From: Candidatus Undinarchaeota archaeon
GTDB lineage: Archaea > SpSt-1190 > DYHY01 > CAZGQF01
NCBI GenBank assembly: GCA_964527545.1
Contig: CAZGQF010000002.1
Span: 23,452-87,451, forward strand
Direction of reading: 5' to 3'
Length of the DNA stretch: 64,000 bases
The notes beneath the pieces were generated by a model. That model was not told where the DNA came from and searched no databases. It saw nothing but the letters and a program-made list of their open reading frames with translations. Each line of letters begins with the position of its first letter. Position 1 is the first letter of the stretch. The position numbers and the translations under genes are program-made. Below are positions 1-64,000 of the stretch, one piece after another.

Positions 1-1
1 C

Positions 2-1378
2 ACCACCGCCCACTACGCCTGCGCTGTCCTCTCCTGGGACGAGCCGGCCGTACTGCGACACGTGGAGGAGAACCCCAGCGCTGTGCGCCTCTCCAACTGC
101 GGCTCGAGAGGTGATGACCTGGAGTTCCTCCCCATCTGGAGCTTCTCGGACTGCGCCTTGGACTCGGACAGGTACGACCACTACTACGACATCCGCCTCT
201 CTGTCGACTACGAAACAGAGCTTGGAGGTATGGCCATCGCTCCCCAAAGTGGCGGCGACCATTACGTCTACTTCGGAAACCTCACTTCTTCTAGCGCAGA
301 ACCTGCCCTTTTCGAGAGGGTGGAGGCGCCGAACTGGACCGCAGAGGAGGAGAGCGTGGAGGAGCAACTCCTGCTCAATGCTACCCCCGCCCTCAACGCC
401 AGCGCCGCGCCCTCATTCAACATCTCCGGCAACGGCTCTGCCAGCTACAGGGCGACTCTCTGCCAGGAGGCTGTCGAGAACGCCACGGTCTGGGCAGACG
501 GCGAACCGGTCTGGGAGAGAGAGCTGTTCACAGGAAACGCCTCACTCTTTCTCGGCCCAGTCCGAGAGCTATCGTTCACGCAGTCCGGCCGCGCTCCCGT
601 CAACCTCACTTCCCTCTCCTTCCGTTTCAAGGAGGTCGCCAGGGACGTCTCTTTCTCCAACCTCACCTTCCTCCCCCTCATCTCATCCCCTCTCAACTTC
701 ACACTCCCCTCCCCCAACGTCACCCACAACTCTTCCTTCCCCCTCCTCATCACCTCCTGGATCAACGCAAGCAGGAGCTGGGAGGCGGAGCCGTTTTCAA
801 GGAGAGAGGGCGGTTCTCTCTTCAACTCGCTCTTTCTCTTCTTCCCCCTGTCCGCGAGAGAGAAAACAGTCAGTTTCGAGATAGAAGAAAACTCGACGTC
901 GAGGGAGAGCGGGGCGCCTTTTCTCTGGAGAGACGGCAAAGTCACTCTTTTTCCCAATTCATCTGCTCTCTTCTTCAACTGGACCTTTTCTCTCCCCGCG
1001 GTCGAGGAGGAGCGGGACGAGAGGCCGAGGCCGATGGCCGCCGAAGAGAAAAGCGGGCGGTCAGGCTCTTTTTCGTTTGACCTGGCCGCGGAGGAGAGAG
1101 AGCTTGAGGAGAAGAGTCCGGATCCAGAGCGGAGGGATTTTGACCCTCCAAAGCCTGTGGGCTCTGAGTCCATCTCAAGGAGGCTGGAGGGGATGAGGCT
1201 GGAGGACGGAGAGCAGGACGTTCAGGCGGAGGAGAGCGACAAGGCCAGACAGGCGCCTGTCCGCGAGTCGGAGCGGCCGGAGAACGTCACTTCAGAGTCC
1301 GGGTCGCCCGGCAAGGCGGCTTTCCCCCTCCTCTTTCTCGTCGCCCTCACTTTCCTTCTGAAATCCTGGAGTGGATGA
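2..1378 (+). CDS. Surface glycoprotein, 5'-truncated at window edge (sequon-rich ectodomain, C-terminal membrane anchor)
   Basis: Frame is open from the first bases of the window to the stop at 1376-1378; dense N-x-S/T sequons (NLT, NWT, NAT, NAS, NIS, NGS, NFT, NVT); ends in hydrophobic segment AAFPLLFLVALTFLL. Confidence 0.55.
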   Translation, partial: TTAHYACAVLSWDEPAVLRHVEENPSAVRLSNCGSRGDDLEFLPIWSFSDCALDSDRYDHYYDIRLSVDYETELGGMAIAPQSGGDHYVYFGNLTSSSAEPALFERVEAPNWTAEEESVEEQLLLNATPALNASAAPSFNISGNGSASYRATLCQEAVENATVWADGEPVWERELFTGNASLFLGPVRELSFTQSGRAPVNLTSLSFRFKEVARDVSFSNLTFLPLISSPLNFTLPSPNVTHNSSFPLLITSWINASRSWEAEPFSRREGGSLFNSLFLFFPLSAREKTVSFEIEENSTSRESGAPFLWRDGKVTLFPNSSALFFNWTFSLPAVEEERDERPRPMAAEEKSGRSGSFSFDLAAEERELEEKSPDPERRDFDPPKPVGSESISRRLEGMRLEDGEQDVQAEESDKARQAPVRESERPENVTSESGSPGKAAFPLLFLVALTFLLKSWSG

Positions 1379-1790
1379 AGCTCTCTATCCTCTCAGGGTC
1401 CCTCACGCCGTCGATGCTCTCCTCAAAATCTCCAGTCCCACTCGTGTCGATCCCTATCGTCCCAAGGTCGAACAGCCTCTCGACGAAGCTCTTCTTCACC
1501 CTCAAGTCGGTTATCCTGCCGTAGGGGACGTGTATCCAGTCCTTGGAGAAAAGGCCGGTCTCCTGGATGATCTGCTGGTTCGTGAAGTGGTAGGCGCGAG
1601 ACATCAGCTTCAGCTCGCCGTATCCGAGGATGGCGAGCGCCACGGGCAGCGCCAGCCAGAGGCGCGTGAGGAGAAAGAAGAGGAGGACGACTATAGCGGC
1701 CGCGTAGAAGAACGGCTGAGTGAGGCGGGAGGGGTGTGTGGAGAAGACCAGCTTCTCATCAGGTCCGAGGCTCTCCTCCAGTTCGCTCAT
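1347..1790 (-). CDS. Membrane-flanked PH-domain protein (bPH_2/YdbS-like)
   Basis: ORF track 1347..1838; start moved to internal ATG at 1790 because the upstream codons overlap the tRNA at 1792-1880; N-terminal hydrophobic helices followed by a soluble domain. Confidence 0.5.
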   Translation of the reverse strand: MSELEESLGPDEKLVFSTHPSRLTQPFFYAAAIVVLLFFLLTRLWLALPVALAILGYGELKLMSRAYHFTNQQIIQETGLFSKDWIHVPYGRITDLRVKKSFVERLFDLGTIGIDTSGTGDFEESIDGVRDPERIESFIHSRISEGK

Positions 1791-1791
1791 A

Positions 1792-1880
1792 TGGGCCCGG
1801 AGGGATTCGAACCCCCGATCCACTGGTTTCTTCCGCAAAGACCGAAGCCAGTTGCCCTATCCAGACTAGGCCACGGGCCC
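1792..1880 (-). tRNA. tRNA-Arg (anticodon UCG) with ~14-nt intron after position 37
   Basis: Manual fold of reverse complement: acceptor GGGCCCG/CGGGCCC, D arm GCCT-AGTCTGGATA-GGGC, anticodon stem ACTGG/CCAGT enclosing 21 nt (7-nt loop CUUCGGA plus 14-nt insert), T arm GGGGG-TTCGAAT-CCCTC, discriminator A. Confidence 0.65.
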
Positions 1881-1930
1881 GTGGAGATTGTGGAGGCGGA
1901 TTAAATAAGCGTTTCATACACGAGAAACCC

Positions 1931-1950
1931 CATTTATTAACTATATAATG
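1931..1950 (+). promoter_or_regulatory. Archaeal TATA-box promoter candidate (TTATTAACTATATAA)
   Basis: AT-rich block with TATATAA at 1943-1949, about 45 nt upstream of the ATG at 1994. Confidence 0.4.
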
Positions 1951-1993
1951 GTAAAATAATTAAGCTAGTGTTGCTTATTGTTTGATAGGGGAG

Positions 1994-2293
1994 ATGATCG
2001 GCTTGGCCCTATACAAGCGCTCATACAAGAAAAAAAGCTATGGCGGGACTTCTTCGGGTAGAAAGGGGTTCGACGAGCTGTCATATGCAAAAGGGGAGCT
2101 TTCCAAGAAGGGTCTCACTTATGACAGTCTGGTTAAGGACATGAAGACCGCGAAGGACAATACGTGGGGGGGAAGGCCTCTCTCGGCTGCAGTGAACTAT
2201 GCGAAGCGGCAGTTTGGGGTTTCGGGGAAGGTGATGGACATACTGCAGCGTAAGGGAGACCTTCACAAGAAGTACTGGGGATATGGTAATTGA
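1994..2293 (+). CDS. Hypothetical small basic K/Y/G-rich protein
   Basis: ORF track 1982..2293; first ATG at 1994; low-complexity basic composition (YKRSYKKKSYGG...), no recognisable domain. Confidence 0.4.
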   Translation: MIGLALYKRSYKKKSYGGTSSGRKGFDELSYAKGELSKKGLTYDSLVKDMKTAKDNTWGGRPLSAAVNYAKRQFGVSGKVMDILQRKGDLHKKYWGYGN

Positions 2294-2369
2294 GGCCTTT
2301 TAGTTACTAATAGGTAGTAACATTTAAAAGAGCGCGTTGCGTAATTCAATTAGGGTAGGCGGAAAATCG

Positions 2370-3794
2370 ATGGGAAAAGTCAAGAGGCTCTTCAAAAAGA
2401 TAGGCAGGGGCTTCAAGAAGGCCGGGAAAGGAGTGAAGAAAGGCGTCACATATCTTCCTGGCAAGGCGAAGAAGGCCTACCAGAGCAGGAAGGAGACGTC
2501 TGCCGGACGCCCAAGCTGGAGAGAGAGGCGGAGCTGGAGGAAGGCGGAGAAGAAGTACAAGAAGAGCAAGGAAGGGCCAGGCCTTTTTGGGAAGATGAAG
2601 GAGAGGATCGGGTCATACAGGGAAGGTAAGAAAAGGAAGGAGGTGAAGGATTTTGAGAGGGCAAAGAAATCCCTTGATGACATCAGGGAGAGGCACAAGA
2701 AAGTCCAGGAGGCCTTGCGGGGTACAGGCAAGATAAGGAAGGCAAAGCCGGGCGAGACAAGTGGACCTTTTGGGTACCATGTCGAGAAAGGCTACCTCGG
2801 GAAGAAGCTCGGCAGGGAGAGGAAGAAGCTCGACAAGGAGTTCGCGAAACTCGGCGCGAAATTTGAGGAGAAGAGAAAGTGGCTGGATGCGAAGAAGAAG
2901 TACAATAGGAAGAAGATGCTCAAGCACGCCAAGAAAGAGGGCCTTCTCGACAAGGGGGGCGAGCTCGACGTTCTGAAATACATGGGGAAGACGAAGTGGC
3001 TTTCAGAGGCTGAGAAGCTGAAGACGCACAAGTACGCGAAGAAGATGGGCGAGGCTGTCAGGCAGAGAATGAAGGAGCAGGACAAGTGGACAGCCGAGAA
3101 GACTGATGCTTGGGGCAGATACAAGACTAAGAGGCGGGGTCTGACTAGAGAGTTCGCCGAGAAGTCAGCAAAGTCGAGGGGGGCCTACAAAGGGCTGCTT
3201 TCAGAGAAGGGAGGGGAGATGGGTAGCGCCTTGGACGACCTGAAGTCGTCTGGGTTCTGGGGGAAGATGAGGGCTAGGCGGCTGGCCCGCAAGAAGGCGA
3301 AAGGCCTCCACAAGAAGGGGAAGGAGGTTTTCGAGAATGACTATGAGTTGGGTCACTGGGAAGAAGACCAGGAGATGGTCAAGGGATACGTGAAAGACCT
3401 TGGCGGTTATCTCGGCCGCCACGGAAAGGTCTCACGCGCGTTCGGGACGGCTTCAGAAGGAGTCTCGAAGGGTTTCGGCGAGGTCAAGGAGGCTTACCAG
3501 ACCTGGCGTGCGGAGAAGGCGCTTGGCAAGTATGGGCAGGAGATCCTCGCCGACTACAAGGAGACACTCATGGAGAACCCCAAGAGTGCCCATCTGCAGG
3601 ACTCCATAGAGAGGGTCCTGCTCTCCAAGGGCAGGAAGGGAGAGAAGGTCCTGAAGAAGATGGAGAAGAGCAAGGCCTATAGCGACGTCCTTGCCTCCGG
3701 CCTCTACAAGGGCGCACAGGCTGTCAAGGAGACACTTCAGATAGGTGACAAATATGGCACTGCAAAGGCCGCATACGCGAAAGCAGCATCCTAA
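2370..3794 (+). CDS. Hypothetical lysine-rich highly charged protein (~475 aa)
   Basis: ORF track 2337..3794; ATG at 2370 preceded by TATA-like TTTAAAAG at about 2322-2330; K/R/E/G-rich repeats (KKxGKG, AKK, EKK) throughout; no catalytic motif seen. Confidence 0.5.
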   Translation: MGKVKRLFKKIGRGFKKAGKGVKKGVTYLPGKAKKAYQSRKETSAGRPSWRERRSWRKAEKKYKKSKEGPGLFGKMKERIGSYREGKKRKEVKDFERAKKSLDDIRERHKKVQEALRGTGKIRKAKPGETSGPFGYHVEKGYLGKKLGRERKKLDKEFAKLGAKFEEKRKWLDAKKKYNRKKMLKHAKKEGLLDKGGELDVLKYMGKTKWLSEAEKLKTHKYAKKMGEAVRQRMKEQDKWTAEKTDAWGRYKTKRRGLTREFAEKSAKSRGAYKGLLSEKGGEMGSALDDLKSSGFWGKMRARRLARKKAKGLHKKGKEVFENDYELGHWEEDQEMVKGYVKDLGGYLGRHGKVSRAFGTASEGVSKGFGEVKEAYQTWRAEKALGKYGQEILADYKETLMENPKSAHLQDSIERVLLSKGRKGEKVLKKMEKSKAYSDVLASGLYKGAQAVKETLQIGDKYGTAKAAYAKAAS

Positions 3795-3815
3795 CTCGGC
3801 ATCGAGGAGACAAGA

Positions 3816-4586
3816 ATGGGGAGGATATGGAACTTTCTGAAGGGGTTGATTGATCCTGCTAGGGGGCTGGCCAGCCCACACTTTCAGTTTTCGAAGGCTG
3901 TTCCCAGTAAGACCTACGGGCAGTCTGCTGGTGTATCTGGTGGGACGGAGACTGCTGCAGGTCCCCCTGAAGTCTCGTCTCCTGAGAGCAGGAAGGTGGC
4001 ACAGGGTCCTGAGATCGGCAAGGGCGGGACCGGTCTCGATGGTAAGATGAAGTCGGTCTACAGGGTGAGGGCTGCGAAGAAATCGCCCGAAGACGCCACA
4101 CCTGTTGACCGCGGGTTCGTCGCCTATACAGAGATAGGGAGGGGGCTTTCCAAGGAGGACAAAAAAGAGAGCGCAAGGTCGTTTTTCGGAGCCTTCACTC
4201 CCTACTTGAACAGGATATATGGTAGCAACAGAGCAGGAGCCCGCAATGTAGTGAACGAGGATGGGATTGTTGGACTTTTCAATGACGTCTATGGCAGGCT
4301 CTCGGCTGATGAGCAGGTGGAGATGCTCGAGTCCCTGAAGGGACCGCTTAAGAGCTACAAGGGGATTGCCATAGGGACGAAGAAAGGATATTCCGAGACA
4401 AAGAAGGCCTTCTCCGCAGTTGCTGAGAAAGGGAAAGGTTCCTTCAAGGACAGGGAAGCGCTCAAACAGGCCTCTGCAGACTCTCTGAAAACTGGTGGTG
4501 TGGTCGGCCTGCCTGAAGGGAGCTACAGGTCGCCTGGCTCGACTGCCAAGGACGGCAACTATTCAAAGGCGAAGGCAGAGGCGTGA
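3816..4586 (+). CDS. Hypothetical basic G/K/Y-rich protein
   Basis: ORF 256 aa, GGAGG-like RBS just upstream, 21 nt after the stop of the preceding gene (likely co-transcribed). Confidence 0.45.
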   Translation: MGRIWNFLKGLIDPARGLASPHFQFSKAVPSKTYGQSAGVSGGTETAAGPPEVSSPESRKVAQGPEIGKGGTGLDGKMKSVYRVRAAKKSPEDATPVDRGFVAYTEIGRGLSKEDKKESARSFFGAFTPYLNRIYGSNRAGARNVVNEDGIVGLFNDVYGRLSADEQVEMLESLKGPLKSYKGIAIGTKKGYSETKKAFSAVAEKGKGSFKDREALKQASADSLKTGGVVGLPEGSYRSPGSTAKDGNYSKAKAEA

Positions 4587-4597
4587 CTCGACTCATG

Positions 4598-5062
4598 TCA
4601 CTCTTTTTTGACCATGAAGAAGTGCATCTCCCTGAAGCCGAACTCCCTGTAGAACTCTTTCGCGTTATTGTTGGAGTGGTAGCCGATGACCTGGACTCTC
4701 TCCAACCCCCTCTCCTCGAACCAGCGGAGGACCTGCTTTATCAGCTCGCTGCCGACTCCCCTCCCACGATGGCCTTCTTTCACGTAGAAGAGGCCTATGT
4801 TCCCCTTCCTCTCGTGTATTGACCAGTCGCCCCCCTCCTCTTCCTCCTCCGCCATCGCCATGCCGACCGGCTCGCCTTCAATCTCTGCGATGAAGACGAC
4901 GCTCTCGTCGGAGGAGAGCTTGCGGATCAGCTTCGAGAGCTTGAGATGCCTCGCCTCCTCCTTGATTGCGTCGTCGAACTGGCGCTCGAAATCTGCGAGC
5001 CTCTGCTGGAAACGGTCGACCAGGCCGATGTCGTCGAGAGTCGCTTTCCTGATCGAGACCAT
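4598..5062 (-). CDS. GNAT family N-acetyltransferase
   Basis: ORF track 4598..5077, start likely the ATG at 5062; acetyl-CoA binding motif HRGRGVGSELIKQV and GNAT-like length. Confidence 0.65.
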   Translation of the reverse strand: MVSIRKATLDDIGLVDRFQQRLADFERQFDDAIKEEARHLKLSKLIRKLSSDESVVFIAEIEGEPVGMAMAEEEEEGGDWSIHERKGNIGLFYVKEGHRGRGVGSELIKQVLRWFEERGLERVQVIGYHSNNNAKEFYREFGFREMHFFMVKKE

Positions 5063-5112
5063 GTTTCCTGGCGTCAAATTATCTATTTAAGGAAGGGGCA
5101 TTGGGGCCGCCC

Positions 5113-5394
5113 ATGGCCAAGGAGGTCCACGCCAGCCACATACTGGTAAAGAGCAAAGAGGAAGCGAGAGAGATATTGGAAAAGCTGAAGGGCGGAGCAA
5201 AGTTCTCGGCCATCGCAAAAAAGAGGTCTGCATGCCCATCAGGGAAGAAGGGCGGCGACCTCGGCTGGTTCACGCGCGGCAGGATGGTGAAGCCCTTCGA
5301 GAAGGCAGCCTTCTCGATGGAGAAAGGCGAAGTCTCTGAGCCTGTCAAGACGCAGTTCGGCTGGCACGTAATCAAAGTATTGGAGAAGAGGTAG
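5113..5394 (+). CDS. Parvulin-type peptidyl-prolyl cis-trans isomerase (single domain)
   Basis: ASHILVK...GGDLGWF...FGWHVIKV is the parvulin/PpiC core; about 93 aa from the ATG at 5113. Confidence 0.7.
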   Translation: MAKEVHASHILVKSKEEAREILEKLKGGAKFSAIAKKRSACPSGKKGGDLGWFTRGRMVKPFEKAAFSMEKGEVSEPVKTQFGWHVIKVLEKR

Positions 5395-5757
5395 TCAGCT
5401 TTTCATCTCCAGCTCTACTATCTTGTAGCCTTTTCCTGAGAGGGGAGTCACGAGGGTGCTCTTGCAATCGCCGCACTCTATGACGACATTTTCTCCCTCG
5501 CCGAATACCTGGTGCGGCCGTCCTTCGAAGCCGCAGATGCACTTGACGAGTCCTGGCTCCCTGTCAACGGTGAGCCTGCAGTTCTCTGCGGCACTGCCCT
5601 TGCTCAGCGTCCTGAACCAGGAGGCGAACTGGTGGGTGTTGATGCCGGAGAGCTCACCGATGGAGACCTTGACACTGCCCACCGAGCTGGCGTTGCGTCT
5701 CTCAGCGGTCTTCAGAACCTCTGAGACAACGGACTCAGCTGCTGCAAGAGGCTTCAT
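5395..5757 (-). CDS. HypA-like zinc-finger protein (hydrogenase nickel-insertion factor family)
   Basis: Pattern matches HypA as recalled (GxxxVxxVxLxIGxxS...GSxAExCxL...CxCG...CxxC); begins MKP rather than the MHE nickel-binding N-terminus. Confidence 0.45.
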   Translation of the reverse strand: MKPLAAAESVVSEVLKTAERRNASSVGSVKVSIGELSGINTHQFASWFRTLSKGSAAENCRLTVDREPGLVKCICGFEGRPHQVFGEGENVVIECGDCKSTLVTPLSGKGYKIVELEMKS

Positions 5758-6045
5758 GTGGGCGGGAGGCAACGCAGGTTAAAATGGTTAATGGGATGCA
5801 CCCCCGAAGGGGTGCGGTGGGTGAGAATAGCTGGTTGGGCCGAAGCCCAACCAAGCAAGTGGGTGACGAGAACTGCGCGAAACCGCACAGTTTACGCCGC
5901 ATTCTGGATTGGAGTCCTTTGCCTTAAATAGATTATGGTTATGGGAAGAGGATTTATATGGCTGAAACCATAATTATCACAAGGAACAGTGTAGCATTAT
6001 GGTCTGGACTAAAAACGATTTAAGCTTCCGGAGCTGAAAAACTTT

Positions 6046-6789
6046 ATGGAGCTCTTCGCCGCCCTCGACAACCCTGCCAGGAGGGAGATATTGAAGAAGG
6101 CCCTCATGGAGGGCTCCATCTCCCGGGAAGAGAGCTTCGGAGTGGCAGACCTCAGCAAGCCCACCATCTACGAGCACTTCCGCATCCTCGTCGACTCTGG
6201 TTTGCTGGAGCCCTCCACGCTGAAGAGGTTCAGGGTCTCGCCGGAGTACCAGACAGCGCTCAAGCTCCTTCTCTTTCCCCAGTCGGACGTCGAGTACCTC
6301 GACCTCAACATGAGCACCTGGCGAATCCTCGAGCACCAGTCCCAGTTTGTCTCCGTGGTCGACGAGATACTGACCGGCCTCGGCAGGGGCGACTCTGTCT
6401 ACAACATCACCACCGTCTACGGCCTCATCAGGATGTACAACCACGACCAGGAGACAGGCTACTTCTCCACCATGGCAGAGAAGGGGATCGACCTGAAGAT
6501 ACTGGCGCCGGTGACGCGGGCCAACCTCGAGGAGTGCAGGCACATGAGCGGGCTGATGGAGATGCGCCATCTCACGGATGAGAACCTCGGCCTCAAGCTC
6601 TCCCTCCAGGGGAAGGAGAACGTCTTTCTCTGGTTCATGGAGCAGGAGGAGAACCTTGGCATAGGCGAGGAGGAGCTTGTCTTCTGGCTGAAGGGGTCGG
6701 TCTTCAACGACGCATTCACCACGGTTTTCGACTACCTCTGGAGGAGGAGCGAGCCGTTCGAGGAGAGGGCGGAGGAGCTGGAAGCATGA
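6046..6789 (+). CDS. Winged-helix transcriptional regulator (TrmB/ArsR-like N-terminal HTH plus C-terminal domain)
   Basis: N-terminus LFAALDNPARREILKKALMEGSISREE...KPTIYEHFRILVDSGLL resembles wHTH regulators. Confidence 0.5.
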   Translation: MELFAALDNPARREILKKALMEGSISREESFGVADLSKPTIYEHFRILVDSGLLEPSTLKRFRVSPEYQTALKLLLFPQSDVEYLDLNMSTWRILEHQSQFVSVVDEILTGLGRGDSVYNITTVYGLIRMYNHDQETGYFSTMAEKGIDLKILAPVTRANLEECRHMSGLMEMRHLTDENLGLKLSLQGKENVFLWFMEQEENLGIGEEELVFWLKGSVFNDAFTTVFDYLWRRSEPFEERAEELEA

Positions 6790-6805
6790 GTGATGGAGAC
6801 CACCA

Positions 6806-7945
6806 TTAGAGACTCCCCCACTTCACTTCGCCGTCGACTATGGTCGCCTTCACCTGCCAGTTGAGTTCGCGCCCTTCGTAGGGAGACCAGCCGCACCTGC
6901 TCTCTATGGTCTCGCTCGTCACTCTCCACGGCCTCTTCTCCAGCACAACAAGGTCGGCCGGCTTCCCGACCTCAAGGCCTGCCTCAATGTTCATCAGTCC
7001 CGCCGGGTTGTAGACGCACTTGCGGAGGACGTCGTCGAGCGTGAGCCATCCCTCCTCGACGCCCGACATCAAGAGCGGCAGCAGCGTGTCGAGCTCAGGG
7101 ACTCCGCTCGGCGCGTTGTCCAGCTTCTCCTCGCGCGTGTGGGGCGCGTGGTCTGTCCCGATGCAGTAGACCTCTCCCAGGGAGAGACGCAGCTCTTTCA
7201 CCTCCCTCGGCGAGCGGAGCGGAGGGTTCATCTTTGCGAAAGGCCCCCTCTTTCTGTAGTCTTTCTCGGAGAGGAAGAGGTGGTGCGGCGTCACGTCGCA
7301 GGTATAGGGCGCGGCGAGAGAGACTGAGCGGTAGGTGGAGAGGTGGGTGAAGTGGGCGTTCCCGCCCCCGGCCGCCTTTCTCATCTTCTTCACAGCCTCC
7401 TCCTCCGCAATCGCCGGCCTGCTCTTGCAGTGGTTGGCATCTTCCGTGAAGTAGGAAGCGTCTTCGCAATGGATGACATGGAGCCCCTCTTTTTCGAGGT
7501 GTCTCTCTATCGCTTCGATGGAAAGGCTCTCCGCACCGGTCGTCCCCCCATAGACTATCTTGAAGAAGGGGTAGTCGATATCGAAGTTCTCTTCCGTGGC
7601 GAGGAGATAGTGATGGATCTTCGCGTCGGAGCTGGCCGCCGCCTTCTTTGCTCCTTTCAGCCGGTTGAGGGAGTCGACGGGCGGCGACTTGTTGGGCATG
7701 TCGAAGAGGCGGGCCACGCCTCCGTGGAGGGCTGCCCTCCCGCCGGTCACGAAGTCCTCCTTGTGCGACTGCCCGCCGGGAGCGCGGAGATGGGCGTGGA
7801 TGTCGATCAGCGCGGGCAGGACCATCGCCCCCTTCACGTCGATGCCCTGCCTTGAGCGCGGTTTCTTTCCTATCCTCTCGATTCTCTCCCCATACTCAAC
7901 GAAGCCTTCAGTTTTCCCCCACAGCTTCGCATTCTTAAGCAGCAT
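6806..7945 (-). CDS. pyrC: Dihydroorotase (amidohydrolase family)
   Basis: LPALIDIHAHLRAPG...KEDFVTGGRAALHGGV...MPN and CIGTDHAPH metal-binding motifs; start set at ATG 7945 (ORF track extends to 8086). Confidence 0.7.
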   Translation of the reverse strand: MLLKNAKLWGKTEGFVEYGERIERIGKKPRSRQGIDVKGAMVLPALIDIHAHLRAPGGQSHKEDFVTGGRAALHGGVARLFDMPNKSPPVDSLNRLKGAKKAAASSDAKIHHYLLATEENFDIDYPFFKIVYGGTTGAESLSIEAIERHLEKEGLHVIHCEDASYFTEDANHCKSRPAIAEEEAVKKMRKAAGGGNAHFTHLSTYRSVSLAAPYTCDVTPHHLFLSEKDYRKRGPFAKMNPPLRSPREVKELRLSLGEVYCIGTDHAPHTREEKLDNAPSGVPELDTLLPLLMSGVEEGWLTLDDVLRKCVYNPAGLMNIEAGLEVGKPADLVVLEKRPWRVTSETIESRCGWSPYEGRELNWQVKATIVDGEVKWGSL

Positions 7946-7982
7946 CGGCAAGGCTTTTATCTTGGATGGGCTTAATACAGTT

Positions 7983-8252
7983 ATGGCCAAGAAGAAGTCA
8001 AAGTCGAAAAAGTCAAGCCGCAAGGCGGAGCACAAGAGGAGCGAGAACCTCCTCTTCCTCAGCTCGGTCGGCATCGTCGTCCTCACAGCCTACGGACTCT
8101 CCCTGGTCTTCGGCGAGAGCGTGACGACGCAGAAGATGATCCAGTACACAGTCATCATGGACATGGTGCCTGTCATGATAGGGTTGATAGCCCTCCTCTT
8201 TTTGAACAGGATCCACGAGAGCATAATCGGCGTTGAAGAGGACCTTGACTGA
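7983..8252 (+). CDS. Small membrane protein (hypothetical)
   Basis: In-frame ATG at 7983 inside track ORF 7665..8252; K-rich N-terminus followed by two hydrophobic helices. Confidence 0.4.
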   Translation: MAKKKSKSKKSSRKAEHKRSENLLFLSSVGIVVLTAYGLSLVFGESVTTQKMIQYTVIMDMVPVMIGLIALLFLNRIHESIIGVEEDLD

Positions 8253-8408
8253 ATGAAGCGCAAGCAGAAGAGAAAACTGGCAGGCCTCTTCCTGGCCGCC
8301 CTCGGCACCCTCCTCCTGCTTGAGGAGCTCGGCTTTCTGGAGGCAGATTTGCTGAGGTTCTGGCCCGCCCTGCTGGTGGCTGCCGGCCTCTACATGCTCG
8401 CCAGCTGA
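8253..8408 (+). CDS. Small membrane protein, 51 aa (hypothetical; below ORF-track cutoff)
   Basis: ATG at 8253 overlaps the preceding stop (TGAATG); MKRKQKRKLAGLFLAALGTLLLLEELGF...; stop at 8406-8408. Confidence 0.3.
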   Translation: MKRKQKRKLAGLFLAALGTLLLLEELGFLEADLLRFWPALLVAAGLYMLAS

Positions 8409-8453
8409 CTCCGCGGTGGACACGTTTTTATACGCCCGGAGTCTCAACTCCCC

Positions 8454-9377
8454 ATGAAGCTCGACGTTGCAGTGGTCGGCGACATCAACGTGGACATCCT
8501 CTCTTCCGTCAGCCAGCTCCCCAAGAAGGAGGAAGAGGTCTCCCTGGAGAAGATGCATCTCGCTCCGGGCGGAAACGCCTGCCTCTCCGCCCTGGCCTGC
8601 AGGAGACTGGGGATGGGGACAGGCTTCGTGGGGAAGATAGGGAACGACCCCTTCGGGGGCTACCTCCTCGACGTCCTCCAGGACGAGGGGGTCGACATAG
8701 GCGGCCTCAAGATAGTGAAGGGACAGACAGGGGCGACGGTCGCCCTCGTCTACCCCGACTCCAAGCGCAGCTTCCTCTCCTACAAGGGCGTCACCTCCTC
8801 CCTCTCGCTCCGCGACGTCGACTGGGAGTACATTTCCAGCGCCGACGTGCTACTGCTCGCAGGCTTCTATCACTGCTCCTCCCTGCGCGCCGACGGCATG
8901 CTCCTCTTCAAGAAGGCGAAGGAGAAGGGGATGACCACGGCGATCGACACCAGCTTCGACACCAAGGGGAGGTGGAAGGACGTCTACCCGCTCCTCAAGT
9001 ACACGGACATCTTCTTCCTGGGGTGCGAGCGCGAGGGAGTGACGGGGGAGAAGGCGCCCATGAGCGCCGGCTCTTTCCTGCTGGAGAGGGGCGTGAAGAC
9101 TGCCTGCGTGAAGATGGGCGAGGAGGGCTCAATCGTAATGGACAGAGAGGAGGGCTGCGAGGAGGTCCCTGCCTTCGACGTGGAGGCTGTTGACGGGACG
9201 GGCGCAGGCGACGCCTTCAACGCAGGGTTCCTGCTCGGCCTCAAGGAGGGCCGCCCCCTGAGGGAGCGCGGCCTTCTCGCGAACGCTGTCGGCGCCCTGG
9301 TGGCAACGGAGTACGGCGGCTACGGGGCCCTCCCAACGCGGAAGAGGCTGGAAGAGTTCCTTGAAGAGAGGGCCTGA
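8454..9377 (+). CDS. PfkB-family carbohydrate kinase (ribokinase-like)
   Basis: N-terminal VVGDINVDIL and C-terminal DGTGAGDAFNAGF anion-hole motif. Confidence 0.75.
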   Translation: MKLDVAVVGDINVDILSSVSQLPKKEEEVSLEKMHLAPGGNACLSALACRRLGMGTGFVGKIGNDPFGGYLLDVLQDEGVDIGGLKIVKGQTGATVALVYPDSKRSFLSYKGVTSSLSLRDVDWEYISSADVLLLAGFYHCSSLRADGMLLFKKAKEKGMTTAIDTSFDTKGRWKDVYPLLKYTDIFFLGCEREGVTGEKAPMSAGSFLLERGVKTACVKMGEEGSIVMDREEGCEEVPAFDVEAVDGTGAGDAFNAGFLLGLKEGRPLRERGLLANAVGALVATEYGGYGALPTRKRLEEFLEERA

Positions 9378-10232
9378 ATGGCGAGCTGGCAGCTCTACGT
9401 CGCCCTTGCAGTCATCTTCTACACCCTCAACACCCTCCTCAACAAGGTGACCGCTCGCGACCGTCCGGGGGAGTTCGCTTCCCTGGCGCTCCAGCTCGTT
9501 GCCTCATTTCTTCTACTGCCGACTGTAGAGGGGTTGCCGAGCGGCAGCTGGGTCTGGGGCTGGACACTCCTTGCCTCATTTCTCTACGGCGTCAGCTCCC
9601 TGCTCGTCTTCGACGCCTACTCCATAGGCGACGTCTCCATAATAGCGCCCCTGTTCAACTTCCAGCCGGTCGTCCTCCTCTTCCTGGCTGTCTTCTTTCT
9701 CGGCGAGTCTTTCGGAATGCAGAAACTGCTGGGAGTGCTGCTCGTCGCACTCGGAGCCTCCCACCTCAAGAAGTCTCACGACATAGTCTCCAGCCTGAAG
9801 GCTTTGTTCGAGGAGAAGAGCGCTGCCTTGACACTTGCGGCCACGGCGCTCTTCGCCGGTGCCAGGACAATCGACAAGATGGTCCTTCCCTTCTTCGACA
9901 CGACCACCTACGCCTTCGTGCAGTGGTTTTTGCCAGGCTGCGTGGTCGCGACCTACGTCCTGGGCAGGCATGAGGCCAAGGACTTCTTCCGCTTCTTCAG
10001 GAGGAGGTTCATTGTTGTCCTGGTGAACGGGATCACAGGCGTCCTCGGCAATGTCTCCCTGCTCCTCGCCATCCGCCAGGCGGAAGTGAGCGTGGTGGTG
10101 CCTCTAGCCAACCTCAGCACCTTCTTTGCCGTCCTCCTCTCTCACAAGCTGCTGGGCGAGAAGATGAACGGGAGGCCCATCGCCGCCGCGGTCATGGTGG
10201 CGGGGGCCATTCTCGTCCTCACCGTTCCATGA
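9378..10232 (+). CDS. EamA/DMT-family transporter
   Basis: About 10 predicted TM helices in two halves; ATG immediately follows the kinase stop (TGAATG). Confidence 0.6.
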   Translation: MASWQLYVALAVIFYTLNTLLNKVTARDRPGEFASLALQLVASFLLLPTVEGLPSGSWVWGWTLLASFLYGVSSLLVFDAYSIGDVSIIAPLFNFQPVVLLFLAVFFLGESFGMQKLLGVLLVALGASHLKKSHDIVSSLKALFEEKSAALTLAATALFAGARTIDKMVLPFFDTTTYAFVQWFLPGCVVATYVLGRHEAKDFFRFFRRRFIVVLVNGITGVLGNVSLLLAIRQAEVSVVVPLANLSTFFAVLLSHKLLGEKMNGRPIAAAVMVAGAILVLTVP

Positions 10233-10794
10233 CGCGTCCCTGGAGCTTGTGCTGGACTGCTGTCAGAACTACGAATAGGGCGGCCACCGCCAGCATCGCG
10301 TTGGTGAAAGTGGACTCCAGCCCGACCACGCTGAGCCCTTCCGCTGCCTTGGCCCCGAGGTAGGCGTAGAAGAATGCGCGCGGGATGCCTCCGATAACAG
10401 TCGCGTTCATGAAGCTGTTGAAGTCGATCGACGTGAGGCCGGCCGAGTAGCTGATCAGGTCAGAAGGTATCATCGGTGTGAGACGGCCGGCGAGGACCGC
10501 CTTTGCCCCGTGCTTAGCGAACCACCTGTCCGAGACTGCGAGGCTGCTCTTGCCGATGACCTTCTCGACGTAGCCGCGCCCGAATCTCCTGGCGAGGAGG
10601 AATCCGACAGTGCCGCCAGCTATCTCTCCCAGCCCCCCCACCAGGCCTGCCAGGACGAAGCCGAATGAGACCCCGCCAAGCATCAGCACGCCTTCGCTCG
10701 GTATGGGCGCCACTATGGTCTGTATCACCATCAGTGAGAAAAAGCCTGCGAGGCCGTACTTCACGGCGGCCGACGCTATCCAGCCGTCCAACAT
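10219..10794 (-). CDS. DedA/SNARE-associated (TVP38/TMEM64) family membrane protein
   Basis: Signature ...VAPIPSE... with flanking hydrophobic helices. Confidence 0.65.
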   Translation of the reverse strand: MLDGWIASAAVKYGLAGFFSLMVIQTIVAPIPSEGVLMLGGVSFGFVLAGLVGGLGEIAGGTVGFLLARRFGRGYVEKVIGKSSLAVSDRWFAKHGAKAVLAGRLTPMIPSDLISYSAGLTSIDFNSFMNATVIGGIPRAFFYAYLGAKAAEGLSVVGLESTFTNAMLAVAALFVVLTAVQHKLQGRVMER

Positions 10795-10836
10795 GGGAAA
10801 CCCCCCTGAAGCCCGCTTAAAAGAGTTGAGAAGGTT

Positions 10837-11088
10837 CTATTCATCATAGTTCTTTTTTCTCTCCTGCTCGTCCCCTCTTCCTAAAAGGGCGTTGAAGAAG
10901 GAGTCAGGGAGTTCGGGAGGTTTCTCTTCCGGGTTTTTCTGGTAGAACTCTTCGAAGGCCTCATCCTGGAATCTCTTCAGCGCCTTGTCCAGTCTCTCGA
11001 CCTCGTTCCAGTCCCTCTTTTTGAGAGCATCTTGGTAGCTCTCCGACAGCTCGCTGTACCGCCGCCCGCTGTAGTCCTTCTCTTCCAT
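10837..11088 (-). CDS. Hypothetical acidic protein
   Basis: 83-aa ORF, charged helical composition; no motif recognised. Confidence 0.35.
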   Translation of the reverse strand: MEEKDYSGRRYSELSESYQDALKKRDWNEVERLDKALKRFQDEAFEEFYQKNPEEKPPELPDSFFNALLGRGDEQERKKNYDE

Positions 11089-11107
11089 TTTTATCCCAGC
11101 AGTTCTC

Positions 11108-11476
11108 TCAGTTCTGGAGTTCTTTGTAGAGTTCCTCTCTCACGGCATCGACTCCGAAGTAGCCCTGCTCCCCCATGAAGAGTTCCAGGTCTTCGACCTT
11201 CTTGAAGTATCTCTCTGCCCAATCTTCTCTGCCGTCTTGGAGTTCTTTCTCTGCCTCTCCCAGAAGGCCCTCAGCTGTCCCTATCACGACGCTGTTGAAG
11301 GTTTTTTTGGCGCCCTCAGGGACCTTGAGCCTCCCGCGGATCTCCTCCACGCGAAGGCCCTTCATCTTCTGCAGCTTCCAGTACGCCTTGTTGAATTTGC
11401 CTTCCCTCTCCGCGCGGAAAGCAGGTGCCAGGAGTCTGGTGTACTGTTCTTGTGTCGCGTTTTCATCCACGTCCAT
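11108..11476 (-). CDS. Hypothetical protein
   Basis: 122-aa ORF directly upstream of the preceding one on the same strand. Confidence 0.4.
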   Translation of the reverse strand: MDVDENATQEQYTRLLAPAFRAEREGKFNKAYWKLQKMKGLRVEEIRGRLKVPEGAKKTFNSVVIGTAEGLLGEAEKELQDGREDWAERYFKKVEDLELFMGEQGYFGVDAVREELYKELQN

Positions 11477-11577
11477 AGTTAGTCATTATACAGTAGTGAC
11501 TTAAATAGCTTACGGTCCAGATTATGGATTAAAGTCCCTTTTCTGGGCCCTAAAGCGCTCGAGCCAGGGCTGGGAAG

Positions 11578-11613
11578 TCCATGGACTGGAGGGATTCAAA
11601 GCGGTCAATGTCC
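11578..11613. repeat. Truncated copy of tRNA-Ala 3' end plus GGTCAATGTCC module
   Basis: CCATGGACTGGAGGG is identical to 11839-11853 in the tRNA-Ala gene; followed by a degenerate T-arm and GGTCAATGTCC, which recurs at 63507-63517. Confidence 0.6.
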
Positions 11614-11716
11614 TGTGACTCCGTCACAGGCTGGAAGGAAACTTCGTTTCCGACATCCCCGCGAGCCTGTGCTGTCTTTGATAGCACCAAGAAATTTTCT
11701 TTGGGGTTGGACAACC

Positions 11717-11743
11717 CCCTAATTGAGCGGAGCTCAATTGGGC
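11717..11743. repeat. Quasi-palindromic motif CCCTAATTGAGCGGAGCTCAATTGGG (copy 1)
   Basis: Inverted repeat ATTGAGC/GCTCAAT; near-identical copy in opposite orientation at 63682-63706; preceded by palindrome GGGGTTGGACAACCCC. Confidence 0.6.
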
Positions 11744-11841
11744 GCAATCGAGCTATATTGGAAACATTGTTTCCTACTATCGTACGAAGCTCTGCTTCGT
11801 AGATGCTCGATTAGCGTTTCTTTGGAAAAGAAAGGGGGCCA

Positions 11842-11915
11842 TGGACTGGAGGGGATTTGAACCCCTGGCCGCCTCGATGCGAACGAGGCGCTCTACCAGA
11901 CTGAGCTACCAGCCC
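11842..11915 (-). tRNA. tRNA-Ala (anticodon CGC)
   Basis: Manual fold: acceptor GGGCTGG with G3:U70, D arm GCTC-AGTCTGGTA-GAGC, anticodon arm CCTCG-UUCGCAU-CGAGG, T arm AGGGG-TTCAAAT-CCCCT, discriminator A; 74 nt. Confidence 0.85.
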
Positions 11916-11994
11916 GTGTGTTTACCTATGCGAGCGCCGTTGGCGAAGCCAACGAGCGCCCCAGCGCCGGCCGATGGGTTGCGGCCGCGTCTGT

Positions 11995-12015
11995 ACCAGA
12001 CTGAGCTACCAGCCC
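11995..12015. repeat. Duplicated 5' segment of tRNA-Ala (21 nt) without a matching 3' half
   Basis: ACCAGACTGAGCTACCAGCCC at 11995-12015 is identical to 11895-11915 (tRNA positions 1-21); downstream sequence is GC-rich and lacks a CCAGCCC/CCAGTCC acceptor strand. Confidence 0.55.
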
Positions 12016-12047
12016 TTGCAGAAATCTCGGCCACGTCGCTTAAAAAA

Positions 12048-13004
12048 CTATAGAGAAGTCGGTGGTTTCAGCCATCTCTCAAGCCAGAGATAGGCGTTCT
12101 CCCAGCTTTTCCTGTCGAAGTGGTGGCCGCCCTCGAACCAGGCAAGCTCGAGGCTGTCTTCCGCGCCTTCCTTTACGTAGGACTCCTCCAGCACTCCGTA
12201 GGCCCTCTCCACAGCCTTCTTGGGGAAGTTCTCGTCCTGCACGGCGGAGACCATCATCATCGGCCTGGGCGCGACCAGGGAGGCCACCTCTGGCAGGTCC
12301 GTTCTTTCGAGCAGGCCTGGGATGTAGGGGAGGAAGCAGTGGTAGACCCGCGTCTCCAGTATCTCTGGAAAGGAGCCCATGGCACAGCTGGCAACGACCG
12401 CCCCTAATCTCTCGTCCAGGGCCGCCGCCATCCAAGCCTGCATCCCGCCGAGCGAGTGGCCGGCCGCGCCTATGCCCTTGACGAACGACAGGGAGGAGAG
12501 GTAGTCCGCACATGAGATGACGTCCTCGACCATAGTCTTGGCGATGCAGGAGCCGTGGAGCAGCGCTCTTGTCGCCTCGAACCTCTCGTCCCCGCCAGGC
12601 AGCCTCTCCTCGCTCGGCGTCACGTTGGGGTCGTGCCTCTCCTCGAAGCAGATGGAGTCGGGCGCGAGTACAGCAAAACCTCGCCGGGCGAGCTCCCTGC
12701 CGAAAGGGATGGAACCGTTCTCTGCGTTGTAGTCTCTCCCGTCCACGGGCAGCCCCATCACCTCGCTCTTCCCGACTTCGTACTGGAGGTCTGCCTGGTG
12801 GAGAGCGATGACAGCCGGCCAGGGCCCCTCCCCCTCCGGAAGGGCGAGGTAGGCGGGGATCTCCCTGTCGGTCTTCAGAAGGAGCTTCTTCAGAGTGAAC
12901 CCTTCCTCGTCTCTCTCCTCGCCCTCCTCGACGGAGAGCTTCTTGTTCCTTCTCAGGCCGCCCATCGCCTTCTCGAGGAAATGTGTCAGCTCTTCTCTCT
13001 CCAT
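12048..13004 (-). CDS. Alpha/beta-hydrolase (dienelactone hydrolase/esterase-like)
   Basis: Nucleophile elbow GHSLGG, C-terminal His; start set at ATG 13004, one nt after the upstream gene stop. Confidence 0.6.
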   Translation of the reverse strand: MEREELTHFLEKAMGGLRRNKKLSVEEGEERDEEGFTLKKLLLKTDREIPAYLALPEGEGPWPAVIALHQADLQYEVGKSEVMGLPVDGRDYNAENGSIPFGRELARRGFAVLAPDSICFEERHDPNVTPSEERLPGGDERFEATRALLHGSCIAKTMVEDVISCADYLSSLSFVKGIGAAGHSLGGMQAWMAAALDERLGAVVASCAMGSFPEILETRVYHCFLPYIPGLLERTDLPEVASLVAPRPMMMVSAVQDENFPKKAVERAYGVLEESYVKEGAEDSLELAWFEGGHHFDRKSWENAYLWLERWLKPPTSL

Positions 13005-13005
13005 T

Positions 13006-14472
13006 TCACACCTCCTCCAGTTCGTAGATGAAAACATTTTCGTCGCCGTAGACTCTCTCAAGGCCTTCAAGCTCCTCGCCGCGGGCCGCCCTGAAGAGCA
13101 GAGTCTTCTCCGCCTTCTCTGTCGGCTCCCAGTCCTTTAGGTAGGGCGAGCTATCTCCGCTCGAGGCGAGGGAGATGGCGTAGAGGAACTTTCTGTCCTG
13201 CTGGGAGACGAGGAGGTGGGAGGCGCCAAGCTCTTTCATCGCTTTCGCAGTCTCCAGCCCTCCCTCCGCCAGCAGGGCGTCCGCCACTTTTCGCACCCTC
13301 TCTTCCGGGTCGCAGAACTCGCACTCGACCTCTCTGAGCTCCTCTTCGCTCATCGCCGCGTACTTGGCGACAGTCTTCAGCACTGCTCTCGAAGGGCCGT
13401 CGATGACGACCTCCCTGCCTGTCATGCCGTGGACCTGCTGGCCTTCATCCCACCAGCCCAGGAAGACAGCGTCGTCCGGCGCCTCGGCCGAGACCCACTT
13501 CAGTGCTGAGAAGAGCTCGTGGTTGACGGGAGCGCGAACTGCCACACCATCTCTCTCATAGGCGATCTCCTGCGTCTCAAGCATCTCCCTGGCCTCCTCG
13601 TCCTTTCTTTCCGTGCGGACTTCGAAGCCTTCTCCGTTTGAGGTTATCTCTACTTCGCCGTTGACCTCGTCGACGTAGACTGGCGCGTCGAACTTGGCGA
13701 GGTTCGCATAGGAGGCGATGGAGAAGAAGACTGCCTCGGGCGAGACGGCATCAAGGAACTCCGGGGAAGAGGCGTCGAGGAGGCCGTGGTGACCGGCCTT
13801 CAGGACGTCGGCGTCGAGCTCCTCGCCAGACGAGAGGAGGCCATCTTCGCACTGGAGGTTGCAGTCCCCTGTCAAGAGAGCAGAGAAGTCGCCGTAGGTC
13901 AGCTTGATGACCAATGAGTTGCGGTTGCCGTTGCCCTCCTCCTCTATCTCCTCCGGCCAGAGGACTCTCATCTCCACGGAGCTGTCCACCCGTATCTCGT
14001 CTCCTCTCTCAAGTTTTCCTTCAGGTTTCTCCCTCATCAGCTTTGCAATCTCGCTTCCCCCCACCACTCCCGCCTCCTCAATGTCGCCGTTGTGGTAGAA
14101 CTTTCTTACTGGAAAGTCCCGCTCGAAGAGGTGCAGGAGGCCCTGGAAGTGGTCGCCGTGCGGGTGTGTCAGCACCACAGCGTCGAGAGAGGCGACCCCC
14201 TTCTCAGCGAGGTGGCCCGTGATGTCGTTCTCACCGCCGTCTACCAGGATCCTCTTTCCATGAGGCGTCGTGATCAGGATCGACTCCCTGACGTCGAGTA
14301 GCGTGATGGTGAGGTTTCCGGCATCTTGGTTTTCCGCAGTTTCAAAACTGTTCTCCACCTCCGCCCCCGGCGACTCTTTCGTGATGCCCGTCTCTTCTGA
14401 TACCTCTATCTGCTCCTCGCCGACACAGCCTGCCGTGAGAATGGCGATCACGAGCAGGAGTTCCCATCTCAT
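13006..14472 (-). CDS. Secreted lipoprotein with metallo-beta-lactamase fold domain
   Basis: Signal peptide with lipobox-like LTAGC; MBL motif VLTHPHGDH and later GHHG; about 200-aa uncharacterised C-terminal region. Confidence 0.6.
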   Translation of the reverse strand: MRWELLLVIAILTAGCVGEEQIEVSEETGITKESPGAEVENSFETAENQDAGNLTITLLDVRESILITTPHGKRILVDGGENDITGHLAEKGVASLDAVVLTHPHGDHFQGLLHLFERDFPVRKFYHNGDIEEAGVVGGSEIAKLMREKPEGKLERGDEIRVDSSVEMRVLWPEEIEEEGNGNRNSLVIKLTYGDFSALLTGDCNLQCEDGLLSSGEELDADVLKAGHHGLLDASSPEFLDAVSPEAVFFSIASYANLAKFDAPVYVDEVNGEVEITSNGEGFEVRTERKDEEAREMLETQEIAYERDGVAVRAPVNHELFSALKWVSAEAPDDAVFLGWWDEGQQVHGMTGREVVIDGPSRAVLKTVAKYAAMSEEELREVECEFCDPEERVRKVADALLAEGGLETAKAMKELGASHLLVSQQDRKFLYAISLASSGDSSPYLKDWEPTEKAEKTLLFRAARGEELEGLERVYGDENVFIYELEEV

Positions 14473-14504
14473 CCCCAGACAAATGACCCCTCAAATAAAA
14501 AATC

Positions 14505-14996
14505 TCACAGCTTTTTCTTCATCACGACTATCCAGAAACTGACTCCCTTGTTTTCAGCGAGCTTCTCGCCGCTCTTCCTGAAGCCGAGCTTTCTGTAGAA
14601 GTCGACCGCAGTCAGGCTGGCGGGGACAACCAGCTCTTCCACTCCTCTCTCGCGCGCCTCTTCCTCCACCCTCTTCATCAGGGCGGAGCCGATGCCCTCT
14701 CCCGCCCTGTCAAGTCTCACGAAGACGCTCTGCACGCCTCCATCTCTCTTCAGGCTGGCCGTCCCAACCACCTCGCCGTCCTCCTCCGCGACAAGCACGA
14801 GCCTCTTTTCTGCCTTCCCTAGGATCTTCTCTGGGCTGTTCCCGCCGGCCAGCATCTCTATCACCTCGTCCGGATAGTCGCGGGAGTTGACCTCCCTCAG
14901 GGCACTTATCACCAGGTCGCTCACCTCTTCCGCGTCCTCCTCCCTGAACTCCCGGATTTTCAATCTTCCCTCTACTCTCCACGCGGATTTAACCAT
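14505..14996 (-). CDS. GNAT family N-acetyltransferase
   Basis: VRLDRAGEGIGSALMKRVEEEARERG acetyl-CoA binding motif. Confidence 0.65.
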   Translation of the reverse strand: MVKSAWRVEGRLKIREFREEDAEEVSDLVISALREVNSRDYPDEVIEMLAGGNSPEKILGKAEKRLVLVAEEDGEVVGTASLKRDGGVQSVFVRLDRAGEGIGSALMKRVEEEARERGVEELVVPASLTAVDFYRKLGFRKSGEKLAENKGVSFWIVVMKKKL

Positions 14997-15050
14997 AATC
15001 TACGACTTTCGAATGGTAAAACTCTTAAAACCACCTTTCTCTCTCTTTTC

Positions 15051-15431
15051 ATGGGGAAGGATTATGGCCATCTCTCCCGCGTGATGGAGGGCGCCGACAG
15101 GTTGGAGATAGAGTCCCGTGACAGCCGCATCAGTTGCAGGGTGCGCTTTGACGGGGAAAACGTGGAGTACTCTTTCCTTGGAATCAACCTCTGGGGGAAG
15201 AGACTGAAGAAGAGAGTGGGCAAGTATCTCAAAATACTGGGCGTGGGGGGGACAGAGTTCGAGCCCTTTGATGATGATGTGGTCGTGGGCGATGGGGAGG
15301 GCGGCATACCGACGCCGAAGCAGGTCAATGACTTTTATCACAGGCACAGGAGGAATTACAGCGGCAATTACCGTCTCGTTGTGGAGAAAAGCGGAGAGAC
15401 GAAAAGCTACATACTGAATCGTGGTCTGTGA
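15051..15431 (+). CDS. Hypothetical protein
   Basis: 126-aa ORF whose stop overlaps the start of the next gene (ATGA at 15428-15431). Confidence 0.4.
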   Translation: MGKDYGHLSRVMEGADRLEIESRDSRISCRVRFDGENVEYSFLGINLWGKRLKKRVGKYLKILGVGGTEFEPFDDDVVVGDGEGGIPTPKQVNDFYHRHRRNYSGNYRLVVEKSGETKSYILNRGL

Positions 15432-15916
15432 AGATGGAGAACAAGGCGTCCTACCAAGAGGAGAGCGTGGAGATAGGCGGAGAGTTCTATCCGAAGAGGT
15501 CCTTCAGGAGTCCCGGCAAGGACTCAGAGTACGTCTTCATCGAGATAGATGTCGAGGGCAGGACCTGCGAATCTGAGTGGTACCTGTCGAAGGTACTGCT
15601 CGACAGGCTCTCCTATCACGGCTCCTACGACGGCCACTACGCCCAGTTGATGCACATCAATGTCCCTGGCGAGAAGAGGAGGGGCGGCTTCGGGACCGCC
15701 CTAATCGAGTTCGGCGTCGAGGAGGCGAAAAGATACGGCTGCAGTCTCGGCTACGGCACTCTCCCGAGTGAAGACGGGAAGGGCCTCTACTCAACGGACG
15801 AGGTGAACAACGAGGCGAGGGGAGAGTTCTACCGCCAGTCGCTGGAGAGTTGCGGCTGCCGCTTTTTCTGGGACCTGGAGAGAGAGGGAAGGTTCATATT
15901 CCTCTTGCCTGAGTGA
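15428..15916 (+). CDS. Hypothetical protein with GNAT-like motif
   Basis: INVPGEKRRGGFGTALIEFGVEEAKRYG resembles GNAT motif A; translationally coupled to the upstream ORF. Confidence 0.4.
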   Translation: MKMENKASYQEESVEIGGEFYPKRSFRSPGKDSEYVFIEIDVEGRTCESEWYLSKVLLDRLSYHGSYDGHYAQLMHINVPGEKRRGGFGTALIEFGVEEAKRYGCSLGYGTLPSEDGKGLYSTDEVNNEARGEFYRQSLESCGCRFFWDLEREGRFIFLLPE

Positions 15917-15960
15917 GGCAGGCCGGGAAGGGATTTATACGAGGGCCGTGGGTGGTCTCC

Positions 15961-16338
15961 ATGCGACTCCTCTCCTTGTTGACGCTTCTCCTTCTGCTCT
16001 CGCCAGCTGCCGCGCAGGGGGGCGGCAGGGACTATATGCTCCTCCCCATCTCTCTCGCCTTGGTCATTCTCTACCTCCTCACTCTCGGCCTCGTGAGGGC
16101 GGGCGCTCTCTCCGTTGCCAGGCAGAAAGCCTTCTGGAACTTCGTCCTTCTAATTTCTTTCCTCATCTCAGGCGGCCTCGGCATCCTCCTCGTTCTCAGG
16201 ATCAACTACGGCCTGGCACTCTCTCTCCCCTTCAGCCAGCTCCGTCTCCACGTCGTCTCAGGCATCGTGATGGCGGTCGTCTCCGTTTTCCACGTCGTCT
16301 GGCACCTGCCCTACTTCAGGGCCGCCCTCAAGAGGTAA
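15961..16338 (+). CDS. Small membrane protein with signal peptide (hypothetical)
   Basis: ORF track 15913..16338; ATG at 15961 lies about 25 nt downstream of TATA-like GGATTTATAC (leaderless arrangement); signal peptide plus 3 hydrophobic helices. Confidence 0.45.
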   Translation: MRLLSLLTLLLLLSPAAAQGGGRDYMLLPISLALVILYLLTLGLVRAGALSVARQKAFWNFVLLISFLISGGLGILLVLRINYGLALSLPFSQLRLHVVSGIVMAVVSVFHVVWHLPYFRAALKR

Positions 16339-16340
16339 AA

Positions 16341-16350
16341 CCTTATATAA
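16341..16350 (+). promoter_or_regulatory. Archaeal TATA box (CCTTATATAA) upstream of the por operon
   Basis: Canonical TTATATA element preceded by A-rich BRE-like bases, about 110 nt upstream of the porGD start. Confidence 0.4.
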
Positions 16351-16459
16351 CCCATGCTAGCCCATAGCAACATGTTGCCCGAGAGCAAGGCGCTGTCCAT
16401 TCTCGAGGTAGCTGCAGTACTGGTGCGCTGAGCGCCCCAGGTTTTTCTGAGGTGTCCAA

Positions 16460-17443
16460 ATGCTAACATGTGAAGAGAGCAGAATAGAGAAAGAGAACGA
16501 CAGAGCTTGTGAGAACGGCCTTGCCTGGCTTGCCTTGGGCGGCCAGGGATCCGTCACTGCCAACAAGCTCTTGATGGAGGCGAAGAGCTGGGAGGGAGAG
16601 AGGTGCAAGGCGACCTACGCTCCGACTCCCGACAGGCGGGGGAAGCCCGTCTTCGTCGTCACCTTTTTCGGCTCGGAATCAGCAGTGAAGGGCTCCGACT
16701 TCAACAAGAAGGGCAACTACGTAGCCCTCCTTTCAGGAGGTTTCGACGACGCTTTCGAGAGGGTCGTCAAGGGCGGCACCATAATCGCCGACAAGAGCGT
16801 GACGGGGGGCTACGAGAAAATCTCTGAAGAGTTCCCGGAGATAGTGGACTACAACATCGCCCTCATTGACTGCACCTCCATCTGCAAGGAGAAAACGAAG
16901 GAGAAATTCGGCTTCGAGCCGACAGGGTTCGAGGTCAAGTCGAGCATGGCCGCCCTCGGCGCCATCTCAAGGATTGGTCTCGCATCACCGGAGAGCGTGA
17001 AGGGGGCGATAAGAGAGAGGTGGAACGGCAAGCTCGCTGATCTCAACCTCGAGATCTTCTCCGAGGCGTACGGGGCCGTGGAAATCTACGAGACGCCAAG
17101 GGCGGAGGAGCCAATCCATGGGAAGATCGGCAAGTCGGTCTCCCTCTCAAGCTTCACGGACGCGGCCATAGGCTTCGCCGAGAAGGGGAAGAGAGGAAGT
17201 CTTGAGATACCGATGCTGGACGGCGAGTGCGTCCAGTGCGGCTACTGCGAGGAGGTCTGCCACACCGGCGCCCTGAAGTACCGTCCGCACGGCAACGGCG
17301 ACAGCTACCTCTTTCTCTCGCTTGAGGTGGAGGGCTGCTCCGGCTGCGGCACCTGCGAGGAGGAGTGCGGATCAGGGGCCATAAAGCTTGCGCCGCGAGA
17401 GGAGGCGTTCGAGGGGGAGGGGATAGAGTATGTCCGGGAGTGA
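16460..17443 (+). CDS. 2-oxoacid:ferredoxin oxidoreductase, fused gamma-delta subunit (delta = 2x[4Fe-4S] ferredoxin)
   Basis: GGQG gamma-subunit motif near the N-terminus; C-terminal CVQCGYCEEVC and CSGCGTCEEEC ferredoxin clusters. Confidence 0.7.
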   Translation: MLTCEESRIEKENDRACENGLAWLALGGQGSVTANKLLMEAKSWEGERCKATYAPTPDRRGKPVFVVTFFGSESAVKGSDFNKKGNYVALLSGGFDDAFERVVKGGTIIADKSVTGGYEKISEEFPEIVDYNIALIDCTSICKEKTKEKFGFEPTGFEVKSSMAALGAISRIGLASPESVKGAIRERWNGKLADLNLEIFSEAYGAVEIYETPRAEEPIHGKIGKSVSLSSFTDAAIGFAEKGKRGSLEIPMLDGECVQCGYCEEVCHTGALKYRPHGNGDSYLFLSLEVEGCSGCGTCEEECGSGAIKLAPREEAFEGEGIEYVRE

Positions 17444-18623
17444 AGCGATGATGCAGGAGAGGCGACTCAACCTCTCAGGCAACGAGGCGGTCTCCTACGG
17501 CGTCCTGCTCTGCGCTCATCCGAAGAGAAAGAAGCGGCTGAAGGTCCCTGCCTATCCCATCACCCCGCAGACCAGGGTGATAGAGAAGCTCTCGGAGATG
17601 GCCGACGAGCATCCTGACAGGCTTGAGTACGTGGCCCTTGAGAGCGAGCACTCTGTCGGCGCCTTCCTTGCAGGAGCGGTCCAGACAGGGTCAGAGGCGA
17701 TGAGCGCCTCGTCAGGCCAGGGGATACTCTACATGGCAGAGGCCATAACATGGGCGGTCCACGCACGGCTCCCCATCAAGCTGGCAGTTCCCAGCAGGGG
17801 GCCGTTCTCAGGCTGGAACATACGCGCCGACGACACAGTGGTCCACTGCTACCTGCGGGACTCCGGCGCCCTAATCAGCCACGCCTCCACCTCCCAGGAG
17901 ATACTTGACGGCGTGGTCTTCGGCGCCAAGGTCGCGAACGAGGCGCTTTTGCCCCACATAGGGCCGAACTACGGCGGCTTCGAGGACTCGCACGCGGTCT
18001 CGCCAGTCACTCTCCATGACGAGGAGGAAGTGGCCGACTTTCTCGGTGACTATCGGCATCCCATCTACCAAGGCGACTTCACCGCGGGCGGGATGCAGAC
18101 ACCGGACACGTTCTACAAGGTCCACCGCGTCAAGGCTGAGAATGCCTTGGAGGGAGCCAAGGGCGCGATCCGGGAGCTGTCGAGAGAGTGGAACGAGAGG
18201 TTCGAGACGAAAAACTGGGGGATGATGAAGTACCACGGCCACGAAAAGCCGGAGACTGTCATGGTCTCCGCCGCCAACTCAATCGCCCAGTCGGCTGAGA
18301 ACGCTGTCGACGCCCTCAACTCGAGCGGAGAGAGGGTCGGCGTCGCCTCCCTCTACTGGGTGAGGCCGTTTCCAGACGAGGAGCTGGCAGAGCTGGCTGA
18401 GACGGCGGAGAGGCTGGTTGTCCTCGACAGGGCGACACTCTCGCCCTTGAGGCGCGACGTGGGGAGCTCCCTTTTCGAGCAAGGAGTCTCTCCGCGGGAC
18501 GTGGAGCTCTACGGGACGGTCCTCGGCCTCGGCGGCTCAAACGTCTCCCAGGAGGACCTCCAGCACATCTTCCACCTCGCCGAGCGCGGTGAGCTTGAGT
18601 TTCACTACGGGGTGGTCGCATGA
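17430..18623 (+). CDS. porA: 2-oxoacid (pyruvate):ferredoxin oxidoreductase alpha subunit
   Basis: Position between the gamma-delta and TPP-binding beta genes; N-terminal GNEAVSYG...; overlaps upstream gene by 14 nt. Confidence 0.75.
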   Translation: MSGSEAMMQERRLNLSGNEAVSYGVLLCAHPKRKKRLKVPAYPITPQTRVIEKLSEMADEHPDRLEYVALESEHSVGAFLAGAVQTGSEAMSASSGQGILYMAEAITWAVHARLPIKLAVPSRGPFSGWNIRADDTVVHCYLRDSGALISHASTSQEILDGVVFGAKVANEALLPHIGPNYGGFEDSHAVSPVTLHDEEEVADFLGDYRHPIYQGDFTAGGMQTPDTFYKVHRVKAENALEGAKGAIRELSREWNERFETKNWGMMKYHGHEKPETVMVSAANSIAQSAENAVDALNSSGERVGVASLYWVRPFPDEELAELAETAERLVVLDRATLSPLRRDVGSSLFEQGVSPRDVELYGTVLGLGGSNVSQEDLQHIFHLAERGELEFHYGVVA

Positions 18624-19570
18624 GCGGGGATGGCGCGCCAGCCACCAAGTGGCTTACCGGCTCGCCTTCGTGCCAGGGCTGCAGCAGCGAGCTCCTCTTG
18701 AGGAAGCTGATAGGCCACCTCTCCAGCGACGGGAAGAAGGTGGCAGTCGTTTCACCTGCCTGCTGTGCCAACGTCTATCCGATGGCGGACGACGTGACGC
18801 GCTTGGAGAACGGCATCTGGATGAACGTCCCCTTTGCCAGCGGGGCAGCCGTCGCCTCCGCTGTCTCGCGCAGCCTCCCTGACTACAGGACGCTTGTCTT
18901 CGCCGGCGACGGGGGGACCTTCGACATCGGCCTCCAAGCCCTGTCGGGCGCGGCGGAGAGGGACGAAGACATTCTCTACGTCTGCTATGACAACGAGGCC
19001 TACATGAACACGGGGACGCAGTCTTCCAGCGCCACTCCGCGCTACGCGAGGACGACCACGTCGCCGTCGGGAAAAGAGGGGAGGAAGAAGGACATCATGG
19101 CAGTCATGACGGCCCACCGCATCTCCTACGCGGCCACTGTCTCGCCCTCCTACGGCGACGACCTCGAGAGAAAGACCAAGAAGGCGATGAAGAGAGAGGG
19201 GACAAAGTTCTTCCACGCCCTCATCCCCTGCCCGCCCGGTTGGGGCTTCGAGCCGCGACAGAACGTGAGAGTGGGGAGGGAGGTGGTCAAGAGCGGCCTC
19301 TGGGGTCTCTACGAAGTGGAGAGAGAGGAAGAAAACGGAATGACAAGGATGGTGATGAAGGTCAGCCAGCCCTCCAAGAGCGTCGCCTTCTTCGGAAAGA
19401 GGAAGGGCGTGAAAGAGTATCTGAGCCTCCAGGGAAGGTTCAAGGGGATGAGCGAGGAAGAGGTGAGGCGCGTCGACGAGGAGGCGGAGCTCAACCTCAA
19501 CAGGCTGATGGCCCTGGACGGCAAGGACCTGCTCAATCCTGTCGGGAGCTACAGCTCCCCGCTCACTTGA
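18620..19570 (+). CDS. porB: 2-oxoacid (pyruvate):ferredoxin oxidoreductase beta subunit (TPP-binding)
   Basis: Cys-rich N-terminus (CQGCSS, CCAN) and TPP-binding GDGG...YDNEAYMNTG motif; ATGA overlap with porA. Confidence 0.75.
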   Translation: MSGDGAPATKWLTGSPSCQGCSSELLLRKLIGHLSSDGKKVAVVSPACCANVYPMADDVTRLENGIWMNVPFASGAAVASAVSRSLPDYRTLVFAGDGGTFDIGLQALSGAAERDEDILYVCYDNEAYMNTGTQSSSATPRYARTTTSPSGKEGRKKDIMAVMTAHRISYAATVSPSYGDDLERKTKKAMKREGTKFFHALIPCPPGWGFEPRQNVRVGREVVKSGLWGLYEVEREEENGMTRMVMKVSQPSKSVAFFGKRKGVKEYLSLQGRFKGMSEEEVRRVDEEAELNLNRLMALDGKDLLNPVGSYSSPLT

Positions 19571-20195
19571 GGACCTTGCCGGTCTCCAGGCACCAGAGGT
19601 AGAGGTCGAGCCTGGCCAGGTCTGTCTCCCATTCCTCCGCAATGCCCTTTAGGCAGTTTTCCACCTCGAGGTATTTCTTTCTGGTCAGCGTCTTCGGTTT
19701 CTCGATCAGGCTGTGTTTCTCGAGGAGGTCGATTATGTGGAAGTCGATTATGGCGCATCCCTTGCAGCCGACGTTTCGCAGGAGGTGGCTTGCTTCCTTG
19801 AGGCCGAGGCCCTTCACGTTCTCGGCCAGCCACTCTCTCTTCTCGCCAGCTTCCTCATCGGAGCAGAGCCTCTTTTTCAGCTCGCCCAGGTGCTCTCTCG
19901 CCTCCACTATGTACCCTGCCCTCTTGTTTGGGTAGCGGTGGCCGAGCTTTTTCAGCTTTTGAGCCAGCTCTTTCTCCGACAGCTCAAGGAAGCCGTCGCC
20001 AATCTTCTCCTGTATCTTTATTGCCCTCTCGGCGTTGAAGTTGGCGGTCATGATGCAGAAGCAGAGCTCCTTGAACAGCTCTGCCTCTTCTTCACGGCCC
20101 AGTTTCTCGAACTCCCTGATCCGCCGCTCTACGATCCCCTTCTTCTCTCTGCAAAGCCCCTTAACCTCTCGCTCTAGCTCTTTCATCCTTCCCAC
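19563..20195 (-). CDS. N-glycosylase/DNA lyase (archaeal Ogg-type 8-oxoguanine glycosylase)
   Basis: Helix-hairpin-helix region [26 protein letters not shown] and overall length typical of the archaeal Ogg family. Confidence 0.55.
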
Positions 20196-20557
20196 AGGCC
20201 GTGGACGTTGCAGAACTCCCTTGCAAAGACTTTCTTGTTTTTCACGCAGAACTCAGCCTCGGGCTTGTCGCCGGGCGAGAGGAACTTTCTCTGGACTTTG
20301 TCGTCCGCCAGTATCTCTATCCACTCTATGAAGTGGTCTTCTTCCATCGGATGGGGGTCGCTGCCGACTTTGACTTTCACGCCACTCTCCGTCTCCTCCA
20401 TGACTGGGACGTGCTTCTCTTTTCCCTTGTCGACCTTCTTCTCCTTCAACAGCTCCATCTCTTCGCCGCAGCAGACGAGTTTCCCGCTCCCGGCGTGGAG
20501 GACGGAGACTATGTTTCCGCAGACGTTGCACTTGTAGACTTCGAGCTTGTTGGTCAT
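20183..20557 (-). CDS. Desulfoferrodoxin (superoxide reductase with N-terminal desulforedoxin domain)
   Basis: N-terminal [10 protein letters not shown]...LVCCG desulforedoxin Cys cluster; C-terminal His/Cys ligands (HVPV..., CNVH); start set at ATG 20557. Confidence 0.7.
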
Positions 20558-20666
20558 GCCCCACTCCCTCTGAGCCCGTTTAAGTGATTTCTGTTTCTCT
20601 GCTGCGTGGGTTCCGGGCGCGGCTGAGCCCCGCAGTTTTTTATTTCCTCTTCCCAACCCCCTTTCA

Positions 20667-21251
20667 ATGGAGTTCGAGACTGTGGAGGGGGCCTGGAGAT
20701 GGGCGAACCGGAAGGTGCTCTCCGAGGGGGGCTGGATAATGGACGGCGAGGAGAAGCTGAAGGAGGTCCTCGACCTCTCCCTTACCATAAAGCGACCATC
20801 GGGAGATGGCGAGGGCGAGGAGCTGGATGAGATGAGGAGGACATTCCTGGAAAAGAAGCCTGTGAGGGGATGGGGCTACAGCTACGGCCAGAGGATCTTC
20901 GATTTCAGGGGCGTAAACCAGTTCTCTGAAACCGCTCTCAAGCTCCGCACAAATCCGGACTCCAAGTCTGCGACAGTGGCCCTCCTCGACCCGCCCAACG
21001 ACTCGCGCCATGTCCCCTGCGCCTGCCTCCTCGATTTCAAGATGAGGGACGGGAAGCTCCACCTCTTCGTCTTCTTCAGGAGCCAGGAAGTGTTCAGAAA
21101 GGGGAGGGCAGACGCCGCAGTCCTATCAGAGCTCCTTGGCATGATGGCTGAAGAGGTGGGAGCGGAGGCCGGGAAGCTCTACCTCAAGATCGCATCAGCC
21201 CACATCTACGAGAGGGACATCGAGGAGGCGGCGAGGTCTGTCAGCGTCTAG
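20667..21251 (+). CDS. Thymidylate synthase-like protein (short archaeal form)
   Basis: Core aligns by eye with ThyA: [27 protein letters not shown] versus PCH..FYV.DGKL.CQLYQRS.DV, and C-terminal ...IASAHIY; His after the catalytic Cys is Ala. Confidence 0.5.
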
Positions 21252-21609
21252 TGTCGCCGCACTCCCTTCCCATCACTATGCTGTAGGGGATGTAGAGAGG
21301 CCGCGGGACCAGGCACTCCTCTCCCTTCTCGGCCTTCACGTTTGACCTTTCTGTCGGGGCGGCCTCGAAGGCGGTGCTGAGCACGAGCCCCATCAGCAGG
21401 ATCGCCACAATTAGGGGCAGGAGCAGCATCTGTCCTGTCGGGGCTGCCGGCTTCAGCTTTTCCCAGGCCTCTCCTCCTGCTTTCTTGCCCGGGCAGTCGT
21501 GTGCGTCGGCAGGTACGTGCTTTCTGCAGAACTCGCCCTCGCAGAAAAGGCACTTGTTGGCAACGCCGTCAAATTCCCCACTGCAGAAGTCGCAGACGTA
21601 CCCAACCAT
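21241..21609 (-). CDS. Zinc-finger (CxxC-rich) membrane-anchored protein
   Basis: N-terminal CDFCSG...CLFCEGEFCRKH...HDC cluster followed by one TM helix. Confidence 0.45.
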   Translation of the reverse strand: MVGYVCDFCSGEFDGVANKCLFCEGEFCRKHVPADAHDCPGKKAGGEAWEKLKPAAPTGQMLLLPLIVAILLMGLVLSTAFEAAPTERSNVKAEKGEECLVPRPLYIPYSIVMGRECGDTRR

Positions 21610-21796
21610 GCGAGAGCATGTCAGGCACCATTTAACTTCTTAACGCTTCACTCGAAAAAGTGGCCCTCGATGCCGTCGGTGGCCTTTAAGGGCTGCGGTG
21701 GGTTTTCCAGCGGGCTATGGCCGCCGGGGTCTTCATCGCCTTCGTCCATCTCTCTGTTGCCAGCAGGGATTCACGCCTTATAACTCTTGTGAAGCC

Positions 21797-22390
21797 TCAC
21801 CCGTTGAAGACGACGATGTCAGCGTTCTTTCGCGTTGGCGCTACCCATTCCAGGTGCATCGGCCAGGCGACCTTCTCGAAATAGTTTTTCTTGCTCGCGC
21901 TGACATGCCGCCTCTTCTTCTCCCTGTCCCTCCCCATCCTTCTCTTCAGCATCGTCTCTTTCTTGACCTTCATGTAGACTGAGATGTCCCACAGTTCTGC
22001 CAGCCCTCCGCCAAGGGCGAAGAGGCCCTCCACGACAAAACTCCCCCCAGGCTCCACCTCCTCCTCGCCAATCCTCCTTGAGAGGGACATGTCGTAGACT
22101 GGCTTTGTGATCGTCTCCCCCTTCATCAAGTTGAGCACGTTGTTTTTCAGTCTCTCGATCTCGACCGCTTCAGGCAGGTCGTAGTTCCCGCCCAGCTCTT
22201 TCTCGACGAAACCTTCTCCCCTGTAGTAGTCGTCCATGGCGATGACTCTTGCGCCCAGCCGCCTTTTCAGCAGGCTGGCCATGTAGCTCTTGCCGCTCCC
22301 GGTCCCGCCTCCTATGCCGATGAAGACATCGTTCTCTCCCGCCATCCTGACCACCTTCTCCACCGCGTCCTCAAGGCCCAGGACCCCCAT
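21797..22390 (-). CDS. Uridine kinase / P-loop nucleoside kinase
   Basis: Walker A IGIGGGTGSGKS and DDYY motif typical of the uridine kinase/PRK family. Confidence 0.65.
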   Translation of the reverse strand: MGVLGLEDAVEKVVRMAGENDVFIGIGGGTGSGKSYMASLLKRRLGARVIAMDDYYRGEGFVEKELGGNYDLPEAVEIERLKNNVLNLMKGETITKPVYDMSLSRRIGEEEVEPGGSFVVEGLFALGGGLAELWDISVYMKVKKETMLKRRMGRDREKKRRHVSASKKNYFEKVAWPMHLEWVAPTRKNADIVVFNG

Positions 22391-22440
22391 GGAGCGGCCT
22401 GGTTCTCAAGATTTAAAAGAGGATGCGAAGCGCTTCTCCC

Positions 22441-23385
22441 ATGTGGCACGTCGCCCTGTTTGCCAGCTTCGTGGGCACCTACCTCCTCACTCCCGTGGTG
22501 GCAAAGCGGCTGGAGGAGGCCCGCATAACGGGCAACGACATGAACAAGAAAAGCAGGCCTGAGCTTCCCTCTCTCGGCGGCCTCTCCATAAGCGCCGGCT
22601 TTGTCTTCGCCATGCTGATCAACGTGGCGGCCCACAAGAACATACAGCTCCTCGCCGCAATGACGACCATTCTCGTCGTCACTCTCGTCGGCCTGGTAGA
22701 TGACCTCCTCCACACAAGCCAGCGGACCAAGGCCCTGCTCCCCGTTTTGGCAGCTGCCCCTCTGGTCGCCGTCAACGCAGGCAAGGCCTCAATGACCCTT
22801 CCCTTCCTGGGAAGCGTCGAGCTGGGCGTCCTCTATCCCTTGATTGTCCTGCCCCTCGGCATCACGGGCGCCTCCAACGCAGTCAACATGCTGGCAGGCC
22901 TGAACGGCCTCGAGGCAGGCCTCGGCGCCGTGATGCACGCGACAGTCCTCTTCACCGCCCTCAGCATCATGGGCGTCCATCCAGAGGCCTACTGGGCCGC
23001 CCTCATCTCCGCCTCCATGCTGGGCGCCCTCCTCGCCTTCCTCAAATACAACTGGCACCCGGCGAAGGTCTTCATAGGAGACGTGGGGACTCTCCCCATA
23101 GGCTGCGCCCTGGCTGCGGCAGTGGTCCTCGGCGACATGGAGAAGCTGGGCATAATCCTCATCGTGCCATACCTGTTCGAGTTCCTTTTGAAGGCGAGGA
23201 CGGGCTTCAAGGGCGAGAGCTTCGGCTTCCAGAGAAAGAACGGGACTCTCGGCACCAAGGAGGTCAACTCCCTCACCCACGTGGTGATGAAGGCTGGCAA
23301 ATTCACGGAGCCGCAGGTGGTTGCGGTGCTCCTCGGCATAGAGGCGGTCTTCGGCCTCCTCGCACTTTTGACCTTTGGAGCTTGA
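22441..23385 (+). CDS. UDP-GlcNAc:dolichyl-phosphate GlcNAc-1-phosphate transferase (AglH/MraY-WecA family, GT4)
   Basis: Polytopic; motifs GNDMNK, VGLVDDL, NAVNMLAGLNGLEAG; ATG at 22441 about 20 nt after TATA-like TTTAAAAG (leaderless). Confidence 0.75.
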   Translation: MWHVALFASFVGTYLLTPVVAKRLEEARITGNDMNKKSRPELPSLGGLSISAGFVFAMLINVAAHKNIQLLAAMTTILVVTLVGLVDDLLHTSQRTKALLPVLAAAPLVAVNAGKASMTLPFLGSVELGVLYPLIVLPLGITGASNAVNMLAGLNGLEAGLGAVMHATVLFTALSIMGVHPEAYWAALISASMLGALLAFLKYNWHPAKVFIGDVGTLPIGCALAAAVVLGDMEKLGIILIVPYLFEFLLKARTGFKGESFGFQRKNGTLGTKEVNSLTHVVMKAGKFTEPQVVAVLLGIEAVFGLLALLTFGA

Positions 23386-23432
23386 GGTAGTCACTCCGAA
23401 ATTATAATAAATCGGCGTCCTGGCACCTCCCC

Positions 23433-24320
23433 ATGGAGTTTGCCATCAAGCGTTCCAGCGACGGTTCATATCTCAGGCCCGATGGGGGAGAGGAACCTTC
23501 CCTGCTCTCTCTCGACGTCGCCGAAAAGCTTTCGGAGAAAGCGGGGGTGGGGCCTGTCAGGACGGGGAGCTTTCGGGAAGACTGGGACGGGGTGAGGGGA
23601 GGCTCAAGGCACACCAGAGCCGCCAAGCTCCTGATCGCTCTTGACTACAGATTCCAGGCAGAGAGGCTCCCTGATGACGCCCCCCAGTACGTGAGAAAGG
23701 GGGTGGAGCTCCTTGACACCATCTGCCATTTCATGGTGGACGAGTCGGCGAAAAAGCTGAAGAGGGAGGGCGGCCGCATCTGGTTCACGCCAAAGGATGT
23801 GGAGGGCTATCTTGGGGAGGCGGGTGTCTACTCGACTCTTGCGGGGCTGGCGGAGGCAGGGATGCTGGAGAAGCGGGAGGGATACGGCGCCGATTGGGAA
23901 GGCGAGGGTACGGTCTCCGTGGAGACGGGCAGGGCGCGGACTCTCTACTCGATAGGCGAGCAGGAAGTCCATCAGCTGAGGCAGGTCTTCATACCGCTCA
24001 CTCTCAGCGAGATGGTGCGGGAGAAGCTCTACCTCGCCGGCCAGATCTCTGAAGAGGCGCTGGCCTGCCAGGGCTATCAGGAGGTCCTGAGAGACGGGAG
24101 TGTGGAGAAGGTGAGGGAGCCCCTGCGCGTGGAGGGCAGGATGGTGACGCAGGGGACTGTGGCGTCTTTCCTGCCCATACTGACCGGCCTGCAGCCGCTC
24201 GAGGCGAGGCTTGACATGGATGACGAGGATGGCATAGATTACGTCAAGTCCCTTGCCGGGGAGCTCGCGGATAGGTCTCCGCTTTTCAGGTCTTTTCTCC
24301 AGAGGTACTCTTCTCGCTAG
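23433..24320 (+). CDS. Hypothetical protein
   Basis: 295-aa ORF with typical local codon usage; no recognised motif. Confidence 0.45.
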   Translation: MEFAIKRSSDGSYLRPDGGEEPSLLSLDVAEKLSEKAGVGPVRTGSFREDWDGVRGGSRHTRAAKLLIALDYRFQAERLPDDAPQYVRKGVELLDTICHFMVDESAKKLKREGGRIWFTPKDVEGYLGEAGVYSTLAGLAEAGMLEKREGYGADWEGEGTVSVETGRARTLYSIGEQEVHQLRQVFIPLTLSEMVREKLYLAGQISEEALACQGYQEVLRDGSVEKVREPLRVEGRMVTQGTVASFLPILTGLQPLEARLDMDDEDGIDYVKSLAGELADRSPLFRSFLQRYSSR

Positions 24321-25974
24321 TTTTGCCCTTCTGGGTGTCGTAGAGCCTCTCCACTCTCTCAATGTCGTCGGCCTCCTCGACTCCCTTGTCTTCTCTCACC
24401 CTCACCATCCTCGGGAACCTCAGCGCGTAACCGCTCTCGTAGTTGGGCGACTTCTGTATCTCTTCGTAAGCGACTTCGACAACGACCTCCGGCTTTACGT
24501 CGACCACTTTTCCAGTGTCGCTGGTGATGAGCGGCTTGAGCTTCTCCGTCATCTCCTTGAACTGGGAGTCGGTGAGGCCGGTCGCCATCTTGCCGATGGG
24601 CTTGAGGCCGTCCGGTGTCTGGACGCCGAGTATGAAGCTGCCCAGCCAGCTTGTTCGCCTCCCTTCCCCCCACTCCGCACCTATGACTGCCAAGTCGAGA
24701 GTCTCCATGGTCGGCTTCAGCTTCAGCATGTGGCCGACGCGGGAGCCGGGCTTGTAGGGCGAGTCCAGGTTCTTGACCATCACTCCCTCCAGTCCCTTGG
24801 CGACTGCGTCGAGGTAGAACTTCTTTCCCTCCTCCGGGTCGGAGGTTACCAGCTGCTCCGCAACCTTCATCCTCTCCGCCGGCTCAACCACGTCCTCCAA
24901 AATCTTCCTCCTCTCCCTGAAAGGCTTCTTCAGCAGGTTCTCTCCGTTTCTGTAGATTATGTCGAAGAGGAATGTCGTGACGGGGATCTTCTCTGCCATC
25001 TCTTCTATCTTGTACTTCCTTCTTATCCTGCGGGAGACTTTCTGGAAAGGCAGAAAGCTGCCGTCCTTCAGGCCGACCGCCTCCCCTTCCAGGATGACTT
25101 TCTTCTCCTTCACGGCCTTCTGCGCCGCCTCCACGATGTCTGGGAACTGGTCTGTCACGTCCTCCAGCCTCCTGGTGAAGACCGTTATTGTTTTACTCAC
25201 GTGGATCTGCACCCGGAAGCCGTCGAACTTCTCTTCTATGGCCGCCTTTCCGCCCACCTTTTCGAGCGCCTCCTCCATGCTCTCCGACTTGTAGGCGAGC
25301 ATCACCTTTATTGGCCTTCCCAGCTCCATCCCCAGCTCTCCGAGGCCCTTTTCTCCTTTCTCCTTAACCACCTTGGCCACGAGGGCATAGTCGTTGACGA
25401 GGGCGTAGGCCTTCTCGACCGCCTTCTCTTTTACTTCGAACGCGGAGGCGATTGCCTTCCTGGTGACGCCCTCGCCCACGCCTATCCTCAGCTCCTCCGT
25501 AACAGTCCTGGAGATGTACTTCGCTTCCAGGGGGGAGGCGGAGGAGAGCAGTTCTGACACTAGCGCTGTCTTCTTGTCCACGCTTCCCTCGCCGCCGACG
25601 TCTGCCAGCTTCCGCAGGTTCTGGAACACGTCGCTGACCGTCAGCTTTTTTGATGTGAGGGTCGCTTGGTTTTTCTTTGCGAGGAGGCTCTCTGCCGCCG
25701 CACCGACGTCACCCTCGTTCTTTATCTCTTCCAGCACCGCTCTCTTGTTCCTGCCCGTCACTCTCGAGAGGGAGGCGATTATCAGCTGCTTCCCGAAGTC
25801 GAGCTTCTTCTGCGACCAGTTGGGGAAGACCCTGCCGTTGATCAGCAGCGCCACCATCTCAATCTCGTCCTGGGACGCTTTTCTGAAGAGGCCGGAGAGT
25901 ATCTCCGTCTTCTGGAGGGTGCTCGACTCCTCTTCCAGCTCGTTGTAGGTCTCTGCAAGTTCTTGGTATCTCAT
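24286..25974 (-). CDS. lig: ATP-dependent DNA ligase
   Basis: Adenylation motif KFDGFRVQIH (KxDG), N-terminal DNA-binding domain, length 562 aa. Confidence 0.85.
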   Translation of the reverse strand: MRYQELAETYNELEEESSTLQKTEILSGLFRKASQDEIEMVALLINGRVFPNWSQKKLDFGKQLIIASLSRVTGRNKRAVLEEIKNEGDVGAAAESLLAKKNQATLTSKKLTVSDVFQNLRKLADVGGEGSVDKKTALVSELLSSASPLEAKYISRTVTEELRIGVGEGVTRKAIASAFEVKEKAVEKAYALVNDYALVAKVVKEKGEKGLGELGMELGRPIKVMLAYKSESMEEALEKVGGKAAIEEKFDGFRVQIHVSKTITVFTRRLEDVTDQFPDIVEAAQKAVKEKKVILEGEAVGLKDGSFLPFQKVSRRIRRKYKIEEMAEKIPVTTFLFDIIYRNGENLLKKPFRERRKILEDVVEPAERMKVAEQLVTSDPEEGKKFYLDAVAKGLEGVMVKNLDSPYKPGSRVGHMLKLKPTMETLDLAVIGAEWGEGRRTSWLGSFILGVQTPDGLKPIGKMATGLTDSQFKEMTEKLKPLITSDTGKVVDVKPEVVVEVAYEEIQKSPNYESGYALRFPRMVRVREDKGVEEADDIERVERLYDTQKGKTSEKSTSGEKT

Positions 25975-27839
25975 ATAGCCATCACGCTCACGAAGGCGAG
26001 GGCCAGGACGACCAGAACGGTGCCCGGGAGGGTCGCCTTGCTGAGTGAGATGAATGCGCGGGTCGCGGACAGTATCTTCTCTGGCTTGCCTGCCCCCAGG
26101 AAGTTCATGCCTGAAACGACGGCCAGATCGGTCCCCACCTCCGCCCTCTCGAGGTCCTCAACCGCCTTGGCGGTCGCCTTCCTGCAGGCGGAGACGACAT
26201 CGCTGGGCGGGATCTGCGCTCCTACTGGGTTCAAGTCGCTCATCAGCGAGTTCACGCTGTGGTTGTCGGTGGTGGCGACCACGACCTCGTCGACCATCTC
26301 GTTCAGGCCAAGCTCTATCTCTTCTCTCAGGCCTTCGATGAGGTTGTTGCCGTCGATGAGCACGTATGCAGTTTTCTGCCCTTCGACCTCCAGGACGGCG
26401 GACTGGACGCCAAGACGGCCAATTCCCCTCTCCGGCGTCCCGAGCTTCTTGTTGCCGACCCCTATCTTCATGTTTCCCGTCTTTGGCTCTTTTTTCATCT
26501 GCTCGATCAGCTGGAATATCTCGAAGGCAGTCTCGTCGCCGTAGTCGATGGAGCCCTCCATGTAGGCCCCTCCCCCTGCCAGCTCCGAGGCCCAGAAGCC
26601 GTCAAGCAGCGCCCTCTCCAGCCGGTTGTGGCCGTCGATCAGTATGGGCTTCCCTTCCATCATCGCCACTGCGCCGCCCACGCTGGCATGGATGTCCTCG
26701 CTGGTCCCCATGTACTTGTAGGCGACGTGCAGCGGCCTGCCGCCGAGGAGCTGGCGGGTCACCACGACCTCCTTTCCGACGCTCTTCTCCAGCCTGGAGG
26801 CCTGCGGGGAGAACTTGAGCGAGTCGATCCCCCTGCGCAGGGCGTCGAAGAGCTTCGGGAACTCTTTTCTGCTGACAGGGTTCAGTTCGTGGCTGCTGGG
26901 GCCGTGGAAGCAGAAGACCTCCATCTTTTTGAACTCGTCCTGCAGTCGGGAGGGCAGGTCTGAGCCGCCGATGTTGGCGAAGGGCCCTGGATGGACACCC
27001 GGGACAACCCAGAGGACGTTTTTGCCGTCTCTCTTGAAGAGGACGATTCCCGCCAGCGTCTTCGCCTTCTTCCCGATCTTCCCCAAAGCCTCCTCTATCT
27101 CTCTCCTCTCGCCCGATAGGAAGCTGATGAAAGTGTTTATCACCTCCATACCGCCCAGCCCGAGTTCGTTCCTGAAGGTCTGGTCGATGGCGAAGAAGAC
27201 GATGCCCATGTCGAAGAGAACCACGCTGTAGAGGAGGGCTGCCTGGAAGACGAAGACTGTGAACTGCGGCATGGGGAAGAGGTCGTTCGTTGAGACGAAG
27301 GCCGCCAGCAGGATGGGGAGGGTGAGCGGGGAGGAGAGCGTGAAGCTCGTGGTGAAGTTTTCGGTGAGGAAGATGAAGCCGACGAAGGATGCTGCGAAAG
27401 CGGCGGCGCCAGAGAGGGTGAGGATGTCGTCCGCGGCCAGCGGCGTGAACTTGGCGAGGCCGTAGCCGATGAGCATCGTGCCAGAGAAGAACCAGAAGGC
27501 CACAGCAGCGTTGAAGACTATGTCTCCCCTCTCCACCCTATTCGGGGCCGGCATTTTCCTGTTTGCCAGGAGGGAGAGCAGTATCCCCAGCAGATAAGGC
27601 CCCCCAATGACCAGGAAGCCTGTCCTGGCGCCTGTGGAGAGGATGAAGGAGAGCGCGGCCTCGTGCCTGTACTGCAGTGCGGTCAGGACGCCGAGCGCCA
27701 TGCTGGCCAACACTATCCCGGGGACGTTCCTGGGGAGGGAGTGGGCCTCCCTCATCGATTTGTAGAGCCATGTCCCCAATTTCAGGAGGAGCCTGTCGGA
27801 GGCAGGCAGATTGGTCCAGACGCTGCTCTTCTCCCCCAT
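25971..27839 (-). CDS. Polytopic membrane protein with large soluble domain (DUF2070-like)
   Basis: 622 aa; about 8 N-terminal TM helices, soluble middle, C-terminal TM; ATGA overlap with the ligase gene; family assignment from memory only. Confidence 0.45.
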   Translation of the reverse strand: MGEKSSVWTNLPASDRLLLKLGTWLYKSMREAHSLPRNVPGIVLASMALGVLTALQYRHEAALSFILSTGARTGFLVIGGPYLLGILLSLLANRKMPAPNRVERGDIVFNAAVAFWFFSGTMLIGYGLAKFTPLAADDILTLSGAAAFAASFVGFIFLTENFTTSFTLSSPLTLPILLAAFVSTNDLFPMPQFTVFVFQAALLYSVVLFDMGIVFFAIDQTFRNELGLGGMEVINTFISFLSGERREIEEALGKIGKKAKTLAGIVLFKRDGKNVLWVVPGVHPGPFANIGGSDLPSRLQDEFKKMEVFCFHGPSSHELNPVSRKEFPKLFDALRRGIDSLKFSPQASRLEKSVGKEVVVTRQLLGGRPLHVAYKYMGTSEDIHASVGGAVAMMEGKPILIDGHNRLERALLDGFWASELAGGGAYMEGSIDYGDETAFEIFQLIEQMKKEPKTGNMKIGVGNKKLGTPERGIGRLGVQSAVLEVEGQKTAYVLIDGNNLIEGLREEIELGLNEMVDEVVVATTDNHSVNSLMSDLNPVGAQIPPSDVVSACRKATAKAVEDLERAEVGTDLAVVSGMNFLGAGKPEKILSATRAFISLSKATLPGTVLVVLALAFVSVMAI

Positions 27840-27873
27840 TTGCTCAACGCTTATAATTTGGTCTTTGTATTAA

Positions 27874-28506
27874 ATGGGTATGGATGCTCTTGAGGCCATA
27901 AGATCACGAATTTCTGTCAGAAAGTTCGACCCCACTCCCCTCTCCCGGCAGGAGCTCTACAAGATCCTCGACGCGGCAAGGTGGGCGCCTTCTGCTGGCA
28001 ATCTCCAGTGCTGGGAGTTCATACTTGTCGAGGAAGAGGAGCGGAAGGCCCTGGTGGCAGAGGCCTGCCTCAACCAGGGATGGATTGCGGGCGCCCCCAC
28101 CGTGGTGGTTGTCTGCGCCGACACCGAGAGGAGCGCCCTTCGCTATGGCGAGAGGGGGAAGTATTTCTACTCGCTGCTTGAGACATCGGCGGCGGTGGAG
28201 AACATGCTGGTCGCCGCAACTTCCCAGGGGATAGGCTCCTGCTTCGCGGCCGGGTTCGACGAGGCGGAGCTGGCGCGCATCCTCGACCTCCCTGCCGCTG
28301 TGACCCCCATAGCGGTGGTGCCACTCGGCTATCCTGCAGAGGACGGGGAGCACGAGCACCCCGAGAGGGCGGATTTGAGCAACAGCGTCCACTTCGAGGA
28401 GTACGGCAACTACAACCCGAAGGAGATCCCGGACGCGTTCAGGGCTCCCGCAAAGAAGCCCGTCAAGAAGGGGAAGAGAAAGGGCCTCCTCGGCATCTTC
28501 GCCTAG
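27874..28506 (+). CDS. Nitroreductase-family flavin oxidoreductase
   Basis: N-terminal RISVRKF...P and overall nitroreductase-like pattern; Lys-rich C-terminal tail. Confidence 0.6.
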   Translation: MGMDALEAIRSRISVRKFDPTPLSRQELYKILDAARWAPSAGNLQCWEFILVEEEERKALVAEACLNQGWIAGAPTVVVVCADTERSALRYGERGKYFYSLLETSAAVENMLVAATSQGIGSCFAAGFDEAELARILDLPAAVTPIAVVPLGYPAEDGEHEHPERADLSNSVHFEEYGNYNPKEIPDAFRAPAKKPVKKGKRKGLLGIFA

Positions 28507-31382
28507 TCGAGAAGTTCGTTGATGGAGACCGGCTTTATTCTCTCTTTTTCGCGCAGTGCCGTGAGCAGCGCCTCCGCCGCCTTTTCGTTCACCAGGCAGG
28601 GGACGCTGTGCTCGACTGCGGCCCGCCTCAATTTCTTCCCGTCTCTCGTGGTGGCGACGACCAGCTGGATCTTCCCCTCCCTTATCCTCTTCTCACTCCC
28701 TTCCACCGCTTTTTCAGTCGACCAGCCGTCCCTTTCCAGCATCGCTCTCAGTCTGCCGCCGCTCTTGACGCTGAGCAGGGCGTTTCCCTTCAGCAGTTCG
28801 AAGTCGGCGCCGAGGAGCGCCTTGTAGAGGGCGGCCGGGTAGGTCCTGGCGATCCCCATGCTCTCGCCCGTCGACTTCATCTCAGGACCGAGCGTGAAGT
28901 CTGCACCTTGAAGCTTCTGGAAGGGAAAGACGACGCTCTTAACTGCGACCGCCTTCGGCTCCACCAATCCGCTTCTCTCAAGCGGCACTCCCGTCATCGC
29001 CCGGGTTGCCAGCTTGGCTAGCGGCACCCCTGTCGCCTTGCTGAGAAAGGGGATCGTCCTTGACGCGCGCGGGTTGGCCTCTATGACATAGACGTCGCCC
29101 TCGGAGGCGATGAACTGTATGTTGACCAGTCCGACTATTCCGAGCGCCTCGGCGATGCGCTCCGTGTAGTCGACTATGGCCTCTTTCTCCTTATGGAGCG
29201 ACTGGTGGGGCGTCACGCAGGAAGCGTCGCCGGAGTGGACGCCTGACGGCTCTATGTGCTCCATTATCCCTCCTATCAGCGTCTTTTCACCGTCCCTCAC
29301 CGCGTCGGTCTCGCACTCGATACCCTCCACGAAGCGGTCCATGAGAAGCGGTCGCTCCGCAGTTACTTTGACTGCCTTTTTCACGTACCGCTCGAACTCC
29401 TTCCCGCTTTTCACCACGCGCATCCCCCTCCCGCCGATCACGTAGCTCGGCCTGAGGAGGAGGGGATAGCCCAGTTTCTCCGCCTTTCGCCTCGCCTCGT
29501 CCACGCCATGAGCGACGTCGCCTTCCGGCTGGGGTATGCCGAGTTTTGAGAGAAGGCGGGAGAACTTTTTCCTGTCCTCTGCCAGGTCTATGGATGAGAG
29601 GCTCGTCCCCAGGACTTCGCCTTTCAGCTTGTGGGCGATGTTGATGGAGGTCTGTCCGCCGAACTGGACTACTGTCCCGAGGGGGTCTTCTGCCTCGATG
29701 ACGGCGTTGACGTGCTCGGGGGTGAGGGGCTCGAAGTAGAGCCTGTCGGAGGTGTCGAAGTCGGTCGAGACGGTCTCCGGGTTGTTGTTGACCATCACCG
29801 CCTCGAAGCCGAGCCGCCTCAGCTCGAGAGCGGCGTGGACGCAGCAGTAGTCGAACTCGACTCCCTGGGCGATCCTGATCGGCCCGCCGCCGAGGACTAT
29901 AACCTTTCTCTTCTTGCTCTTCCTCAAGTCGCTCTTGCTCCCCGCAGTCGAGTAGTAGTAGGGCGTCTTTGCGACGAACTCTCCTGCGCAGGTGTCGACC
30001 ATCTTGAACTTGTCTCCCCCTTCTTTCTCCATCCCCTTTACCTTCTCAAGGAACCAGGGGTTGACATTGGTCAGCTCAGCCACCCTCTCCACGCTCATCT
30101 TTTTCAGCGCCTCCCTGATGGCGAAGAGCCTCATGTGGGTGGGGTTCTCGAGAGTTTTCTCCAGGTCGCCCTCGAAGCAAGAGTCGATGCTCCCGAAGCC
30201 GAGGTCGAGGGAGCGGATCGCCTTGTGGAGCGCCCCCTCGAAAGAGCGGGAGATGGCCATCACCTCGCCGGTCGACTTCATCTGCGTCCCTATTGCAGTC
30301 TCGGCGTCGTCAACCTTGTCGAACGGCCACCTCGGTATCTTGACCACCACGTAGTCGAGGGCGGGCTCGTAGAAGGCGCTGGTTTCCGTGATGGGGTTCT
30401 TTATCTGGTCAAGGCTCTTGCCCATCGCTATCTTGGCCGATATCCTTGCTATGGGGTAGCCGGTCGCCTTGGAGGCGAGGGCCGACGAGCGGGAGAGGCG
30501 CGTGTTGACCTCTATCACCCTGTACTCTCCCGTCTCCTCGTTCAGGGCGAACTGGATGTTGCACCCTCCCTCTATCCCGAGAGATCTGATTATCCTGATG
30601 GCCGCGGCCCGGAGCATCTGGTGATCCTTGTCTGAGAGGGTCTGGGCTGGCGCCACCACTATGCTCTCGCCAGTGTGGACGCCGCACGGGTCGAGGTTCT
30701 CCATGGTGCAGACGACTATGCAGTTGTCTTTGCCGTCCCTCACAACCTCGTACTCGAACTCGCCCCAGCCGTAGACGCTCTCCTCGACGAGGACCTGGTG
30801 TATCCGCGAGAAGGCGAGGCCCCTCTCCACTATTTTCTCCAGCTTTTTTTCGTTCGCAGCGATGCCCCCGCCGCTCCCGCCAAGGGTGAAGGCAGGCCTG
30901 ATGATGACGGGGTAGCCTATCCTCTCTGCCGCCTTCTTTGCCTCCTCCATCGTCTCTGCAGGCTCGCCGCGGAGGATCGGCTCGCCTATCTGTCTCATCA
31001 GCTGGTTGAAAGAGCTCCTGTTGCCGCCCTTGACCATGGAGCGGATGGGCGTCCCCATCACTTCGATGCCGAGCTCGTCCAGGACGCCGCGCTCGTGGAG
31101 CTCCATCGCCAGGTTGAGGGCTGTCTGGCCGCCCATGCTGGCAATTATGCCGTCCGGCTTCTCTATGCGCAGTATGTCGGCCACGTTGCGCGGCGTTAGC
31201 GGCTCTATGTAGACTCTGTCAGCGACGTCTGTGTCGGTCTGTATGGTGGCAGGGTTCGAGTTGACGATGACTGTCTCTATGCCCTCTTCCCTCAGCGCAA
31301 GCGAGGCCTGGGAGCCGGAGTAGTCGAACTCGGCGGCTTGCCCTATCCTGATGGGGCCGGAGCCGAGGATGACCACTTTCAT
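28503..31382 (-). CDS. carB: Carbamoyl-phosphate synthase large subunit
   Basis: Duplicated ATP-grasp halves, each beginning ILGSGPIRIGQ / VLGGGPIRIAQ with GGQTALN/GGQTSIN; 959 aa. Confidence 0.9.
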   Translation of the reverse strand: MKVVILGSGPIRIGQAAEFDYSGSQASLALREEGIETVIVNSNPATIQTDTDVADRVYIEPLTPRNVADILRIEKPDGIIASMGGQTALNLAMELHERGVLDELGIEVMGTPIRSMVKGGNRSSFNQLMRQIGEPILRGEPAETMEEAKKAAERIGYPVIIRPAFTLGGSGGGIAANEKKLEKIVERGLAFSRIHQVLVEESVYGWGEFEYEVVRDGKDNCIVVCTMENLDPCGVHTGESIVVAPAQTLSDKDHQMLRAAAIRIIRSLGIEGGCNIQFALNEETGEYRVIEVNTRLSRSSALASKATGYPIARISAKIAMGKSLDQIKNPITETSAFYEPALDYVVVKIPRWPFDKVDDAETAIGTQMKSTGEVMAISRSFEGALHKAIRSLDLGFGSIDSCFEGDLEKTLENPTHMRLFAIREALKKMSVERVAELTNVNPWFLEKVKGMEKEGGDKFKMVDTCAGEFVAKTPYYYSTAGSKSDLRKSKKRKVIVLGGGPIRIAQGVEFDYCCVHAALELRRLGFEAVMVNNNPETVSTDFDTSDRLYFEPLTPEHVNAVIEAEDPLGTVVQFGGQTSINIAHKLKGEVLGTSLSSIDLAEDRKKFSRLLSKLGIPQPEGDVAHGVDEARRKAEKLGYPLLLRPSYVIGGRGMRVVKSGKEFERYVKKAVKVTAERPLLMDRFVEGIECETDAVRDGEKTLIGGIMEHIEPSGVHSGDASCVTPHQSLHKEKEAIVDYTERIAEALGIVGLVNIQFIASEGDVYVIEANPRASRTIPFLSKATGVPLAKLATRAMTGVPLERSGLVEPKAVAVKSVVFPFQKLQGADFTLGPEMKSTGESMGIARTYPAALYKALLGADFELLKGNALLSVKSGGRLRAMLERDGWSTEKAVEGSEKRIREGKIQLVVATTRDGKKLRRAAVEHSVPCLVNEKAAEALLTALREKERIKPVSINELLD

Positions 31383-32431
31383 CTCCTCACCACCTCCAGA
31401 AAGCTGTCGAAGAGATGCCTGGTGTCGTGCGGCCCCGGTGACGCCTCAGGGTGGAACTGGACGCTGAAGACCGGCTTCTGCAGGTGGGCGAGGCCCTCAA
31501 CGCTCCCGTCGTTTAGGTTGAAGTGGGTCGGCCTGACCTCCCTCCCCAGCTGCATCCTCACAGCGTAGCCATGGTTCTGGCTGGTCATGAAGCAGCGCCC
31601 GTCGACGTCGCGGACTGGCTGGTTGGAGCCCCTGTGGCCGAACTTCAGCTTGTAGGTGCTGCCGCCGAAGGCCATTCCCAGGAGCTGGTGGCCGAGGCAG
31701 ATGCCGAAAGTCGGGACCTGCGACGAGACCTCTTCCACGCAGTCGACTATCTTCCTCAGGACTGACGGGTCGCCCGGCCCGTTGGAGACGACAAAGCCTT
31801 CCAGGTCGTGGCTCAGGATTTTTTCAGCCTGCGTGTAGGCCGGGAACCTGACCACCTCGCACCCCCTTTCGACCAGAGCCCTCACTATGCTCTCCTTGAC
31901 TCCGCAGTCGAGAAGGCCAACCCTTGTCCCCTCCCCCTTCTCTCTCACCTTCCCACAGCTCACCTCCCCGACGAAGTCGACACCTTCATAGTCGACCCCA
32001 TTTGCCTTCTTCACTGCCTCTTCCAGCTCCACGCTCTCATCGACGATGACGCCTTTCATCACACCCCTCTCCCTGATCTTGATCGTGAGCGCGCGGGTGT
32101 CAACACCCTCAAGGCAGGGGACTTCCAACCTCTGGAGGAACTCTGCGAGCGTATCCTTGCTGTTCCTGTGTGACGGCCTCCTGCACGCCTCCCCGACCAC
32201 GAACCCCCTCACCTGCACGCTGCCGCTCTCGAAGCTCCCCTCGTGGATGCCGTAGTTCCCGACCAGCGGGAAGGTCATGGCAAGTATCTGGCCCCTGTAG
32301 CTCGGGTCGGTCAGCGCCTCCTGGTAGCCCGTCATGCTGGTGTTGAAGACCACTTCGCCCTCGCAGCTCCCGCTGGAGACGAAGAGGCCGTCGAAAAATG
32401 TCCCGTCCTCAAGTACAAGCCTCCCTTTCAT
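31379..32431 (-). CDS. carA: Carbamoyl-phosphate synthase small subunit (glutamine amidotransferase)
   Basis: GICLGHQ catalytic Cys motif and HPE near the C-terminus; ATGA overlap with carB; start at ATG 32431. Confidence 0.85.
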   Translation of the reverse strand: MKGRLVLEDGTFFDGLFVSSGSCEGEVVFNTSMTGYQEALTDPSYRGQILAMTFPLVGNYGIHEGSFESGSVQVRGFVVGEACRRPSHRNSKDTLAEFLQRLEVPCLEGVDTRALTIKIRERGVMKGVIVDESVELEEAVKKANGVDYEGVDFVGEVSCGKVREKGEGTRVGLLDCGVKESIVRALVERGCEVVRFPAYTQAEKILSHDLEGFVVSNGPGDPSVLRKIVDCVEEVSSQVPTFGICLGHQLLGMAFGGSTYKLKFGHRGSNQPVRDVDGRCFMTSQNHGYAVRMQLGREVRPTHFNLNDGSVEGLAHLQKPVFSVQFHPEASPGPHDTRHLFDSFLEVVRR

Positions 32432-32546
32432 CTTATCACCGGGGAGGCCTCTGTGAACCCTGCCGTGGCCCATCGCCCGGTTTAAAATAGGTTTCCCTTT
32501 GGTAAATGCATATATGTGGCCTGACTTCTTCCTCGGGAGGGTTTAA
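32432..32546. promoter_or_regulatory. Divergent carA / pyrB promoter region
   Basis: 115-bp intergenic spacer with TATA-like GTTTAAAATA (about 32481-32490) and ATGCATATATG on the opposite side. Confidence 0.35.
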
Positions 32547-33428
32547 GTGGACATCATTTCGATGCGGGACCTGACGAAGAACGACATTCTTGGCTTTCTC
32601 GACCTAGCCGCCAAGCTTGAGGGCTACAGGGGCGACGACCTCGATGGCAAGATACTTGCCACACTCTTTTTCGAGCCGTCCACCCGGACGCGGCTCAGTT
32701 TCCAGAGCGCCATGGCAAGGCTGGGCGGCGAGGTGCTCAGCGTGACCGACGCGAAGAAGACGTCACAGGCCAAGGGCGAGAGCCTCTCCGACACTATCAG
32801 CGTGGTCGAGCGCTATGCAGACGCCATAGTGATGCGCCATCCGCTTGAGGGCGCCGCGAGGCTGGCCAGCGAAGTGGCGTCGATACCAGTCATAAACGCG
32901 GGCGACGGTGCCAACCAGCACCCCACGCAGACTCTCCTCGACCTCTACACAATCAAGCAGGAGAAGGGGAGGTTCGACCTGAACGTCGCCCTGGTCGGTG
33001 ACTTGAAGTATGCGAGAGTGATGAAGTCGCTGGCCCTCGCCCTCTCCCTCTTCGGCGCAGACCTCCGCCTCATCTCCCCGTCCCCGCTCCGGATGGACGG
33101 CGCCCTGAAGGAGGAGATAGAGAGAAACGGCTCCCCCATCGAGGAGAGAGAAAAGATAGACCTCGACGGGATGGACGTCGTCTACATCTGCAGGATACAG
33201 AAGGAGAGGTTCCCCGACGAGGAGGCCTACCACAAGGTGAGCAGGTCCTACAAGCTCCTGCCCTCCCATCTGGAAAAAGCCAACCACGATGCCATACTGC
33301 TCCACCCGCTGCCCCGCGTCGGCGAGATGGACCTCTCCATCGACGACATGGCGCAGGCAAAGTACTTCGACCAGGCGGAGCGCGGCGTCACCCTCAGGAT
33401 GGCACTTCTCAGGGAGGTGATGGGATGA
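32547..33428 (+). CDS. pyrB: Aspartate carbamoyltransferase catalytic subunit
   Basis: STRTR carbamoyl-phosphate binding motif and HPLP; GTG start at 32547 assumed. Confidence 0.85.
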   Translation: MDIISMRDLTKNDILGFLDLAAKLEGYRGDDLDGKILATLFFEPSTRTRLSFQSAMARLGGEVLSVTDAKKTSQAKGESLSDTISVVERYADAIVMRHPLEGAARLASEVASIPVINAGDGANQHPTQTLLDLYTIKQEKGRFDLNVALVGDLKYARVMKSLALALSLFGADLRLISPSPLRMDGALKEEIERNGSPIEEREKIDLDGMDVVYICRIQKERFPDEEAYHKVSRSYKLLPSHLEKANHDAILLHPLPRVGEMDLSIDDMAQAKYFDQAERGVTLRMALLREVMG

Positions 33429-33865
33429 AGGGGAAGCTGAAGGTCAGCAGGCTGGAGGAGGGGACTGTCATCGACCACCTCGCCGCTTCCAGCGCCCTGA
33501 AGGTCTTGGAGATGCTCTCCCTTCCCCCCTCCGCGACAGTCCTGGTTGCCATCAACGTCTCCAGCGGGAAGATGGGCAGGAAGGACATAGTCAAGGTCGA
33601 GGGAAAGTTCCTGACGCCTTCGGAGCTCGACAAGGTGGCATTGCTCGCGCCCGGGGCGACGATAAACCTGGTGAAGGCTGGAGACGTGGTGGAGAAGCGG
33701 TCGGTGACTGTCCCGGAGAAGGTGGTCGGCGTGCTGGAGTGCCCCAACCCGGCCTGCGTGACCAATCACGAGCCTGTCAAGAGCGTCTTCTCTCTGGAGG
33801 GGGGAGAGTTCATGTGCGCCTACTGCGAGAGGTCATACCCCCTCGACTTGCTTGAGCTGAAGTAG
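33425..33865 (+). CDS. pyrI: Aspartate carbamoyltransferase regulatory subunit
   Basis: ATGA overlap with pyrB; C-terminal zinc domain CPNPAC...CAYC. Confidence 0.8.
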   Translation: MKGKLKVSRLEEGTVIDHLAASSALKVLEMLSLPPSATVLVAINVSSGKMGRKDIVKVEGKFLTPSELDKVALLAPGATINLVKAGDVVEKRSVTVPEKVVGVLECPNPACVTNHEPVKSVFSLEGGEFMCAYCERSYPLDLLELK

Positions 33866-33873
33866 CGGCCGCC

Positions 33874-36800
33874 TCACTGGGAAGGCGGCGTCCACTGATT
33901 GCCTGTCGTCCCCGGCGAGCTTCCTGTCTCTTCTCCTTTAAACCCCCCGCTGGTGGTGGTGTCTCCTTCTCCCCCACCGGCTTGAGTCTCCTTTTCCAGC
34001 CTGTTCCCCACAGGTATGATCTCTTCCGCCATCAGTATCCCGTTCTCCACTCTCCCCTTCACCATGCAGGACATGTCTGAGAGACCCCCTTCTGAGTAGA
34101 CCTTTATGGAGCCTGAGTCATCTGTCAGGTTGCCGTTGTGCTCGTCGACCGCCTTCAGGTAGCCAGTCAGGTAGACGATTGGGTACTCGTCCGGGCTCTC
34201 GAGGACTTTGGCCACGTTGACACCTTCATCTTTCTTCGTCTTGTAGAGGTAGTAGCCGCCCCCTGCCAGGGCGAGGAGCAGGAGGACTACCGCCGCAATG
34301 ACGACGGGAGAGATGCCCCCTCCCGCCCCCTCCACGTCGACTTCCTCTTCCACCTCCTCGCAGCGGTGGGTGGAGGTGTTGCACTCCTCCCCTTCCGGAC
34401 AGCCGCAGTCCTCGCAGCAGACGTCCTCTTCGCAGAGGCCGTCCCCGCACCTTGGCACTCTCTTGGCGACTGCGGTTGTGGTGATCATGTTCAGGCTCCC
34501 CTGGTCCAGGTCCTCCAAGAACTGGTACCTGAATGTCTTGCCTATTGTGTCGAGCTGATAGGCGAAGACTGGGTCGTCTTCGAAAACTATGGGCTGGTCA
34601 AAGAACCTCAAGCTGTCGGCGTCCCCTGCCAGGTCCTTTGGCACAGTGACGACTAGGAGGGCGTTCTCTTTCGAGCTTCTCAGCTTTGCGCTTATGGTGA
34701 TGGTTGTGTAGTAGTTTGTCTGGCCTCCCACCTCCCACTTCACCACTTCGGCCTCCACCTCGAAGATCACCTCCTCGTTGATGGCCTCCATGTCGGTCTC
34801 GTTGGTGTAGTTCTTCGCCAGCTCCAAGGCGACGTCGCTCGTGGTCAGCATCCTTGGCTCGTAGCTGTCCACGACGCTTGCGGTCCCTATCGAGCTGTCC
34901 AGGCTCGAGATCAGCGTCTCAGCGTCGCTTAACTGTCCTGCCGCTATCATGCTCTCTATCTCCTCGATCACCTCCTGCTCGATCTCAAGCGGGATCCCGA
35001 GGTCCCTTATCTCCTCAATCTTGTCCTTGAGTTCCTGGAAGTCGGTCTCTGCCTGGCTGACCTCCTCTGTCTCGTTGCCCTCTTCCTCTTCCCCCTCCTC
35101 CTCTTCCTCATCGTCGTCGCCCCCTCCGCCTATGAACCCCCCGCCGCCGTTCAGGTCGGGCTCAACGTCGACGGCGACATCGACCTCCCTGTCGCAGGCC
35201 TTCAAGGTAACAGTCCCTTCGAACCCCTCGTCGTCGGTCGGGACGTAGATCTCTATGGTCCTCGACTGGCCGGGTGTGAGGGTTATCTCGTCCTCGAGGT
35301 CGGTATACATCTCTTCCTCGTCCTCGTCGATCTCTACCTCAAGGGTGGTGGCGACGTTGCCTATGTTCTGGACAGACCTCCTGCTGGTCCCGCCCACCGT
35401 TATGTCCTCGTTGTTGAAAGAGCAGTCCAAGATTGTGGGAATGTCAAAGGTCGCGGAAGAGTTGATTGTCTCGCCGCTGCGGGAGAGGGCCGTGTAGCTC
35501 GTCCCGCTGGTCAGGGAGGCGTAGACAGAGTAGGTGCCGGGCGGGTTGGTCCTGTTTATCTTTGTCCTGCTGATGTCGGCGTAGTCCCCGCTGGTCAGGT
35601 CGATGGCCCCGTCCCACGTGACAGGGTATTTTGTGTTGTTGATGACGAGTTCGCCGTCGTCGTCGAAGATCTCGAAGCGGTAGGTCGCAGTCGCAGTCGC
35701 ACCTGTGTTGTTGAAGAATCCCTTCTCTATCTCCACCCAGTCGCCTATCTCAGCCTCGTCCTGGTCCAGCTCTATGGGAACCACCGGCGTGTCGAGCAGT
35801 GTCACCGTGGTCGTGTCTGAGAATGGAGTGTCGAAGTAGAAGGTCCGGGTCATATTGTAGCGGAGTGTGTAGACTCCTGCAGGGTCCGAGATATCGAACT
35901 CGTAGTTGGATGAGAATGTGGTGTTTTCGTAGGGCATTAGGGTATCTGAGTCTGACCTGTCGGTCCTGAGCCCGACGATCTCTGTATCCAACCAGAACGA
36001 GAAACCGTAGTAGCTCTGCAGCACGACCGACAGGTTGAGCGGGTAGGCGACCTCCGCCTTGACAGGAGTGGCCCACTTCACGTCGCTCACGTTCAGCTTT
36101 TTCGTCTCGAACTCCAGGTTGTAGGTGAGCTCCGAATTTGCAGGCATCGTCGCGTTCTCAGTCCAGTTGAGCCAGCTCGGCCAGGAGAACTCGAAGGGGA
36201 CAGCGTCGCCGTTGTAGGTCAGGTCGTAAGGTGTGGTGTTGTAGGTCGGCGCCTCGAAGCTGACAGAGACGTTGTCTATCTCCTTGCTTGCCCTGTTCTC
36301 CAGTGTCAGCTCTTCAACCCAGCTCACGTGAGTCTCGTTTTCGCTTGAGAAAACAGTGTCGGTCTCCTCCGTGAGAGCCGGCGCGGGCAGGTCGTAGGTG
36401 ACGTTGAACTTCCGCGAAGAGCCGGCGCCGAGGAAGAAGACCTCCTTCGCGAAGTCCCCCGTTGTGCTCGACGAGTTGTCGCAGTCGTCGCAGACGGTCC
36501 AGTTGACCCCCCTTATGTTGGTCGCGTCGTGCGGGACAGGAAAGATGGCCTGTATCGTCCCGCCGATGATCAGGTCGTTGACCACTGTGACGTTCTGCGT
36601 CCACTTGATGGGCTCGCCCTCCACTATCTCAGCGTTTCTCCTGTCGGTTCCGTTAACGTTCCTGAGGGAGGTGGTGTTGTAGTCTATGAAATAGTCTCTC
36701 TTCTCGCCCGCAGAGAGCGTCCCCACGTCGAACCAGACAGTGTCGTTGGTGGAGTTCTCAATCTTGTCGTACGCAAGTGGCGTCCCGTCCAGCGTGACCT

Positions 36801-39366
36801 CCTCAACGCTCGAGTTGGCGTCGATCTCGACACTCACGAAGCCGAACTCTGCAGGAGACGCCTTTGAGTTGTTGAGGGAGAGCGTGTGGCGGACGTTGAT
36901 GGTGCTGGGCTGGGGGAAAGGCGGGTTGGAGTAGCCGCGGAACTCTATCTCTTCGCCTCTCGAGAAGTCGTCAGTGTCTATCTCGTAGGTCCCAGTCCAG
37001 ACAGGAGTGCTGTTCCAGTTGCCTGCCGCGTCCCTCACTATGAAGGTGGCGTTGACCTCCGTGGAGTTGGGGAGCGACGAGAAGAACTTGATGCAACGGC
37101 CGTCCTCCACGTTGAGAGTCTCAGGCGTCTGCGCCGCGCCGTCGAAGTAGGCCGTTATGTTGCAATGCGTCGCACCACTATTGTCGTCGCTGACGTTTGC
37201 GTAGAAGACTGGCCTGTCGTTGGCCACCGTTTCGTTGACGGACGGCGAGACGCCTGTCACGTTCGGGTCTGTCCCGTCCACGGCGAGGTCGAGTCCGACA
37301 GTCAGGTTGGAGTAGCTGAAGCTGTCGGTCGCGTTGAAAGAGAGAGTGTGGTCGCCGCTGCCTCCAGGTATCTGGCAGGCGAGCGAGTAGTTGCCGTCAC
37401 CCGCCGAGCTGTCGATCCCTGCGCCGTCGTCCTTGAGCTCCGTCCAGCTCCCGCCGAGGGGAGTCAAGTTGAGTGTGAAGTTGGTGACCAAGCCGATGTC
37501 CTCCACTCTCGCGAAGACCTCGATCCAGTCGCCAGGCTTCACGACTGTGTCGTTGACCATGACGTCCAGTACGTCCGGCGCCGACCTGTCGATGGTGAGG
37601 TTGACCCGCTGGCTTGAGTTGTAGTGGCCGAAGGTGTCGTTGGCGAAAAAGATGATTGTCTGGTTGCCTTCCTCTGCCTCAGGCACGGTGTAGCGGGCAG
37701 AGTGGTTGCCGTCGCCCCCTGCGGCGTCTGGCTGGGAGCCGTCATCAAGAAGGCGGGCAGTGTTGAAGTCAACAATGTGCACGTAGGAGTAGGTTCCCGA
37801 TGCGTCGTAGTAGGTTATCAGCTCGTCAGTGCCGTCACCGTCACTGTCGATGGTCCCTTCCACGTAAAAACTGCTGATTATCTTGTCTGCAGTTAGGTTG
37901 AAGACGACGCTCCTGTTTACGAACGGATCGAAAAACCTTGAGTTGCCATAGTTGTTGCTGTCCGTGTAGACCAGCGTCTCCCTGTTTCCGCCGTAAAAGG
38001 AGCCCTTGCTCTGCGTTGAGGTTGTCAGCTCTCCGAACACGATCGGCGTATCAGCAATCTGTGTCTGGTTGTCGTAGAACTTCGAGTCGAAAATAATCTC
38101 CTTGCTTCCGTCCCCGTCGCTCTCGATGGCGACCAGGGACAACGAACTGGAGACCAACTCTGACGTGTTGTAGTACTCTTGTGTCTGGTTGTCGAAGATG
38201 TGGAGGTAGCTCGTAGTCGCATTCGAGTAGGCGATCTCCCCTGCACCGTCTCCGTCGATGTCGCCGCACACGAACTGCGAGGACTTTATGCTCGTATTCT
38301 CCAAGCGCCCTGTGGCGTTTTCGTAGATCATGACCCATTGTCCTGTTTTGTTCCTGAACAGTATCTCATCCGCACCGTCGCCGTTCACGTCGCAGAGATG
38401 GAGATACCCTGAGGCGTAATCCGTCACTGAATATGTCGTATTGGTCGAGTTGTCGAGGACGGCAACGTAGTAGCTGCTCATGTCTTCCGTGACGTTCAAA
38501 TAGACCACCTCGTTCTCGCCGTCGCCGTTCACGTCCCCGACTTGAGGCACAAATCCGAGCCTGCCGGTAGAGTCTGTCCTGCCGTTCGCAAAGTCCCTTA
38601 TCTCGATGGGAAAGCCAGTGGACCAGCTGCCCTCGGAGACGTTGTTGTAGACAAGTTCGTCCGCACCGTCGCCGTTCACGTCGCCCGATCCAAGCATGGG
38701 TGACCCTGTGTAGGTGAGCACGCTCGTGTTTGTCGATGCATGGTCGAAAGGCATCAACGCCTTGACGCCTTTTACATCACCGTCCGAGTTGTTGGCCATT
38801 GCATAGAGCTCGATGATTGAACCGTTTGTGACCAGCGTCTGGTTGACAGTGGCGTTGACAGTCGGCCAGGTTAGGTTGACATAGGTGTAGTTCTCTGCGT
38901 AGCAGGGCGCGTCTGTCGCGTTGTCCCGGGCGGTCGCGTTCCAGGTCACGTTGCCGTCTTTCCAGGCAGACATGAGGAGGGTTATGTTCAGGTAGTCGCC
39001 GGCGGTCGCATTCGGATAGTTTTCCTTGGGCGTGCAGTTGACTTTCTCCCTGTAGCCGTCGCTGTCCGAGTCCCAGACGCCGCACTCCCAGGCAGTCCCG
39101 TTCGCCTTCCCGGTCTCGTTCGACCACCATGTCGCCTCGGCGTAGGTGACATTGTAGTGCTCTCTCGGCGAGGTGATGTTCGAAAGTTCTGTCATGTTCC
39201 AGGACTCCGGCCCCTCGTTCCAGAGGGTGAAGTTGTAGTAGCGGGGGAGGGCAGACCCCACGTAGGCCGTCTCGTTGACAGTGAGATTTGCCGCGGCCGA
39301 GGCCAAGCCTAGCAGAAAGAGCAGGACCAGACCTTGCTTCAACACACGGAAGCAACTACAGACCAT
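33874..39366 (-). CDS. Giant integrin-like surface glycoprotein (FG-GAP-like repeats, Cys-rich stalk, TM, cytoplasmic tail)
   Basis: Signal peptide from ATG 39366 (track ORF extends to 39678); several D-x-N/D-G-D-G-x-x-E repeats; many N-x-S/T sequons; acidic linker; Cys-rich RCGDGLCEEDVCCEDCGC; TM VVIAAVVLLLLALAGG; about 110-aa tail. Confidence 0.7.
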   Translation of the reverse strand: MVCSCFRVLKQGLVLLFLLGLASAAANLTVNETAYVGSALPRYYNFTLWNEGPESWNMTELSNITSPREHYNVTYAEATWWSNETGKANGTAWECGVWDSDSDGYREKVNCTPKENYPNATAGDYLNITLLMSAWKDGNVTWNATARDNATDAPCYAENYTYVNLTWPTVNATVNQTLVTNGSIIELYAMANNSDGDVKGVKALMPFDHASTNTSVLTYTGSPMLGSGDVNGDGADELVYNNVSEGSWSTGFPIEIRDFANGRTDSTGRLGFVPQVGDVNGDGENEVVYLNVTEDMSSYYVAVLDNSTNTTYSVTDYASGYLHLCDVNGDGADEILFRNKTGQWVMIYENATGRLENTSIKSSQFVCGDIDGDGAGEIAYSNATTSYLHIFDNQTQEYYNTSELVSSSLSLVAIESDGDGSKEIIFDSKFYDNQTQIADTPIVFGELTTSTQSKGSFYGGNRETLVYTDSNNYGNSRFFDPFVNRSVVFNLTADKIISSFYVEGTIDSDGDGTDELITYYDASGTYSYVHIVDFNTARLLDDGSQPDAAGGDGNHSARYTVPEAEEGNQTIIFFANDTFGHYNSSQRVNLTIDRSAPDVLDVMVNDTVVKPGDWIEVFARVEDIGLVTNFTLNLTPLGGSWTELKDDGAGIDSSAGDGNYSLACQIPGGSGDHTLSFNATDSFSYSNLTVGLDLAVDGTDPNVTGVSPSVNETVANDRPVFYANVSDDNSGATHCNITAYFDGAAQTPETLNVEDGRCIKFFSSLPNSTEVNATFIVRDAAGNWNSTPVWTGTYEIDTDDFSRGEEIEFRGYSNPPFPQPSTINVRHTLSLNNSKASPAEFGFVSVEIDANSSVEEVTLDGTPLAYDKIENSTNDTVWFDVGTLSAGEKRDYFIDYNTTSLRNVNGTDRRNAEIVEGEPIKWTQNVTVVNDLIIGGTIQAIFPVPHDATNIRGVNWTVCDDCDNSSSTTGDFAKEVFFLGAGSSRKFNVTYDLPAPALTEETDTVFSSENETHVSWVEELTLENRASKEIDNVSVSFEAPTYNTTPYDLTYNGDAVPFEFSWPSWLNWTENATMPANSELTYNLEFETKKLNVSDVKWATPVKAEVAYPLNLSVVLQSYYGFSFWLDTEIVGLRTDRSDSDTLMPYENTTFSSNYEFDISDPAGVYTLRYNMTRTFYFDTPFSDTTTVTLLDTPVVPIELDQDEAEIGDWVEIEKGFFNNTGATATATYRFEIFDDDGELVINNTKYPVTWDGAIDLTSGDYADISRTKINRTNPPGTYSVYASLTSGTSYTALSRSGETINSSATFDIPTILDCSFNNEDITVGGTSRRSVQNIGNVATTLEVEIDEDEEEMYTDLEDEITLTPGQSRTIEIYVPTDDEGFEGTVTLKACDREVDVAVDVEPDLNGGGGFIGGGGDDDEEEEEGEEEEGNETEEVSQAETDFQELKDKIEEIRDLGIPLEIEQEVIEEIESMIAAGQLSDAETLISSLDSSIGTASVVDSYEPRMLTTSDVALELAKNYTNETDMEAINEEVIFEVEAEVVKWEVGGQTNYYTTITISAKLRSSKENALLVVTVPKDLAGDADSLRFFDQPIVFEDDPVFAYQLDTIGKTFRYQFLEDLDQGSLNMITTTAVAKRVPRCGDGLCEEDVCCEDCGCPEGEECNTSTHRCEEVEEEVDVEGAGGGISPVVIAAVVLLLLALAGGGYYLYKTKKDEGVNVAKVLESPDEYPIVYLTGYLKAVDEHNGNLTDDSGSIKVYSEGGLSDMSCMVKGRVENGILMAEEIIPVGNRLEKETQAGGGEGDTTTSGGFKGEETGSSPGTTGNQWTPPSQ

Positions 39367-39403
39367 TATTAAAGCTTTAAAGGGGCAGAGGGAGTTCGGG
39401 CGG

Positions 39404-39646
39404 GTGAGAGTCGAGGTCAAAGTCAGAACCAGCGCCCAAAAGGAGAGGATTGAGCTTGAGGACGGCCGCCTCGTCGTCTCCCTCAAGGAGCCAGCCAGGA
39501 AGGGAAAGGCCAATCTTGCCCTCGTGAAGCTCCTCGCCGGCAGGGCGGGCTGCTCTTCTGCAGAGGTGGCCTTTGTCAGCGGCCTCTCCTCGCGGAGGAA
39601 AGTACTTGAGTTTCCAGACTGCGAGATAGAGAAGCTGCTCGGATGA
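39404..39646 (+). CDS. YggU-like (DUF167/UPF0235) small protein
   Basis: VEVKVRTSAQKERIE...GKANLALVKLLA...VSGLSSRRKVLEF matches DUF167 pattern; in-frame GTG at 39404 proposed (track ORF from 39275 overlaps the signal-peptide end of the giant gene). Confidence 0.45.
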   Translation: MRVEVKVRTSAQKERIELEDGRLVVSLKEPARKGKANLALVKLLAGRAGCSSAEVAFVSGLSSRRKVLEFPDCEIEKLLG

Positions 39647-39830
39647 CTTTTGGCACGTTCGTGGCAAACCTCCCGCAATACTTATAAATGGCCTTTCTCT
39701 CCTCTCTGCAGAACTCACATCATCAGTTCGCATTCACTGTACATGGGAAGCGCCGGTTAACATTGATGTCTAGGCGCGGTTGCAGGGCAGCTCGGCTGAT
39801 TTTGCAGAGTTCTGAAGAAGGTGAAGAAGA

Positions 39831-41039
39831 ATGGGAAAGATAAGTCCAATCGCAGCAAAATACACTGTTAAGGCTAAACTGAAGGCCGAAGGGGTCGTCG
39901 AGAAGCCTGACGTGGTAGGAGCAGTTTTCGGCCAGACGGAGGGCCTCCTCGGAAGCGACCTGGAGCTGAGGGAGCTCCAGAAGAGCGGCCGCATAGGGAG
40001 GATCGAAGTCTCTGTCTCGAGCAAGGGGGGGAAGACCACGGGGACGATAGAGATACCTTCCTCAATGGACAAGGCCGAGACCGCGATAATAGGGGCGGCG
40101 ATAGAGACCATCGACAGGATAGGTCCCTGCGACGCCAAGCTGAAGGTCGTCTCCATCGACGACGTTCGCTCAAGCAAGAGAAAGTTCGTGAGTTCGAGGG
40201 CCAAGGAGCTTCTCAAGAAGATGATGGAGGGCTCAATGCAGGAGTCTGAGGAGCTGACAGAGGCAGTGAAGGACTCAGTCAGGGTGAGCGAGCTCGTCGA
40301 ATACGGCAAGAACAAAGTCCCTGCCGGGCCGGCCATCGACTCGAACGAGGACTTGATTGTGGTGGAAGGAAGGGCGGACGTCCTCAACCTGCTGAAGCAC
40401 GGCTTCAAGAACGTTGTCGCCATCGGCGGGACAAAGGTCCCGGACACGGTCAAGGAGCTGACAAAGCACCACACCGTCACCCTCTTCATCGACGGGGACA
40501 GGGGAGGAGAGCTGATACTGAAGGAGATGCTCCAGGTCGCCGAAGTCGACTTCCTCGCCAAGGCGACGCCTGGCAGGGAGGTCGAGGAGATCTCCGAGAA
40601 GGAGATCCACAAGGCGCTCCGCTCCAAGGAGCCGATAACACAGGCCATGCTCGAGGACGCTGGCGTGGGCGGCAAGAAGTCAAGGGACAGGAAGTCGAAG
40701 AAGTCCTCCAGCTACGACTGGAAAAAGGACGCCAAGTCGCTCGGAGAAGAGACCCGCAAGAAGCTGAAGGAGATAGCTGACGACCTCATCGGGACGAGGG
40801 GCGCTTTCCTGCTGGACGAGAAGAACGAGATACTGGGCAAGGTCCCCGTGGCAGAGCTCCGAAAGACCCTGAACAAGATCGAAGGCGTCAAGGCCATAGT
40901 GATGGACGGCAAGATAACGAGGAGTTTGGCCAAGATGGCGAGGGACAGCAAAGTCGAGACTGTCGTCGGCTCCAAGAGGGCAGGCCTGAGCAGCCCGCCG
41001 AGAGGGCTCATCATACTGACCGGCGAAGAGCTGGGCTGA
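39831..41039 (+). CDS. dnaG: Archaeal DNA primase DnaG (TOPRIM)
   Basis: TOPRIM motifs LIVVEGRADVLNL and TLFIDGDRGGE; archaeal DnaG-like N-terminal region. Confidence 0.85.
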   Translation: MGKISPIAAKYTVKAKLKAEGVVEKPDVVGAVFGQTEGLLGSDLELRELQKSGRIGRIEVSVSSKGGKTTGTIEIPSSMDKAETAIIGAAIETIDRIGPCDAKLKVVSIDDVRSSKRKFVSSRAKELLKKMMEGSMQESEELTEAVKDSVRVSELVEYGKNKVPAGPAIDSNEDLIVVEGRADVLNLLKHGFKNVVAIGGTKVPDTVKELTKHHTVTLFIDGDRGGELILKEMLQVAEVDFLAKATPGREVEEISEKEIHKALRSKEPITQAMLEDAGVGGKKSRDRKSKKSSSYDWKKDAKSLGEETRKKLKEIADDLIGTRGAFLLDEKNEILGKVPVAELRKTLNKIEGVKAIVMDGKITRSLAKMARDSKVETVVGSKRAGLSSPPRGLIILTGEELG

Positions 41040-41041
41040 AT

Positions 41042-41491
41042 TCAGCGGATGTAGCTGGAGTCGACCACTTCCTCGGACTTCTCCTCTTTTTTCTTGGGAG
41101 AGAAGTGGGGGAACTTGATGGGCGGCGGGAGCTGCATGTCGTCTGTCATGAGGACGCAGAGCCTGATGCACTTCCTGGTTATGGCGTTGAGGGCCATGAA
41201 CTTCGCGTCCTCCTTCAGCGAAGTCTCCGTCCCCTTTGTTTGGACAAGGTCTTCGATCTTTTCGTCTGTCAGGAAGGCCTCGCCCTCCACCCTGAAGTCC
41301 CCTATCCTCGGGTTGTAGCTGCTGGTGAAGACGAAGTCGACGGCAACGACCTCCTGGCCCTCGTGCTTCATCCTTGAGACCTTCCTGAGGTGCGTCGAGG
41401 AGGAGACTTTCACCTTCTTCGGCCTCCCGTGGGCGTGTATCCTGTCCGCCGCAATCCTTGCAAAGTAGATGGCATCGACTTCCATGTCCAC
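41042..41491 (-). CDS. Hypothetical protein
   Basis: 149-aa ORF convergent with dnaG; no motif recognised. Confidence 0.4.
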   Translation of the reverse strand: MDMEVDAIYFARIAADRIHAHGRPKKVKVSSSTHLRKVSRMKHEGQEVVAVDFVFTSSYNPRIGDFRVEGEAFLTDEKIEDLVQTKGTETSLKEDAKFMALNAITRKCIRLCVLMTDDMQLPPPIKFPHFSPKKKEEKSEEVVDSSYIR

Positions 41492-41546
41492 ACCCCTCAG
41501 CCTGCCTATTTAACTGCTCTCCACTCACCCATACCCAAATATATTC

Positions 41547-42554
41547 TTGGCCACTTTCTTTCCCATGCGACTGCCGCGCGCCACACTCCTCCTTCTCTTC
41601 GTCAACCTGCTCGTCTTCAGGCTCGCGGCCGGCTCCTTCTTTGCTTCACCTCTCGTCTCAGAGATCTCCCGCTTCGGCCTCTCGCCCGCCAACCCGCTCT
41701 CTGTCTTCACCTACCAGTTCCTCCACCTCTGGCCAGCCCATCTCGCCACCAATCTCTTTCTCCTACTCGTCTTCGGCTCCATAGTGGAGGGGGCGGTCGG
41801 CGGACACAAGACGCTGGCCCTCTACCTCTGTGGCGGCGTCACCGGCGGCGTCGTCCATCTTTTCTTGGAGGGCGGGACGGTGGTCTCGGGCGCCAGCGCC
41901 AGCGTCTGGAGCGTGGTCGGGGCGGCCCTTGTTCTCCGCCCGATTCTCTCCTTCACTTCGTTCGCCGCTTCCCTGCTGCTCGTCCCTTTCGCTCTCCACC
42001 CGTCAGTGCAGTGGGCGAGAAGAAGCTGGGAGGAGGCGAGAGGCGAAGAGCTGGGAGCAGTGGTCTCCAGGGAGGAAGAGGCGAGAGGCGAGTTTTTCAG
42101 GACTGCGCAGGAGGTCGCGGAGCTGATGGAGAACAGGTCCTCGGCCGAGAGCGAAGCTGCGGCGAGGGAGGACGAGCTGGAGAGGCTGGAGGAGATGAAA
42201 AAGGCCGGAGAGCTCTCGCCCGAGGAGTATGAAGATAGGGCAGAGCCCCTCGAGGAGGCTTTGGAGGAGAGAGAGGCGGAGATACGCGAGCTGGAGGCGA
42301 GGGTCGAGGAAGAGGAGCGTCAGCTCAACCAGACGGGAGAGCAGCTCTCGCGCCTCTCAAGGCTCTCATCGTCGCTGAGAAGAGAGATGGAGCTCTTCTA
42401 CTACTCTTCCCAGCTTGAGCAGGAGACGGCCACAGCGGAAGCTCCGCACCTGGCAGGCCTCCTGACAGGCTATCTCATGGTCATTCTCTCGGAGCCGCTC
42501 GCCTTCGAGAGATGGAAAAGGTATTTTACGGACTGGTGCGGGAGTGGGCCATGA
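41547..42554 (+). CDS. Rhomboid-like membrane domain fused to charged coiled-coil region
   Basis: N-terminal polytopic domain with rhomboid-like HLxxNL...GxxxEG and GASASVWSVVGA; C-terminal approx 170 aa E/R/A-rich coiled coil. Confidence 0.5.
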   Translation: MATFFPMRLPRATLLLLFVNLLVFRLAAGSFFASPLVSEISRFGLSPANPLSVFTYQFLHLWPAHLATNLFLLLVFGSIVEGAVGGHKTLALYLCGGVTGGVVHLFLEGGTVVSGASASVWSVVGAALVLRPILSFTSFAASLLLVPFALHPSVQWARRSWEEARGEELGAVVSREEEARGEFFRTAQEVAELMENRSSAESEAAAREDELERLEEMKKAGELSPEEYEDRAEPLEEALEEREAEIRELEARVEEEERQLNQTGEQLSRLSRLSSSLRREMELFYYSSQLEQETATAEAPHLAGLLTGYLMVILSEPLAFERWKRYFTDWCGSGP

Positions 42555-43891
42555 AAGAGATTGTCGTGGGGCGTGACGAGTCGGATCGCCAGAGGTTCGG
42601 CGATACTGGCCTCTCTTACCTGGCCAAGCACTACGTGACCACCGGCGACAAGACCAACCTCGCCAACAAGGTGATGATGGACTTCGCCCGCCCCCACGTC
42701 GTCTTCATCTGCGGCAAGCGCGGACAGGGAAAGTCCTACACTCTCGGCGTGATGGCGGAGGAGATGACACTCCTCGAGCCGAAGCTGAGAAAAAGGCTGG
42801 CCAGCGTCATCTTTGACACGATGGGCATCTACTGGTCGATGAAGTTCCCCAACGAGAGGGGAGAGCCCCTCCTCAAGGAGTGGGACCTGGAGCCGAGGGC
42901 AGTCGACACCAATGTTGTCGTCCCCTTCGGCTTCGTCGACCAATATCGCGAGTGGGGAGTCCCAGTCGACGAGACTTTCGCCCTCAAGGCGAGCGAGCTG
43001 ACAGCCAGCGACTGGTGCGCCACCTTCGGCATCGACCTCTTTGACAAGATGGGCATTCTCATCGACCGCGTGGTGAAGAAGCTTAAGGAGGGGAGCGGGG
43101 ACTACTCGTTCGACGACTTTGTCGACGCTGTCGGCCAGGACGAGAGGGCCGACGTCTCCGTGAGGGACGCTGTGGAGAACCGCCTCATGGCTGCGGAGGA
43201 CTGGGGCCTCTTCCACAGGAAGGGGACGAGCCTGAGCAAGATAATCCAGGCAGGAAAGGTCAACGTCCTCGACATCTCTGTCTACGGCGGCGCCATAGGG
43301 GGCTGGTCGACCCGCTCACTCGTGGTCGGCCTCATAGTGAAGCGCGCCTTCGAGGCCAGGATGATGGCACGCAGGATGGAGGAGATGGGGGCGATAAAGA
43401 CGGCCCAGAGCGAGTTCCAGACTGAGGAGAAGCTCTACAAGGAGGCGGTCGAGAAGATGCCGATGACGTGGTTCTACCTCGACGAGGCGCACGAGATGAT
43501 GCCGCGCACAGGCTCCACTCCAGCCCTCGCACCGCTGGTCCAGCTGATCCGCGAGGGCCGCCAGCCCGGTCTCACGCTGGTCGCCGCCACGCAGCAGCCG
43601 GGAAAGATCCACACCGACATGATGAGCCAGACCGACCTTGTGGTCTCCCACCGCGTTACCTCTGTCCCCGACATGGGAGCGCTCAACAACATCATGGGCA
43701 CCTACATGAGGTTCAATCTTGAGAACTACCTCGCCTCCCTCCCCAGGGAGAAGGGGGCGGCAATCCTCCTCGACGACAATTCCGAGAAGGTCTATCCCAT
43801 CAGGATGCGGCCGCGCCTCTCCTGGCACGGCGGCGAGAGCGCGACGCTGCTGAGAAGCCACGAACAGGAGACCGTAGAGGGAGTGGGCTGA
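42551..43891 (+). CDS. HerA/FtsK-superfamily P-loop ATPase (DUF87-like)
   Basis: Walker A GKRGQGKS and Walker B WFYLDEAHE; ATG at 42551 overlaps the upstream stop (ATGA). Confidence 0.6.
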   Translation: MKEIVVGRDESDRQRFGDTGLSYLAKHYVTTGDKTNLANKVMMDFARPHVVFICGKRGQGKSYTLGVMAEEMTLLEPKLRKRLASVIFDTMGIYWSMKFPNERGEPLLKEWDLEPRAVDTNVVVPFGFVDQYREWGVPVDETFALKASELTASDWCATFGIDLFDKMGILIDRVVKKLKEGSGDYSFDDFVDAVGQDERADVSVRDAVENRLMAAEDWGLFHRKGTSLSKIIQAGKVNVLDISVYGGAIGGWSTRSLVVGLIVKRAFEARMMARRMEEMGAIKTAQSEFQTEEKLYKEAVEKMPMTWFYLDEAHEMMPRTGSTPALAPLVQLIREGRQPGLTLVAATQQPGKIHTDMMSQTDLVVSHRVTSVPDMGALNNIMGTYMRFNLENYLASLPREKGAAILLDDNSEKVYPIRMRPRLSWHGGESATLLRSHEQETVEGVG

Positions 43892-45772
43892 CTACTCCTC
43901 AAGCTTCGGGACCATCTTCTCAACCAGCAGTATGAGGTCGCGGATGTCCGTCTTTGTGGGCATCTCCTTCAGCTCCTCCTCCATAGTGCGGGCCACGTTG
44001 GAGATCCTGCGCAGGTCCGCCTCCATCTCCGAGAGCTTCTCCCTGGTCTCGTGGGGCGATGCCTCCTCCAGCCTCTCTATCTTGTCCAGGAGTTTCTCCA
44101 CGTGCTTTTCGTGGGACTCCACGCCCTTCTCCATCCTCGCCAGGTCGGCGGACGACGTGTTGACTTTGGCATTGACCTTCTCGACGCGGTCGAGAAGTGA
44201 GCGTATCTCCCCTCTAATTGAGGCCGCGACCTTTCTCGCCTCCTCCCCGCTGTCCATCGCCTTCATCTCTTCCTTGGTGACCGCCTTCTCGCCGAGCTTC
44301 TCGACCCTCTCGATCAGCGAGGCCTGAGCCTCGCCGATTCCCTTTACGCTCTTGGCGATGGTGTTGATCCTGTCGTTCAGTATGTCCCTCGTCTCCCTCA
44401 AGACGCCGACCTCCTTCTTCAGCTCGTCGCCCGGAACAGACTCCAATCTCTTCTTCATCTCATGGAGCGGCTCCTGGAGCGCCTTCTCGACCATCTCGCG
44501 CTCCCTCTCCTTGCTTCTCTCCATCCTGATCTGGAGTTCGTCAATGACCTCGCCCATCTCCGATGTTTTTTTCTCCAGTCTTGAGAAACGGTCGTCCGCT
44601 TCCATCCCTGCCAGGATGCGCTGGTTCTGGTCCACGACCTCCTCCAGGCGGTCGAAGTCCTCCCTTGCCCTGTCCAGGCTCGCGCCCATCCCCTTCATCT
44701 TCTCTATCTCGCCCTGGAGGTGCTCTTCTCTCTTGCTCAGCTCCTTCAGCGCGTTCATCACCCTTTCGCTCGATGCGACAGTCTCCTTCCCGCCGACTGT
44801 CTTGATCTCGTCCTTGAGGTCTTCAACCCCCCGCCTCAAGTTCCTCTCTGTCTCCTCCAGCTTCTCCGCCAGCCCCTGCTGGGCCGACTCGACCTTCTCT
44901 ATCCTGGCCATCCCGCCGCCTGCTGCCTTGGCTGCCTCCTCGACGGCCTCCAGCTTCGCCTCCAGCTTCTCCGCCCTCGCCTTCCCCGTCTCCTCGACCT
45001 CCCTTATCCTCTCGACAAGGCCCTCCTCCACAGTCTTGCTCAGCTCCAGCTCGCTCTTCAGCTCCTCCCTCTCTGTGGCGCCCCTCCTTATCTCCATCAG
45101 CTCCTTGCTGACTGTGTTGCTCAGCTCCGAGAGGTTCTCCACTTTCGTTTCCAGCTGTTCGCACTTGTCGTGGAGCCGCGAGGTAAGCTCCATGTTCTTG
45201 CCGAACTTCTCCCCAAGGGAGCCGGCCTTCTGGGAGAGCTCCATCTTCTCACTCTCGAAGGCGAGCGTCGACTTCTCCAGCTTGTTGAGCCTCCTCTCTA
45301 TTGCGTTGATCGAGCTTATCAGTGTCTCCCTGACATCTGAGAAGAGCCGGATCCGCTCGTTGAGCTGGTCCATCTTCCTCTCGAGCTCCGTGTCGTCGAG
45401 CTTCTCCGCGATGGCGGAGAGCTGTGACTCCCTTTTCTTGGTCTGCGCCGAGACCATTTTCACTTCTTTGGAGAGCCTTGCTATGGCGGACTCTATGTCT
45501 GACTGCTGGCGCCCCCGCGAGACTATCTCGTCGCTTATCCTCTCCAGCCTCTTCTGGAGCTCCCTGACCTCCTGCCTGGCCTTCTGGTCCTCTCCCGTCT
45601 CCGAGAACTCGAGGACCCTCTTCCTTATCACGCCGTAGGCCTTGGAAAGCTCATCCAGCCGCTTGGACTGCGCGGAGAGCCTTCCGTCCAGGGCCTCCAA
45701 ACTCTTGGCGAGGCCGTCTTTCTCTTTTCTACCCTCTCTCGGGCCGAGCAGATCGTCTATAACGTTAGCCAT
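43892..45772 (-). CDS. Long coiled-coil protein (~625 aa)
   Basis: Continuous heptad-like E/K/R/L-rich sequence without TM or nucleotide-binding motif; start at ATG 45772; 8-nt overlap with upstream gene. Confidence 0.55.
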   Translation of the reverse strand: MANVIDDLLGPREGRKEKDGLAKSLEALDGRLSAQSKRLDELSKAYGVIRKRVLEFSETGEDQKARQEVRELQKRLERISDEIVSRGRQQSDIESAIARLSKEVKMVSAQTKKRESQLSAIAEKLDDTELERKMDQLNERIRLFSDVRETLISSINAIERRLNKLEKSTLAFESEKMELSQKAGSLGEKFGKNMELTSRLHDKCEQLETKVENLSELSNTVSKELMEIRRGATEREELKSELELSKTVEEGLVERIREVEETGKARAEKLEAKLEAVEEAAKAAGGGMARIEKVESAQQGLAEKLEETERNLRRGVEDLKDEIKTVGGKETVASSERVMNALKELSKREEHLQGEIEKMKGMGASLDRAREDFDRLEEVVDQNQRILAGMEADDRFSRLEKKTSEMGEVIDELQIRMERSKEREREMVEKALQEPLHEMKKRLESVPGDELKKEVGVLRETRDILNDRINTIAKSVKGIGEAQASLIERVEKLGEKAVTKEEMKAMDSGEEARKVAASIRGEIRSLLDRVEKVNAKVNTSSADLARMEKGVESHEKHVEKLLDKIERLEEASPHETREKLSEMEADLRRISNVARTMEEELKEMPTKTDIRDLILLVEKMVPKLEE

Positions 45773-46463
45773 CTTCCTTGAACTCCACGAAGGTCTTTGT
45801 GGGGCAGAGCCCTTCAACTCTCTTCTTTCCCGCGCCCCCTATCGCGACCAGGGCGAAACAGCCCTGGAGACGTGACTGCTCTGAGAGAACAGTTAATATT
45901 GCTTCTGCAGAGCGCCCCGTCCTTATGACGTCGTCGACGAAGAGCGTCTTCGTCGAGGAGCTGCAGACCTCTGCAGGCAGGTAGAGGGGACGGGCGGTCC
46001 CCTTCTCGTCGAAGATGTTGATCTCTATGTAGTCTTTCACTCCCAGCTTCTTTCTCTCGCGGAGGTAGCCGATCCTCGCCCCGATCTCCTTTGCCAGCAG
46101 CGTGGCGACGGGCAGGCCGTCCTCCGTGGTGACTACCAGTTCCACCTTTTCGTAGTCTCCAGCCACCGCTTTTGCAATTGAAGAGAGCAGCTTAACGTCT
46201 GTTAGGAGGTCGATGTCGTTGATGAACCTTCCGAACTTCAATATCTTGCTTTTCGCCTCTTCCTTCAACCTTCCCCCATAGAGGGAGATTATCATCCCAC
46301 TCTTCTCCTGGTTGGGCAGTACCCTGCCCTTAACGTAGCGGTTGAGGACCGTTATGGGGAGGCCGGTCTCGCCGGAGAGCTTCTTGTAGGTCTTCTCCCT
46401 CTTCTCCCTCTTCAGGAGCTGGACTGCCCGGAGAGAACGTTTTACCCTTCCCAGCCTTCGCAT
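45765..46463 (-). CDS. HTH plus phosphoribosyltransferase-like regulator (GfcR/PyrE2-like)
   Basis: N-terminal HTH (TYKKLSGETGLPITVLNRYVKG) and C-terminal PRTase motif TLFVDDVIRTGRS. Confidence 0.5.
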   Translation of the reverse strand: MRRLGRVKRSLRAVQLLKREKREKTYKKLSGETGLPITVLNRYVKGRVLPNQEKSGMIISLYGGRLKEEAKSKILKFGRFINDIDLLTDVKLLSSIAKAVAGDYEKVELVVTTEDGLPVATLLAKEIGARIGYLRERKKLGVKDYIEINIFDEKGTARPLYLPAEVCSSSTKTLFVDDVIRTGRSAEAILTVLSEQSRLQGCFALVAIGGAGKKRVEGLCPTKTFVEFKEDG

Positions 46464-46543
46464 GCTGGGTTTGACATATTCGTGATTAAAAGAGTTCCCA
46501 CTGGTCTCGATAAGAATAAAAGAGCTTGTTATGGTAGGGCGGC

Positions 46544-47542
46544 ATGCTCCCTGACAAGCTGGAGGAGGGCGACGAGGTCAGAGTCATCGCACCGTCCAGG
46601 TCGCTCTCCATAATCTCTTCCGACGTGAGAAAGCTGGCTGAGAGAAACCTCGAGTCCCTCGGCCTGGAGGTCACATACTCTGAGCACGCCGAGGAGTCGG
46701 GCGAGTTCAGATCGCCTTCGCTCTCCTCCCGCCTCTCCGACATACATGCCGCCTTCTCTGACTCGGGCGTGAAGGCGATACTCTCCTCCATTGGTGGCTG
46801 GAACGCCAATCAGCTGCTTCCCCATCTCGACTACTCCCTCATAGCCCAGTGCTCCAAGATATTCTGCGGCTACTCTGACATCACCGCCCTCCAGAACGCC
46901 ATCTATGCAAAGACGGGCATGGTCACTTACTCAGGGCCGCACTTCTCGTCCTTCGGCATGGAGGAAGGCCTTGAGTATACAGTCGAGTATTTCAGGAAGT
47001 GCCTCTTCTCGGAGTCGCCATTCGAGATACTGCCTTCGCCCCGATGGAGCGAGGACGAGTGGTTCATCGACCAGGAGGACAGGACTTTCATAGACAACCC
47101 AGGCCACTTCATCATAAACGAGGGCCTTGCGAACGGGGAGATAGTCGGGGGAAACCTCGGCACGTTCTCCCTTCTCAAGGGAACAGAGTACATGCCAGAT
47201 CTCGAGGGCAAAGTCCTCTTCTTCGAGGACTGCCTTGAGTCGCCCACATCATATCTCTGTGACTTCGACCGCGAGCTCACCTCCCTCATGCAGCAGCCCG
47301 GATTCGAGGACGTGGAGGCCATAGTGCTGGGCAGGCTACAGTCCGTGAAGGGTCTGACCCGCCAGCGCCTCAAGGAGAAGCTTGTTCTCCTGGTTGAGGC
47401 CAAGTCTGAGCTCGACAACATTCCAGTGATCGGGGGCGTCGACTTCGGCCACACCACCCCCCAGATCACTTTCCCAATAGGCGGCACGGTCGAGATAGCG
47501 GCAGAAGGAGACGAGACTGAGATAAAAATGATGATGCACTGA
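46544..47542 (+). CDS. LD-carboxypeptidase (peptidase S66, MccF/LdcA-like)
   Basis: GDEVRVIAPS N-terminus, GYSDITAL nucleophile region, FGHTTPQ C-terminal His motif. Confidence 0.6.
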   Translation: MLPDKLEEGDEVRVIAPSRSLSIISSDVRKLAERNLESLGLEVTYSEHAEESGEFRSPSLSSRLSDIHAAFSDSGVKAILSSIGGWNANQLLPHLDYSLIAQCSKIFCGYSDITALQNAIYAKTGMVTYSGPHFSSFGMEEGLEYTVEYFRKCLFSESPFEILPSPRWSEDEWFIDQEDRTFIDNPGHFIINEGLANGEIVGGNLGTFSLLKGTEYMPDLEGKVLFFEDCLESPTSYLCDFDRELTSLMQQPGFEDVEAIVLGRLQSVKGLTRQRLKEKLVLLVEAKSELDNIPVIGGVDFGHTTPQITFPIGGTVEIAAEGDETEIKMMMH

Positions 47543-47548
47543 GGCATC

Positions 47549-48400
47549 CTAGCCAGAGCTGATTAGCGCTATCCCCACCACTGTCGCCGCCGCTACCGCC
47601 GTCCCCTTCAGGAAGCCGTCCTCCCCGAAGTACTTTCCGCCGACGAAAGAGGCCAGCACGCTCCCAGTCTTCTTCAGCGGTATGATGAGGCTGATGAGGC
47701 TCGACGGGGCGACGACAGCCTGGAAGTAGAAGAGGTCCCTCACGAACGAGAAGACGCCCAGAAGGAAGAGCAGGGGCTCCCCCTCGAAGCCGAGCCACAG
47801 CTCCTTCACGCCCTCCCTCCAGGCGATGACGACACCGTAGCCGACTGCCATGAAGAGGAACGGATAGAAGATCATGGAGGGGTAACCGACTGCGGCGGTT
47901 ATCGCCTTGTCGAGTACGGCGAGAAGGCAGCCCATGGTCATGGCTGCGAAGAGGGGGACGAGGGGGCCGGAGTCCGGGAGGTCAGACGGCTTCTTGAGGT
48001 GGAGCTCGTCTTTGAGGAGGAGGGAGGCGCCGACCACCAGGCCGACCCCTGCCAGCTGAGGGAGGCCGAGTCTCTCGCCGAGGAAGAGATAGCTGAACAA
48101 GAGGAGGATGACAGGCGAGGTGTTGCTGAGCGGCTCGATGAGATGTATCGACAGTTCCCTGAAGGCGCGCAGGTAGAGTATCCAGGACGACGCCATCAGA
48201 ACCGACTTCAGCATCAGCAAGGCGAATATTTCGAGGGAGGGGATTGGCGGGGGGAAGAGCGTCAGGGAGAGCAGCGAGACGGAGAGTGAGACGGAGAAAG
48301 CGAGGTGGAGCGGCATCTCCACCTTCAGCTCGCTTTTTGTGAGGATGTCGTTGAGAGCGACAAAAATGGCGGAGAGCAGCGACAGCACGACCCAGTCCAT
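47549..48400 (-). CDS. EamA/DMT-like membrane transporter
   Basis: About 9-10 TM helices with duplicated halves. Confidence 0.5.
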   Translation of the reverse strand: MDWVVLSLLSAIFVALNDILTKSELKVEMPLHLAFSVSLSVSLLSLTLFPPPIPSLEIFALLMLKSVLMASSWILYLRAFRELSIHLIEPLSNTSPVILLLFSYLFLGERLGLPQLAGVGLVVGASLLLKDELHLKKPSDLPDSGPLVPLFAAMTMGCLLAVLDKAITAAVGYPSMIFYPFLFMAVGYGVVIAWREGVKELWLGFEGEPLLFLLGVFSFVRDLFYFQAVVAPSSLISLIIPLKKTGSVLASFVGGKYFGEDGFLKGTAVAAATVVGIALISSG

Positions 48401-48459
48401 GTGCTTCTGCCCAGTTCCTCACTAATAACCCTTATATCTGACTGCGGACACACTCTGGC

Positions 48460-49404
48460 GTGAAGGCCTTCGACCTGGTCCAGCCGTCGATCGACTCGAC
48501 CGTCTCGTTCTACAGGAAGCTGGACCTTGAAGGCTGGCTGAAGATGGGACTGGTCAACACCCTTTCAGGCAGTGGCGGCGGCGGGAACCCAAGCGTCTCT
48601 TCCAGCAGCAGTGGCGGCGGTCCAACTCCGGAGATGCCAGACCCAGCCACTTTCCTCAAGAAGTGGGGCCCGGTCATCTTTGTCCTCGGCCTGGCGGGCG
48701 TGGTCCTCGCAGCGATAGGTGCCTCCATAACGTGGCTCTTCACTTTTCTCTTCTACGACATAGTGGACAGCGGCAAGATCAACTTCGATCTCTTCAAGCG
48801 GAAGTCCTCTGTCTGGCAGATGGTTCTCTACACTCTCGCCCTTGGGCTTCTCGTTCTCTTTGTTGTCTCTGTCGGCGGCGGAGGACTCTACGCAATCTAC
48901 TCCCGATCGGAGACTGCTGCCGTCCCCGCTTTCGTGTTGTTGGTGCCGCTCTTCCTCATCCTTTTCTCCCTGATCTTCTTGTTCAACACGCTGGTCACCA
49001 ACTTTGCGGTGCCAGACGTCTTCTACAGGAAGAAGTCCATCTGGGAGTCCCTGAAGGCCTCCCTCCCCGCAGTCTCTAAGAATCTTGGCGAGTCCTTCTT
49101 TTTCCTCTTGGCGAAGCTGGTGCTCGGCGCCGTGGCCAGCTTGATCCTGCTCATCGGGGCACTGTTGCTTTTAGTCCCGCTCGGCCTCATTGCAGCCATG
49201 GTGGCCTTGCCCTTTTTCCTTTTCGCCATCTTCGTCTCCGGTCCGGGCGCAGCAGCCGTCGCAATGGTCGCCGCGATTCTTGCCCTGCCCCTCCTCTTTC
49301 TCTTCGGCCTGGCAGTCTCGTCGCTCACTTCACCCATAAGCTTCTTCATGAACCACTACACGCTCTCATTCTACAGGAACGTCCTCTCCAAGTCGATGGT
49401 GTGA
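48460..49404 (+). CDS. Polytopic membrane protein (hypothetical)
   Basis: Gly/Ser-rich linker followed by 6-7 strongly hydrophobic helices. Confidence 0.45.
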   Translation: MKAFDLVQPSIDSTVSFYRKLDLEGWLKMGLVNTLSGSGGGGNPSVSSSSSGGGPTPEMPDPATFLKKWGPVIFVLGLAGVVLAAIGASITWLFTFLFYDIVDSGKINFDLFKRKSSVWQMVLYTLALGLLVLFVVSVGGGGLYAIYSRSETAAVPAFVLLVPLFLILFSLIFLFNTLVTNFAVPDVFYRKKSIWESLKASLPAVSKNLGESFFFLLAKLVLGAVASLILLIGALLLLVPLGLIAAMVALPFFLFAIFVSGPGAAAVAMVAAILALPLLFLFGLAVSSLTSPISFFMNHYTLSFYRNVLSKSMV

Positions 49405-49410
49405 GCCTGG

Positions 49411-49977
49411 CTAGACCGGCGCACTGGCCTCGACGACCTTGAGCCGGTACTTCGCAGTTGCCTCCGCCCCTCCAGGCATGGGAAGCACGCCTTTCTCCAG
49501 GCAGTCGTCGACCTGGGCTCGGTTTCTTCCTATCCTCTCCAGGTAGTCGCCGAGGTTCCGAAGGAAAGAGCAGACCCGCTTCTTCGGCTTCAGGAGGCCG
49601 AGGAAGATCTCGTCTCCCGGCCCCAGCGCGAAGAGGGCGTCCTTAACGACCTCCCCCTCGTAGATAGTGCCGTGACTGCCGCTCCCCTCGTAGAGGAGAT
49701 CCCCTTCCAGCATGAACAGTGTCCCGTGCTCTTCTGATATTGTGAAAGGCCAGTTCTCCTTCAGCCCGATTTTCTTGCCCCTTATCTCCATGAAGTCGTT
49801 CAGCAGGCTGTAGTTTTGGTTGTTCCTTCCAATGACCTTCTCCCCGGGCTTTATCTCCATCTCCCTGTAGGCGAATGGCGATGTCGGGTCTCGCGGCCTT
49901 CCCTTCTGGTCTTCTAGGTAGAAGAGGTCGTTCTGCCTCCTCAAGTCCTCGACCCTGATTGCGATTGCGCCCGGCAT
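49411..49977 (-). CDS. FHA-domain-like protein
   Basis: VIGRNNQN...ISEEHGTLF...GSGSHGTIYEGEVV...GDEIFLG resembles the FHA core. Confidence 0.4.
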   Translation of the reverse strand: MPGAIAIRVEDLRRQNDLFYLEDQKGRPRDPTSPFAYREMEIKPGEKVIGRNNQNYSLLNDFMEIRGKKIGLKENWPFTISEEHGTLFMLEGDLLYEGSGSHGTIYEGEVVKDALFALGPGDEIFLGLLKPKKRVCSFLRNLGDYLERIGRNRAQVDDCLEKGVLPMPGGAEATAKYRLKVVEASAPV

Positions 49978-50041
49978 CCATATTACTACTCTGAAGTCAC
50001 TTAAATCTTTTCCGTTCCCTGGCCGGAGCGCTTATAAGAGG

Positions 50042-50338
50042 GTGGAACCGGCCGACCACATGCTTTCCAAGATACCGTTGGACTTGAAGAAGGCCGAAGG
50101 CAACATCGACACGGAGATCCTCCGCGTCGGAATCATAGCGGAGCTCGACGCCATCAACCTCTACGAGCAGATGGCAGCGATGACAGACGACGTCCTCCTG
50201 AAGAAGGTCTTCATGGACATCGCAGAAGAGGAGAAGACTCACGTCGGCGAGTTCCAGGCCCTGCTGCTCGAGAAGGACCCTGAGCAGAAGAAAGAGCTCG
50301 AAGAGGGCAAGGAAGAAGTCGACGAGATGCGCGAGTGA
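50042..50338 (+). CDS. Ferritin-like (rubrerythrin-type) small protein
   Basis: ELDAINLYE and EEEKTHVGEF resemble ExxH di-iron motifs. Confidence 0.4.
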   Translation: MEPADHMLSKIPLDLKKAEGNIDTEILRVGIIAELDAINLYEQMAAMTDDVLLKKVFMDIAEEEKTHVGEFQALLLEKDPEQKKELEEGKEEVDEMRE

Positions 50339-50391
50339 AGAGTGTCAAGGGGTTCTTCTCTGCTTGACCGGTTGTCTGGCCAGCGTCTCAG

Positions 50392-50958
50392 TCACTCTTC
50401 CCCCAAGATGTCGTAGAGATCTTCTTTCAGGACTATCTTGTTGGTCCTTCCTAGGGGCTTTTTCTCGACTACGCCCTTTCCCTTCAATTTCTTTATTGCG
50501 CGGTGGACGCTGACTTTGTTCATACCAGGAAGCTTGGAGAACTCATACTGCTTGGCCTCCCCACCTTTCTCCTTCAGCTTGTCTACTATTTTTCGTTCAT
50601 CTTGGGAGAGAAGGTCCAGCATCATGTCTGTATTCTTTTTCAGCGATTCGTCTTTCTCGACGACCTGCTCCGACATCAAATAGTATACCAGCGTCCCAAC
50701 GAGGACGCCCGAGAAAGCTGCGAATGGAATGAACAGTTCGGGCGGCAGTCTTCTCCTGCTTTCCCTTTCGCACTCCAGACATCTCGTCACGTTTGGGGGG
50801 GCCGTGAAGTTGAGGCTCCGGTTATCCAGCCTTTCCGCTTGGAACCTCTGGAACATGCTCGTCCTTCTGTCTTCTATGTAGAGGCTGGCCGACAATACAA
50901 GGAGGGCGAAAGTTACGAGGACCCCTATGCCCAGCACAGTCCGGCGGTTTTGGTTCAT
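50392..50958 (-). CDS. Membrane-anchored winged-helix transcriptional regulator
   Basis: Two TM helices followed by cytoplasmic wHTH (DERKIVDKLKEKGGEAKQYEFSKLPGMNKVSVHRAIKKLKGKGVV). Confidence 0.5.
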   Translation of the reverse strand: MNQNRRTVLGIGVLVTFALLVLSASLYIEDRRTSMFQRFQAERLDNRSLNFTAPPNVTRCLECERESRRRLPPELFIPFAAFSGVLVGTLVYYLMSEQVVEKDESLKKNTDMMLDLLSQDERKIVDKLKEKGGEAKQYEFSKLPGMNKVSVHRAIKKLKGKGVVEKKPLGRTNKIVLKEDLYDILGEE

Positions 50959-51002
50959 CCTGACAGTCTCTGACGGGCTCGAGAATAAATGTCTTTTCGT
51001 GA

Positions 51003-51060
51003 GTTTCGCATTTTGAAACGTTGCTTAAAAATCGTTTCGGAAAGACCTATCAATCGTTTC
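51003..51060. promoter_or_regulatory. Candidate operator/promoter with repeated CGTTTC/GAAACG half-sites
   Basis: GAAACG(51015-51020)-N12-CGTTTC(51033-51038) inverted repeat spanning TTAAAAAT; further CGTTTC at 51055-51060 and GTTTCG at 51004-51009. Confidence 0.4.
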
Positions 51061-51158
51061 TTGTTTAGTAACTTTAGGATCGGGGGGAAAGGTCCACACG
51101 GGAATGATGAGATGAAAGGAAAATTCGGCTCGCAAGTTAATGGAAAGGGTTCCGAAAA

Positions 51159-51857
51159 ATGAAACCAATAGTGGTTCTTGATGATGTCTGGAAGACATAT
51201 AGAATGGGAGAGGTCGATGTCCCCGCAATAAGGGGCGTCAGCCTCGAGATCAAGCAGGGCGACTTCGTGGCTGTCACGGGCCCCTCGGGCAGCGGGAAGT
51301 CAACAATGCTAAACATGATAGGCTGTTTGGATGCGCCGACGCGCGGAACAATTCACCTGAAGGGCCAGAGCATAACCACGTTGCCTGAATCGCGCCTCTC
51401 GGAGCTGAGGGGAAGGACCATTGGATTCATCTTTCAGCAGTACAACCTGATCCCGTCGGTCGATGCCTACTCAAACGTCATACTGCCGCTTGAGTTCCAA
51501 GAGGTCGATGACGACGAGGCAGACAAGAGGGTCAGGGAGGTCATGGAGAGGGTTGGTCTGGGCGGTTTCATGCACCATCTGCCCACGGAACTCTCCGGCG
51601 GTCAGCAGCAGAGGGTCGCGATAGCGAGGTGCCTGGTCTCCAGGCCGGAGATGATACTGGCGGACGAGCCGACAGGCTCCCTCGACAGCGTCACCGGTGA
51701 GAACATAATCGGCATGCTGAGGGAGTTCTGGGAGGAGGGGAAGACAGTGGTCATCGTGACGCACAACCCAGAGCTTGCAAAGTTCGCTCACACGACTGTC
51801 GGACTTCAGGACGGCATGGTAGTCGAGACAAAGGTAAACAAGGAGACAAAGAGATGA
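51159..51857 (+). CDS. ABC transporter ATP-binding protein (MacB/LolD-type)
   Basis: Walker A GPSGSGKST, signature LSGGQQQRV, Walker B ILADEPT. Confidence 0.85.
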   Translation: MKPIVVLDDVWKTYRMGEVDVPAIRGVSLEIKQGDFVAVTGPSGSGKSTMLNMIGCLDAPTRGTIHLKGQSITTLPESRLSELRGRTIGFIFQQYNLIPSVDAYSNVILPLEFQEVDDDEADKRVREVMERVGLGGFMHHLPTELSGGQQQRVAIARCLVSRPEMILADEPTGSLDSVTGENIIGMLREFWEEGKTVVIVTHNPELAKFAHTTVGLQDGMVVETKVNKETKR

Positions 51858-53125
51858 CAAAAATGAAGAAAAGAAAGATGCTTGAAAGAACGGTTTTGAT
51901 GACCTTTTTGTTTGGTCTTCTGGTCGGCGGGGCCTCCGCGGAAACGGGCTCCGTCACCCTCAACCTGGTCAACCAAGACCCCGACCCAGCAGTCGCTGGG
52001 CGTCTCGTGGAGATAAGGCTCGGCCTGGAGAACAGGGGAAGCGAGACGCTCAATGACCTCAAAGTGAAGCTGGCTCCGGAGTATCCCTTCGAGCTCCTGC
52101 CGGGCAGTGACGGCATAGTGAGTGTGGGCTCCCTGAGGCCCTTCCAGAGCGACGAGGAGATCAGCATAGTGAAGGCCAGGCTGAACAGCTTTTCTGGGGC
52201 AACTTCCGGCTCTTACGACTTGGACGTCTTCGTCTATGAGAGCGGAAGGGAGAACCAGACCAAGGTAAGGAGGACAGTCAGTCTCGAAATCGAGAGCAGG
52301 GAGATGGTAGCGGTGACGGACATAAGCAGGTCTGCGCTACTGCCTGGGGAGAAGGGCGAGCTGTCCTTCACCCTCAAGAACGTGGGGTCCGCATCTCTGC
52401 AGGATGTCACATTTTCGTGGACAAGCGAGGACGACGCAATACTCCCCGTCAACTCGCCGAATTCGAGGACCCTCCCAGAAATTGGGGCGGGTGAGAGCGT
52501 GGAACTCAAGTACGATGTCATGGCAAGCACGGGCGTGGCCGCGGGGCTGTACAAGCTCAGCATGGAGATAAGCTATGACGATCCCATCACTGATGAGAAT
52601 GCATCGGAGGAGAGCGTCGCAGGGGTTTACGTGGGGGGAGGGACAGATTTCGAGGTGGCTTTTTCCGGCTCTTCCGACGAGGACTTCACATTTTCCATAG
52701 CCAACACAGGCGCAAACCCGTCCTACTCTGTTGCTGTCCACGTCCCTGAACAGGATGGTTGGAGGGCGGCAGGGACGGACACTTCGATAATCGGCAACCT
52801 TGAACAGGGCGACTACACCGTTGTGACCTTCCAGCTGGAGGGGACCAGGAACAGCGGTGAGCTCGCCCTGGAGATAAGGTACACGGATACTGCAGGCGAG
52901 AGAAGGGTTTTGAGTAAGAAGGTAAGCATGCCTTTTTCGCTGGCCAGCGGGACCTCGTCTGCAATTGAGTCTGTCAGGACATCAAATGAATCGGGGAGGC
53001 CGAGGGGGATGAATATGGTGCCCCAAGAAGGCGCACTCTCGCGGCTGTGGGAGCAGGTCAAGCTGCCCCTTCTTGCAGTTGCCGCCTTGGCAGGGCTCTG
53101 GCTCTACAGAAAGAAGAAGGGATGA
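51854..53125 (+). CDS. Secreted beta-sandwich protein with C-terminal TM anchor (CARDB/COG1361-like ABC partner)
   Basis: Signal peptide, three approx 110-aa repeats, C-terminal LPLLAVAALAGLWLY anchor; ATGA overlap with the ATPase gene. Confidence 0.55.
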   Translation: MTKMKKRKMLERTVLMTFLFGLLVGGASAETGSVTLNLVNQDPDPAVAGRLVEIRLGLENRGSETLNDLKVKLAPEYPFELLPGSDGIVSVGSLRPFQSDEEISIVKARLNSFSGATSGSYDLDVFVYESGRENQTKVRRTVSLEIESREMVAVTDISRSALLPGEKGELSFTLKNVGSASLQDVTFSWTSEDDAILPVNSPNSRTLPEIGAGESVELKYDVMASTGVAAGLYKLSMEISYDDPITDENASEESVAGVYVGGGTDFEVAFSGSSDEDFTFSIANTGANPSYSVAVHVPEQDGWRAAGTDTSIIGNLEQGDYTVVTFQLEGTRNSGELALEIRYTDTAGERRVLSKKVSMPFSLASGTSSAIESVRTSNESGRPRGMNMVPQEGALSRLWEQVKLPLLAVAALAGLWLYRKKKG

Positions 53126-53129
53126 GCGG

Positions 53130-54332
53130 ATGAAGCTGGCCAAGAGTCTTAGTCGCGCCTTTGGGATAGTCGCCCACAGCAAGTTGAGGAGCTGGCTTAC
53201 CATAATCGGCGTAGTCATTGGCGTGGCATCTGTCATAGCGATAGTCTCCATGGGGAAAGGCATGCAGGCCTCCGTGGAAGAGGGGCTGGGAGGACTTGGA
53301 GCGGACCTGATAACAATAACGCCGGGCGCTTCGAGAGGCTTCGGCAGGGGACCTTTCAGGATGGAGACGGGTGCGGTGGAAGAGGAGGTCACCCTCGACG
53401 ACAAGGACGTCCTTGCCTTGAAGCTGATTGTCGGTATAGACGAGATAAGCCCTGAGATATCGGGTAACGTCGAGGTCAGCTACTTGAGCAAGTTTGCCAA
53501 AGTCAACATAAGAGGAATAGACCCCTCCGTCTGGCCGAAGGTTACGACAGAGGAAGTGGTCGGGGGGAGGATGTTTGGCCCTGCGGACAGGAATGTCGTC
53601 CTGATAGGGAGCAGGCTGGCCGAGGACTATTTCGACTCGCCGGTTGGGCTGAACCAGAGGATCCAGGTCGAGGGCGGCTCTTATAGGGTTGTTGGCATAC
53701 TGGACGGCGGCTCCACGGTCTACATGCCCATGCAGAGCGCCTACAGTCTTCTGGACGACGTGGAGCGGGGGACATATGGTTCCATAGTCGTCAAGATTAG
53801 GGAGGGTGGGGACCTGGACGCCGTCAGGGAGGAGATTGAGAGGCGGCTTAGGATATCAAGGAACGTCTCCGAGAAGGAACAGGATTTCTCTGTGAGCGAC
53901 CCGTCTGCCTTCAGCGAGAGGATAAGCGAGGTGAGCACCACAATGACCACCTTCCTGGCAGGGATAGCTGCAATCTCGCTGGTGGTCGGCTCCGTCGGCA
54001 TAGCGAACACCATGTTCACCTCCGTCTTGGAGAGGACAAAGGACATTGGGATAATGAAGGCGATAGGGGCCAGGAACCGCGACGTGTTCACAATTTTCAT
54101 TTTCAGTTCCGCCCTGCTCAGTCTCTTTGGCGGTATCATAGGGGTCGCCCTCGGGATCTGGCTCTCTACTTTGGTGGGTCCTGTGATGGGTACGGGCGTT
54201 CAGGGCGTTGTTACCCCAGATGTGGTAGCCGGCTCCCTTTCCATCTCTGTTGTGGTCGGGCTGGTCTCCGGCTTTGCTCCCGCCTACAAGGCATCAAAGC
54301 TGAAGCCGGCAGAAGCGTTGAGATGGGGTTAG
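53130..54332 (+). CDS. ABC transporter permease (FtsX/MacB-type)
   Basis: N-terminal TM, large periplasmic-type domain, C-terminal 3-TM FtsX-like bundle; start at ATG 53130. Confidence 0.75.
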   Translation: MKLAKSLSRAFGIVAHSKLRSWLTIIGVVIGVASVIAIVSMGKGMQASVEEGLGGLGADLITITPGASRGFGRGPFRMETGAVEEEVTLDDKDVLALKLIVGIDEISPEISGNVEVSYLSKFAKVNIRGIDPSVWPKVTTEEVVGGRMFGPADRNVVLIGSRLAEDYFDSPVGLNQRIQVEGGSYRVVGILDGGSTVYMPMQSAYSLLDDVERGTYGSIVVKIREGGDLDAVREEIERRLRISRNVSEKEQDFSVSDPSAFSERISEVSTTMTTFLAGIAAISLVVGSVGIANTMFTSVLERTKDIGIMKAIGARNRDVFTIFIFSSALLSLFGGIIGVALGIWLSTLVGPVMGTGVQGVVTPDVVAGSLSISVVVGLVSGFAPAYKASKLKPAEALRWG

Positions 54333-54374
54333 CTTTCTGGAAAAGGATTTAACCCTGCGTGCAGGCTCTGCTCC

Positions 54375-54839
54375 ATGGCCGAGCAGGTCGTCACTTTTGG
54401 GGCTGGCTGCTTCTGGCACGTCCAGGCCGCCTTCGACAAGATCGACGGCGTGGTCGAGACGACAGTGGGATACATGGGCGGCGACTTTGCGGAGCCGACC
54501 TATGAAGAGGTCCACACCGGAAAGACCGGCCACGCAGAGGTCTGCCAGGTAATCTACGACACCGAGAAGGTCTCTTTCGGGAAGCTGCTCGACGTCTTCT
54601 GGTCGATACACGACCCGACACAGGTCGACAGGCAGGGGCCGAACGTCGGCCCCCAGTACCGCTCTGTCGTCTTCTTCCACTCAAAAGAGCAGAGGGAGAA
54701 GGCCCTGGCCTCGCGGGAGAGGGAGGCGGAGAGGCGCGAGGAAGAGATAGCGACTGAGATTCTTCCTGCAAAGACGTTCTGGAAGGCGGAAAACTGCCAC
54801 CAGAAATACTACAAGAAGGGGCCTCTCAGCCTCTTATGA
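54375..54839 (+). CDS. msrA: Peptide methionine sulfoxide reductase MsrA
   Basis: Catalytic GCFWH/GAGCFW motif near the N-terminus and HDPT region. Confidence 0.85.
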   Translation: MAEQVVTFGAGCFWHVQAAFDKIDGVVETTVGYMGGDFAEPTYEEVHTGKTGHAEVCQVIYDTEKVSFGKLLDVFWSIHDPTQVDRQGPNVGPQYRSVVFFHSKEQREKALASREREAERREEEIATEILPAKTFWKAENCHQKYYKKGPLSLL

Positions 54840-55271
54840 CCGCTTTTCCCACGGGAAGACCAGCCACTCGTTGCCTGTCTTCTTCCAGTAGAAGTCTGGC
54901 TCGAACTCACTCTCCTTTTTGAGGTAGAGGGTCGCGGTGCAGACATCACCTTCGAAGAGCTGGCCTATCCTCTCCATGGTGATCCCCTTCTGGACCACTT
55001 CGTCGACGAGAAGCGTCTTGCCCTCCGGCAGTTCGAGGGGCAGCTGGTAGACTTCGAGCTCTCCCCCTTCGCCGCCTTCATACCTCTTCGCCCCCACTGA
55101 GTATGCCTTTCTCACGTCGAACCTGTTTGCGAGTAGGAGGGCAGGGAACCAGCCGCCCTTGGCTATGCCGACCACATTGCTCGGCCTGCCCCACTCCGCC
55201 TCAATCCTGTCCGCCAGGCAGTCCACGCCATCCTTTAAGTCCTGATAGGTGACTTCTATCTCTTCCGCCAT
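54834..55271 (-). CDS. Purine phosphoribosyltransferase (type I PRTase, Gpt-like)
   Basis: PRPP-binding motif LLVDEVVQKG; about 145 aa. Confidence 0.6.
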   Translation of the reverse strand: MAEEIEVTYQDLKDGVDCLADRIEAEWGRPSNVVGIAKGGWFPALLLANRFDVRKAYSVGAKRYEGGEGGELEVYQLPLELPEGKTLLVDEVVQKGITMERIGQLFEGDVCTATLYLKKESEFEPDFYWKKTGNEWLVFPWEKRS

Positions 55272-55377
55272 CTCCCGCCTGCGTCTCCCGCCTTTTTAGT
55301 TTTAACGAGTGACAAGTTTGGCGAGATGTGTTGGGTCTGTGCTCTGCTCCAGAAAGGGTTATATCTCTGGGGTGAGG

Positions 55378-57255
55378 ATGGCGGCCATGAAAAAGGCAGT
55401 CCTCTTTTTGGCCTTGATCCTTTTGACGCCCGCCTTCGCGGAGACAATTAGTGACGCCTGCGGAAACGGCGTGGGATGGAGCGACAATACGGCAGAGCCC
55501 CATTGCGAAACGCAGGACTGCTGCGCCTGGTACCAGACGACACATGTCCACGACCTCGGCGAGATCGCCTCCGGCCAGCTCGAGGTCGAGTTCATGCCCA
55601 GCTTCTCTGCTGGCTGCCAGCCCGGCCCGGGGAGCGGCATCTGGGTCTCCGAAGGCGGCCCGGTTGAAGACGACGAAAGCTGGATGCAGTGGAGCTGGGA
55701 GAAGATCTACACGATCACCGAAACCACGCAGTCTGAAGGGGGCTGGTGGCACAAGTACTCTGAGACGTTCCAGGTCTCAAACACGCGATACGTGAAGGTC
55801 TCCATCGAGAACTGCTACAACGACTACTCCAAAGCCACTCTCTCCGCGGACGAGCCCGCAGCTGAGTGCGGGAACGGCATCATCGAGGAGGGCGAGATGT
55901 GCGAAAGCGACGCGGACTGCTACGAAGGCGAGTGCATCGATTGCCAGTGCTTCGCGTCTACGTCTGTCTGCGGCGACGGCATCTTATCATCAGACGAAGA
56001 GTGCGAGACCGACGCAGACTGTCCAACAGACATGGCCTGTGCAGAGTGCGAGTGCATCGACTCCGTCTGCGGCGACGGCATCCTCTCAGCTGACGAGATG
56101 TGCGAGACAGATGACCACTGTCCGCCGGGCTTGATCTGCGCCGAGTGCGAGTGCATCGAGACAGGCTCTGTCTGCGGCGACGGCATCCTCTCAGCTGACG
56201 AGATGTGCGAGACAGACGACCACTGTCCGCCGGGCTTGATCTGCGCCGAGTGCGAGTGCATCGAGACAGGCTCTGTCTGCGGCGACGGCATCCTCTCAGC
56301 TGACGAGATGTGCGAGACAGACGACCACTGTCCGCCGGGCTTGATCTGCGCCGAGTGCGAGTGCATCGAGACAGGTCCTGTCTGCGGCGACGGAGTGATA
56401 GAGGGAGAAGAGGAGTGCGAGTACGATTACGACTGTTTGGAAGGCGAGGAGTGCGACAACTGCGTCTGTGAGCCGTTTGAGCCGGTCTGCGGCGACGGCA
56501 TCCTCTCGTCAGACGAGGAGTGCGAAGACGATGGAGACTGCGACCAGGGCGAGTTCTGCGAGAACTGCGAGTGCGAGTCTCCTGTTTGCGGCGACGGAGT
56601 GATAGAGGGTTGGGAGGACTGCGAAGGCGACTGGGACTGCATGGAGACCGGCGAGACCTGCATAGACTGCAGCTGCATCCACACAGGCTCTGTCTGCGGC
56701 GACGGCGTGATAGAGGGAGAAGAGGAGTGTGAGTACGATTACGACTGTCTGGAAGGCGAGGAGTGCGACAACTGCGTCTGCGAGGAAGCAGGTCCTGTCT
56801 GCGGAAACGGCATCGTGGAAGCGGGGGAGACTTGCGAGAGCGACATGGACTGCGCCGGCGACTTCTACTGCGACAACTGTGAGTGCAAGCCGATTGCCCC
56901 CACGCCGGAAGAGGGGGTGGGCCAAGAGGAGCCAGTTAGGTGTCCGGGCAGGCCGGACTGCGGCGACGGCATACTCTCCGCTGACGAAGAGTGCGAGTCG
57001 GATGGCGACTGCATGGCTCCTTTCTCGTACTGCAGCTGCTGCGAGTGCCTGTCGACCTGCGGCGACGGCGACGTCGACGCGGGGGAGGAGTGCGAGTCGG
57101 ACCTTCACTGTGGAGAAGGTAGTGAGTGCGTCGGCTGCAGGTGCGTGAGGGAGGGGGTCGGCGGGGGTTCCGGACAGACCGAACAGCTCAACAGGATAGC
57201 TGAACTCTTGGAGGAGCTGATCTCCATACTGAGGGGCCTTTTCGGCGGTCAGTAG
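55378..57255 (+). CDS. Secreted cysteine-rich repeat protein (CGDG-x-EECE-x-D-x-DC repeats)
   Basis: Signal peptide MAAMKKAVLFLALILLTPAFA; about 12 repeats of approx 35 aa each beginning (V)CGDG; start at ATG 55378. Confidence 0.65.
   Translation: MAAMKKAVLFLALILLTPAFAETISDACGNGVGWSDNTAEPHCETQDCCAWYQTTHVHDLGEIASGQLEVEFMPSFSAGCQPGPGSGIWVSEGGPVEDDESWMQWSWEKIYTITETTQSEGGWWHKYSETFQVSNTRYVKVSIENCYNDYSKATLSADEPAAECGNGIIEEGEMCESDADCYEGECIDCQCFASTSVCGDGILSSDEECETDADCPTDMACAECECIDSVCGDGILSADEMCETDDHCPPGLICAECECIETGSVCGDGILSADEMCETDDHCPPGLICAECECIETGSVCGDGILSADEMCETDDHCPPGLICAECECIETGPVCGDGVIEGEEECEYDYDCLEGEECDNCVCEPFEPVCGDGILSSDEECEDDGDCDQGEFCENCECESPVCGDGVIEGWEDCEGDWDCMETGETCIDCSCIHTGSVCGDGVIEGEEECEYDYDCLEGEECDNCVCEEAGPVCGNGIVEAGETCESDMDCAGDFYCDNCECKPIAPTPEEGVGQEEPVRCPGRPDCGDGILSADEECESDGDCMAPFSYCSCCECLSTCGDGDVDAGEECESDLHCGEGSECVGCRCVREGVGGGSGQTEQLNRIAELLEELISILRGLFGGQ
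56065..56379 (+). repeat. Three near-perfect 105-bp tandem repeats inside the Cys-rich protein gene
   Basis: Unit GTCTGCGGCGACGGCATCCTCTCAGCTGACGAGATGTGCGAGACAGA(T/C)GACCACTGT...ATCGAGACAGGCTCT begins at 56065, 56170 and 56275; one mismatch between copies. Confidence 0.85.
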
Positions 57256-57277
57256 GTTTTCCGTCCCCTCGGGCCCT

Positions 57278-57736
57278 TTGGCCCAAAAACATAATTACAG
57301 GACTGCAGGTATATTTACGGTCAGCGAAAAGATGCAGGCGATAACTTACAATACTGGCGGCCACGTGGACGAGCTCGAGGCGAGGGAGAAGTTGCTTGGC
57401 TTCTACGCCAGGGGCGACATCTCCGGCGCTTATGAATTCATGTCCCAAGCCCTCTCAGACCGGCTCCTCGAGCCGTCCGATTTGGAGACTGTCAGGGGGG
57501 AGGTCGCCAGGACAGAGAAGCTGGCAAAGGCTGCCAGGTCGGTGCGCAGGTCCCTGATAAACATGGGGAAGAAAGAGAAGGCCAGGGAGTTTTATGGCAA
57601 GTACTCCTATCTCATCAAGTTCGTCGGCTTCTCCAACGTCTCGATGGAGGCATTGAGGGAGAGGGAGTCGGAGGAGCTGCGTGCAAACGAGATGCGGGAC
57701 GAGATGGCGGGGTATTTGAAGCAGTCTCTCGCTTGA
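57278..57736 (+). CDS. Hypothetical protein
   Basis: 152-aa ORF, helical charged composition. Confidence 0.4.
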   Translation: MAQKHNYRTAGIFTVSEKMQAITYNTGGHVDELEAREKLLGFYARGDISGAYEFMSQALSDRLLEPSDLETVRGEVARTEKLAKAARSVRRSLINMGKKEKAREFYGKYSYLIKFVGFSNVSMEALRERESEELRANEMRDEMAGYLKQSLA

Positions 57737-57739
57737 CTT

Positions 57740-58924
57740 TCACGGTTTTGCCGGCGTCTCCTTGTAGGTGTGGGAAGGCCTCATTCTGTGGGTCGCTGAG
57801 AAGACGAAGCCGACCAGCATGATTGTGGCGCCCGCGACCGGCAGGGCGTCGGGAGAGGCGAACTGTATGAGGGCCCCACCCACGAGGGGGGCGAAGACGC
57901 GGGAGAGGCTGTCGATGGAGTCGAAGACGCCGAGGAACTCACCTTTCCTTCTTGGCGGAGCCCTCTTCGAGGCCTCGGACATTATTACTGGCCTTATGGC
58001 GCTACCACCGTAGGAGAAGAGCATCATCCCTGGGTAGAGGAGGCCTTCTCTCAGGAAGGCAAGGAAGGCGGCAGGGAGGGCGAGGAAGCCGGAGAGCTTG
58101 AGGGCCTCATCCCCTATCATCCCGACCAGGCGCGGGAGGACGCCGGCCTGGAGGACTATCCTGAAGACGCCGACGAACATGAGGAGGATTCCGACAGTGG
58201 AGGCGTCGATGCCGAACTTCATGTCGAGAAGCACTGCGAAGTTGGGCATCATCATCGAGAAGGCGGAGATGAAGACAGCGAACTCTATCAGCAGGTCCCT
58301 CAGCTCATCTCTTTTCCACGCCCTTGCCAGCTGGCGCAGCGGGATGAAGTCGGAGTAGTCGATCTCCATCTCGTGCTTTCTCTCCACTGTCTCCTCGAGG
58401 CGCGTTATGAGGTAGAGGGCGACCAGGGAGACGAAGGCTGCCAAGAAAGAGGGGACGTGGTAGCCCCAACGGGAGAGGTAGCCCCCGACAGCCGGCCCTA
58501 TCATGAAGCCGAAAGCGAAGACGCCGCTCGCCTGCGAGTAGATCTTCGTCCTCTCCGCGGGGGACGTTATGTCTGCTATGTAGGCGCGGGCTATTATCAT
58601 GTTGCTGCCGAAGATGCCGTCCACTATCCGCGAGACAAAGATCATCTCCACCGACTTGGCGAAGCCCAGGATGACGAAGCTGAGGAATGTCGAGAACTGC
58701 GAGATCAGGAAGAGCGGCTTTCTCCCGTACTTGTCTGAGAGCTTTCCCACGATTGGGGCGGAGAGGAACTGCGAGAATGAGAAGACGGCGAAGATGGCGG
58801 AGATTGTGAGGGGGGTCGCGCCGAGCTGGGAGGCGTAGTAGGGGAGGAAAGGCAGCAGGAGGGAGAAGCCTAAGACCTCCGTGAACATCACCAAAAAGAT
58901 GGGGAAGAGCTTGCCGTCTATCAC
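57740..58924 (-). CDS. MFS transporter
   Basis: 12-TM layout with MFS motif GKLSDKYGRKP between TM2 and TM3. Confidence 0.75.
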   Translation of the reverse strand: MIDGKLFPIFLVMFTEVLGFSLLLPFLPYYASQLGATPLTISAIFAVFSFSQFLSAPIVGKLSDKYGRKPLFLISQFSTFLSFVILGFAKSVEMIFVSRIVDGIFGSNMIIARAYIADITSPAERTKIYSQASGVFAFGFMIGPAVGGYLSRWGYHVPSFLAAFVSLVALYLITRLEETVERKHEMEIDYSDFIPLRQLARAWKRDELRDLLIEFAVFISAFSMMMPNFAVLLDMKFGIDASTVGILLMFVGVFRIVLQAGVLPRLVGMIGDEALKLSGFLALPAAFLAFLREGLLYPGMMLFSYGGSAIRPVIMSEASKRAPPRRKGEFLGVFDSIDSLSRVFAPLVGGALIQFASPDALPVAGATIMLVGFVFSATHRMRPSHTYKETPAKP

Positions 58925-58972
58925 GGCAGTGGTTTCAGCGTCCCCTATAAAAGGATGTTTGGGAGCCGGAGC

Positions 58973-60079
58973 TCAATATCTCCTGTTGTAGGCCAGCGTC
59001 AGCTTGGGGTTCTCTTCAAGGACCGCCCTGAACTTTTTGAGCTGTTTCACCCTGTACTTTTCCGCCGCCTCGTTTTTTGGGATGTGCTTTGAGAGCTGCA
59101 TCTCGATCATCTCCACGGTCGATGGCTCCATGATCACCTTTGTCTCTTTCACCTGCAGGAGACCGCATTCCTCGGCCTCACTCAGCATCCCGTCCTCTGA
59201 TGAGGAGAACGAGTACTTGTCGAAGAGGGAGAAGAGCATTTTTTCGAAGGCCTCCCTGAACTCGTTGTCTTCGCAGTAGTTCTTGACATTGCTGCAGAGT
59301 TTCTTGTAGCTGTGGAGGGCCCTCTTGAACTTGCTGGCCTGCTCCTGGTCGATCTGGTGCCTTGCCCTGCCCTGCGGGCCGGTCCTCACGAAGCCGGAGG
59401 CCATGTTGAAGAAGTCGTCGACCTGCTCGAGCTTGCAGAAGAAATCTGAAGTGTTGGCGTGGTTTCTGCTCGTCGTCCTCTCCTTCGACTTCTGCTTGCT
59501 TTCTGCGTAGGCGTCCCAACCGCCAAGGACGATCTCTATCTTGGAGAGAACTGTGAAGTCGACGTCGTTCTTGGAGATGGGGATCAAGTTCTTTCTGTAA
59601 GACCTCTCCGGGTCCTCGGACCTCTTTCTCTCTGGAACGGGGGCCACGAAGTCGCTGCCCCTCCAGATCTCGTTCTGTCCGTAGCCCGAAGGGGCGGAGT
59701 AGTTCAAATCCTTCTCTGCCTTCTTCTCCCTTCTTCTCCTCTCTCTCGTCTTGGGCGAGTTGACTTCGTCCACTTCGTCGCGTATCTTCTCGAAGTCCTC
59801 CTCCCCCACTTCAACGATGATGTGTACGTTGGTCTTGCAGCCTCCCCCCTCTTCCCAATAAGAGCGGAGCTTTCCATTGAGGTCGAACTTGGAATGCGGG
59901 TGGAGGCAGTCGATGGAGAGTCCCCCCTTGAGGTGTCTTTTGGAGGGGAAGCCCTGCCTAAGGACGGGGACTAGTTTCTTGAACGAGCCGGTCAGTTCGT
60001 AGTACCAGCTGTTGAGGCCTTTCTTCTTCCTAGTGACCTTTATCGTCTCTGACGGACCGTAGAGAACCTCTGCCTGCAT
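58973..60079 (-). CDS. Hypothetical protein (368 aa)
   Basis: Long ORF with normal local codon usage; no motif recognised. Confidence 0.45.
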   Translation of the reverse strand: MQAEVLYGPSETIKVTRKKKGLNSWYYELTGSFKKLVPVLRQGFPSKRHLKGGLSIDCLHPHSKFDLNGKLRSYWEEGGGCKTNVHIIVEVGEEDFEKIRDEVDEVNSPKTRERRRREKKAEKDLNYSAPSGYGQNEIWRGSDFVAPVPERKRSEDPERSYRKNLIPISKNDVDFTVLSKIEIVLGGWDAYAESKQKSKERTTSRNHANTSDFFCKLEQVDDFFNMASGFVRTGPQGRARHQIDQEQASKFKRALHSYKKLCSNVKNYCEDNEFREAFEKMLFSLFDKYSFSSSEDGMLSEAEECGLLQVKETKVIMEPSTVEMIEMQLSKHIPKNEAAEKYRVKQLKKFRAVLEENPKLTLAYNRRY

Positions 60080-60153
60080 AAGTTGCCACTAAAGAAGGAT
60101 ATTTATAATCTTAACTTATGACAGGGCCTGTCACGCCACGGGACAAGAGATAA

Positions 60154-60621
60154 ATGGCTGTCGACACACTCTTTCCCGTGTCGGTGAAGGTCCTCTTCGT
60201 CTGCAGCGGAAACGTGCTCAGGAGCCCCGTGGCCGCCGCGTTCTTCAGGAAGAGGGTCGCCGAGATGGGGCGAGAGGGCGATTTCGAGGCGGAGTCGGCT
60301 GGGACTGCCACTGGCCTCGACGACAGTCTCGACCCGAGGGTGATCGGGCTCGTGGGGGAGATGGGGGCCGGGGAGTTCCTCGACCTCCAGCCGAGACAGC
60401 TCTCTCGGGAAGAAGTAAAGGGGGCGGACGTCATAGTGGCGATGGAGGAGGAGCACCGTCGCGCAGTCCTCTCCCTCGACACTGCGGCAGAAGGGAGAAT
60501 CGAGGTCTGGGGCGTCTCTGATCGCTTCCAGGACTTCGACAGGGAGCTGCCTGGCTGGATGGGACGGCTGAAAGAGAGGACGGAGGCCCTCGCCGAGGAG
60601 CTGGCGGAGAGATGCAAGTAA
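60154..60621 (+). CDS. Low-molecular-weight protein-tyrosine phosphatase / ArsC-like
   Basis: P-loop VLFVCSGNVLRSP (C-x5-R) near the N-terminus. Confidence 0.7.
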   Translation: MAVDTLFPVSVKVLFVCSGNVLRSPVAAAFFRKRVAEMGREGDFEAESAGTATGLDDSLDPRVIGLVGEMGAGEFLDLQPRQLSREEVKGADVIVAMEEEHRRAVLSLDTAAEGRIEVWGVSDRFQDFDRELPGWMGRLKERTEALAEELAERCK

Positions 60622-60648
60622 TATAAGTGGCAGTCATTCAATTTTGTT

Positions 60649-61251
60649 ATGGGCTCGATGCTCTACTTTCCCAGGAAGGTCTCACTCAGTCCTGTCGTGC
60701 AGAGATACGTGGCGAGCTGCGACTGCCCTCCTTCTTACCCCAACTACTCCGATGCCAAGGAGTGGAAGTCGAAGCTCTTGGACTCAGCAAAGTCGGGAGA
60801 GAACCTCGAAATAGACACATCCCAGATACTGACCGCCTTCCCGACTCTCGCCTATCTTGTCGGCTCCGCAGAGATCGAGGGAGACGGGATACAGAGCTAC
60901 TTCGAGGGGAGGGGAAAAGGGGGCCACAACTTGCTGCTCTACAGCTTTGCGAGGAAGGTGGTCGACAACCCGCGCTCACCTCGAGAACTCAGAGAGAGCA
61001 TCCTCAAGCACGCAGACAGCTGCTCGGTCAAGCTGGCAGACTGGGAGAGGAATAAAGTCTGGTCGATCTACGGCGAGAGAGATGCGACTTTCTCTGACCC
61101 GTTCGGCGTGAGGCCGGAGAGGTACGCCCTGGTCCACGGCCTCGAGAAGGGGAGCCACATAGTCGTCCGTCCCGCAGACGAGAAAGAGGCAGAGGTCTTT
61201 CAGGCCCTCCCGGAGATGTGGAGAAAGTGCCTGGAGCAGGTCACTGACTAG
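60649..61251 (+). CDS. Hypothetical protein
   Basis: 200-aa ORF 28 nt downstream of the phosphatase gene. Confidence 0.4.
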   Translation: MGSMLYFPRKVSLSPVVQRYVASCDCPPSYPNYSDAKEWKSKLLDSAKSGENLEIDTSQILTAFPTLAYLVGSAEIEGDGIQSYFEGRGKGGHNLLLYSFARKVVDNPRSPRELRESILKHADSCSVKLADWERNKVWSIYGERDATFSDPFGVRPERYALVHGLEKGSHIVVRPADEKEAEVFQALPEMWRKCLEQVTD

Positions 61252-61289
61252 TTTTTGTTCGGACAACATTTATTAGCTTCTTCTCATCC

Positions 61290-61502
61290 ATGCATCCCAT
61301 GTGGAAGAGCCTTGAGAGCGAGCACGGGACGCTCTTTGCCATGCTCGTAGGCCTGGCAGTGGTTTTCTACTGGAGGGGCGTCTGGGGCCTCATCGACCTT
61401 TTCTTGTTCCCGGACAACGAGGCCTTGAGCTACGCGGTCTCCATACTGCTCGGCCTGGTCGTTCTGAGGTCGACGCGATACTTGAGGAAAGAGCTGATCT
61501 GA
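61290..61502 (+). CDS. Small membrane protein (hypothetical)
   Basis: 70 aa with two hydrophobic helices. Confidence 0.35.
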   Translation: MHPMWKSLESEHGTLFAMLVGLAVVFYWRGVWGLIDLFLFPDNEALSYAVSILLGLVVLRSTRYLRKELI

Positions 61503-61569
61503 AAGTTCTGTCAATGTCAGCCTAGCCCTCAGAGCAAGAGATTTAAGTCTTCGACGCCGAGAAACAGAT

Positions 61570-61788
61570 ATGAAAGAGATTTTGAGCGCCGTGGTTCTGA
61601 CGGTGGTCGCCTCGGTGGTGCTGGTCGCGGCCAGCATCGTCTACTTCGGCCTGAACCTGTGGGTGATAAAGACCGCCAGCGAGATGTTCTTCGGACCTGG
61701 CCTCGACGCCAACTGGGCAGTCTTCTCTGCGGCCCTGCTCTCGACCGGTGCTGTGTTGGCAGGCGCACTGGAGAAGAAGTCGAGATAG
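61570..61788 (+). CDS. Small membrane protein (hypothetical)
   Basis: 72 aa with two hydrophobic helices. Confidence 0.35.
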   Translation: MKEILSAVVLTVVASVVLVAASIVYFGLNLWVIKTASEMFFGPGLDANWAVFSAALLSTGAVLAGALEKKSR

Positions 61789-61831
61789 GCAGAACGGTGC
61801 CCATAAATAGCTGACCGACCATTTCAGCCAG

Positions 61832-62290
61832 GTGGGAGAGCGAGCAAAGGAGGAGTCAAGGCCTTCCCGCAAGGAGGCAATCTACAAGATCTTCTCTCCT
61901 TTGATGCCTGAGTTCAGGACCAAGGACGTAGTCCAAGTGATGGTCGGCTCTTCCATACTCGCCATCCCTGTCGCCTTGACAGAGGAGACGTGGAAGCTGG
62001 GAGAGACCCTTCCCCTCCCCAACGTCTTTGCCTTCCTTGCCATCTCTCTCGTCTTCGTCTCCACTTTCGTCTTCTACAACTACTACAGGACATCCCTGCG
62101 TCAGCACTGGCTGGAGTTCCTGAAGCGCGTCATCTCCACCTATCTGCTCTCTTTCCTGGTGGTCGCCTCCGTCCTCACAATGATCCAGAAGGCGCCCTGG
62201 CAGTCGGACTGGATGCTCGCCTTCAAGAGGGCGGTCATAGTTACATTCCCCTCCTCAATGAGCGCGGCGGTGGCCGACACAATCAAGTGA
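61832..62290 (+). CDS. Membrane protein (hypothetical, 4 TM)
   Basis: 152 aa with four hydrophobic segments. Confidence 0.4.
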   Translation: MGERAKEESRPSRKEAIYKIFSPLMPEFRTKDVVQVMVGSSILAIPVALTEETWKLGETLPLPNVFAFLAISLVFVSTFVFYNYYRTSLRQHWLEFLKRVISTYLLSFLVVASVLTMIQKAPWQSDWMLAFKRAVIVTFPSSMSAAVADTIK

Positions 62291-62293
62291 AAA

Positions 62294-62992
62294 TTAACTT
62301 TCCAGGTCCTCCGGCCGCGTGAAGTGGAGGCGCTCCCCCTTGAGGGGGACCGCTATGACCTTTCCTCCCTTTTTCAGCATCAAGTTGACGGCGTCCGGCA
62401 TCTCGTACTCCCCCCTCGCTGACGGCTCTGTCATGCGGATGAAATCGAAGATTTTCGGGTCGAGGACGCTGAAGCCCGGGTAGATTGTCGCGCAGGGCGG
62501 CTTTTCAGGCTTCTCGACCAGCTCCACGACTCTCCCCTCCTCGCAGACCACGAAGCCGCCCCTATAGCTTTCCAGATCCTCACCCTCAAGCTCGAGTGTG
62601 CCGATTGTCGCGTCCGCCCCCTCTCGGAGGTGGACGTCCACGACCTCTCCCAGGTTGTCGCAGAGGAAGAGGTTGTCGCCGTGGTGGACAATGAAGTCGC
62701 CGTCAATGAACGGCTCAGCCTGGAGGATGGCGTGGGCCAGGCCCATTCTCTCCGGCTGCTCTGCGTACTCTATCCTCACACCAAAGTCTGACCCGTCGCC
62801 GAAGTGTTTCGTGATCTCTTCCTTGAGGTGGCCCACCACCATCACTATCTCGTCGACGCCCAGGTTTTTGAGACACTCCACGATTCTCTCAAGGATGGGC
62901 TTTCCCCCGTACTCAAGCATCGGCTTCGGGGTCTCGTCAGTGTACGGCCTCATCCTCGTCCCGTGGCCGGCCGCAGGAATCACGGCCTTCAT
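62294..62992 (-). CDS. Sugar-phosphate nucleotidyltransferase (glucose-1-phosphate thymidylyl/uridylyltransferase-like)
   Basis: N-terminal AVIPAAGHGTRMRP nucleotide-binding motif. Confidence 0.7.
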   Translation of the reverse strand: MKAVIPAAGHGTRMRPYTDETPKPMLEYGGKPILERIVECLKNLGVDEIVMVVGHLKEEITKHFGDGSDFGVRIEYAEQPERMGLAHAILQAEPFIDGDFIVHHGDNLFLCDNLGEVVDVHLREGADATIGTLELEGEDLESYRGGFVVCEEGRVVELVEKPEKPPCATIYPGFSVLDPKIFDFIRMTEPSARGEYEMPDAVNLMLKKGGKVIAVPLKGERLHFTRPEDLES

Positions 62993-63008
62993 CTGCGAAC
63001 CCGCCTTT

Positions 63009-63377
63009 CTAGAATCGCCTGAAGCTGCGCGGGTTCTGGACGTGCTTGTCGGAGACGTTGTTCTCGGTGTTGACCTCCTCCAGCTTCTCCTCCGACGGCT
63101 TCATGATCCCCCTCCTACCGAGGCTCAGCCTCATGGAGTTCCTGAAGACGTTGACGTAGGCGTGCTCGATGTCGTAGGTCTCCCCTATCTCCGCCTCCTT
63201 TATCGACTCGTTCCAGAGGGAGAGGATTATGGCGCCTGTCTCGTCGCCCACCAGGAACTCTGCCACGGTGAGCTGTTCGCCCCTCTTCGAGGTGACTTCC
63301 CTCTCATCGAGCTTCTCTACGATCTTGACATTCATGTCGACCCCTCGCGAGGCCGGGTTCAGTTCTTCGACTTTCAT
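63009..63377 (-). CDS. OB-fold nucleic-acid-binding protein (SSB/RPA-like)
   Basis: Single approx 120-aa OB-fold-like pattern (VDMNVKIVEK...AEFLVGDETGAIILSLWNE). Confidence 0.45.
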   Translation of the reverse strand: MKVEELNPASRGVDMNVKIVEKLDEREVTSKRGEQLTVAEFLVGDETGAIILSLWNESIKEAEIGETYDIEHAYVNVFRNSMRLSLGRRGIMKPSEEKLEEVNTENNVSDKHVQNPRSFRRF

Positions 63378-63472
63378 TCCTACTCGTCCCGCCTCAAAGC
63401 CGCGAGTTTAAAATGGTTTTGTGGCCCCTCACACTTGTCCGTGGGCAAGCGCGTGGCTTGATTGGGCCGCCT

Positions 63473-63495
63473 TGAAAACAGGAGCGCCGGGGATT
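63473..63495. repeat. Direct repeat 1 of tRNA-Ser 3' end plus trailer (23 nt identical to 63734-63756)
   Basis: TTGAAAACAGGAGCGCCGGGGAT occurs at 63473 and again overlapping the tRNA-Ser 3' end; followed by GGTCAATGTCC, shared with the tRNA-Ala locus. Confidence 0.7.
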
Positions 63496-63606
63496 GGATT
63501 CGCAGAGGTCAATGTCCCCTTCACAGCCTATCCTATCTTCGCTTCGCTCGATAGGAATCGATCCAATGGAGTTTCTTTCCTCTGCGGAGAGGGCCATATT
63601 AGGAAA

Positions 63607-63623
63607 GGAGCGCCGGGGATGGG
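63607..63623. repeat. Direct repeat 2 of tRNA-Ser 3' end (17 nt identical to 63742-63758)
   Basis: GGAGCGCCGGGGATGGG identical to the acceptor/T-stem segment of tRNA-Ser. Confidence 0.65.
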
Positions 63624-63681
63624 GTTCAAAGCGCCCTTTTTCTTTGAAAAGAAACCCAAATTGAACAGAGTTCAATTGGGC

Positions 63682-63706
63682 CCCATTGAGCTCCGCTCAA
63701 TTAGGG
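63682..63706. repeat. Quasi-palindromic motif CCCATTGAGCTCCGCTCAATTAGGG (copy 2)
   Basis: Reverse-complement match to 11717-11743; preceded by palindrome TTGAACAGAGTTCAA. Confidence 0.6.
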
Positions 63707-63745
63707 AGTCCCGCCTGCCAAAAAGAAACATATTGAAAACAGGAG

Positions 63746-63833
63746 CGCCGGGGATGGGATTTGAACCCATGTGAGACTGACGCCTCACGAGCTTTCCAGG
63801 CTCGCGCCTTAGACCGGACTTGGCTACCCCGGC
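63746..63833 (-). tRNA. tRNA-Ser (anticodon GGA)
   Basis: Manual fold: acceptor GCCGGGG/CCCCGGC, anticodon arm CGAGC-CUGGAAA-GCUCG, long variable arm GTGAG...CTCAC, T arm ATGGG-TTCAAAT-CCCAT, discriminator G; 88 nt. Confidence 0.8.
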
Positions 63834-63911
63834 AAGATGGCCTCCGGTTTTTCCCTATTAAAGCGTATCCCGCTGGGCAGAGCTTAAAAGAGAGTCGGGG
63901 AGTGGGAGCGC

Positions 63912-64000
63912 ATGCGCAAGCTCATAAGAAAGTATGCCTTGAGGAACGCATTCTTCTTCGACGGCAAGGCGGACGTCGGCGCCGTCCTCGGCAAGGTCTT
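63912..64000 (+). CDS. Glutamyl-tRNA synthetase-like protein, N-terminal fragment (runs off window end)
   Basis: MRKLIRKYALRNAFFFDGKADVGAVLGKV resembles the conserved N-terminus of archaeal GluRS as recalled; only 29 codons visible. Confidence 0.4.
   Translation, partial: MRKLIRKYALRNAFFFDGKADVGAVLGKV

Follow-up and report, generated by a model that had tools for sequence, protein, structure and literature searches.

Surface proteins with a head, a stalk and an anchor, in which near-identical DNA units change in number by recombination, are familiar from the alpha C/Rib proteins of group B Streptococcus and the Als proteins of Candida. Copy-number variation in long in-frame repeats is well documented in such cases, for example in the alpha C protein and in Als. 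The gene described here encodes a similar layout, but the known systems have many identical units, documented variation and unrelated folds, whereas only three of its 12 units are near-identical. The DUF4215 or Myxococcus cysteine-rich repeat (Pfam PF13948, TIGR02232, InterPro IPR011936) occurs in a protein of the adhesive trails of diatoms (bioRxiv 10.1101/2023.03.06.531300). In the CPR bacteria, Peribacteria encode large cysteine-rich extracellular proteins with weak similarity to the Myxococcus repeat, for which a role in attachment has been proposed and strain-to-strain variation reported (Anantharaman et al. 2016, PMC4736985).

In the stretch of archaeal DNA that we analysed (64 kb; hereafter the window), the gene proved genuine, and it encodes a secreted protein with the parts listed in Table 1. 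On balance we favour reading its product, with somewhat better than even confidence, as a secreted and probably cell-surface lectin or adhesin, in which a CBM32-like head is followed by an acidic cysteine-rich stalk, lengthened by recent duplication, and by a C-terminal helix. For surface proteins of this kind the repeat is nothing unusual, and the head and the conserved helix, both absent from the initial annotation of the gene, are more informative on function than the repeats are.

Table 1. Features of the cysteine-rich protein gene, in window coordinates.
Feature	Coordinates	Strand	Basis
Intergenic region with Shine-Dalgarno-like GGTGAGG (55371–55377)	55272..55386	+	Sequence, candidate start codons
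CDS	55387..57255	+	ORF list; head and repeat homologues; differences between units 6 and 9 all synonymous in frame
Sec-type signal peptide MKKAVLFLALILLTPAFA, predicted cleavage after AFA (before ET)	55387..55440	+	Read from sequence
N-terminal head, divergent F5/8-type-C (discoidin)/CBM32-like jelly roll, residues 22–163	55441..55866	+	Six invariant Cys and signature
Array of 12 Cys-rich modules, 33–53 aa	55867..57177	+	Motif CG[DN]G-x4-7-E-x-C
Three near-identical 105-bp units (modules 3–5)	56065..56379	+	3 differences in 315 nt; TRF score 657
Module 6 core, non-adjacent duplicate	56383..56472	+	95% nucleotide identity to module 9, first 60 nt
Module 9 core, second non-adjacent duplicate	56695..56784	+	Unit comparison with module 6
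Pro/Glu-rich linker KPIAPTPEEGVGQEEPVRCPGRPD between modules 10 and 11, one extra Cys	56887..56958	+	Unit table
C-terminal amphipathic helix TEQLNRIAELLEELISILRGLFGGQ, last 25 aa	57178..57252	+	Tail motif common to 11 other head-family proteins

Combining the ORF list with a homologue search, we found homologues for a single long ORF at this position (55309–57255, + strand), which closes with a TAG stop codon at 57253–57255. The initial annotation began the gene at ATG 55378. That codon is in frame and would add three residues (625 aa rather than 622), but ATG 55387, with GGTGAGG 10 nt on its 5' side, is the probable start; residue numbers given here nevertheless follow the 625-aa form that begins at ATG 55378. 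The upstream intergenic region is also used by a divergent phosphoribosyltransferase gene (54834–55271, − strand), and a scan run without archaeal promoter models found no sigma-70-type promoter there. Two antisense ORFs (55920–56366 and 56509–57108) were rejected as genes, since neither has a homologue and both are a side effect of the GC-rich repeat. Secretion had already been claimed for this protein and is supported: its Sec-type signal peptide has counterparts in nearly all relatives of the head family that have intact N-termini.

The neighbouring genes offered no functional link to the cysteine-rich protein gene, and their products are on record both in the NCBI contig and in Logan SRR15425350. 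An archaeal host is supported by archaeal DnaG, DUF2070, ATP-dependent ligase, DUF7544 and DUF7343, and by an 89-nt tRNA that received no anticodon from ARAGORN and probably contains an intron. The contig also encodes a pyruvate:ferredoxin oxidoreductase, a hint that the organism is an anaerobe. Database searches with the protein as read from each of the alternative starts (55309, 55372, 55378 and 55387) gave no exact match, a scan of the genome contigs gave no relative of the first 200 aa, a further scan with the DNA ligase gave only relatives of at most 37% identity, in Patescibacteria and other bacterial MAGs, and a second strain or close orthologue was absent from every collection searched.

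The array had been described as about 12 cysteine-rich repeats of an extracellular type. The table motif is matched by exactly 12 units, and database searching returned 439 matches, almost all of them DUF4215 or 'cysteine-rich repeat' proteins, so both parts of that description stand. The modules follow the consensus CG[DN]G-x5-E-x-C-E-x-D-x-[DH]-C-x4-5-C-x2-C-x-C, with six cysteines each except for units 10 and 11, which have seven; in addition to the linker cysteine between these two, module 11 has one extra cysteine of its own. The composition of the array is extreme (29.5% Asp+Glu, 1.1% Lys+Arg, 16.9% Cys). A halophile-type acidic proteome was rejected as the cause of this acidity, as neighbouring proteins have pI values of up to 9.4. 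Across the whole protein there are 80 cysteines in 625 aa (12.8%), an even number that would allow complete pairing.

Disulfide-rich domain modelling had been suggested for the array. An AF2 model of units 6–8 showed beads on a string, with each unit formed by a loop and a beta-hairpin, but its confidence was moderate (pLDDT 78.8, pTM 0.39) and none of the solved structures resembled it; because of this, a rigid disulfide rod can be proposed only as a possible form of the array. The possibility that the organism is an anaerobe, set against the formation and persistence of some 40 disulfides, counts against a disulfide-bonded stalk.

We compared the modules with DUF4215. Against PF13948 the protein scored 21 bits (E 4.1e-4) over one stretch, residues 351–397, which is under the 27-bit gathering threshold, and no NCBIfam model matched it at E ≤ 1. 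The likeness lies in the first half of the module. Both are tandem modules of ~31–36 aa opening with CG[DN]G-x5-E-E-C in secreted multidomain proteins, and the half-motif CG[DN]G-x5-[ED]-x-C is present in 12/12 units. In the second half, canonical DUF4215 reads DDGN-x4-DGC-x3-C, giving 4 Cys, whereas the modules here read E-x-D-x-D-C-x4-5-C-x2-C-x-C, giving 6 Cys. In agreement with this division, hhalign aligned only columns 1–17 of the variant and canonical unit profiles (95.8% probability, E 7e-9), leaving the second half unaligned, and the canonical motif C[DE][DEP]GN was found in 0/12 units. In seven other proteins (P0001, P0002, P0008, P0020, P0023, P0070 and P0119), though not in the archaeal protein, six-Cys modules and canonical DUF4215 units are mixed within the same arrays; Pfam confirms the canonical units in P0001 and P0002, and the best-scoring matches of its model fall on these. 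From these comparisons, the modules appear to be related to the DUF4215/Myxococcus cysteine-rich repeat, as a short variant.

P0001 and P0002 are also the best full-length matches to the archaeal protein and carry the same six-Cys modules, and P0002 is named as Peribacteraceae. The resemblance to the Peribacteria proteins ends with the modules: those proteins come from bacteria, exceed this one in size and have different N-terminal domains (Fib_succ_major in P0001, for example) and a C-terminal transmembrane segment followed by a basic anchor, whereas in the archaeal protein the head is CBM32-like and the tail a helix.

At the DNA level, the near-identity of repeats goes beyond chance. TRF reported a single array with a score of at least 80 in the 64-kb window, at 55963–56393 (period 105, 4.2 copies, 90% matches, score 657), and within it the near-perfect period-105 tract extends over 56064–56393. 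Three consecutive units had been described as differing by one nucleotide; they are consecutive and near-identical, but when compared as 56065–56169, 56170–56274 and 56275–56379 they differ at three positions. One of these separates the first unit from the second (56112 T/C, synonymous), and two separate the second from the third (GGC TCT versus GGT CCT), of which one is synonymous and one changes Ser to Pro. Exact 31-mers are common to the trio over 56065–56111 and 56113–56375 (47 and 263 nt), so that near-identical tandem units able to misalign are present, three of them at 99% identity. This identity supports the recent expansion that was proposed for the gene. By comparison, DNA identity among the other nine modules is 52–77%.

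A second duplication of ~90 bp had also been noted. It is real (~56378–56472 and 56690–56784), but it is not tandem, as the two copies start 312 nt apart. Units 6 and 9, which contain them, show four differences in their first 30 codons; all four are synonymous, a pattern that suggests purifying selection on this pair. The seven repeat differences comprise five T/C or C/T changes, one A to C change and one C/T change in the Ser-to-Pro codon. A diversity-generating retroelement (DGR) target was rejected as an account of the repeats, because the mismatches are not confined to adenines and the flanking genes scanned include no reverse transcriptase.

The head belongs to a family for which we collected ~50 representatives. 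Their alignment shows the signature DCCxWYQTxHVHDLG … RYVKVxIxxCYNDYS, with six invariant cysteines, D26, H35-x-H37-D38 (H56, H58 and D59 in protein numbering) and CYNDYS. A 'CGNG' at residue 28 was considered as a 13th repeat and rejected, since it belongs to this signature. The Pfam family PF00754 (F5/8 type C) was matched by 21/30 aligned head-family members, with a best E of 1.3e-10, and P0180 carries a precomputed PF00754 annotation. The head of the archaeal protein itself had no Pfam match at E ≤ 1; relative to CBM32, the family has a signature of its own. The AF2 model of this head was confident (pLDDT 92.6) and has the galactose-binding-domain-like beta-sandwich fold, with 8–16% sequence identity to solved CBM32s. 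Since the head lacks a Pfam match and the head-family profile reached a best E of only 0.47 against a PDB CBM32 sequence, the case for sugar binding rests on fold and family and not on conserved ligand residues. The head probably binds a glycan, as far as the model and the family relationships indicate, but the invariant HxHD and Asp could instead form a metal site, or the head could be something other than a lectin. A word-indexed protein search with the head sequence alone gave no match, the same search with the head alignment gave eight unnamed proteins, and a metagenome scan gave four distant head-domain loci and 0 orthologues.

The C-terminal helix is likewise a family trait. Among the C-termini of the other 50 head-family members there are 11 helical tails and seven transmembrane anchors, the latter including PGF-CTERM-like P0133 and PEF-like P0162 and P0167; the present protein, left out of this tally, is the twelfth tail-bearer. 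An HMM built from the 11 tails, with the present protein excluded, matched its residues 603–623 at E 9e-5. This HMM is specific, as nothing else exceeded 4 bits in ~170 proteins and only expected ORFs were found among 826. The tail has a hydrophobic moment of 0.58, exceeding 98% of shuffles, and its heptad a/d positions read L-I-L-L-L-L. In the tail-bearing relatives the maximum 17-residue Kyte-Doolittle mean is 0.6–1.4, against ≥2.0 in the transmembrane-anchored relatives (both figures cover relatives, with the protein's own tail left out), and by this measure the helical tail appears too weakly hydrophobic to span a membrane. It holds the same position as the PGF-CTERM (archaeosortase A) and PEF-CTERM signals, at the very end of the protein, behind the last extracellular module. 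Those signals consist of a tripeptide, a membrane-spanning stretch and a basic end, which the tail lacks; in their place it has an amphipathic helix of 21–25 aa ending in LFG. PGF-CTERM sorting was rejected, as the motif is absent from the protein, and none of the NCBIfam sorting-signal models matched the tail. A bolder reading is that the helix (…LLExLIxxLxxLFG) is an undescribed archaeal attachment or assembly signal, used instead of PGF-CTERM/archaeosortase anchoring and acting either as an anchor, in the plane of the membrane or in the S-layer, or as a coil for oligomerisation, and the head a new CBM32-related archaeal surface family with an HxHD, perhaps metal, site; we hold this combination to be speculative and unlikely.

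Together these features suggest a protein that would be exported by the Sec system and lose its signal peptide. Its disulfide-stabilised CBM32/discoidin-like jelly roll would act as the ligand-binding, probably glycan-binding, head, and the 12 six-Cys modules would form an elongated, very acidic and disulfide-rich stalk that keeps the head off the cell, while the C-terminal amphipathic helix would provide for envelope attachment or oligomerisation. The 105-bp near-identical trio probably arose through two very recent in-frame tandem duplications, or equivalent unequal recombination, by which the stalk would have gained two modules (70 aa). The pair formed by units 6 and 9 would be an older duplication or conversion, kept afterwards under purifying selection.

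The repeats also have other readings. The gene had been proposed to encode a variable surface or secreted protein; if it were actively variable, RadA-dependent unequal recombination or slippage would vary its module number, stalk length or antigenic form among the cells of a population. Such variation is consistent with units 3–5 being 99% identical across 315 nt and sharing exact stretches as long as 263 nt, and with the strain variability reported for the Peribacteria proteins (PMC4736985), but the near-identical copies number just three, and recent long tandem units are absent from the two relatives whose DNA was compared (L026 and L027). Because the unit length is a multiple of 3 nt, slippage would alter the length of the protein and not its expression, which makes on/off switching impossible, and the low DNA identity of the other nine modules implies that the greater part of the array is old and has been stable. 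The neighbouring proteins all fall in single-member clusters, and hence represent one genome only. We consider active variation conceivable but doubtful. Another possibility is that the repeat is real and the number of its identical middle units wrong, such units being uncountable by short reads. An independent k=31 assembly (Logan SRR15425350) has a break from 55449 to 56751, and arrays of 3, 4, 5 or more units have the same k-mer content for k below ~210, since a path may pass any number of times through the middle unit (C at 56217, CT at 56271–2). On the far side of the break, contig L025 of that assembly begins at 56751 because a 31-mer is common to 56438–56468 and 56750–56780; for the break at 55449, no repeat within the window accounts. 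Against a miscount, the gene lies on a 479 kb contig, which suggests a good assembly, and fewer than three units are excluded if the three SNPs are real, because C at the first of these sites followed by CT at the second occurs in the middle unit only. Three units are the minimum count if short reads alone were used, and an assembly error in their number seems unlikely to us.

Concerted evolution would make the trio older than it looks, with gene conversion homogenising three pre-existing modules and no recent gain in module number. Conversion or ectopic recombination fits units 6 and 9 better than tandem duplication does, as these are 95% identical though non-adjacent. Units 3–5, however, are contiguous, their linkers (IETGS/P) are common too, and identity is unbroken over 330 nt, which together form a simple tandem-duplication signature; we judge homogenisation of the trio to be improbable. 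The function of the array, too, has another reading, as a secreted cation or metal binder in which clusters of Cys and ExDxD ligate Ca2+, Zn2+ or other metals, with possible roles in scavenging or detoxifying metals or in attaching to minerals where oxygen is absent. The acidity and cysteine content of the array against neighbours with pI 4.7–9.4, the recurrent motif C-E-x-D-x-[DH]-C and the anaerobic-metabolism markers on the contig would suit this role. The cysteine count, however, is even, six invariant cysteines in a module are what three disulfides typically require, homologous repeats are also known from eukaryotes and from aerobic Myxococcota, and the CBM32-like head and the tail indicate an architecture for binding or anchoring, which leaves metal binding as a very improbable main role. 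The reading that we prefer remains a head-bearing stalk that was recently lengthened by tandem duplication.

Large cysteine-rich extracellular proteins are a major investment for uncultivated archaea and CPR bacteria and are suspected to function in attachment to hosts, partners or surfaces. The present gene is a compact example in which each part can be delimited from sequence. Its six-Cys module escapes current domain models and is without a solved structure, and its conserved C-terminal helix is a possible new means of retaining proteins on the surface of archaeal cells. To judge from the recent duplication, the stalk can be lengthened by complete modules. If copy number proves polymorphic, the gene would be a rare documented case of a size-variable archaeal surface protein, and if the readings of the helix and the head are true, these parts, together with a stalk that can be extended by recombination, would constitute a modular adhesin system in uncultivated archaea.

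The target gene occupies the sole long ORF of its region. Its start codon is likely ATG 55387, which follows a GGTGAGG at 55371–55377, and the start in the initial annotation, ATG 55378, lies in frame three codons 5′ of it; we counted residues from ATG 55378. GC content ranges from 0.53 to 0.62 over the window and is unremarkable in the target gene. Exact look-up with each of the four possible starts returned no record of the target protein. Its neighbours are recorded from an NCBI contig of 479,389 bp and from Logan (an independent k = 31 assembly of run SRR15425350), all in single-member clusters. The neighbouring genes suggest no functional link to the target gene. The 152-aa ORF just downstream may be co-transcribed with it.

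Features of the window and their coordinates
Feature	Position	Strand	Remarks
tRNA, 89 nt	1792–1880	−	Rfam 55 bits; anticodon unassigned by ARAGORN; probably an intron-containing archaeal tRNA
485-aa ORF	2337–3794	+	28% Lys+Arg, zero Cys, no Pfam match; overlaps strong purine skew (GC skew +0.29, AT skew +0.27)
MraY/WecA-family transferase	22423–23385	+
1,934-aa ORF	33874–39678	−	Weak FG-GAP match; 16% Asp+Glu; Gly/Thr/Ser-rich C-terminus
HerA/DUF87-type ATPase	42512–43891	+	Adjoins the 641-aa ORF; strand skew strongly negative over 42512–45817
641-aa ORF	43892–45817	−	Highly charged; looks like a coiled coil
LdcA-like muramoyltetrapeptide carboxypeptidase homologue	46544–47542	+	E 5e-34, below cut-off
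Three-gene cluster just upstream of target	51159–54332	+	ABC ATPase; CARDB/NEW3-domain protein (signal peptide, C-terminal TM-plus-basic anchor); MacB/FtsX permease
MsrA			Neighbour of target
Phosphoribosyltransferase			Neighbour of target, divergent
MFS transporter			Neighbour of target
Long ORF with target gene	55309–57255	+
Cys-rich units 1–12	55867–57177	+	CG[DN]G-x4-7-E-x-C
Tandem array	55963–56393		Tandem Repeats Finder: period 105, 4.2 copies, 90% matches, score 657
105-bp unit 1	56065–56169	+	Register of the initial annotation
105-bp unit 2	56170–56274	+	Same register
105-bp unit 3	56275–56379	+	Same register
Module 6	Starts 56383	+
Module 9	Starts 56695	+	312 nt from start of module 6
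152-aa ORF	57278–57736	+	Basic, pI 8.8; TTG start, 22 nt past target stop; no Pfam match; called as a gene, exact product on record

By its gene content the window is archaeal: its DnaG is archaeal-type (NCBIfam PRK04031, 471 bits), and DUF2070, DUF7544, DUF7343 and a DNA ligase that is ATP-dependent, also encoded there, were counted as archaeal evidence together with the 89-nt tRNA. A scan with the ligase returned no relative above 37% identity, and the GTDB species representatives do not include this genome. On this archaeal contig, the LdcA-like homologue and the MraY/WecA-family transferase may be tied to envelope glycan or pseudomurein-like chemistry.

The target N-terminus, MKKAVLFLALILLTPAFA/ETISD, is to all appearances a textbook Sec signal peptide; together with Cys-rich repeat homologues, it supports the initial annotation of a secreted Cys-rich repeat protein. 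The head domain follows (residues 22–163), for which Pfam had no match. With the head as query, HMMER was run exhaustively against 1.84 billion representatives and identified 50 proteins at E ≤ 1e-3 (18 of them at E ≤ 1e-10), containing 55 domain copies of ~130 aa each, placed N-terminally, internally or C-terminally in proteins of 114–1,939 aa. Nearly every member whose N-terminus is intact begins with a signal peptide. Six Cys, D26, H37, G12 and S130 are invariant in the head alignment, H35 and D38 nearly so, and the signature reads DCCxWYQTxHVHDLG … RYVKVxIxxCYNDYS. F5/8 type C (PF00754) was matched by 21 of the 30 aligned members (best E 1.3e-10), AlphaFold2 with the head alignment gave pLDDT 92.6 and pTM 0.87, and the family profile reached E 0.47 at best against PDB CBM32 by sequence alone. 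The head is a divergent, disulfide-rich galactose-binding-domain-like fold, CBM32-like.

The initial annotation's count of about 12 Cys-rich repeats held, with the regular expression returning exactly 12 units and no match in the rest of the 64 kb translated in six frames. The units measure 33–53 aa and contain six Cys, or seven in the case of units 10 and 11. Between modules 10 and 11 lies a Pro/Glu-rich linker, and one extra Cys is found in the linker and one in module 11; the protein has 80 Cys in total, an even number. The array is exceptionally acidic: it comprises 29.5% Asp+Glu, 1.1% Lys+Arg and 16.9% Cys, and its pI is about 4, against values of up to 9.4 for neighbouring proteins.

On sequence criteria, these repeats are six-Cys units related to the DUF4215 repeat: they fall below the curated threshold (21 bits against PF13948, cut-off 27) and lack half of the motif. 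Nearly all of the 439 matches in a whole-protein search carried the annotation DUF4215 or ‘cysteine-rich repeat protein’, with identities ≤35%, and no NCBIfam model matched the target. The canonical unit has four Cys (CGDG-x5-EECDDGN-x4-DGC-x3-C), whereas target units have six (CGDG-x5-E-x-C-E-x3-C-x4-5-C-x2-C-x-C), and profile–profile comparison aligned the first 17 columns only (95.8% probability, E 7e-9). Six-Cys units are interleaved with canonical units in seven homologues (P0001, the Peribacteraceae protein P0002, P0008, P0020, P0023, P0070 and P0119) and form arrays in P0006, P0024, P0048 and P0056, so the type is not unique to the target gene; Pfam's top-scoring matches in P0001 and P0002 are canonical units. 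AlphaFold2 on modules 6–8, with an alignment of 24 three-module windows, gave each module a loop, a short turn and a beta-hairpin (pLDDT 78.8, pTM 0.39).

Modules 3–5 are the three 105-bp units. Initially described as differing by one nucleotide, they are indeed in tandem but carry three differences in total: 56112 T versus C (GAT/GAC) between units 1 and 2, and GGC TCT versus GGT CCT, one synonymous and one Ser to Pro, between units 2 and 3. Their near-identity supports recent expansion, and they would derive from two recent in-frame tandem duplications, lengthening the stalk by 70 aa. The further ~90-bp duplication is real (modules 6 and 9, whose first 60 nt share 95% identity) but is not tandem. 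All four differences in the first 30 codons of this pair are synonymous, which argues that duplicated modules are kept under purifying selection. Remaining modules share 52–77% DNA identity, and Tandem Repeats Finder returned no other array scoring ≥80 in the whole window. A diversity-generating retroelement (DGR) mechanism was ruled out by the mismatch type and the lack of a reverse transcriptase among the flanking genes scanned.

Because C at 56217 together with CT at 56271–2 occurs only in the middle unit, the three SNPs imply at least three 105-bp units; arrays of more than three would yield identical k-mers for k below about 210, so three is a minimum if the contig was built from short reads. 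Logan contigs are identical to the window but end at 55449 and restart at 56751. The restart is explained by a 31-mer common to 56438–56468 and 56750–56780. No repeat in the window accounts for the stop, as no k-mer ≥15 nt there recurs in it; this end (contig L001) falls within the signal-peptide/head junction and could reflect polymorphism, a local fall in coverage or a repeat in some other part of the metagenome. Two relatives' loci (L026 and L027) contain no recent long tandem units at the DNA level, thus recent expansion is not general to the family. The analysis covered one genome. A ‘variable surface protein’ is a plausible hypothesis of rather low probability.

The final 25 residues of the target, TEQLNRIAELLEELISILRGLFGGQ, have similar counterparts at the C-terminus in 11 of the 50 proteins with the head domain, for example in P0129 (…AINRLADVLEKLIQLFTLVFGQ…), in P0064 and in P0165 (…ETKGLLEKIIEFFKKLFGF…). 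An HMM of these 11 tails, target left out, matched target residues 603–623 (E 9e-5), gave no other match scoring over 4 bits in a set of about 170 proteins, and recovered expected genes only among 826 ORFs from all loci. The tail helix is amphipathic (hydrophobic moment 0.58, exceeded by 1.75% of shuffles), with L-I-L-L-L-L at heptad a/d positions. P0064 shares the plan of head, Cys-rich region and tail, and its gene adjoins an archaeal-length L3 gene, RtcB and archease. Seven other head-family members have hydrophobic C-terminal anchors, including PGF-CTERM-like P0133 (L027) and PEF-like P0162 and P0167. At L027 1885–1952 (Ga0190367_1001237), P0133 also has (Pro-Thr)n linkers from a short imperfect microsatellite, and it has Cys-rich ‘CPxGCxCLTKEEA’ repeats of a type different from the target's. 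We found no published description of the target's tail motif; a reading in which the tail acts as a new signal for attachment or assembly at the archaeal surface, and the head represents a new CBM32-related archaeal family, seems improbable when both are taken jointly.

The overall plan is a signal peptide, a lectin-fold head and a long acidic disulfide-type stalk, followed by a linker that is short and flexible; a conserved helix forms the C-terminus. We moderately favour a surface adhesin or lectin in which the binding module is held away from the cell and the C-terminus lies close to it. Each module would form three disulfides, the head would bind a glycan or other surface ligand, and the tail would mediate envelope association or oligomerization. 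The 1,934-aa ORF may likewise encode a giant surface protein. In Peribacteria, large Cys-rich extracellular proteins that weakly resemble Myxococcus repeats, FG-GAP proteins among them, have been proposed to function in attachment and were reported to be a source of variation between strains (PMC4736985), and diatom adhesive trails contain a DUF4215 protein (bioRxiv 10.1101/2023.03.06.531300). This published context fits the reading of the target as a surface adhesin or lectin.

Follow-up and report, generated by a model that had tools for sequence, protein, structure and literature searches.

The stretch of DNA analysed here (the window, 64 kb) carries two tRNA genes whose 3' ends recur in the intergenic DNA beside them. 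tRNA-Ser(GGA) is an intact gene on the minus strand (63745/6-63833; ARAGORN; Rfam RF00005, 60.6 bits). tRNA-Ala(CGC) is also intact and on the minus strand (11842-11915; ARAGORN; Rfam, 67.3 bits). Elsewhere the window looks like a normal archaeal chromosome, encoding DNA ligase, CPSase, ATCase, POR and the like. The host is an uncultured archaeon from a DPANN-like lineage of which very little has been sampled. No database entry exceeds 68% identity to its DNA ligase, and the named matches, about 50% identical, belong to Altiarchaeota, Undinarchaeales and Woesearchaeota MAGs. The nearest available relatives are about 60-68% identical in protein and are not syntenic. The OB-fold gene next to tRNA-Ser has relatives in GTDB genomes that are 41-59% identical and lack an adjacent tRNA-Ser, and its homologues on Logan contigs (55-60% identical) are not syntenic either.

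At the Ser locus, a repeat search found one direct-repeat family in three copies (63472-63500, 63598-63626 and 63733-63761), spaced by 126 and 135 nt. The initial annotation had described two extra direct copies of the tRNA-Ser 3' end, and this is confirmed. The exact 15-mer AGGAGCGCCGGGGAT lies at 63481, 63607 and 63742. These three occurrences in the window compare with 0.02 expected by chance, and 100 shuffles never yielded as many. The string quoted in that annotation was also right, but the tRNA portion is shorter than the 17-23 nt it claimed, amounting to 10-16 nt followed by trailer. We refer to the copies as R3, R2 and R1 from the gene outwards; all read on the minus strand. R3, the tRNA-proximal candidate att copy (63733-63761), comprises tRNA nt 58-73 plus 13 nt of trailer; the last 10-16 nt of tRNA-Ser(GGA) thus belong to it, and its exact 15-mer core is 63742-63756. 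R2, the middle candidate copy (63606-63626 by repeat search and alignment), matches the tRNA-Ser copy over 18 nt exactly, or over 21 nt with one mismatch. R1, the distal, displaced 3'-end fragment (63472-63500, by the same two methods), has 29 nt in common with it, with one mismatch. Expressed in tRNA numbering, the Ser copies run from nt 58, 61 or 64 to nt 73, plus 5 nt (R2) or 13 nt (R1) of trailer.

Read in the sense of the tRNA, the order at this locus is tRNA-Ser, R3, insert E2 (120 nt), R2, insert E1 (111 nt), R1 and then trailer and promoter. The DNA beyond R1 is the original chromosomal trailer, followed by the promoter of the OB-fold Ssb gene. E2 (63621-63740, minus strand) has a T-rich run, two 19-bp palindromes and the end GGGCGCTTTGAAC. 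Its T-rich run, on the tRNA side, now follows tRNA-Ser, while the GGGCGCTTTGAAC end adjoins R2. The two palindromes are adjacent (63659-63702, no strand) and read AATTGAAC-AGA-GTTCAATT and (C)ATTGAGC-TCC-GCTCAAT(T). E1 (63495-63605, minus strand) is unrelated to E2 and bears a conserved arm adjoining R1. The alignment score of E1 against E2 was 21, compared with 17.9 +/- 3.3 for the null, so the two inserts are not similar and therefore are not tandem duplicates. Neither do the inter-repeat segments resemble the body of the tRNA, RF00005 scoring the real tRNA alone; a family of tRNA-derived miniature repeats, which had been offered as one explanation, finds no support in segments that are unlike both the tRNA body and each other. 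What is found is three att-like copies flanking two unrelated inserts, with the middle copy in common and integration genes absent, as in accretion of CIMEs. A 117-aa ORF on the plus strand (63421-63774) runs through all three copies in one frame and encodes GAPG(I/M)GF three times. It stays in frame because the spacings of 126 and 135 nt are multiples of three. Pfam, PHROG and database searches gave no homologue of this ORF, which is probably no real gene.

An analogous displaced copy had been reported at tRNA-Ala, and it is there. The 15-mer CCATGGACTGGAGGG is present at 11579 and 11839, which places a second copy of the tRNA-Ala 3' end 260 nt downstream. The tRNA-proximal copy (11839-11853, minus strand) consists of nt 62-73 and the 3-nt trailer TGG. 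The displaced copy, the candidate distal att copy (11579-11593, minus strand), was identified by the 15-mer match and by alignment. Between them lies an insert of 245 nt (11594-11838, minus strand) with about nine perfect Watson-Crick hairpins in a chain. A tRNA-Ser-like sequence inside this insert was considered and discarded as lacking significance (p = 0.03), with 14 of 255 tiles of the window doing equally well. The distal displaced copy begins upstream of the next minus-strand gene at an identical distance in both loci, 103 nt before its start codon (63377-63480 and 11476-11579); this gene is the OB-fold Ssb gene at the Ser locus and a 122-aa ORF at the Ala locus. As the Ser and Ala flanks are unlike in sequence, the equal distance is probably a coincidence.

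tRNA-Ala also has a displaced copy of its 5' end (11991-12018, minus strand), which covers nt -3 to +25 and is identical at 26 of 28 positions (93%). The promoter lies on one side of this fragment and the gene on the other; between fragment and gene is a 72-nt insert (11919-11990) of 69% GC, which holds the hairpin CGTTGGC-GAA-GCCAACG. Since the native promoter stays with the 5' fragment, tRNA-Ala must be transcribed through it. In Thermococcales, pTN3-type integrases integrate at the 5' half of archaeal tRNA genes. The likeness to such integration is the displaced fragment (nt 1-24) upstream of an intact gene; the differences are that here only 72 nt separate fragment and gene, that there is no integrase remnant, and that the promoter remains with the fragment. 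A separate integration event, into the 5' half of the gene, probably left the 5'-end duplication as its scar.

The inserts of the two loci are related to each other. Directly next to the displaced copy, the Ser and Ala loci both have a 20-nt arm, GGACATTGACCKCTKYGAAT. Its Ser version, GGACATTGACCTCTGCGAAT in tRNA sense (63498-63517, minus strand), abuts R1, and its Ala version, GGACATTGACCGCTTTGAAT in tRNA sense (11594-11613, minus strand), abuts the displaced tRNA-Ala 3'-end copy; 17 of the 20 positions are identical. GGTCAATGTCC occurs in the window exactly twice, at 63507 and 11603, each time about 13 nt from a displaced tRNA-end copy, so that its sharing between the first Ser copy and the tRNA-Ala copy was correctly noticed from the outset. 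A 32-nt module, CCCTAATTGAGCGGAGCTCAATTGGGC.., is 94% identical (E = 7.7e-8) between E2 (63675-63706) and the Ala insert, where it takes the form of the palindrome module CCCTAATTGAGCGGAGCTCAATTGGGCGCAAT (11717-11748, no strand). The palindrome AATYGARC-N3-GYTCRATT is found three times in the window, against 0.12 expected, and always at the Ser and Ala loci. Within the 64-kb window, the arm (probe GGACATTGACCNCTNNGAAT) and palindrome motifs are thus confined to the two tRNA loci. Moreover, the whole E1-R2-E2 segment (246 nt) is collinear with the 245-nt Ala insert in equal orientation to the tRNA, the global alignment giving z = 4.0, compared with 0.9 for the reversed sequence. Both loci have the arm on the distal side, adjoining the displaced copy, and the T-run and palindromes on the tRNA-proximal side. 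The two ends of each insert consistently differ from each other; a search for terminal inverted repeats gave nothing significant in any insert (p = 0.06-0.8), and there is no match between the terminal 5-mers. The GC content of the inserts (0.45-0.50) is like that of other intergenic DNA and is therefore uninformative on their origin.

Further information came from an alignment (A1) of the three displaced ends and the 3' ends of the two real tRNAs. The T-loop/T-stem is where every displaced copy begins to match its tRNA, at nt 58 if one mismatch or indel is allowed, or at nt 61-64 if identity must be exact. The identity then passes the discriminator and enters the genomic trailer for 3 nt (Ala), 5 nt (Ser R2) or 13 nt (Ser R1). 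With one mismatch or indel allowed the duplicated blocks measure 19, 21 and 29-31 nt; the exact repeat is 15 nt at both loci. Past the gene end the copies have the genomic trailer (CTCCT..., TGG) where a mature tRNA would have CCA, so their template was DNA rather than mature tRNA. The DNA upstream of the identity block is non-tRNA sequence that is conserved between the loci. tRNA-Ser and tRNA-Ala have an identical 13-nt T-arm. As at att scars, a partial-tRNA direct repeat is present with one copy inside an intact tRNA gene, and identity begins at a recognised sublocation.

We think that the repeats are probably the attL/attR scars of site-specific integration, in which tRNA-Ser was used twice, and that the elements have decayed to integrase-less stubs. 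According to this model, a single family of integrating elements would have carried an attP core copying the 3' part of the host tRNA, beginning at about nt 58-64 and including the discriminator and the first few bases of the trailer. By recombining with the chromosomal gene, an element would have left the tRNA intact, its 3' end, trailer and T-rich terminator now coming from element DNA, and would have left the displaced 3'-end fragment at the far side of the insert. tRNA-Ser(GGA) would have been used twice, by tandem accretion, which would give the three copies, and tRNA-Ala(CGC) once. Loss of genes would then have reduced the elements to integrase-less stubs of 111, 120 and 245 bp made of att-adjacent arms. 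One arm would be GGACATTGACC..GAAT and the other the T-run with the 19-bp palindromes AATTGAGC-N3-GCTCAATT, which are plausibly putative arm-type protein-binding sites. E2 would be the later arrival. Its attP would have matched the chromosomal trailer through GTTTTCAA, whereas the identity of E1 stops at CTCCT; under the att model, this match is why R1 and R3 share 29 nt. Insertion would further predict empty sites in which tRNA-Ser is directly followed by CTCCTGTTTTCAAGGCGGCC and tRNA-Ala by TGGACTTCCCAGCC, and, if the units excise, a circular junction of the form ...GACCGCTTTGAAT-CCCTCCAGTCCATGG-CCCCCTTTC.

This is the best-supported reading, and it upholds much of the original proposal of stacked att relics from one element family that used different tRNA targets. 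The 3' fragments are in direct orientation, both tRNAs are intact and the repeats are far beyond chance. A fixed start in the T-loop/T-stem with a variable end (3, 5 and 13 nt past the gene) is the pattern of an attP/attB identity block. To judge from the alignments, the DNA adjoining the copies is conserved between Ser and Ala while the core is tRNA-specific, which, with the 32-nt module and the collinear inserts, best fits one element family. The insert ends, without terminal inverted repeats, resemble attP arms in their asymmetry. The Ala insert and the 5' duplication are, in addition, reproduced in independent Logan contigs. As to the machinery, no recombinase was found in the window, and no attP-bearing element among the viral, plasmid, phage and metagenome sequences searched. 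Repeats, tRNA register, arm homology, asymmetric ends and a window free of recombinase genes are the observations, from which we infer the action of an integrase; the type of recombinase, the order in which things happened, the idea that the inserts shrank by decay and were not miniature from the start, and any mobility today should be taken in the same conditional sense.

[quoted passage not shown] Related integrases change from one tRNA gene to another, with many such genes in use (PMC8371274), and phage Ms6 can be directed to the T-loops of other tRNAs by editing its attP core (PMC1762012). At bacterial tRNA 3' ends, both tandem accretion and the decay of elements to att-flanked forms without an integrase (CIMEs) are documented (PMC5704250). 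In archaeal genomes, integration has commonly left tRNA fragments behind (PMC9897764).

Several points count against the att model. In the 64-kb window there is no Pfam match to a recombinase family, and the searches turned up no virus or plasmid with an attP. A circle of only 111-120 bp could not recombine, so that the model must assume decay of these inserts. The near-equal, collinear inserts at Ser (246 nt) and Ala (245 nt) are odd for independent random decay, and the exact 15-nt repeat at both loci also fits a target duplication of fixed length. As to the first point, no ORF of about 80 aa or more in the window has a Pfam match to integrase, Cas1, PolB or transposase families, in agreement with the statement that no integrase gene is nearby. 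No ORF crossing the inserts matches Pfam or PHROG, so that no integrase gene was recognised within an insert. Remnants of an SSV-type integrase gene are not supported, since the arm motif is in different frames at the two loci. In Rfam, the tRNAs alone were matched, both at the gathering threshold and, on the two loci, at E <= 10. Pattern scans of viral contigs for the modules gave chance matches or none, one scan of metagenome contigs gave two unrelated matches, and blastn of the modules against plasmids and phages gave nothing. Across these viral contigs, plasmids, phages and the single metagenome-contig scan, an attP-bearing virus or plasmid was not found; the hope that the module would turn up in viruses or plasmids was thus met with chance matches only.

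The exact repeat of 15 nt leads to another possibility, transposition with target-site duplication by a casposon-like or other enzyme, which would use the T-arm as a 'leader' and make staggered cuts about 15 nt apart at the tRNA 3' end. Short non-autonomous units would be inserted, and repeated leader-proximal use would build a repeat-insert-repeat array. The A. boonei casposon target is a 15-bp segment with an adjacent 18-bp T-loop sequence at the tRNA-Pro 3' end (PMC5137440), and tandem casposon insertions sharing a target-site duplication, as well as solo-TIR remnants, are known (PMC4779613). The exact repeat of 15 nt at both loci equals the target-site duplication length of that casposon, the identical 13-nt T-arm would provide a common leader, and the repeat beside the insert varies with the target but the insert end does not. 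Nevertheless, no insert has significant terminal inverted repeats, and each insert's two ends are consistently unlike. tRNA-targeting casposon families have a fixed target-site duplication of 14-15 bp. Here the exact repeats are 15 nt at both loci, but the blocks of 19, 21 and 29-31 nt, with mismatches, suggest that the duplicated length may not be fixed. Cas1 and PolB are, moreover, absent from the window. We therefore regard a casposon-like insertion as unlikely.

It could also be argued that, whatever their origin, the inserts are functional modules retained by the host, either structured ncRNAs or DNA sites serving the expression of the tRNA or of the neighbouring gene, such as terminators, processing signals or protein-binding palindromes. 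Folding is the main reason to consider this. The Ala insert folds far better than shuffled sequences (z = -6.0 for the minus and -4.6 for the plus strand), 7 of about 22 perfect hairpins of at least 7 bp in the 64-kb window fall within the Ser and Ala loci, the palindrome AATYGARC-N3-GYTCRATT is restricted to them, and the T-run after each tRNA comes from the insert. The Ser region, in contrast, is no more structured than its shuffles (z = -0.5 and -0.7). As the stems are all perfect Watson-Crick and fold equally on both strands, there is no RNA-strand signal, and there is no Rfam match either. The copies of the tRNA ends would be left unexplained, and we find it quite improbable that host function accounts for the loci.

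A similarly slim chance attaches to the inserts being a living, hairpin-rich, non-autonomous family of about 110-250 bp whose enzyme, an integrase or a casposase-like protein, is encoded elsewhere. Such an enzyme would recognise the T-arm common to many tRNAs and insert at a fixed register, duplicating the tRNA 3' end; the resulting leader-repeat-insert arrays would be formally like a primitive CRISPR locus. The 15-nt exact repeats, the identical T-arms, the 245/246-nt sizes and the contig break at tRNA-Ala are compatible with it.

That break concerns two contigs of run SRR15425350, L077 and L082, both 100% identical to the window. L077 spans 3910-11846 and includes the displaced Ala copy and the whole 245-nt insert, while L082 spans 11841-19006 and includes tRNA-Ala with the upstream 5' duplication. 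They meet with a 6-nt overlap (11841-11846), precisely where the tRNA-Ala 3' end gives way to the insert. The break may reflect population heterogeneity, with occupied and empty alleles, or 3' halves shared among tRNA-Ala isoacceptors. It also counts in favour of the idea that the loci arose by local tandem duplication or slippage of the tRNA 3' end with its spacer, or that a metagenome assembly artefact joined alternative trailers. The regular spacing of about 130 nt and the metagenome-type assembly also speak for this, and the independent contig support concerns the Ala locus, with none for the Ser locus. Duplication is, however, at odds with the dissimilarity of E1 and E2 (score 21 against 17.9 +/- 3.3). 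Against an artefact, assembly k-mers usually exceed the length of these repeats (15-29 nt), the displaced Ala copy with its insert and the 5' duplication are each whole in independent contigs of 100% identity, and homologous arms at loci 52 kb apart would not be expected. Both variants are thus very improbable.

Four other candidates were rejected. MITEs have terminal inverted repeats with a short (2-10 bp) target-site duplication and many dispersed copies; the inserts have no terminal inverted repeats, and within the window their motifs are confined to two tRNA loci. CRISPR arrays have repeats of 24-47 nt, spacers of about 26-72 nt and many units; here three units of 15-29 nt, each a tRNA end, are separated by 111-120 nt. 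Tandem tRNA pseudogenes would have inter-repeat segments homologous to each other or to the tRNA body, which these loci lack, and a retroelement primer-binding site is contradicted by copies that carry the genomic trailer and not the CCA of a mature tRNA.

Returning to the probable att scars, they look like a known kind of genomic scar in an unusually small form. The attL/attR sites of tyrosine integrases at tRNA genes (Ms6, archaeal SNJ2, pT26-2-type) likewise duplicate a 3' fragment directly and leave the tRNA intact, start in the T-loop/T-stem and run past the gene end, and related elements of that kind use different tRNAs. The present loci differ in having no integrase gene, no cargo, inserts of 111-245 bp, a DPANN-like host and no known attP partner. 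CIMEs and accretion in Firmicutes (the ICESt1 family, tRNA-Lys islands) are likewise att-flanked with integration genes lost, and show three att copies from two successive integrations at one tRNA gene. However, CIMEs are kilobases long, bacterial and demonstrably mobilised in cis, whereas the units here are 10-100 times smaller. Casposon sites and solo-TIR remnants (Aciduliprofundum boonei tRNA-Pro, Methanosarcina mazei tRNA-Leu) likewise have a 15-nt exact repeat beside the T-arm, tandem use of the site and gene-less remnants; they are set apart by the lack here of terminal inverted repeats and of Cas1/PolB in the window, by the variable duplicated length with mismatches and by the asymmetric ends. 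The tiny size of the inserts, their near-equal, collinear form at tRNAs of two different classes, the density of palindromes and the host lineage distinguish these loci from known examples.

If the att reading is correct, the two loci would record how integrating elements of an unknown family invaded a DPANN-like lineage in the past. An intact virus or plasmid with its integrase could be sought in metagenomes with the conserved arms, GGACATTGACC..GAAT and the palindromes AATTGAGC-N3-GCTCAATT, as probes. Such fragments are of the kind that confuses tRNA annotation and breaks assemblies. The broader significance is modest unless the units are mobile or were inserted by a casposase-like, leader-directed mechanism.

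Other features of the window were observed in passing. A third tRNA gene on the minus strand (1792-1880; Rfam, 55.3 bits) contains an intron and is left unnamed by ARAGORN. The start codon of a PH-domain ORF adjoins its 3' end without a gap, and no fragment copies of this tRNA gene occur anywhere in the window. The host lineage is poorly covered by protein families. An ORF of 1934 aa (33874-39678, minus strand) has a faint FG-GAP repeat match alone, and two others, of 368 aa (58973-60079, minus strand) and 485 aa (2337-3794, plus strand), match no Pfam family. Finally, the intergenic DNA at 5790-5900, upstream of a hypA-like gene, contains the hairpins GCACCCC-CGAA-GGGGTGC and TGGTTGGGC-CGAA-GCCCAACCA and the imperfect ACTGCGCG..CGCACAGT, parted by the direct repeats GGTGGGTGAGAA and AGTGGGTGACGAGAA. 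No Rfam family matches these hairpins at the gathering threshold, and the region may be an unannotated small RNA or a repeat array.
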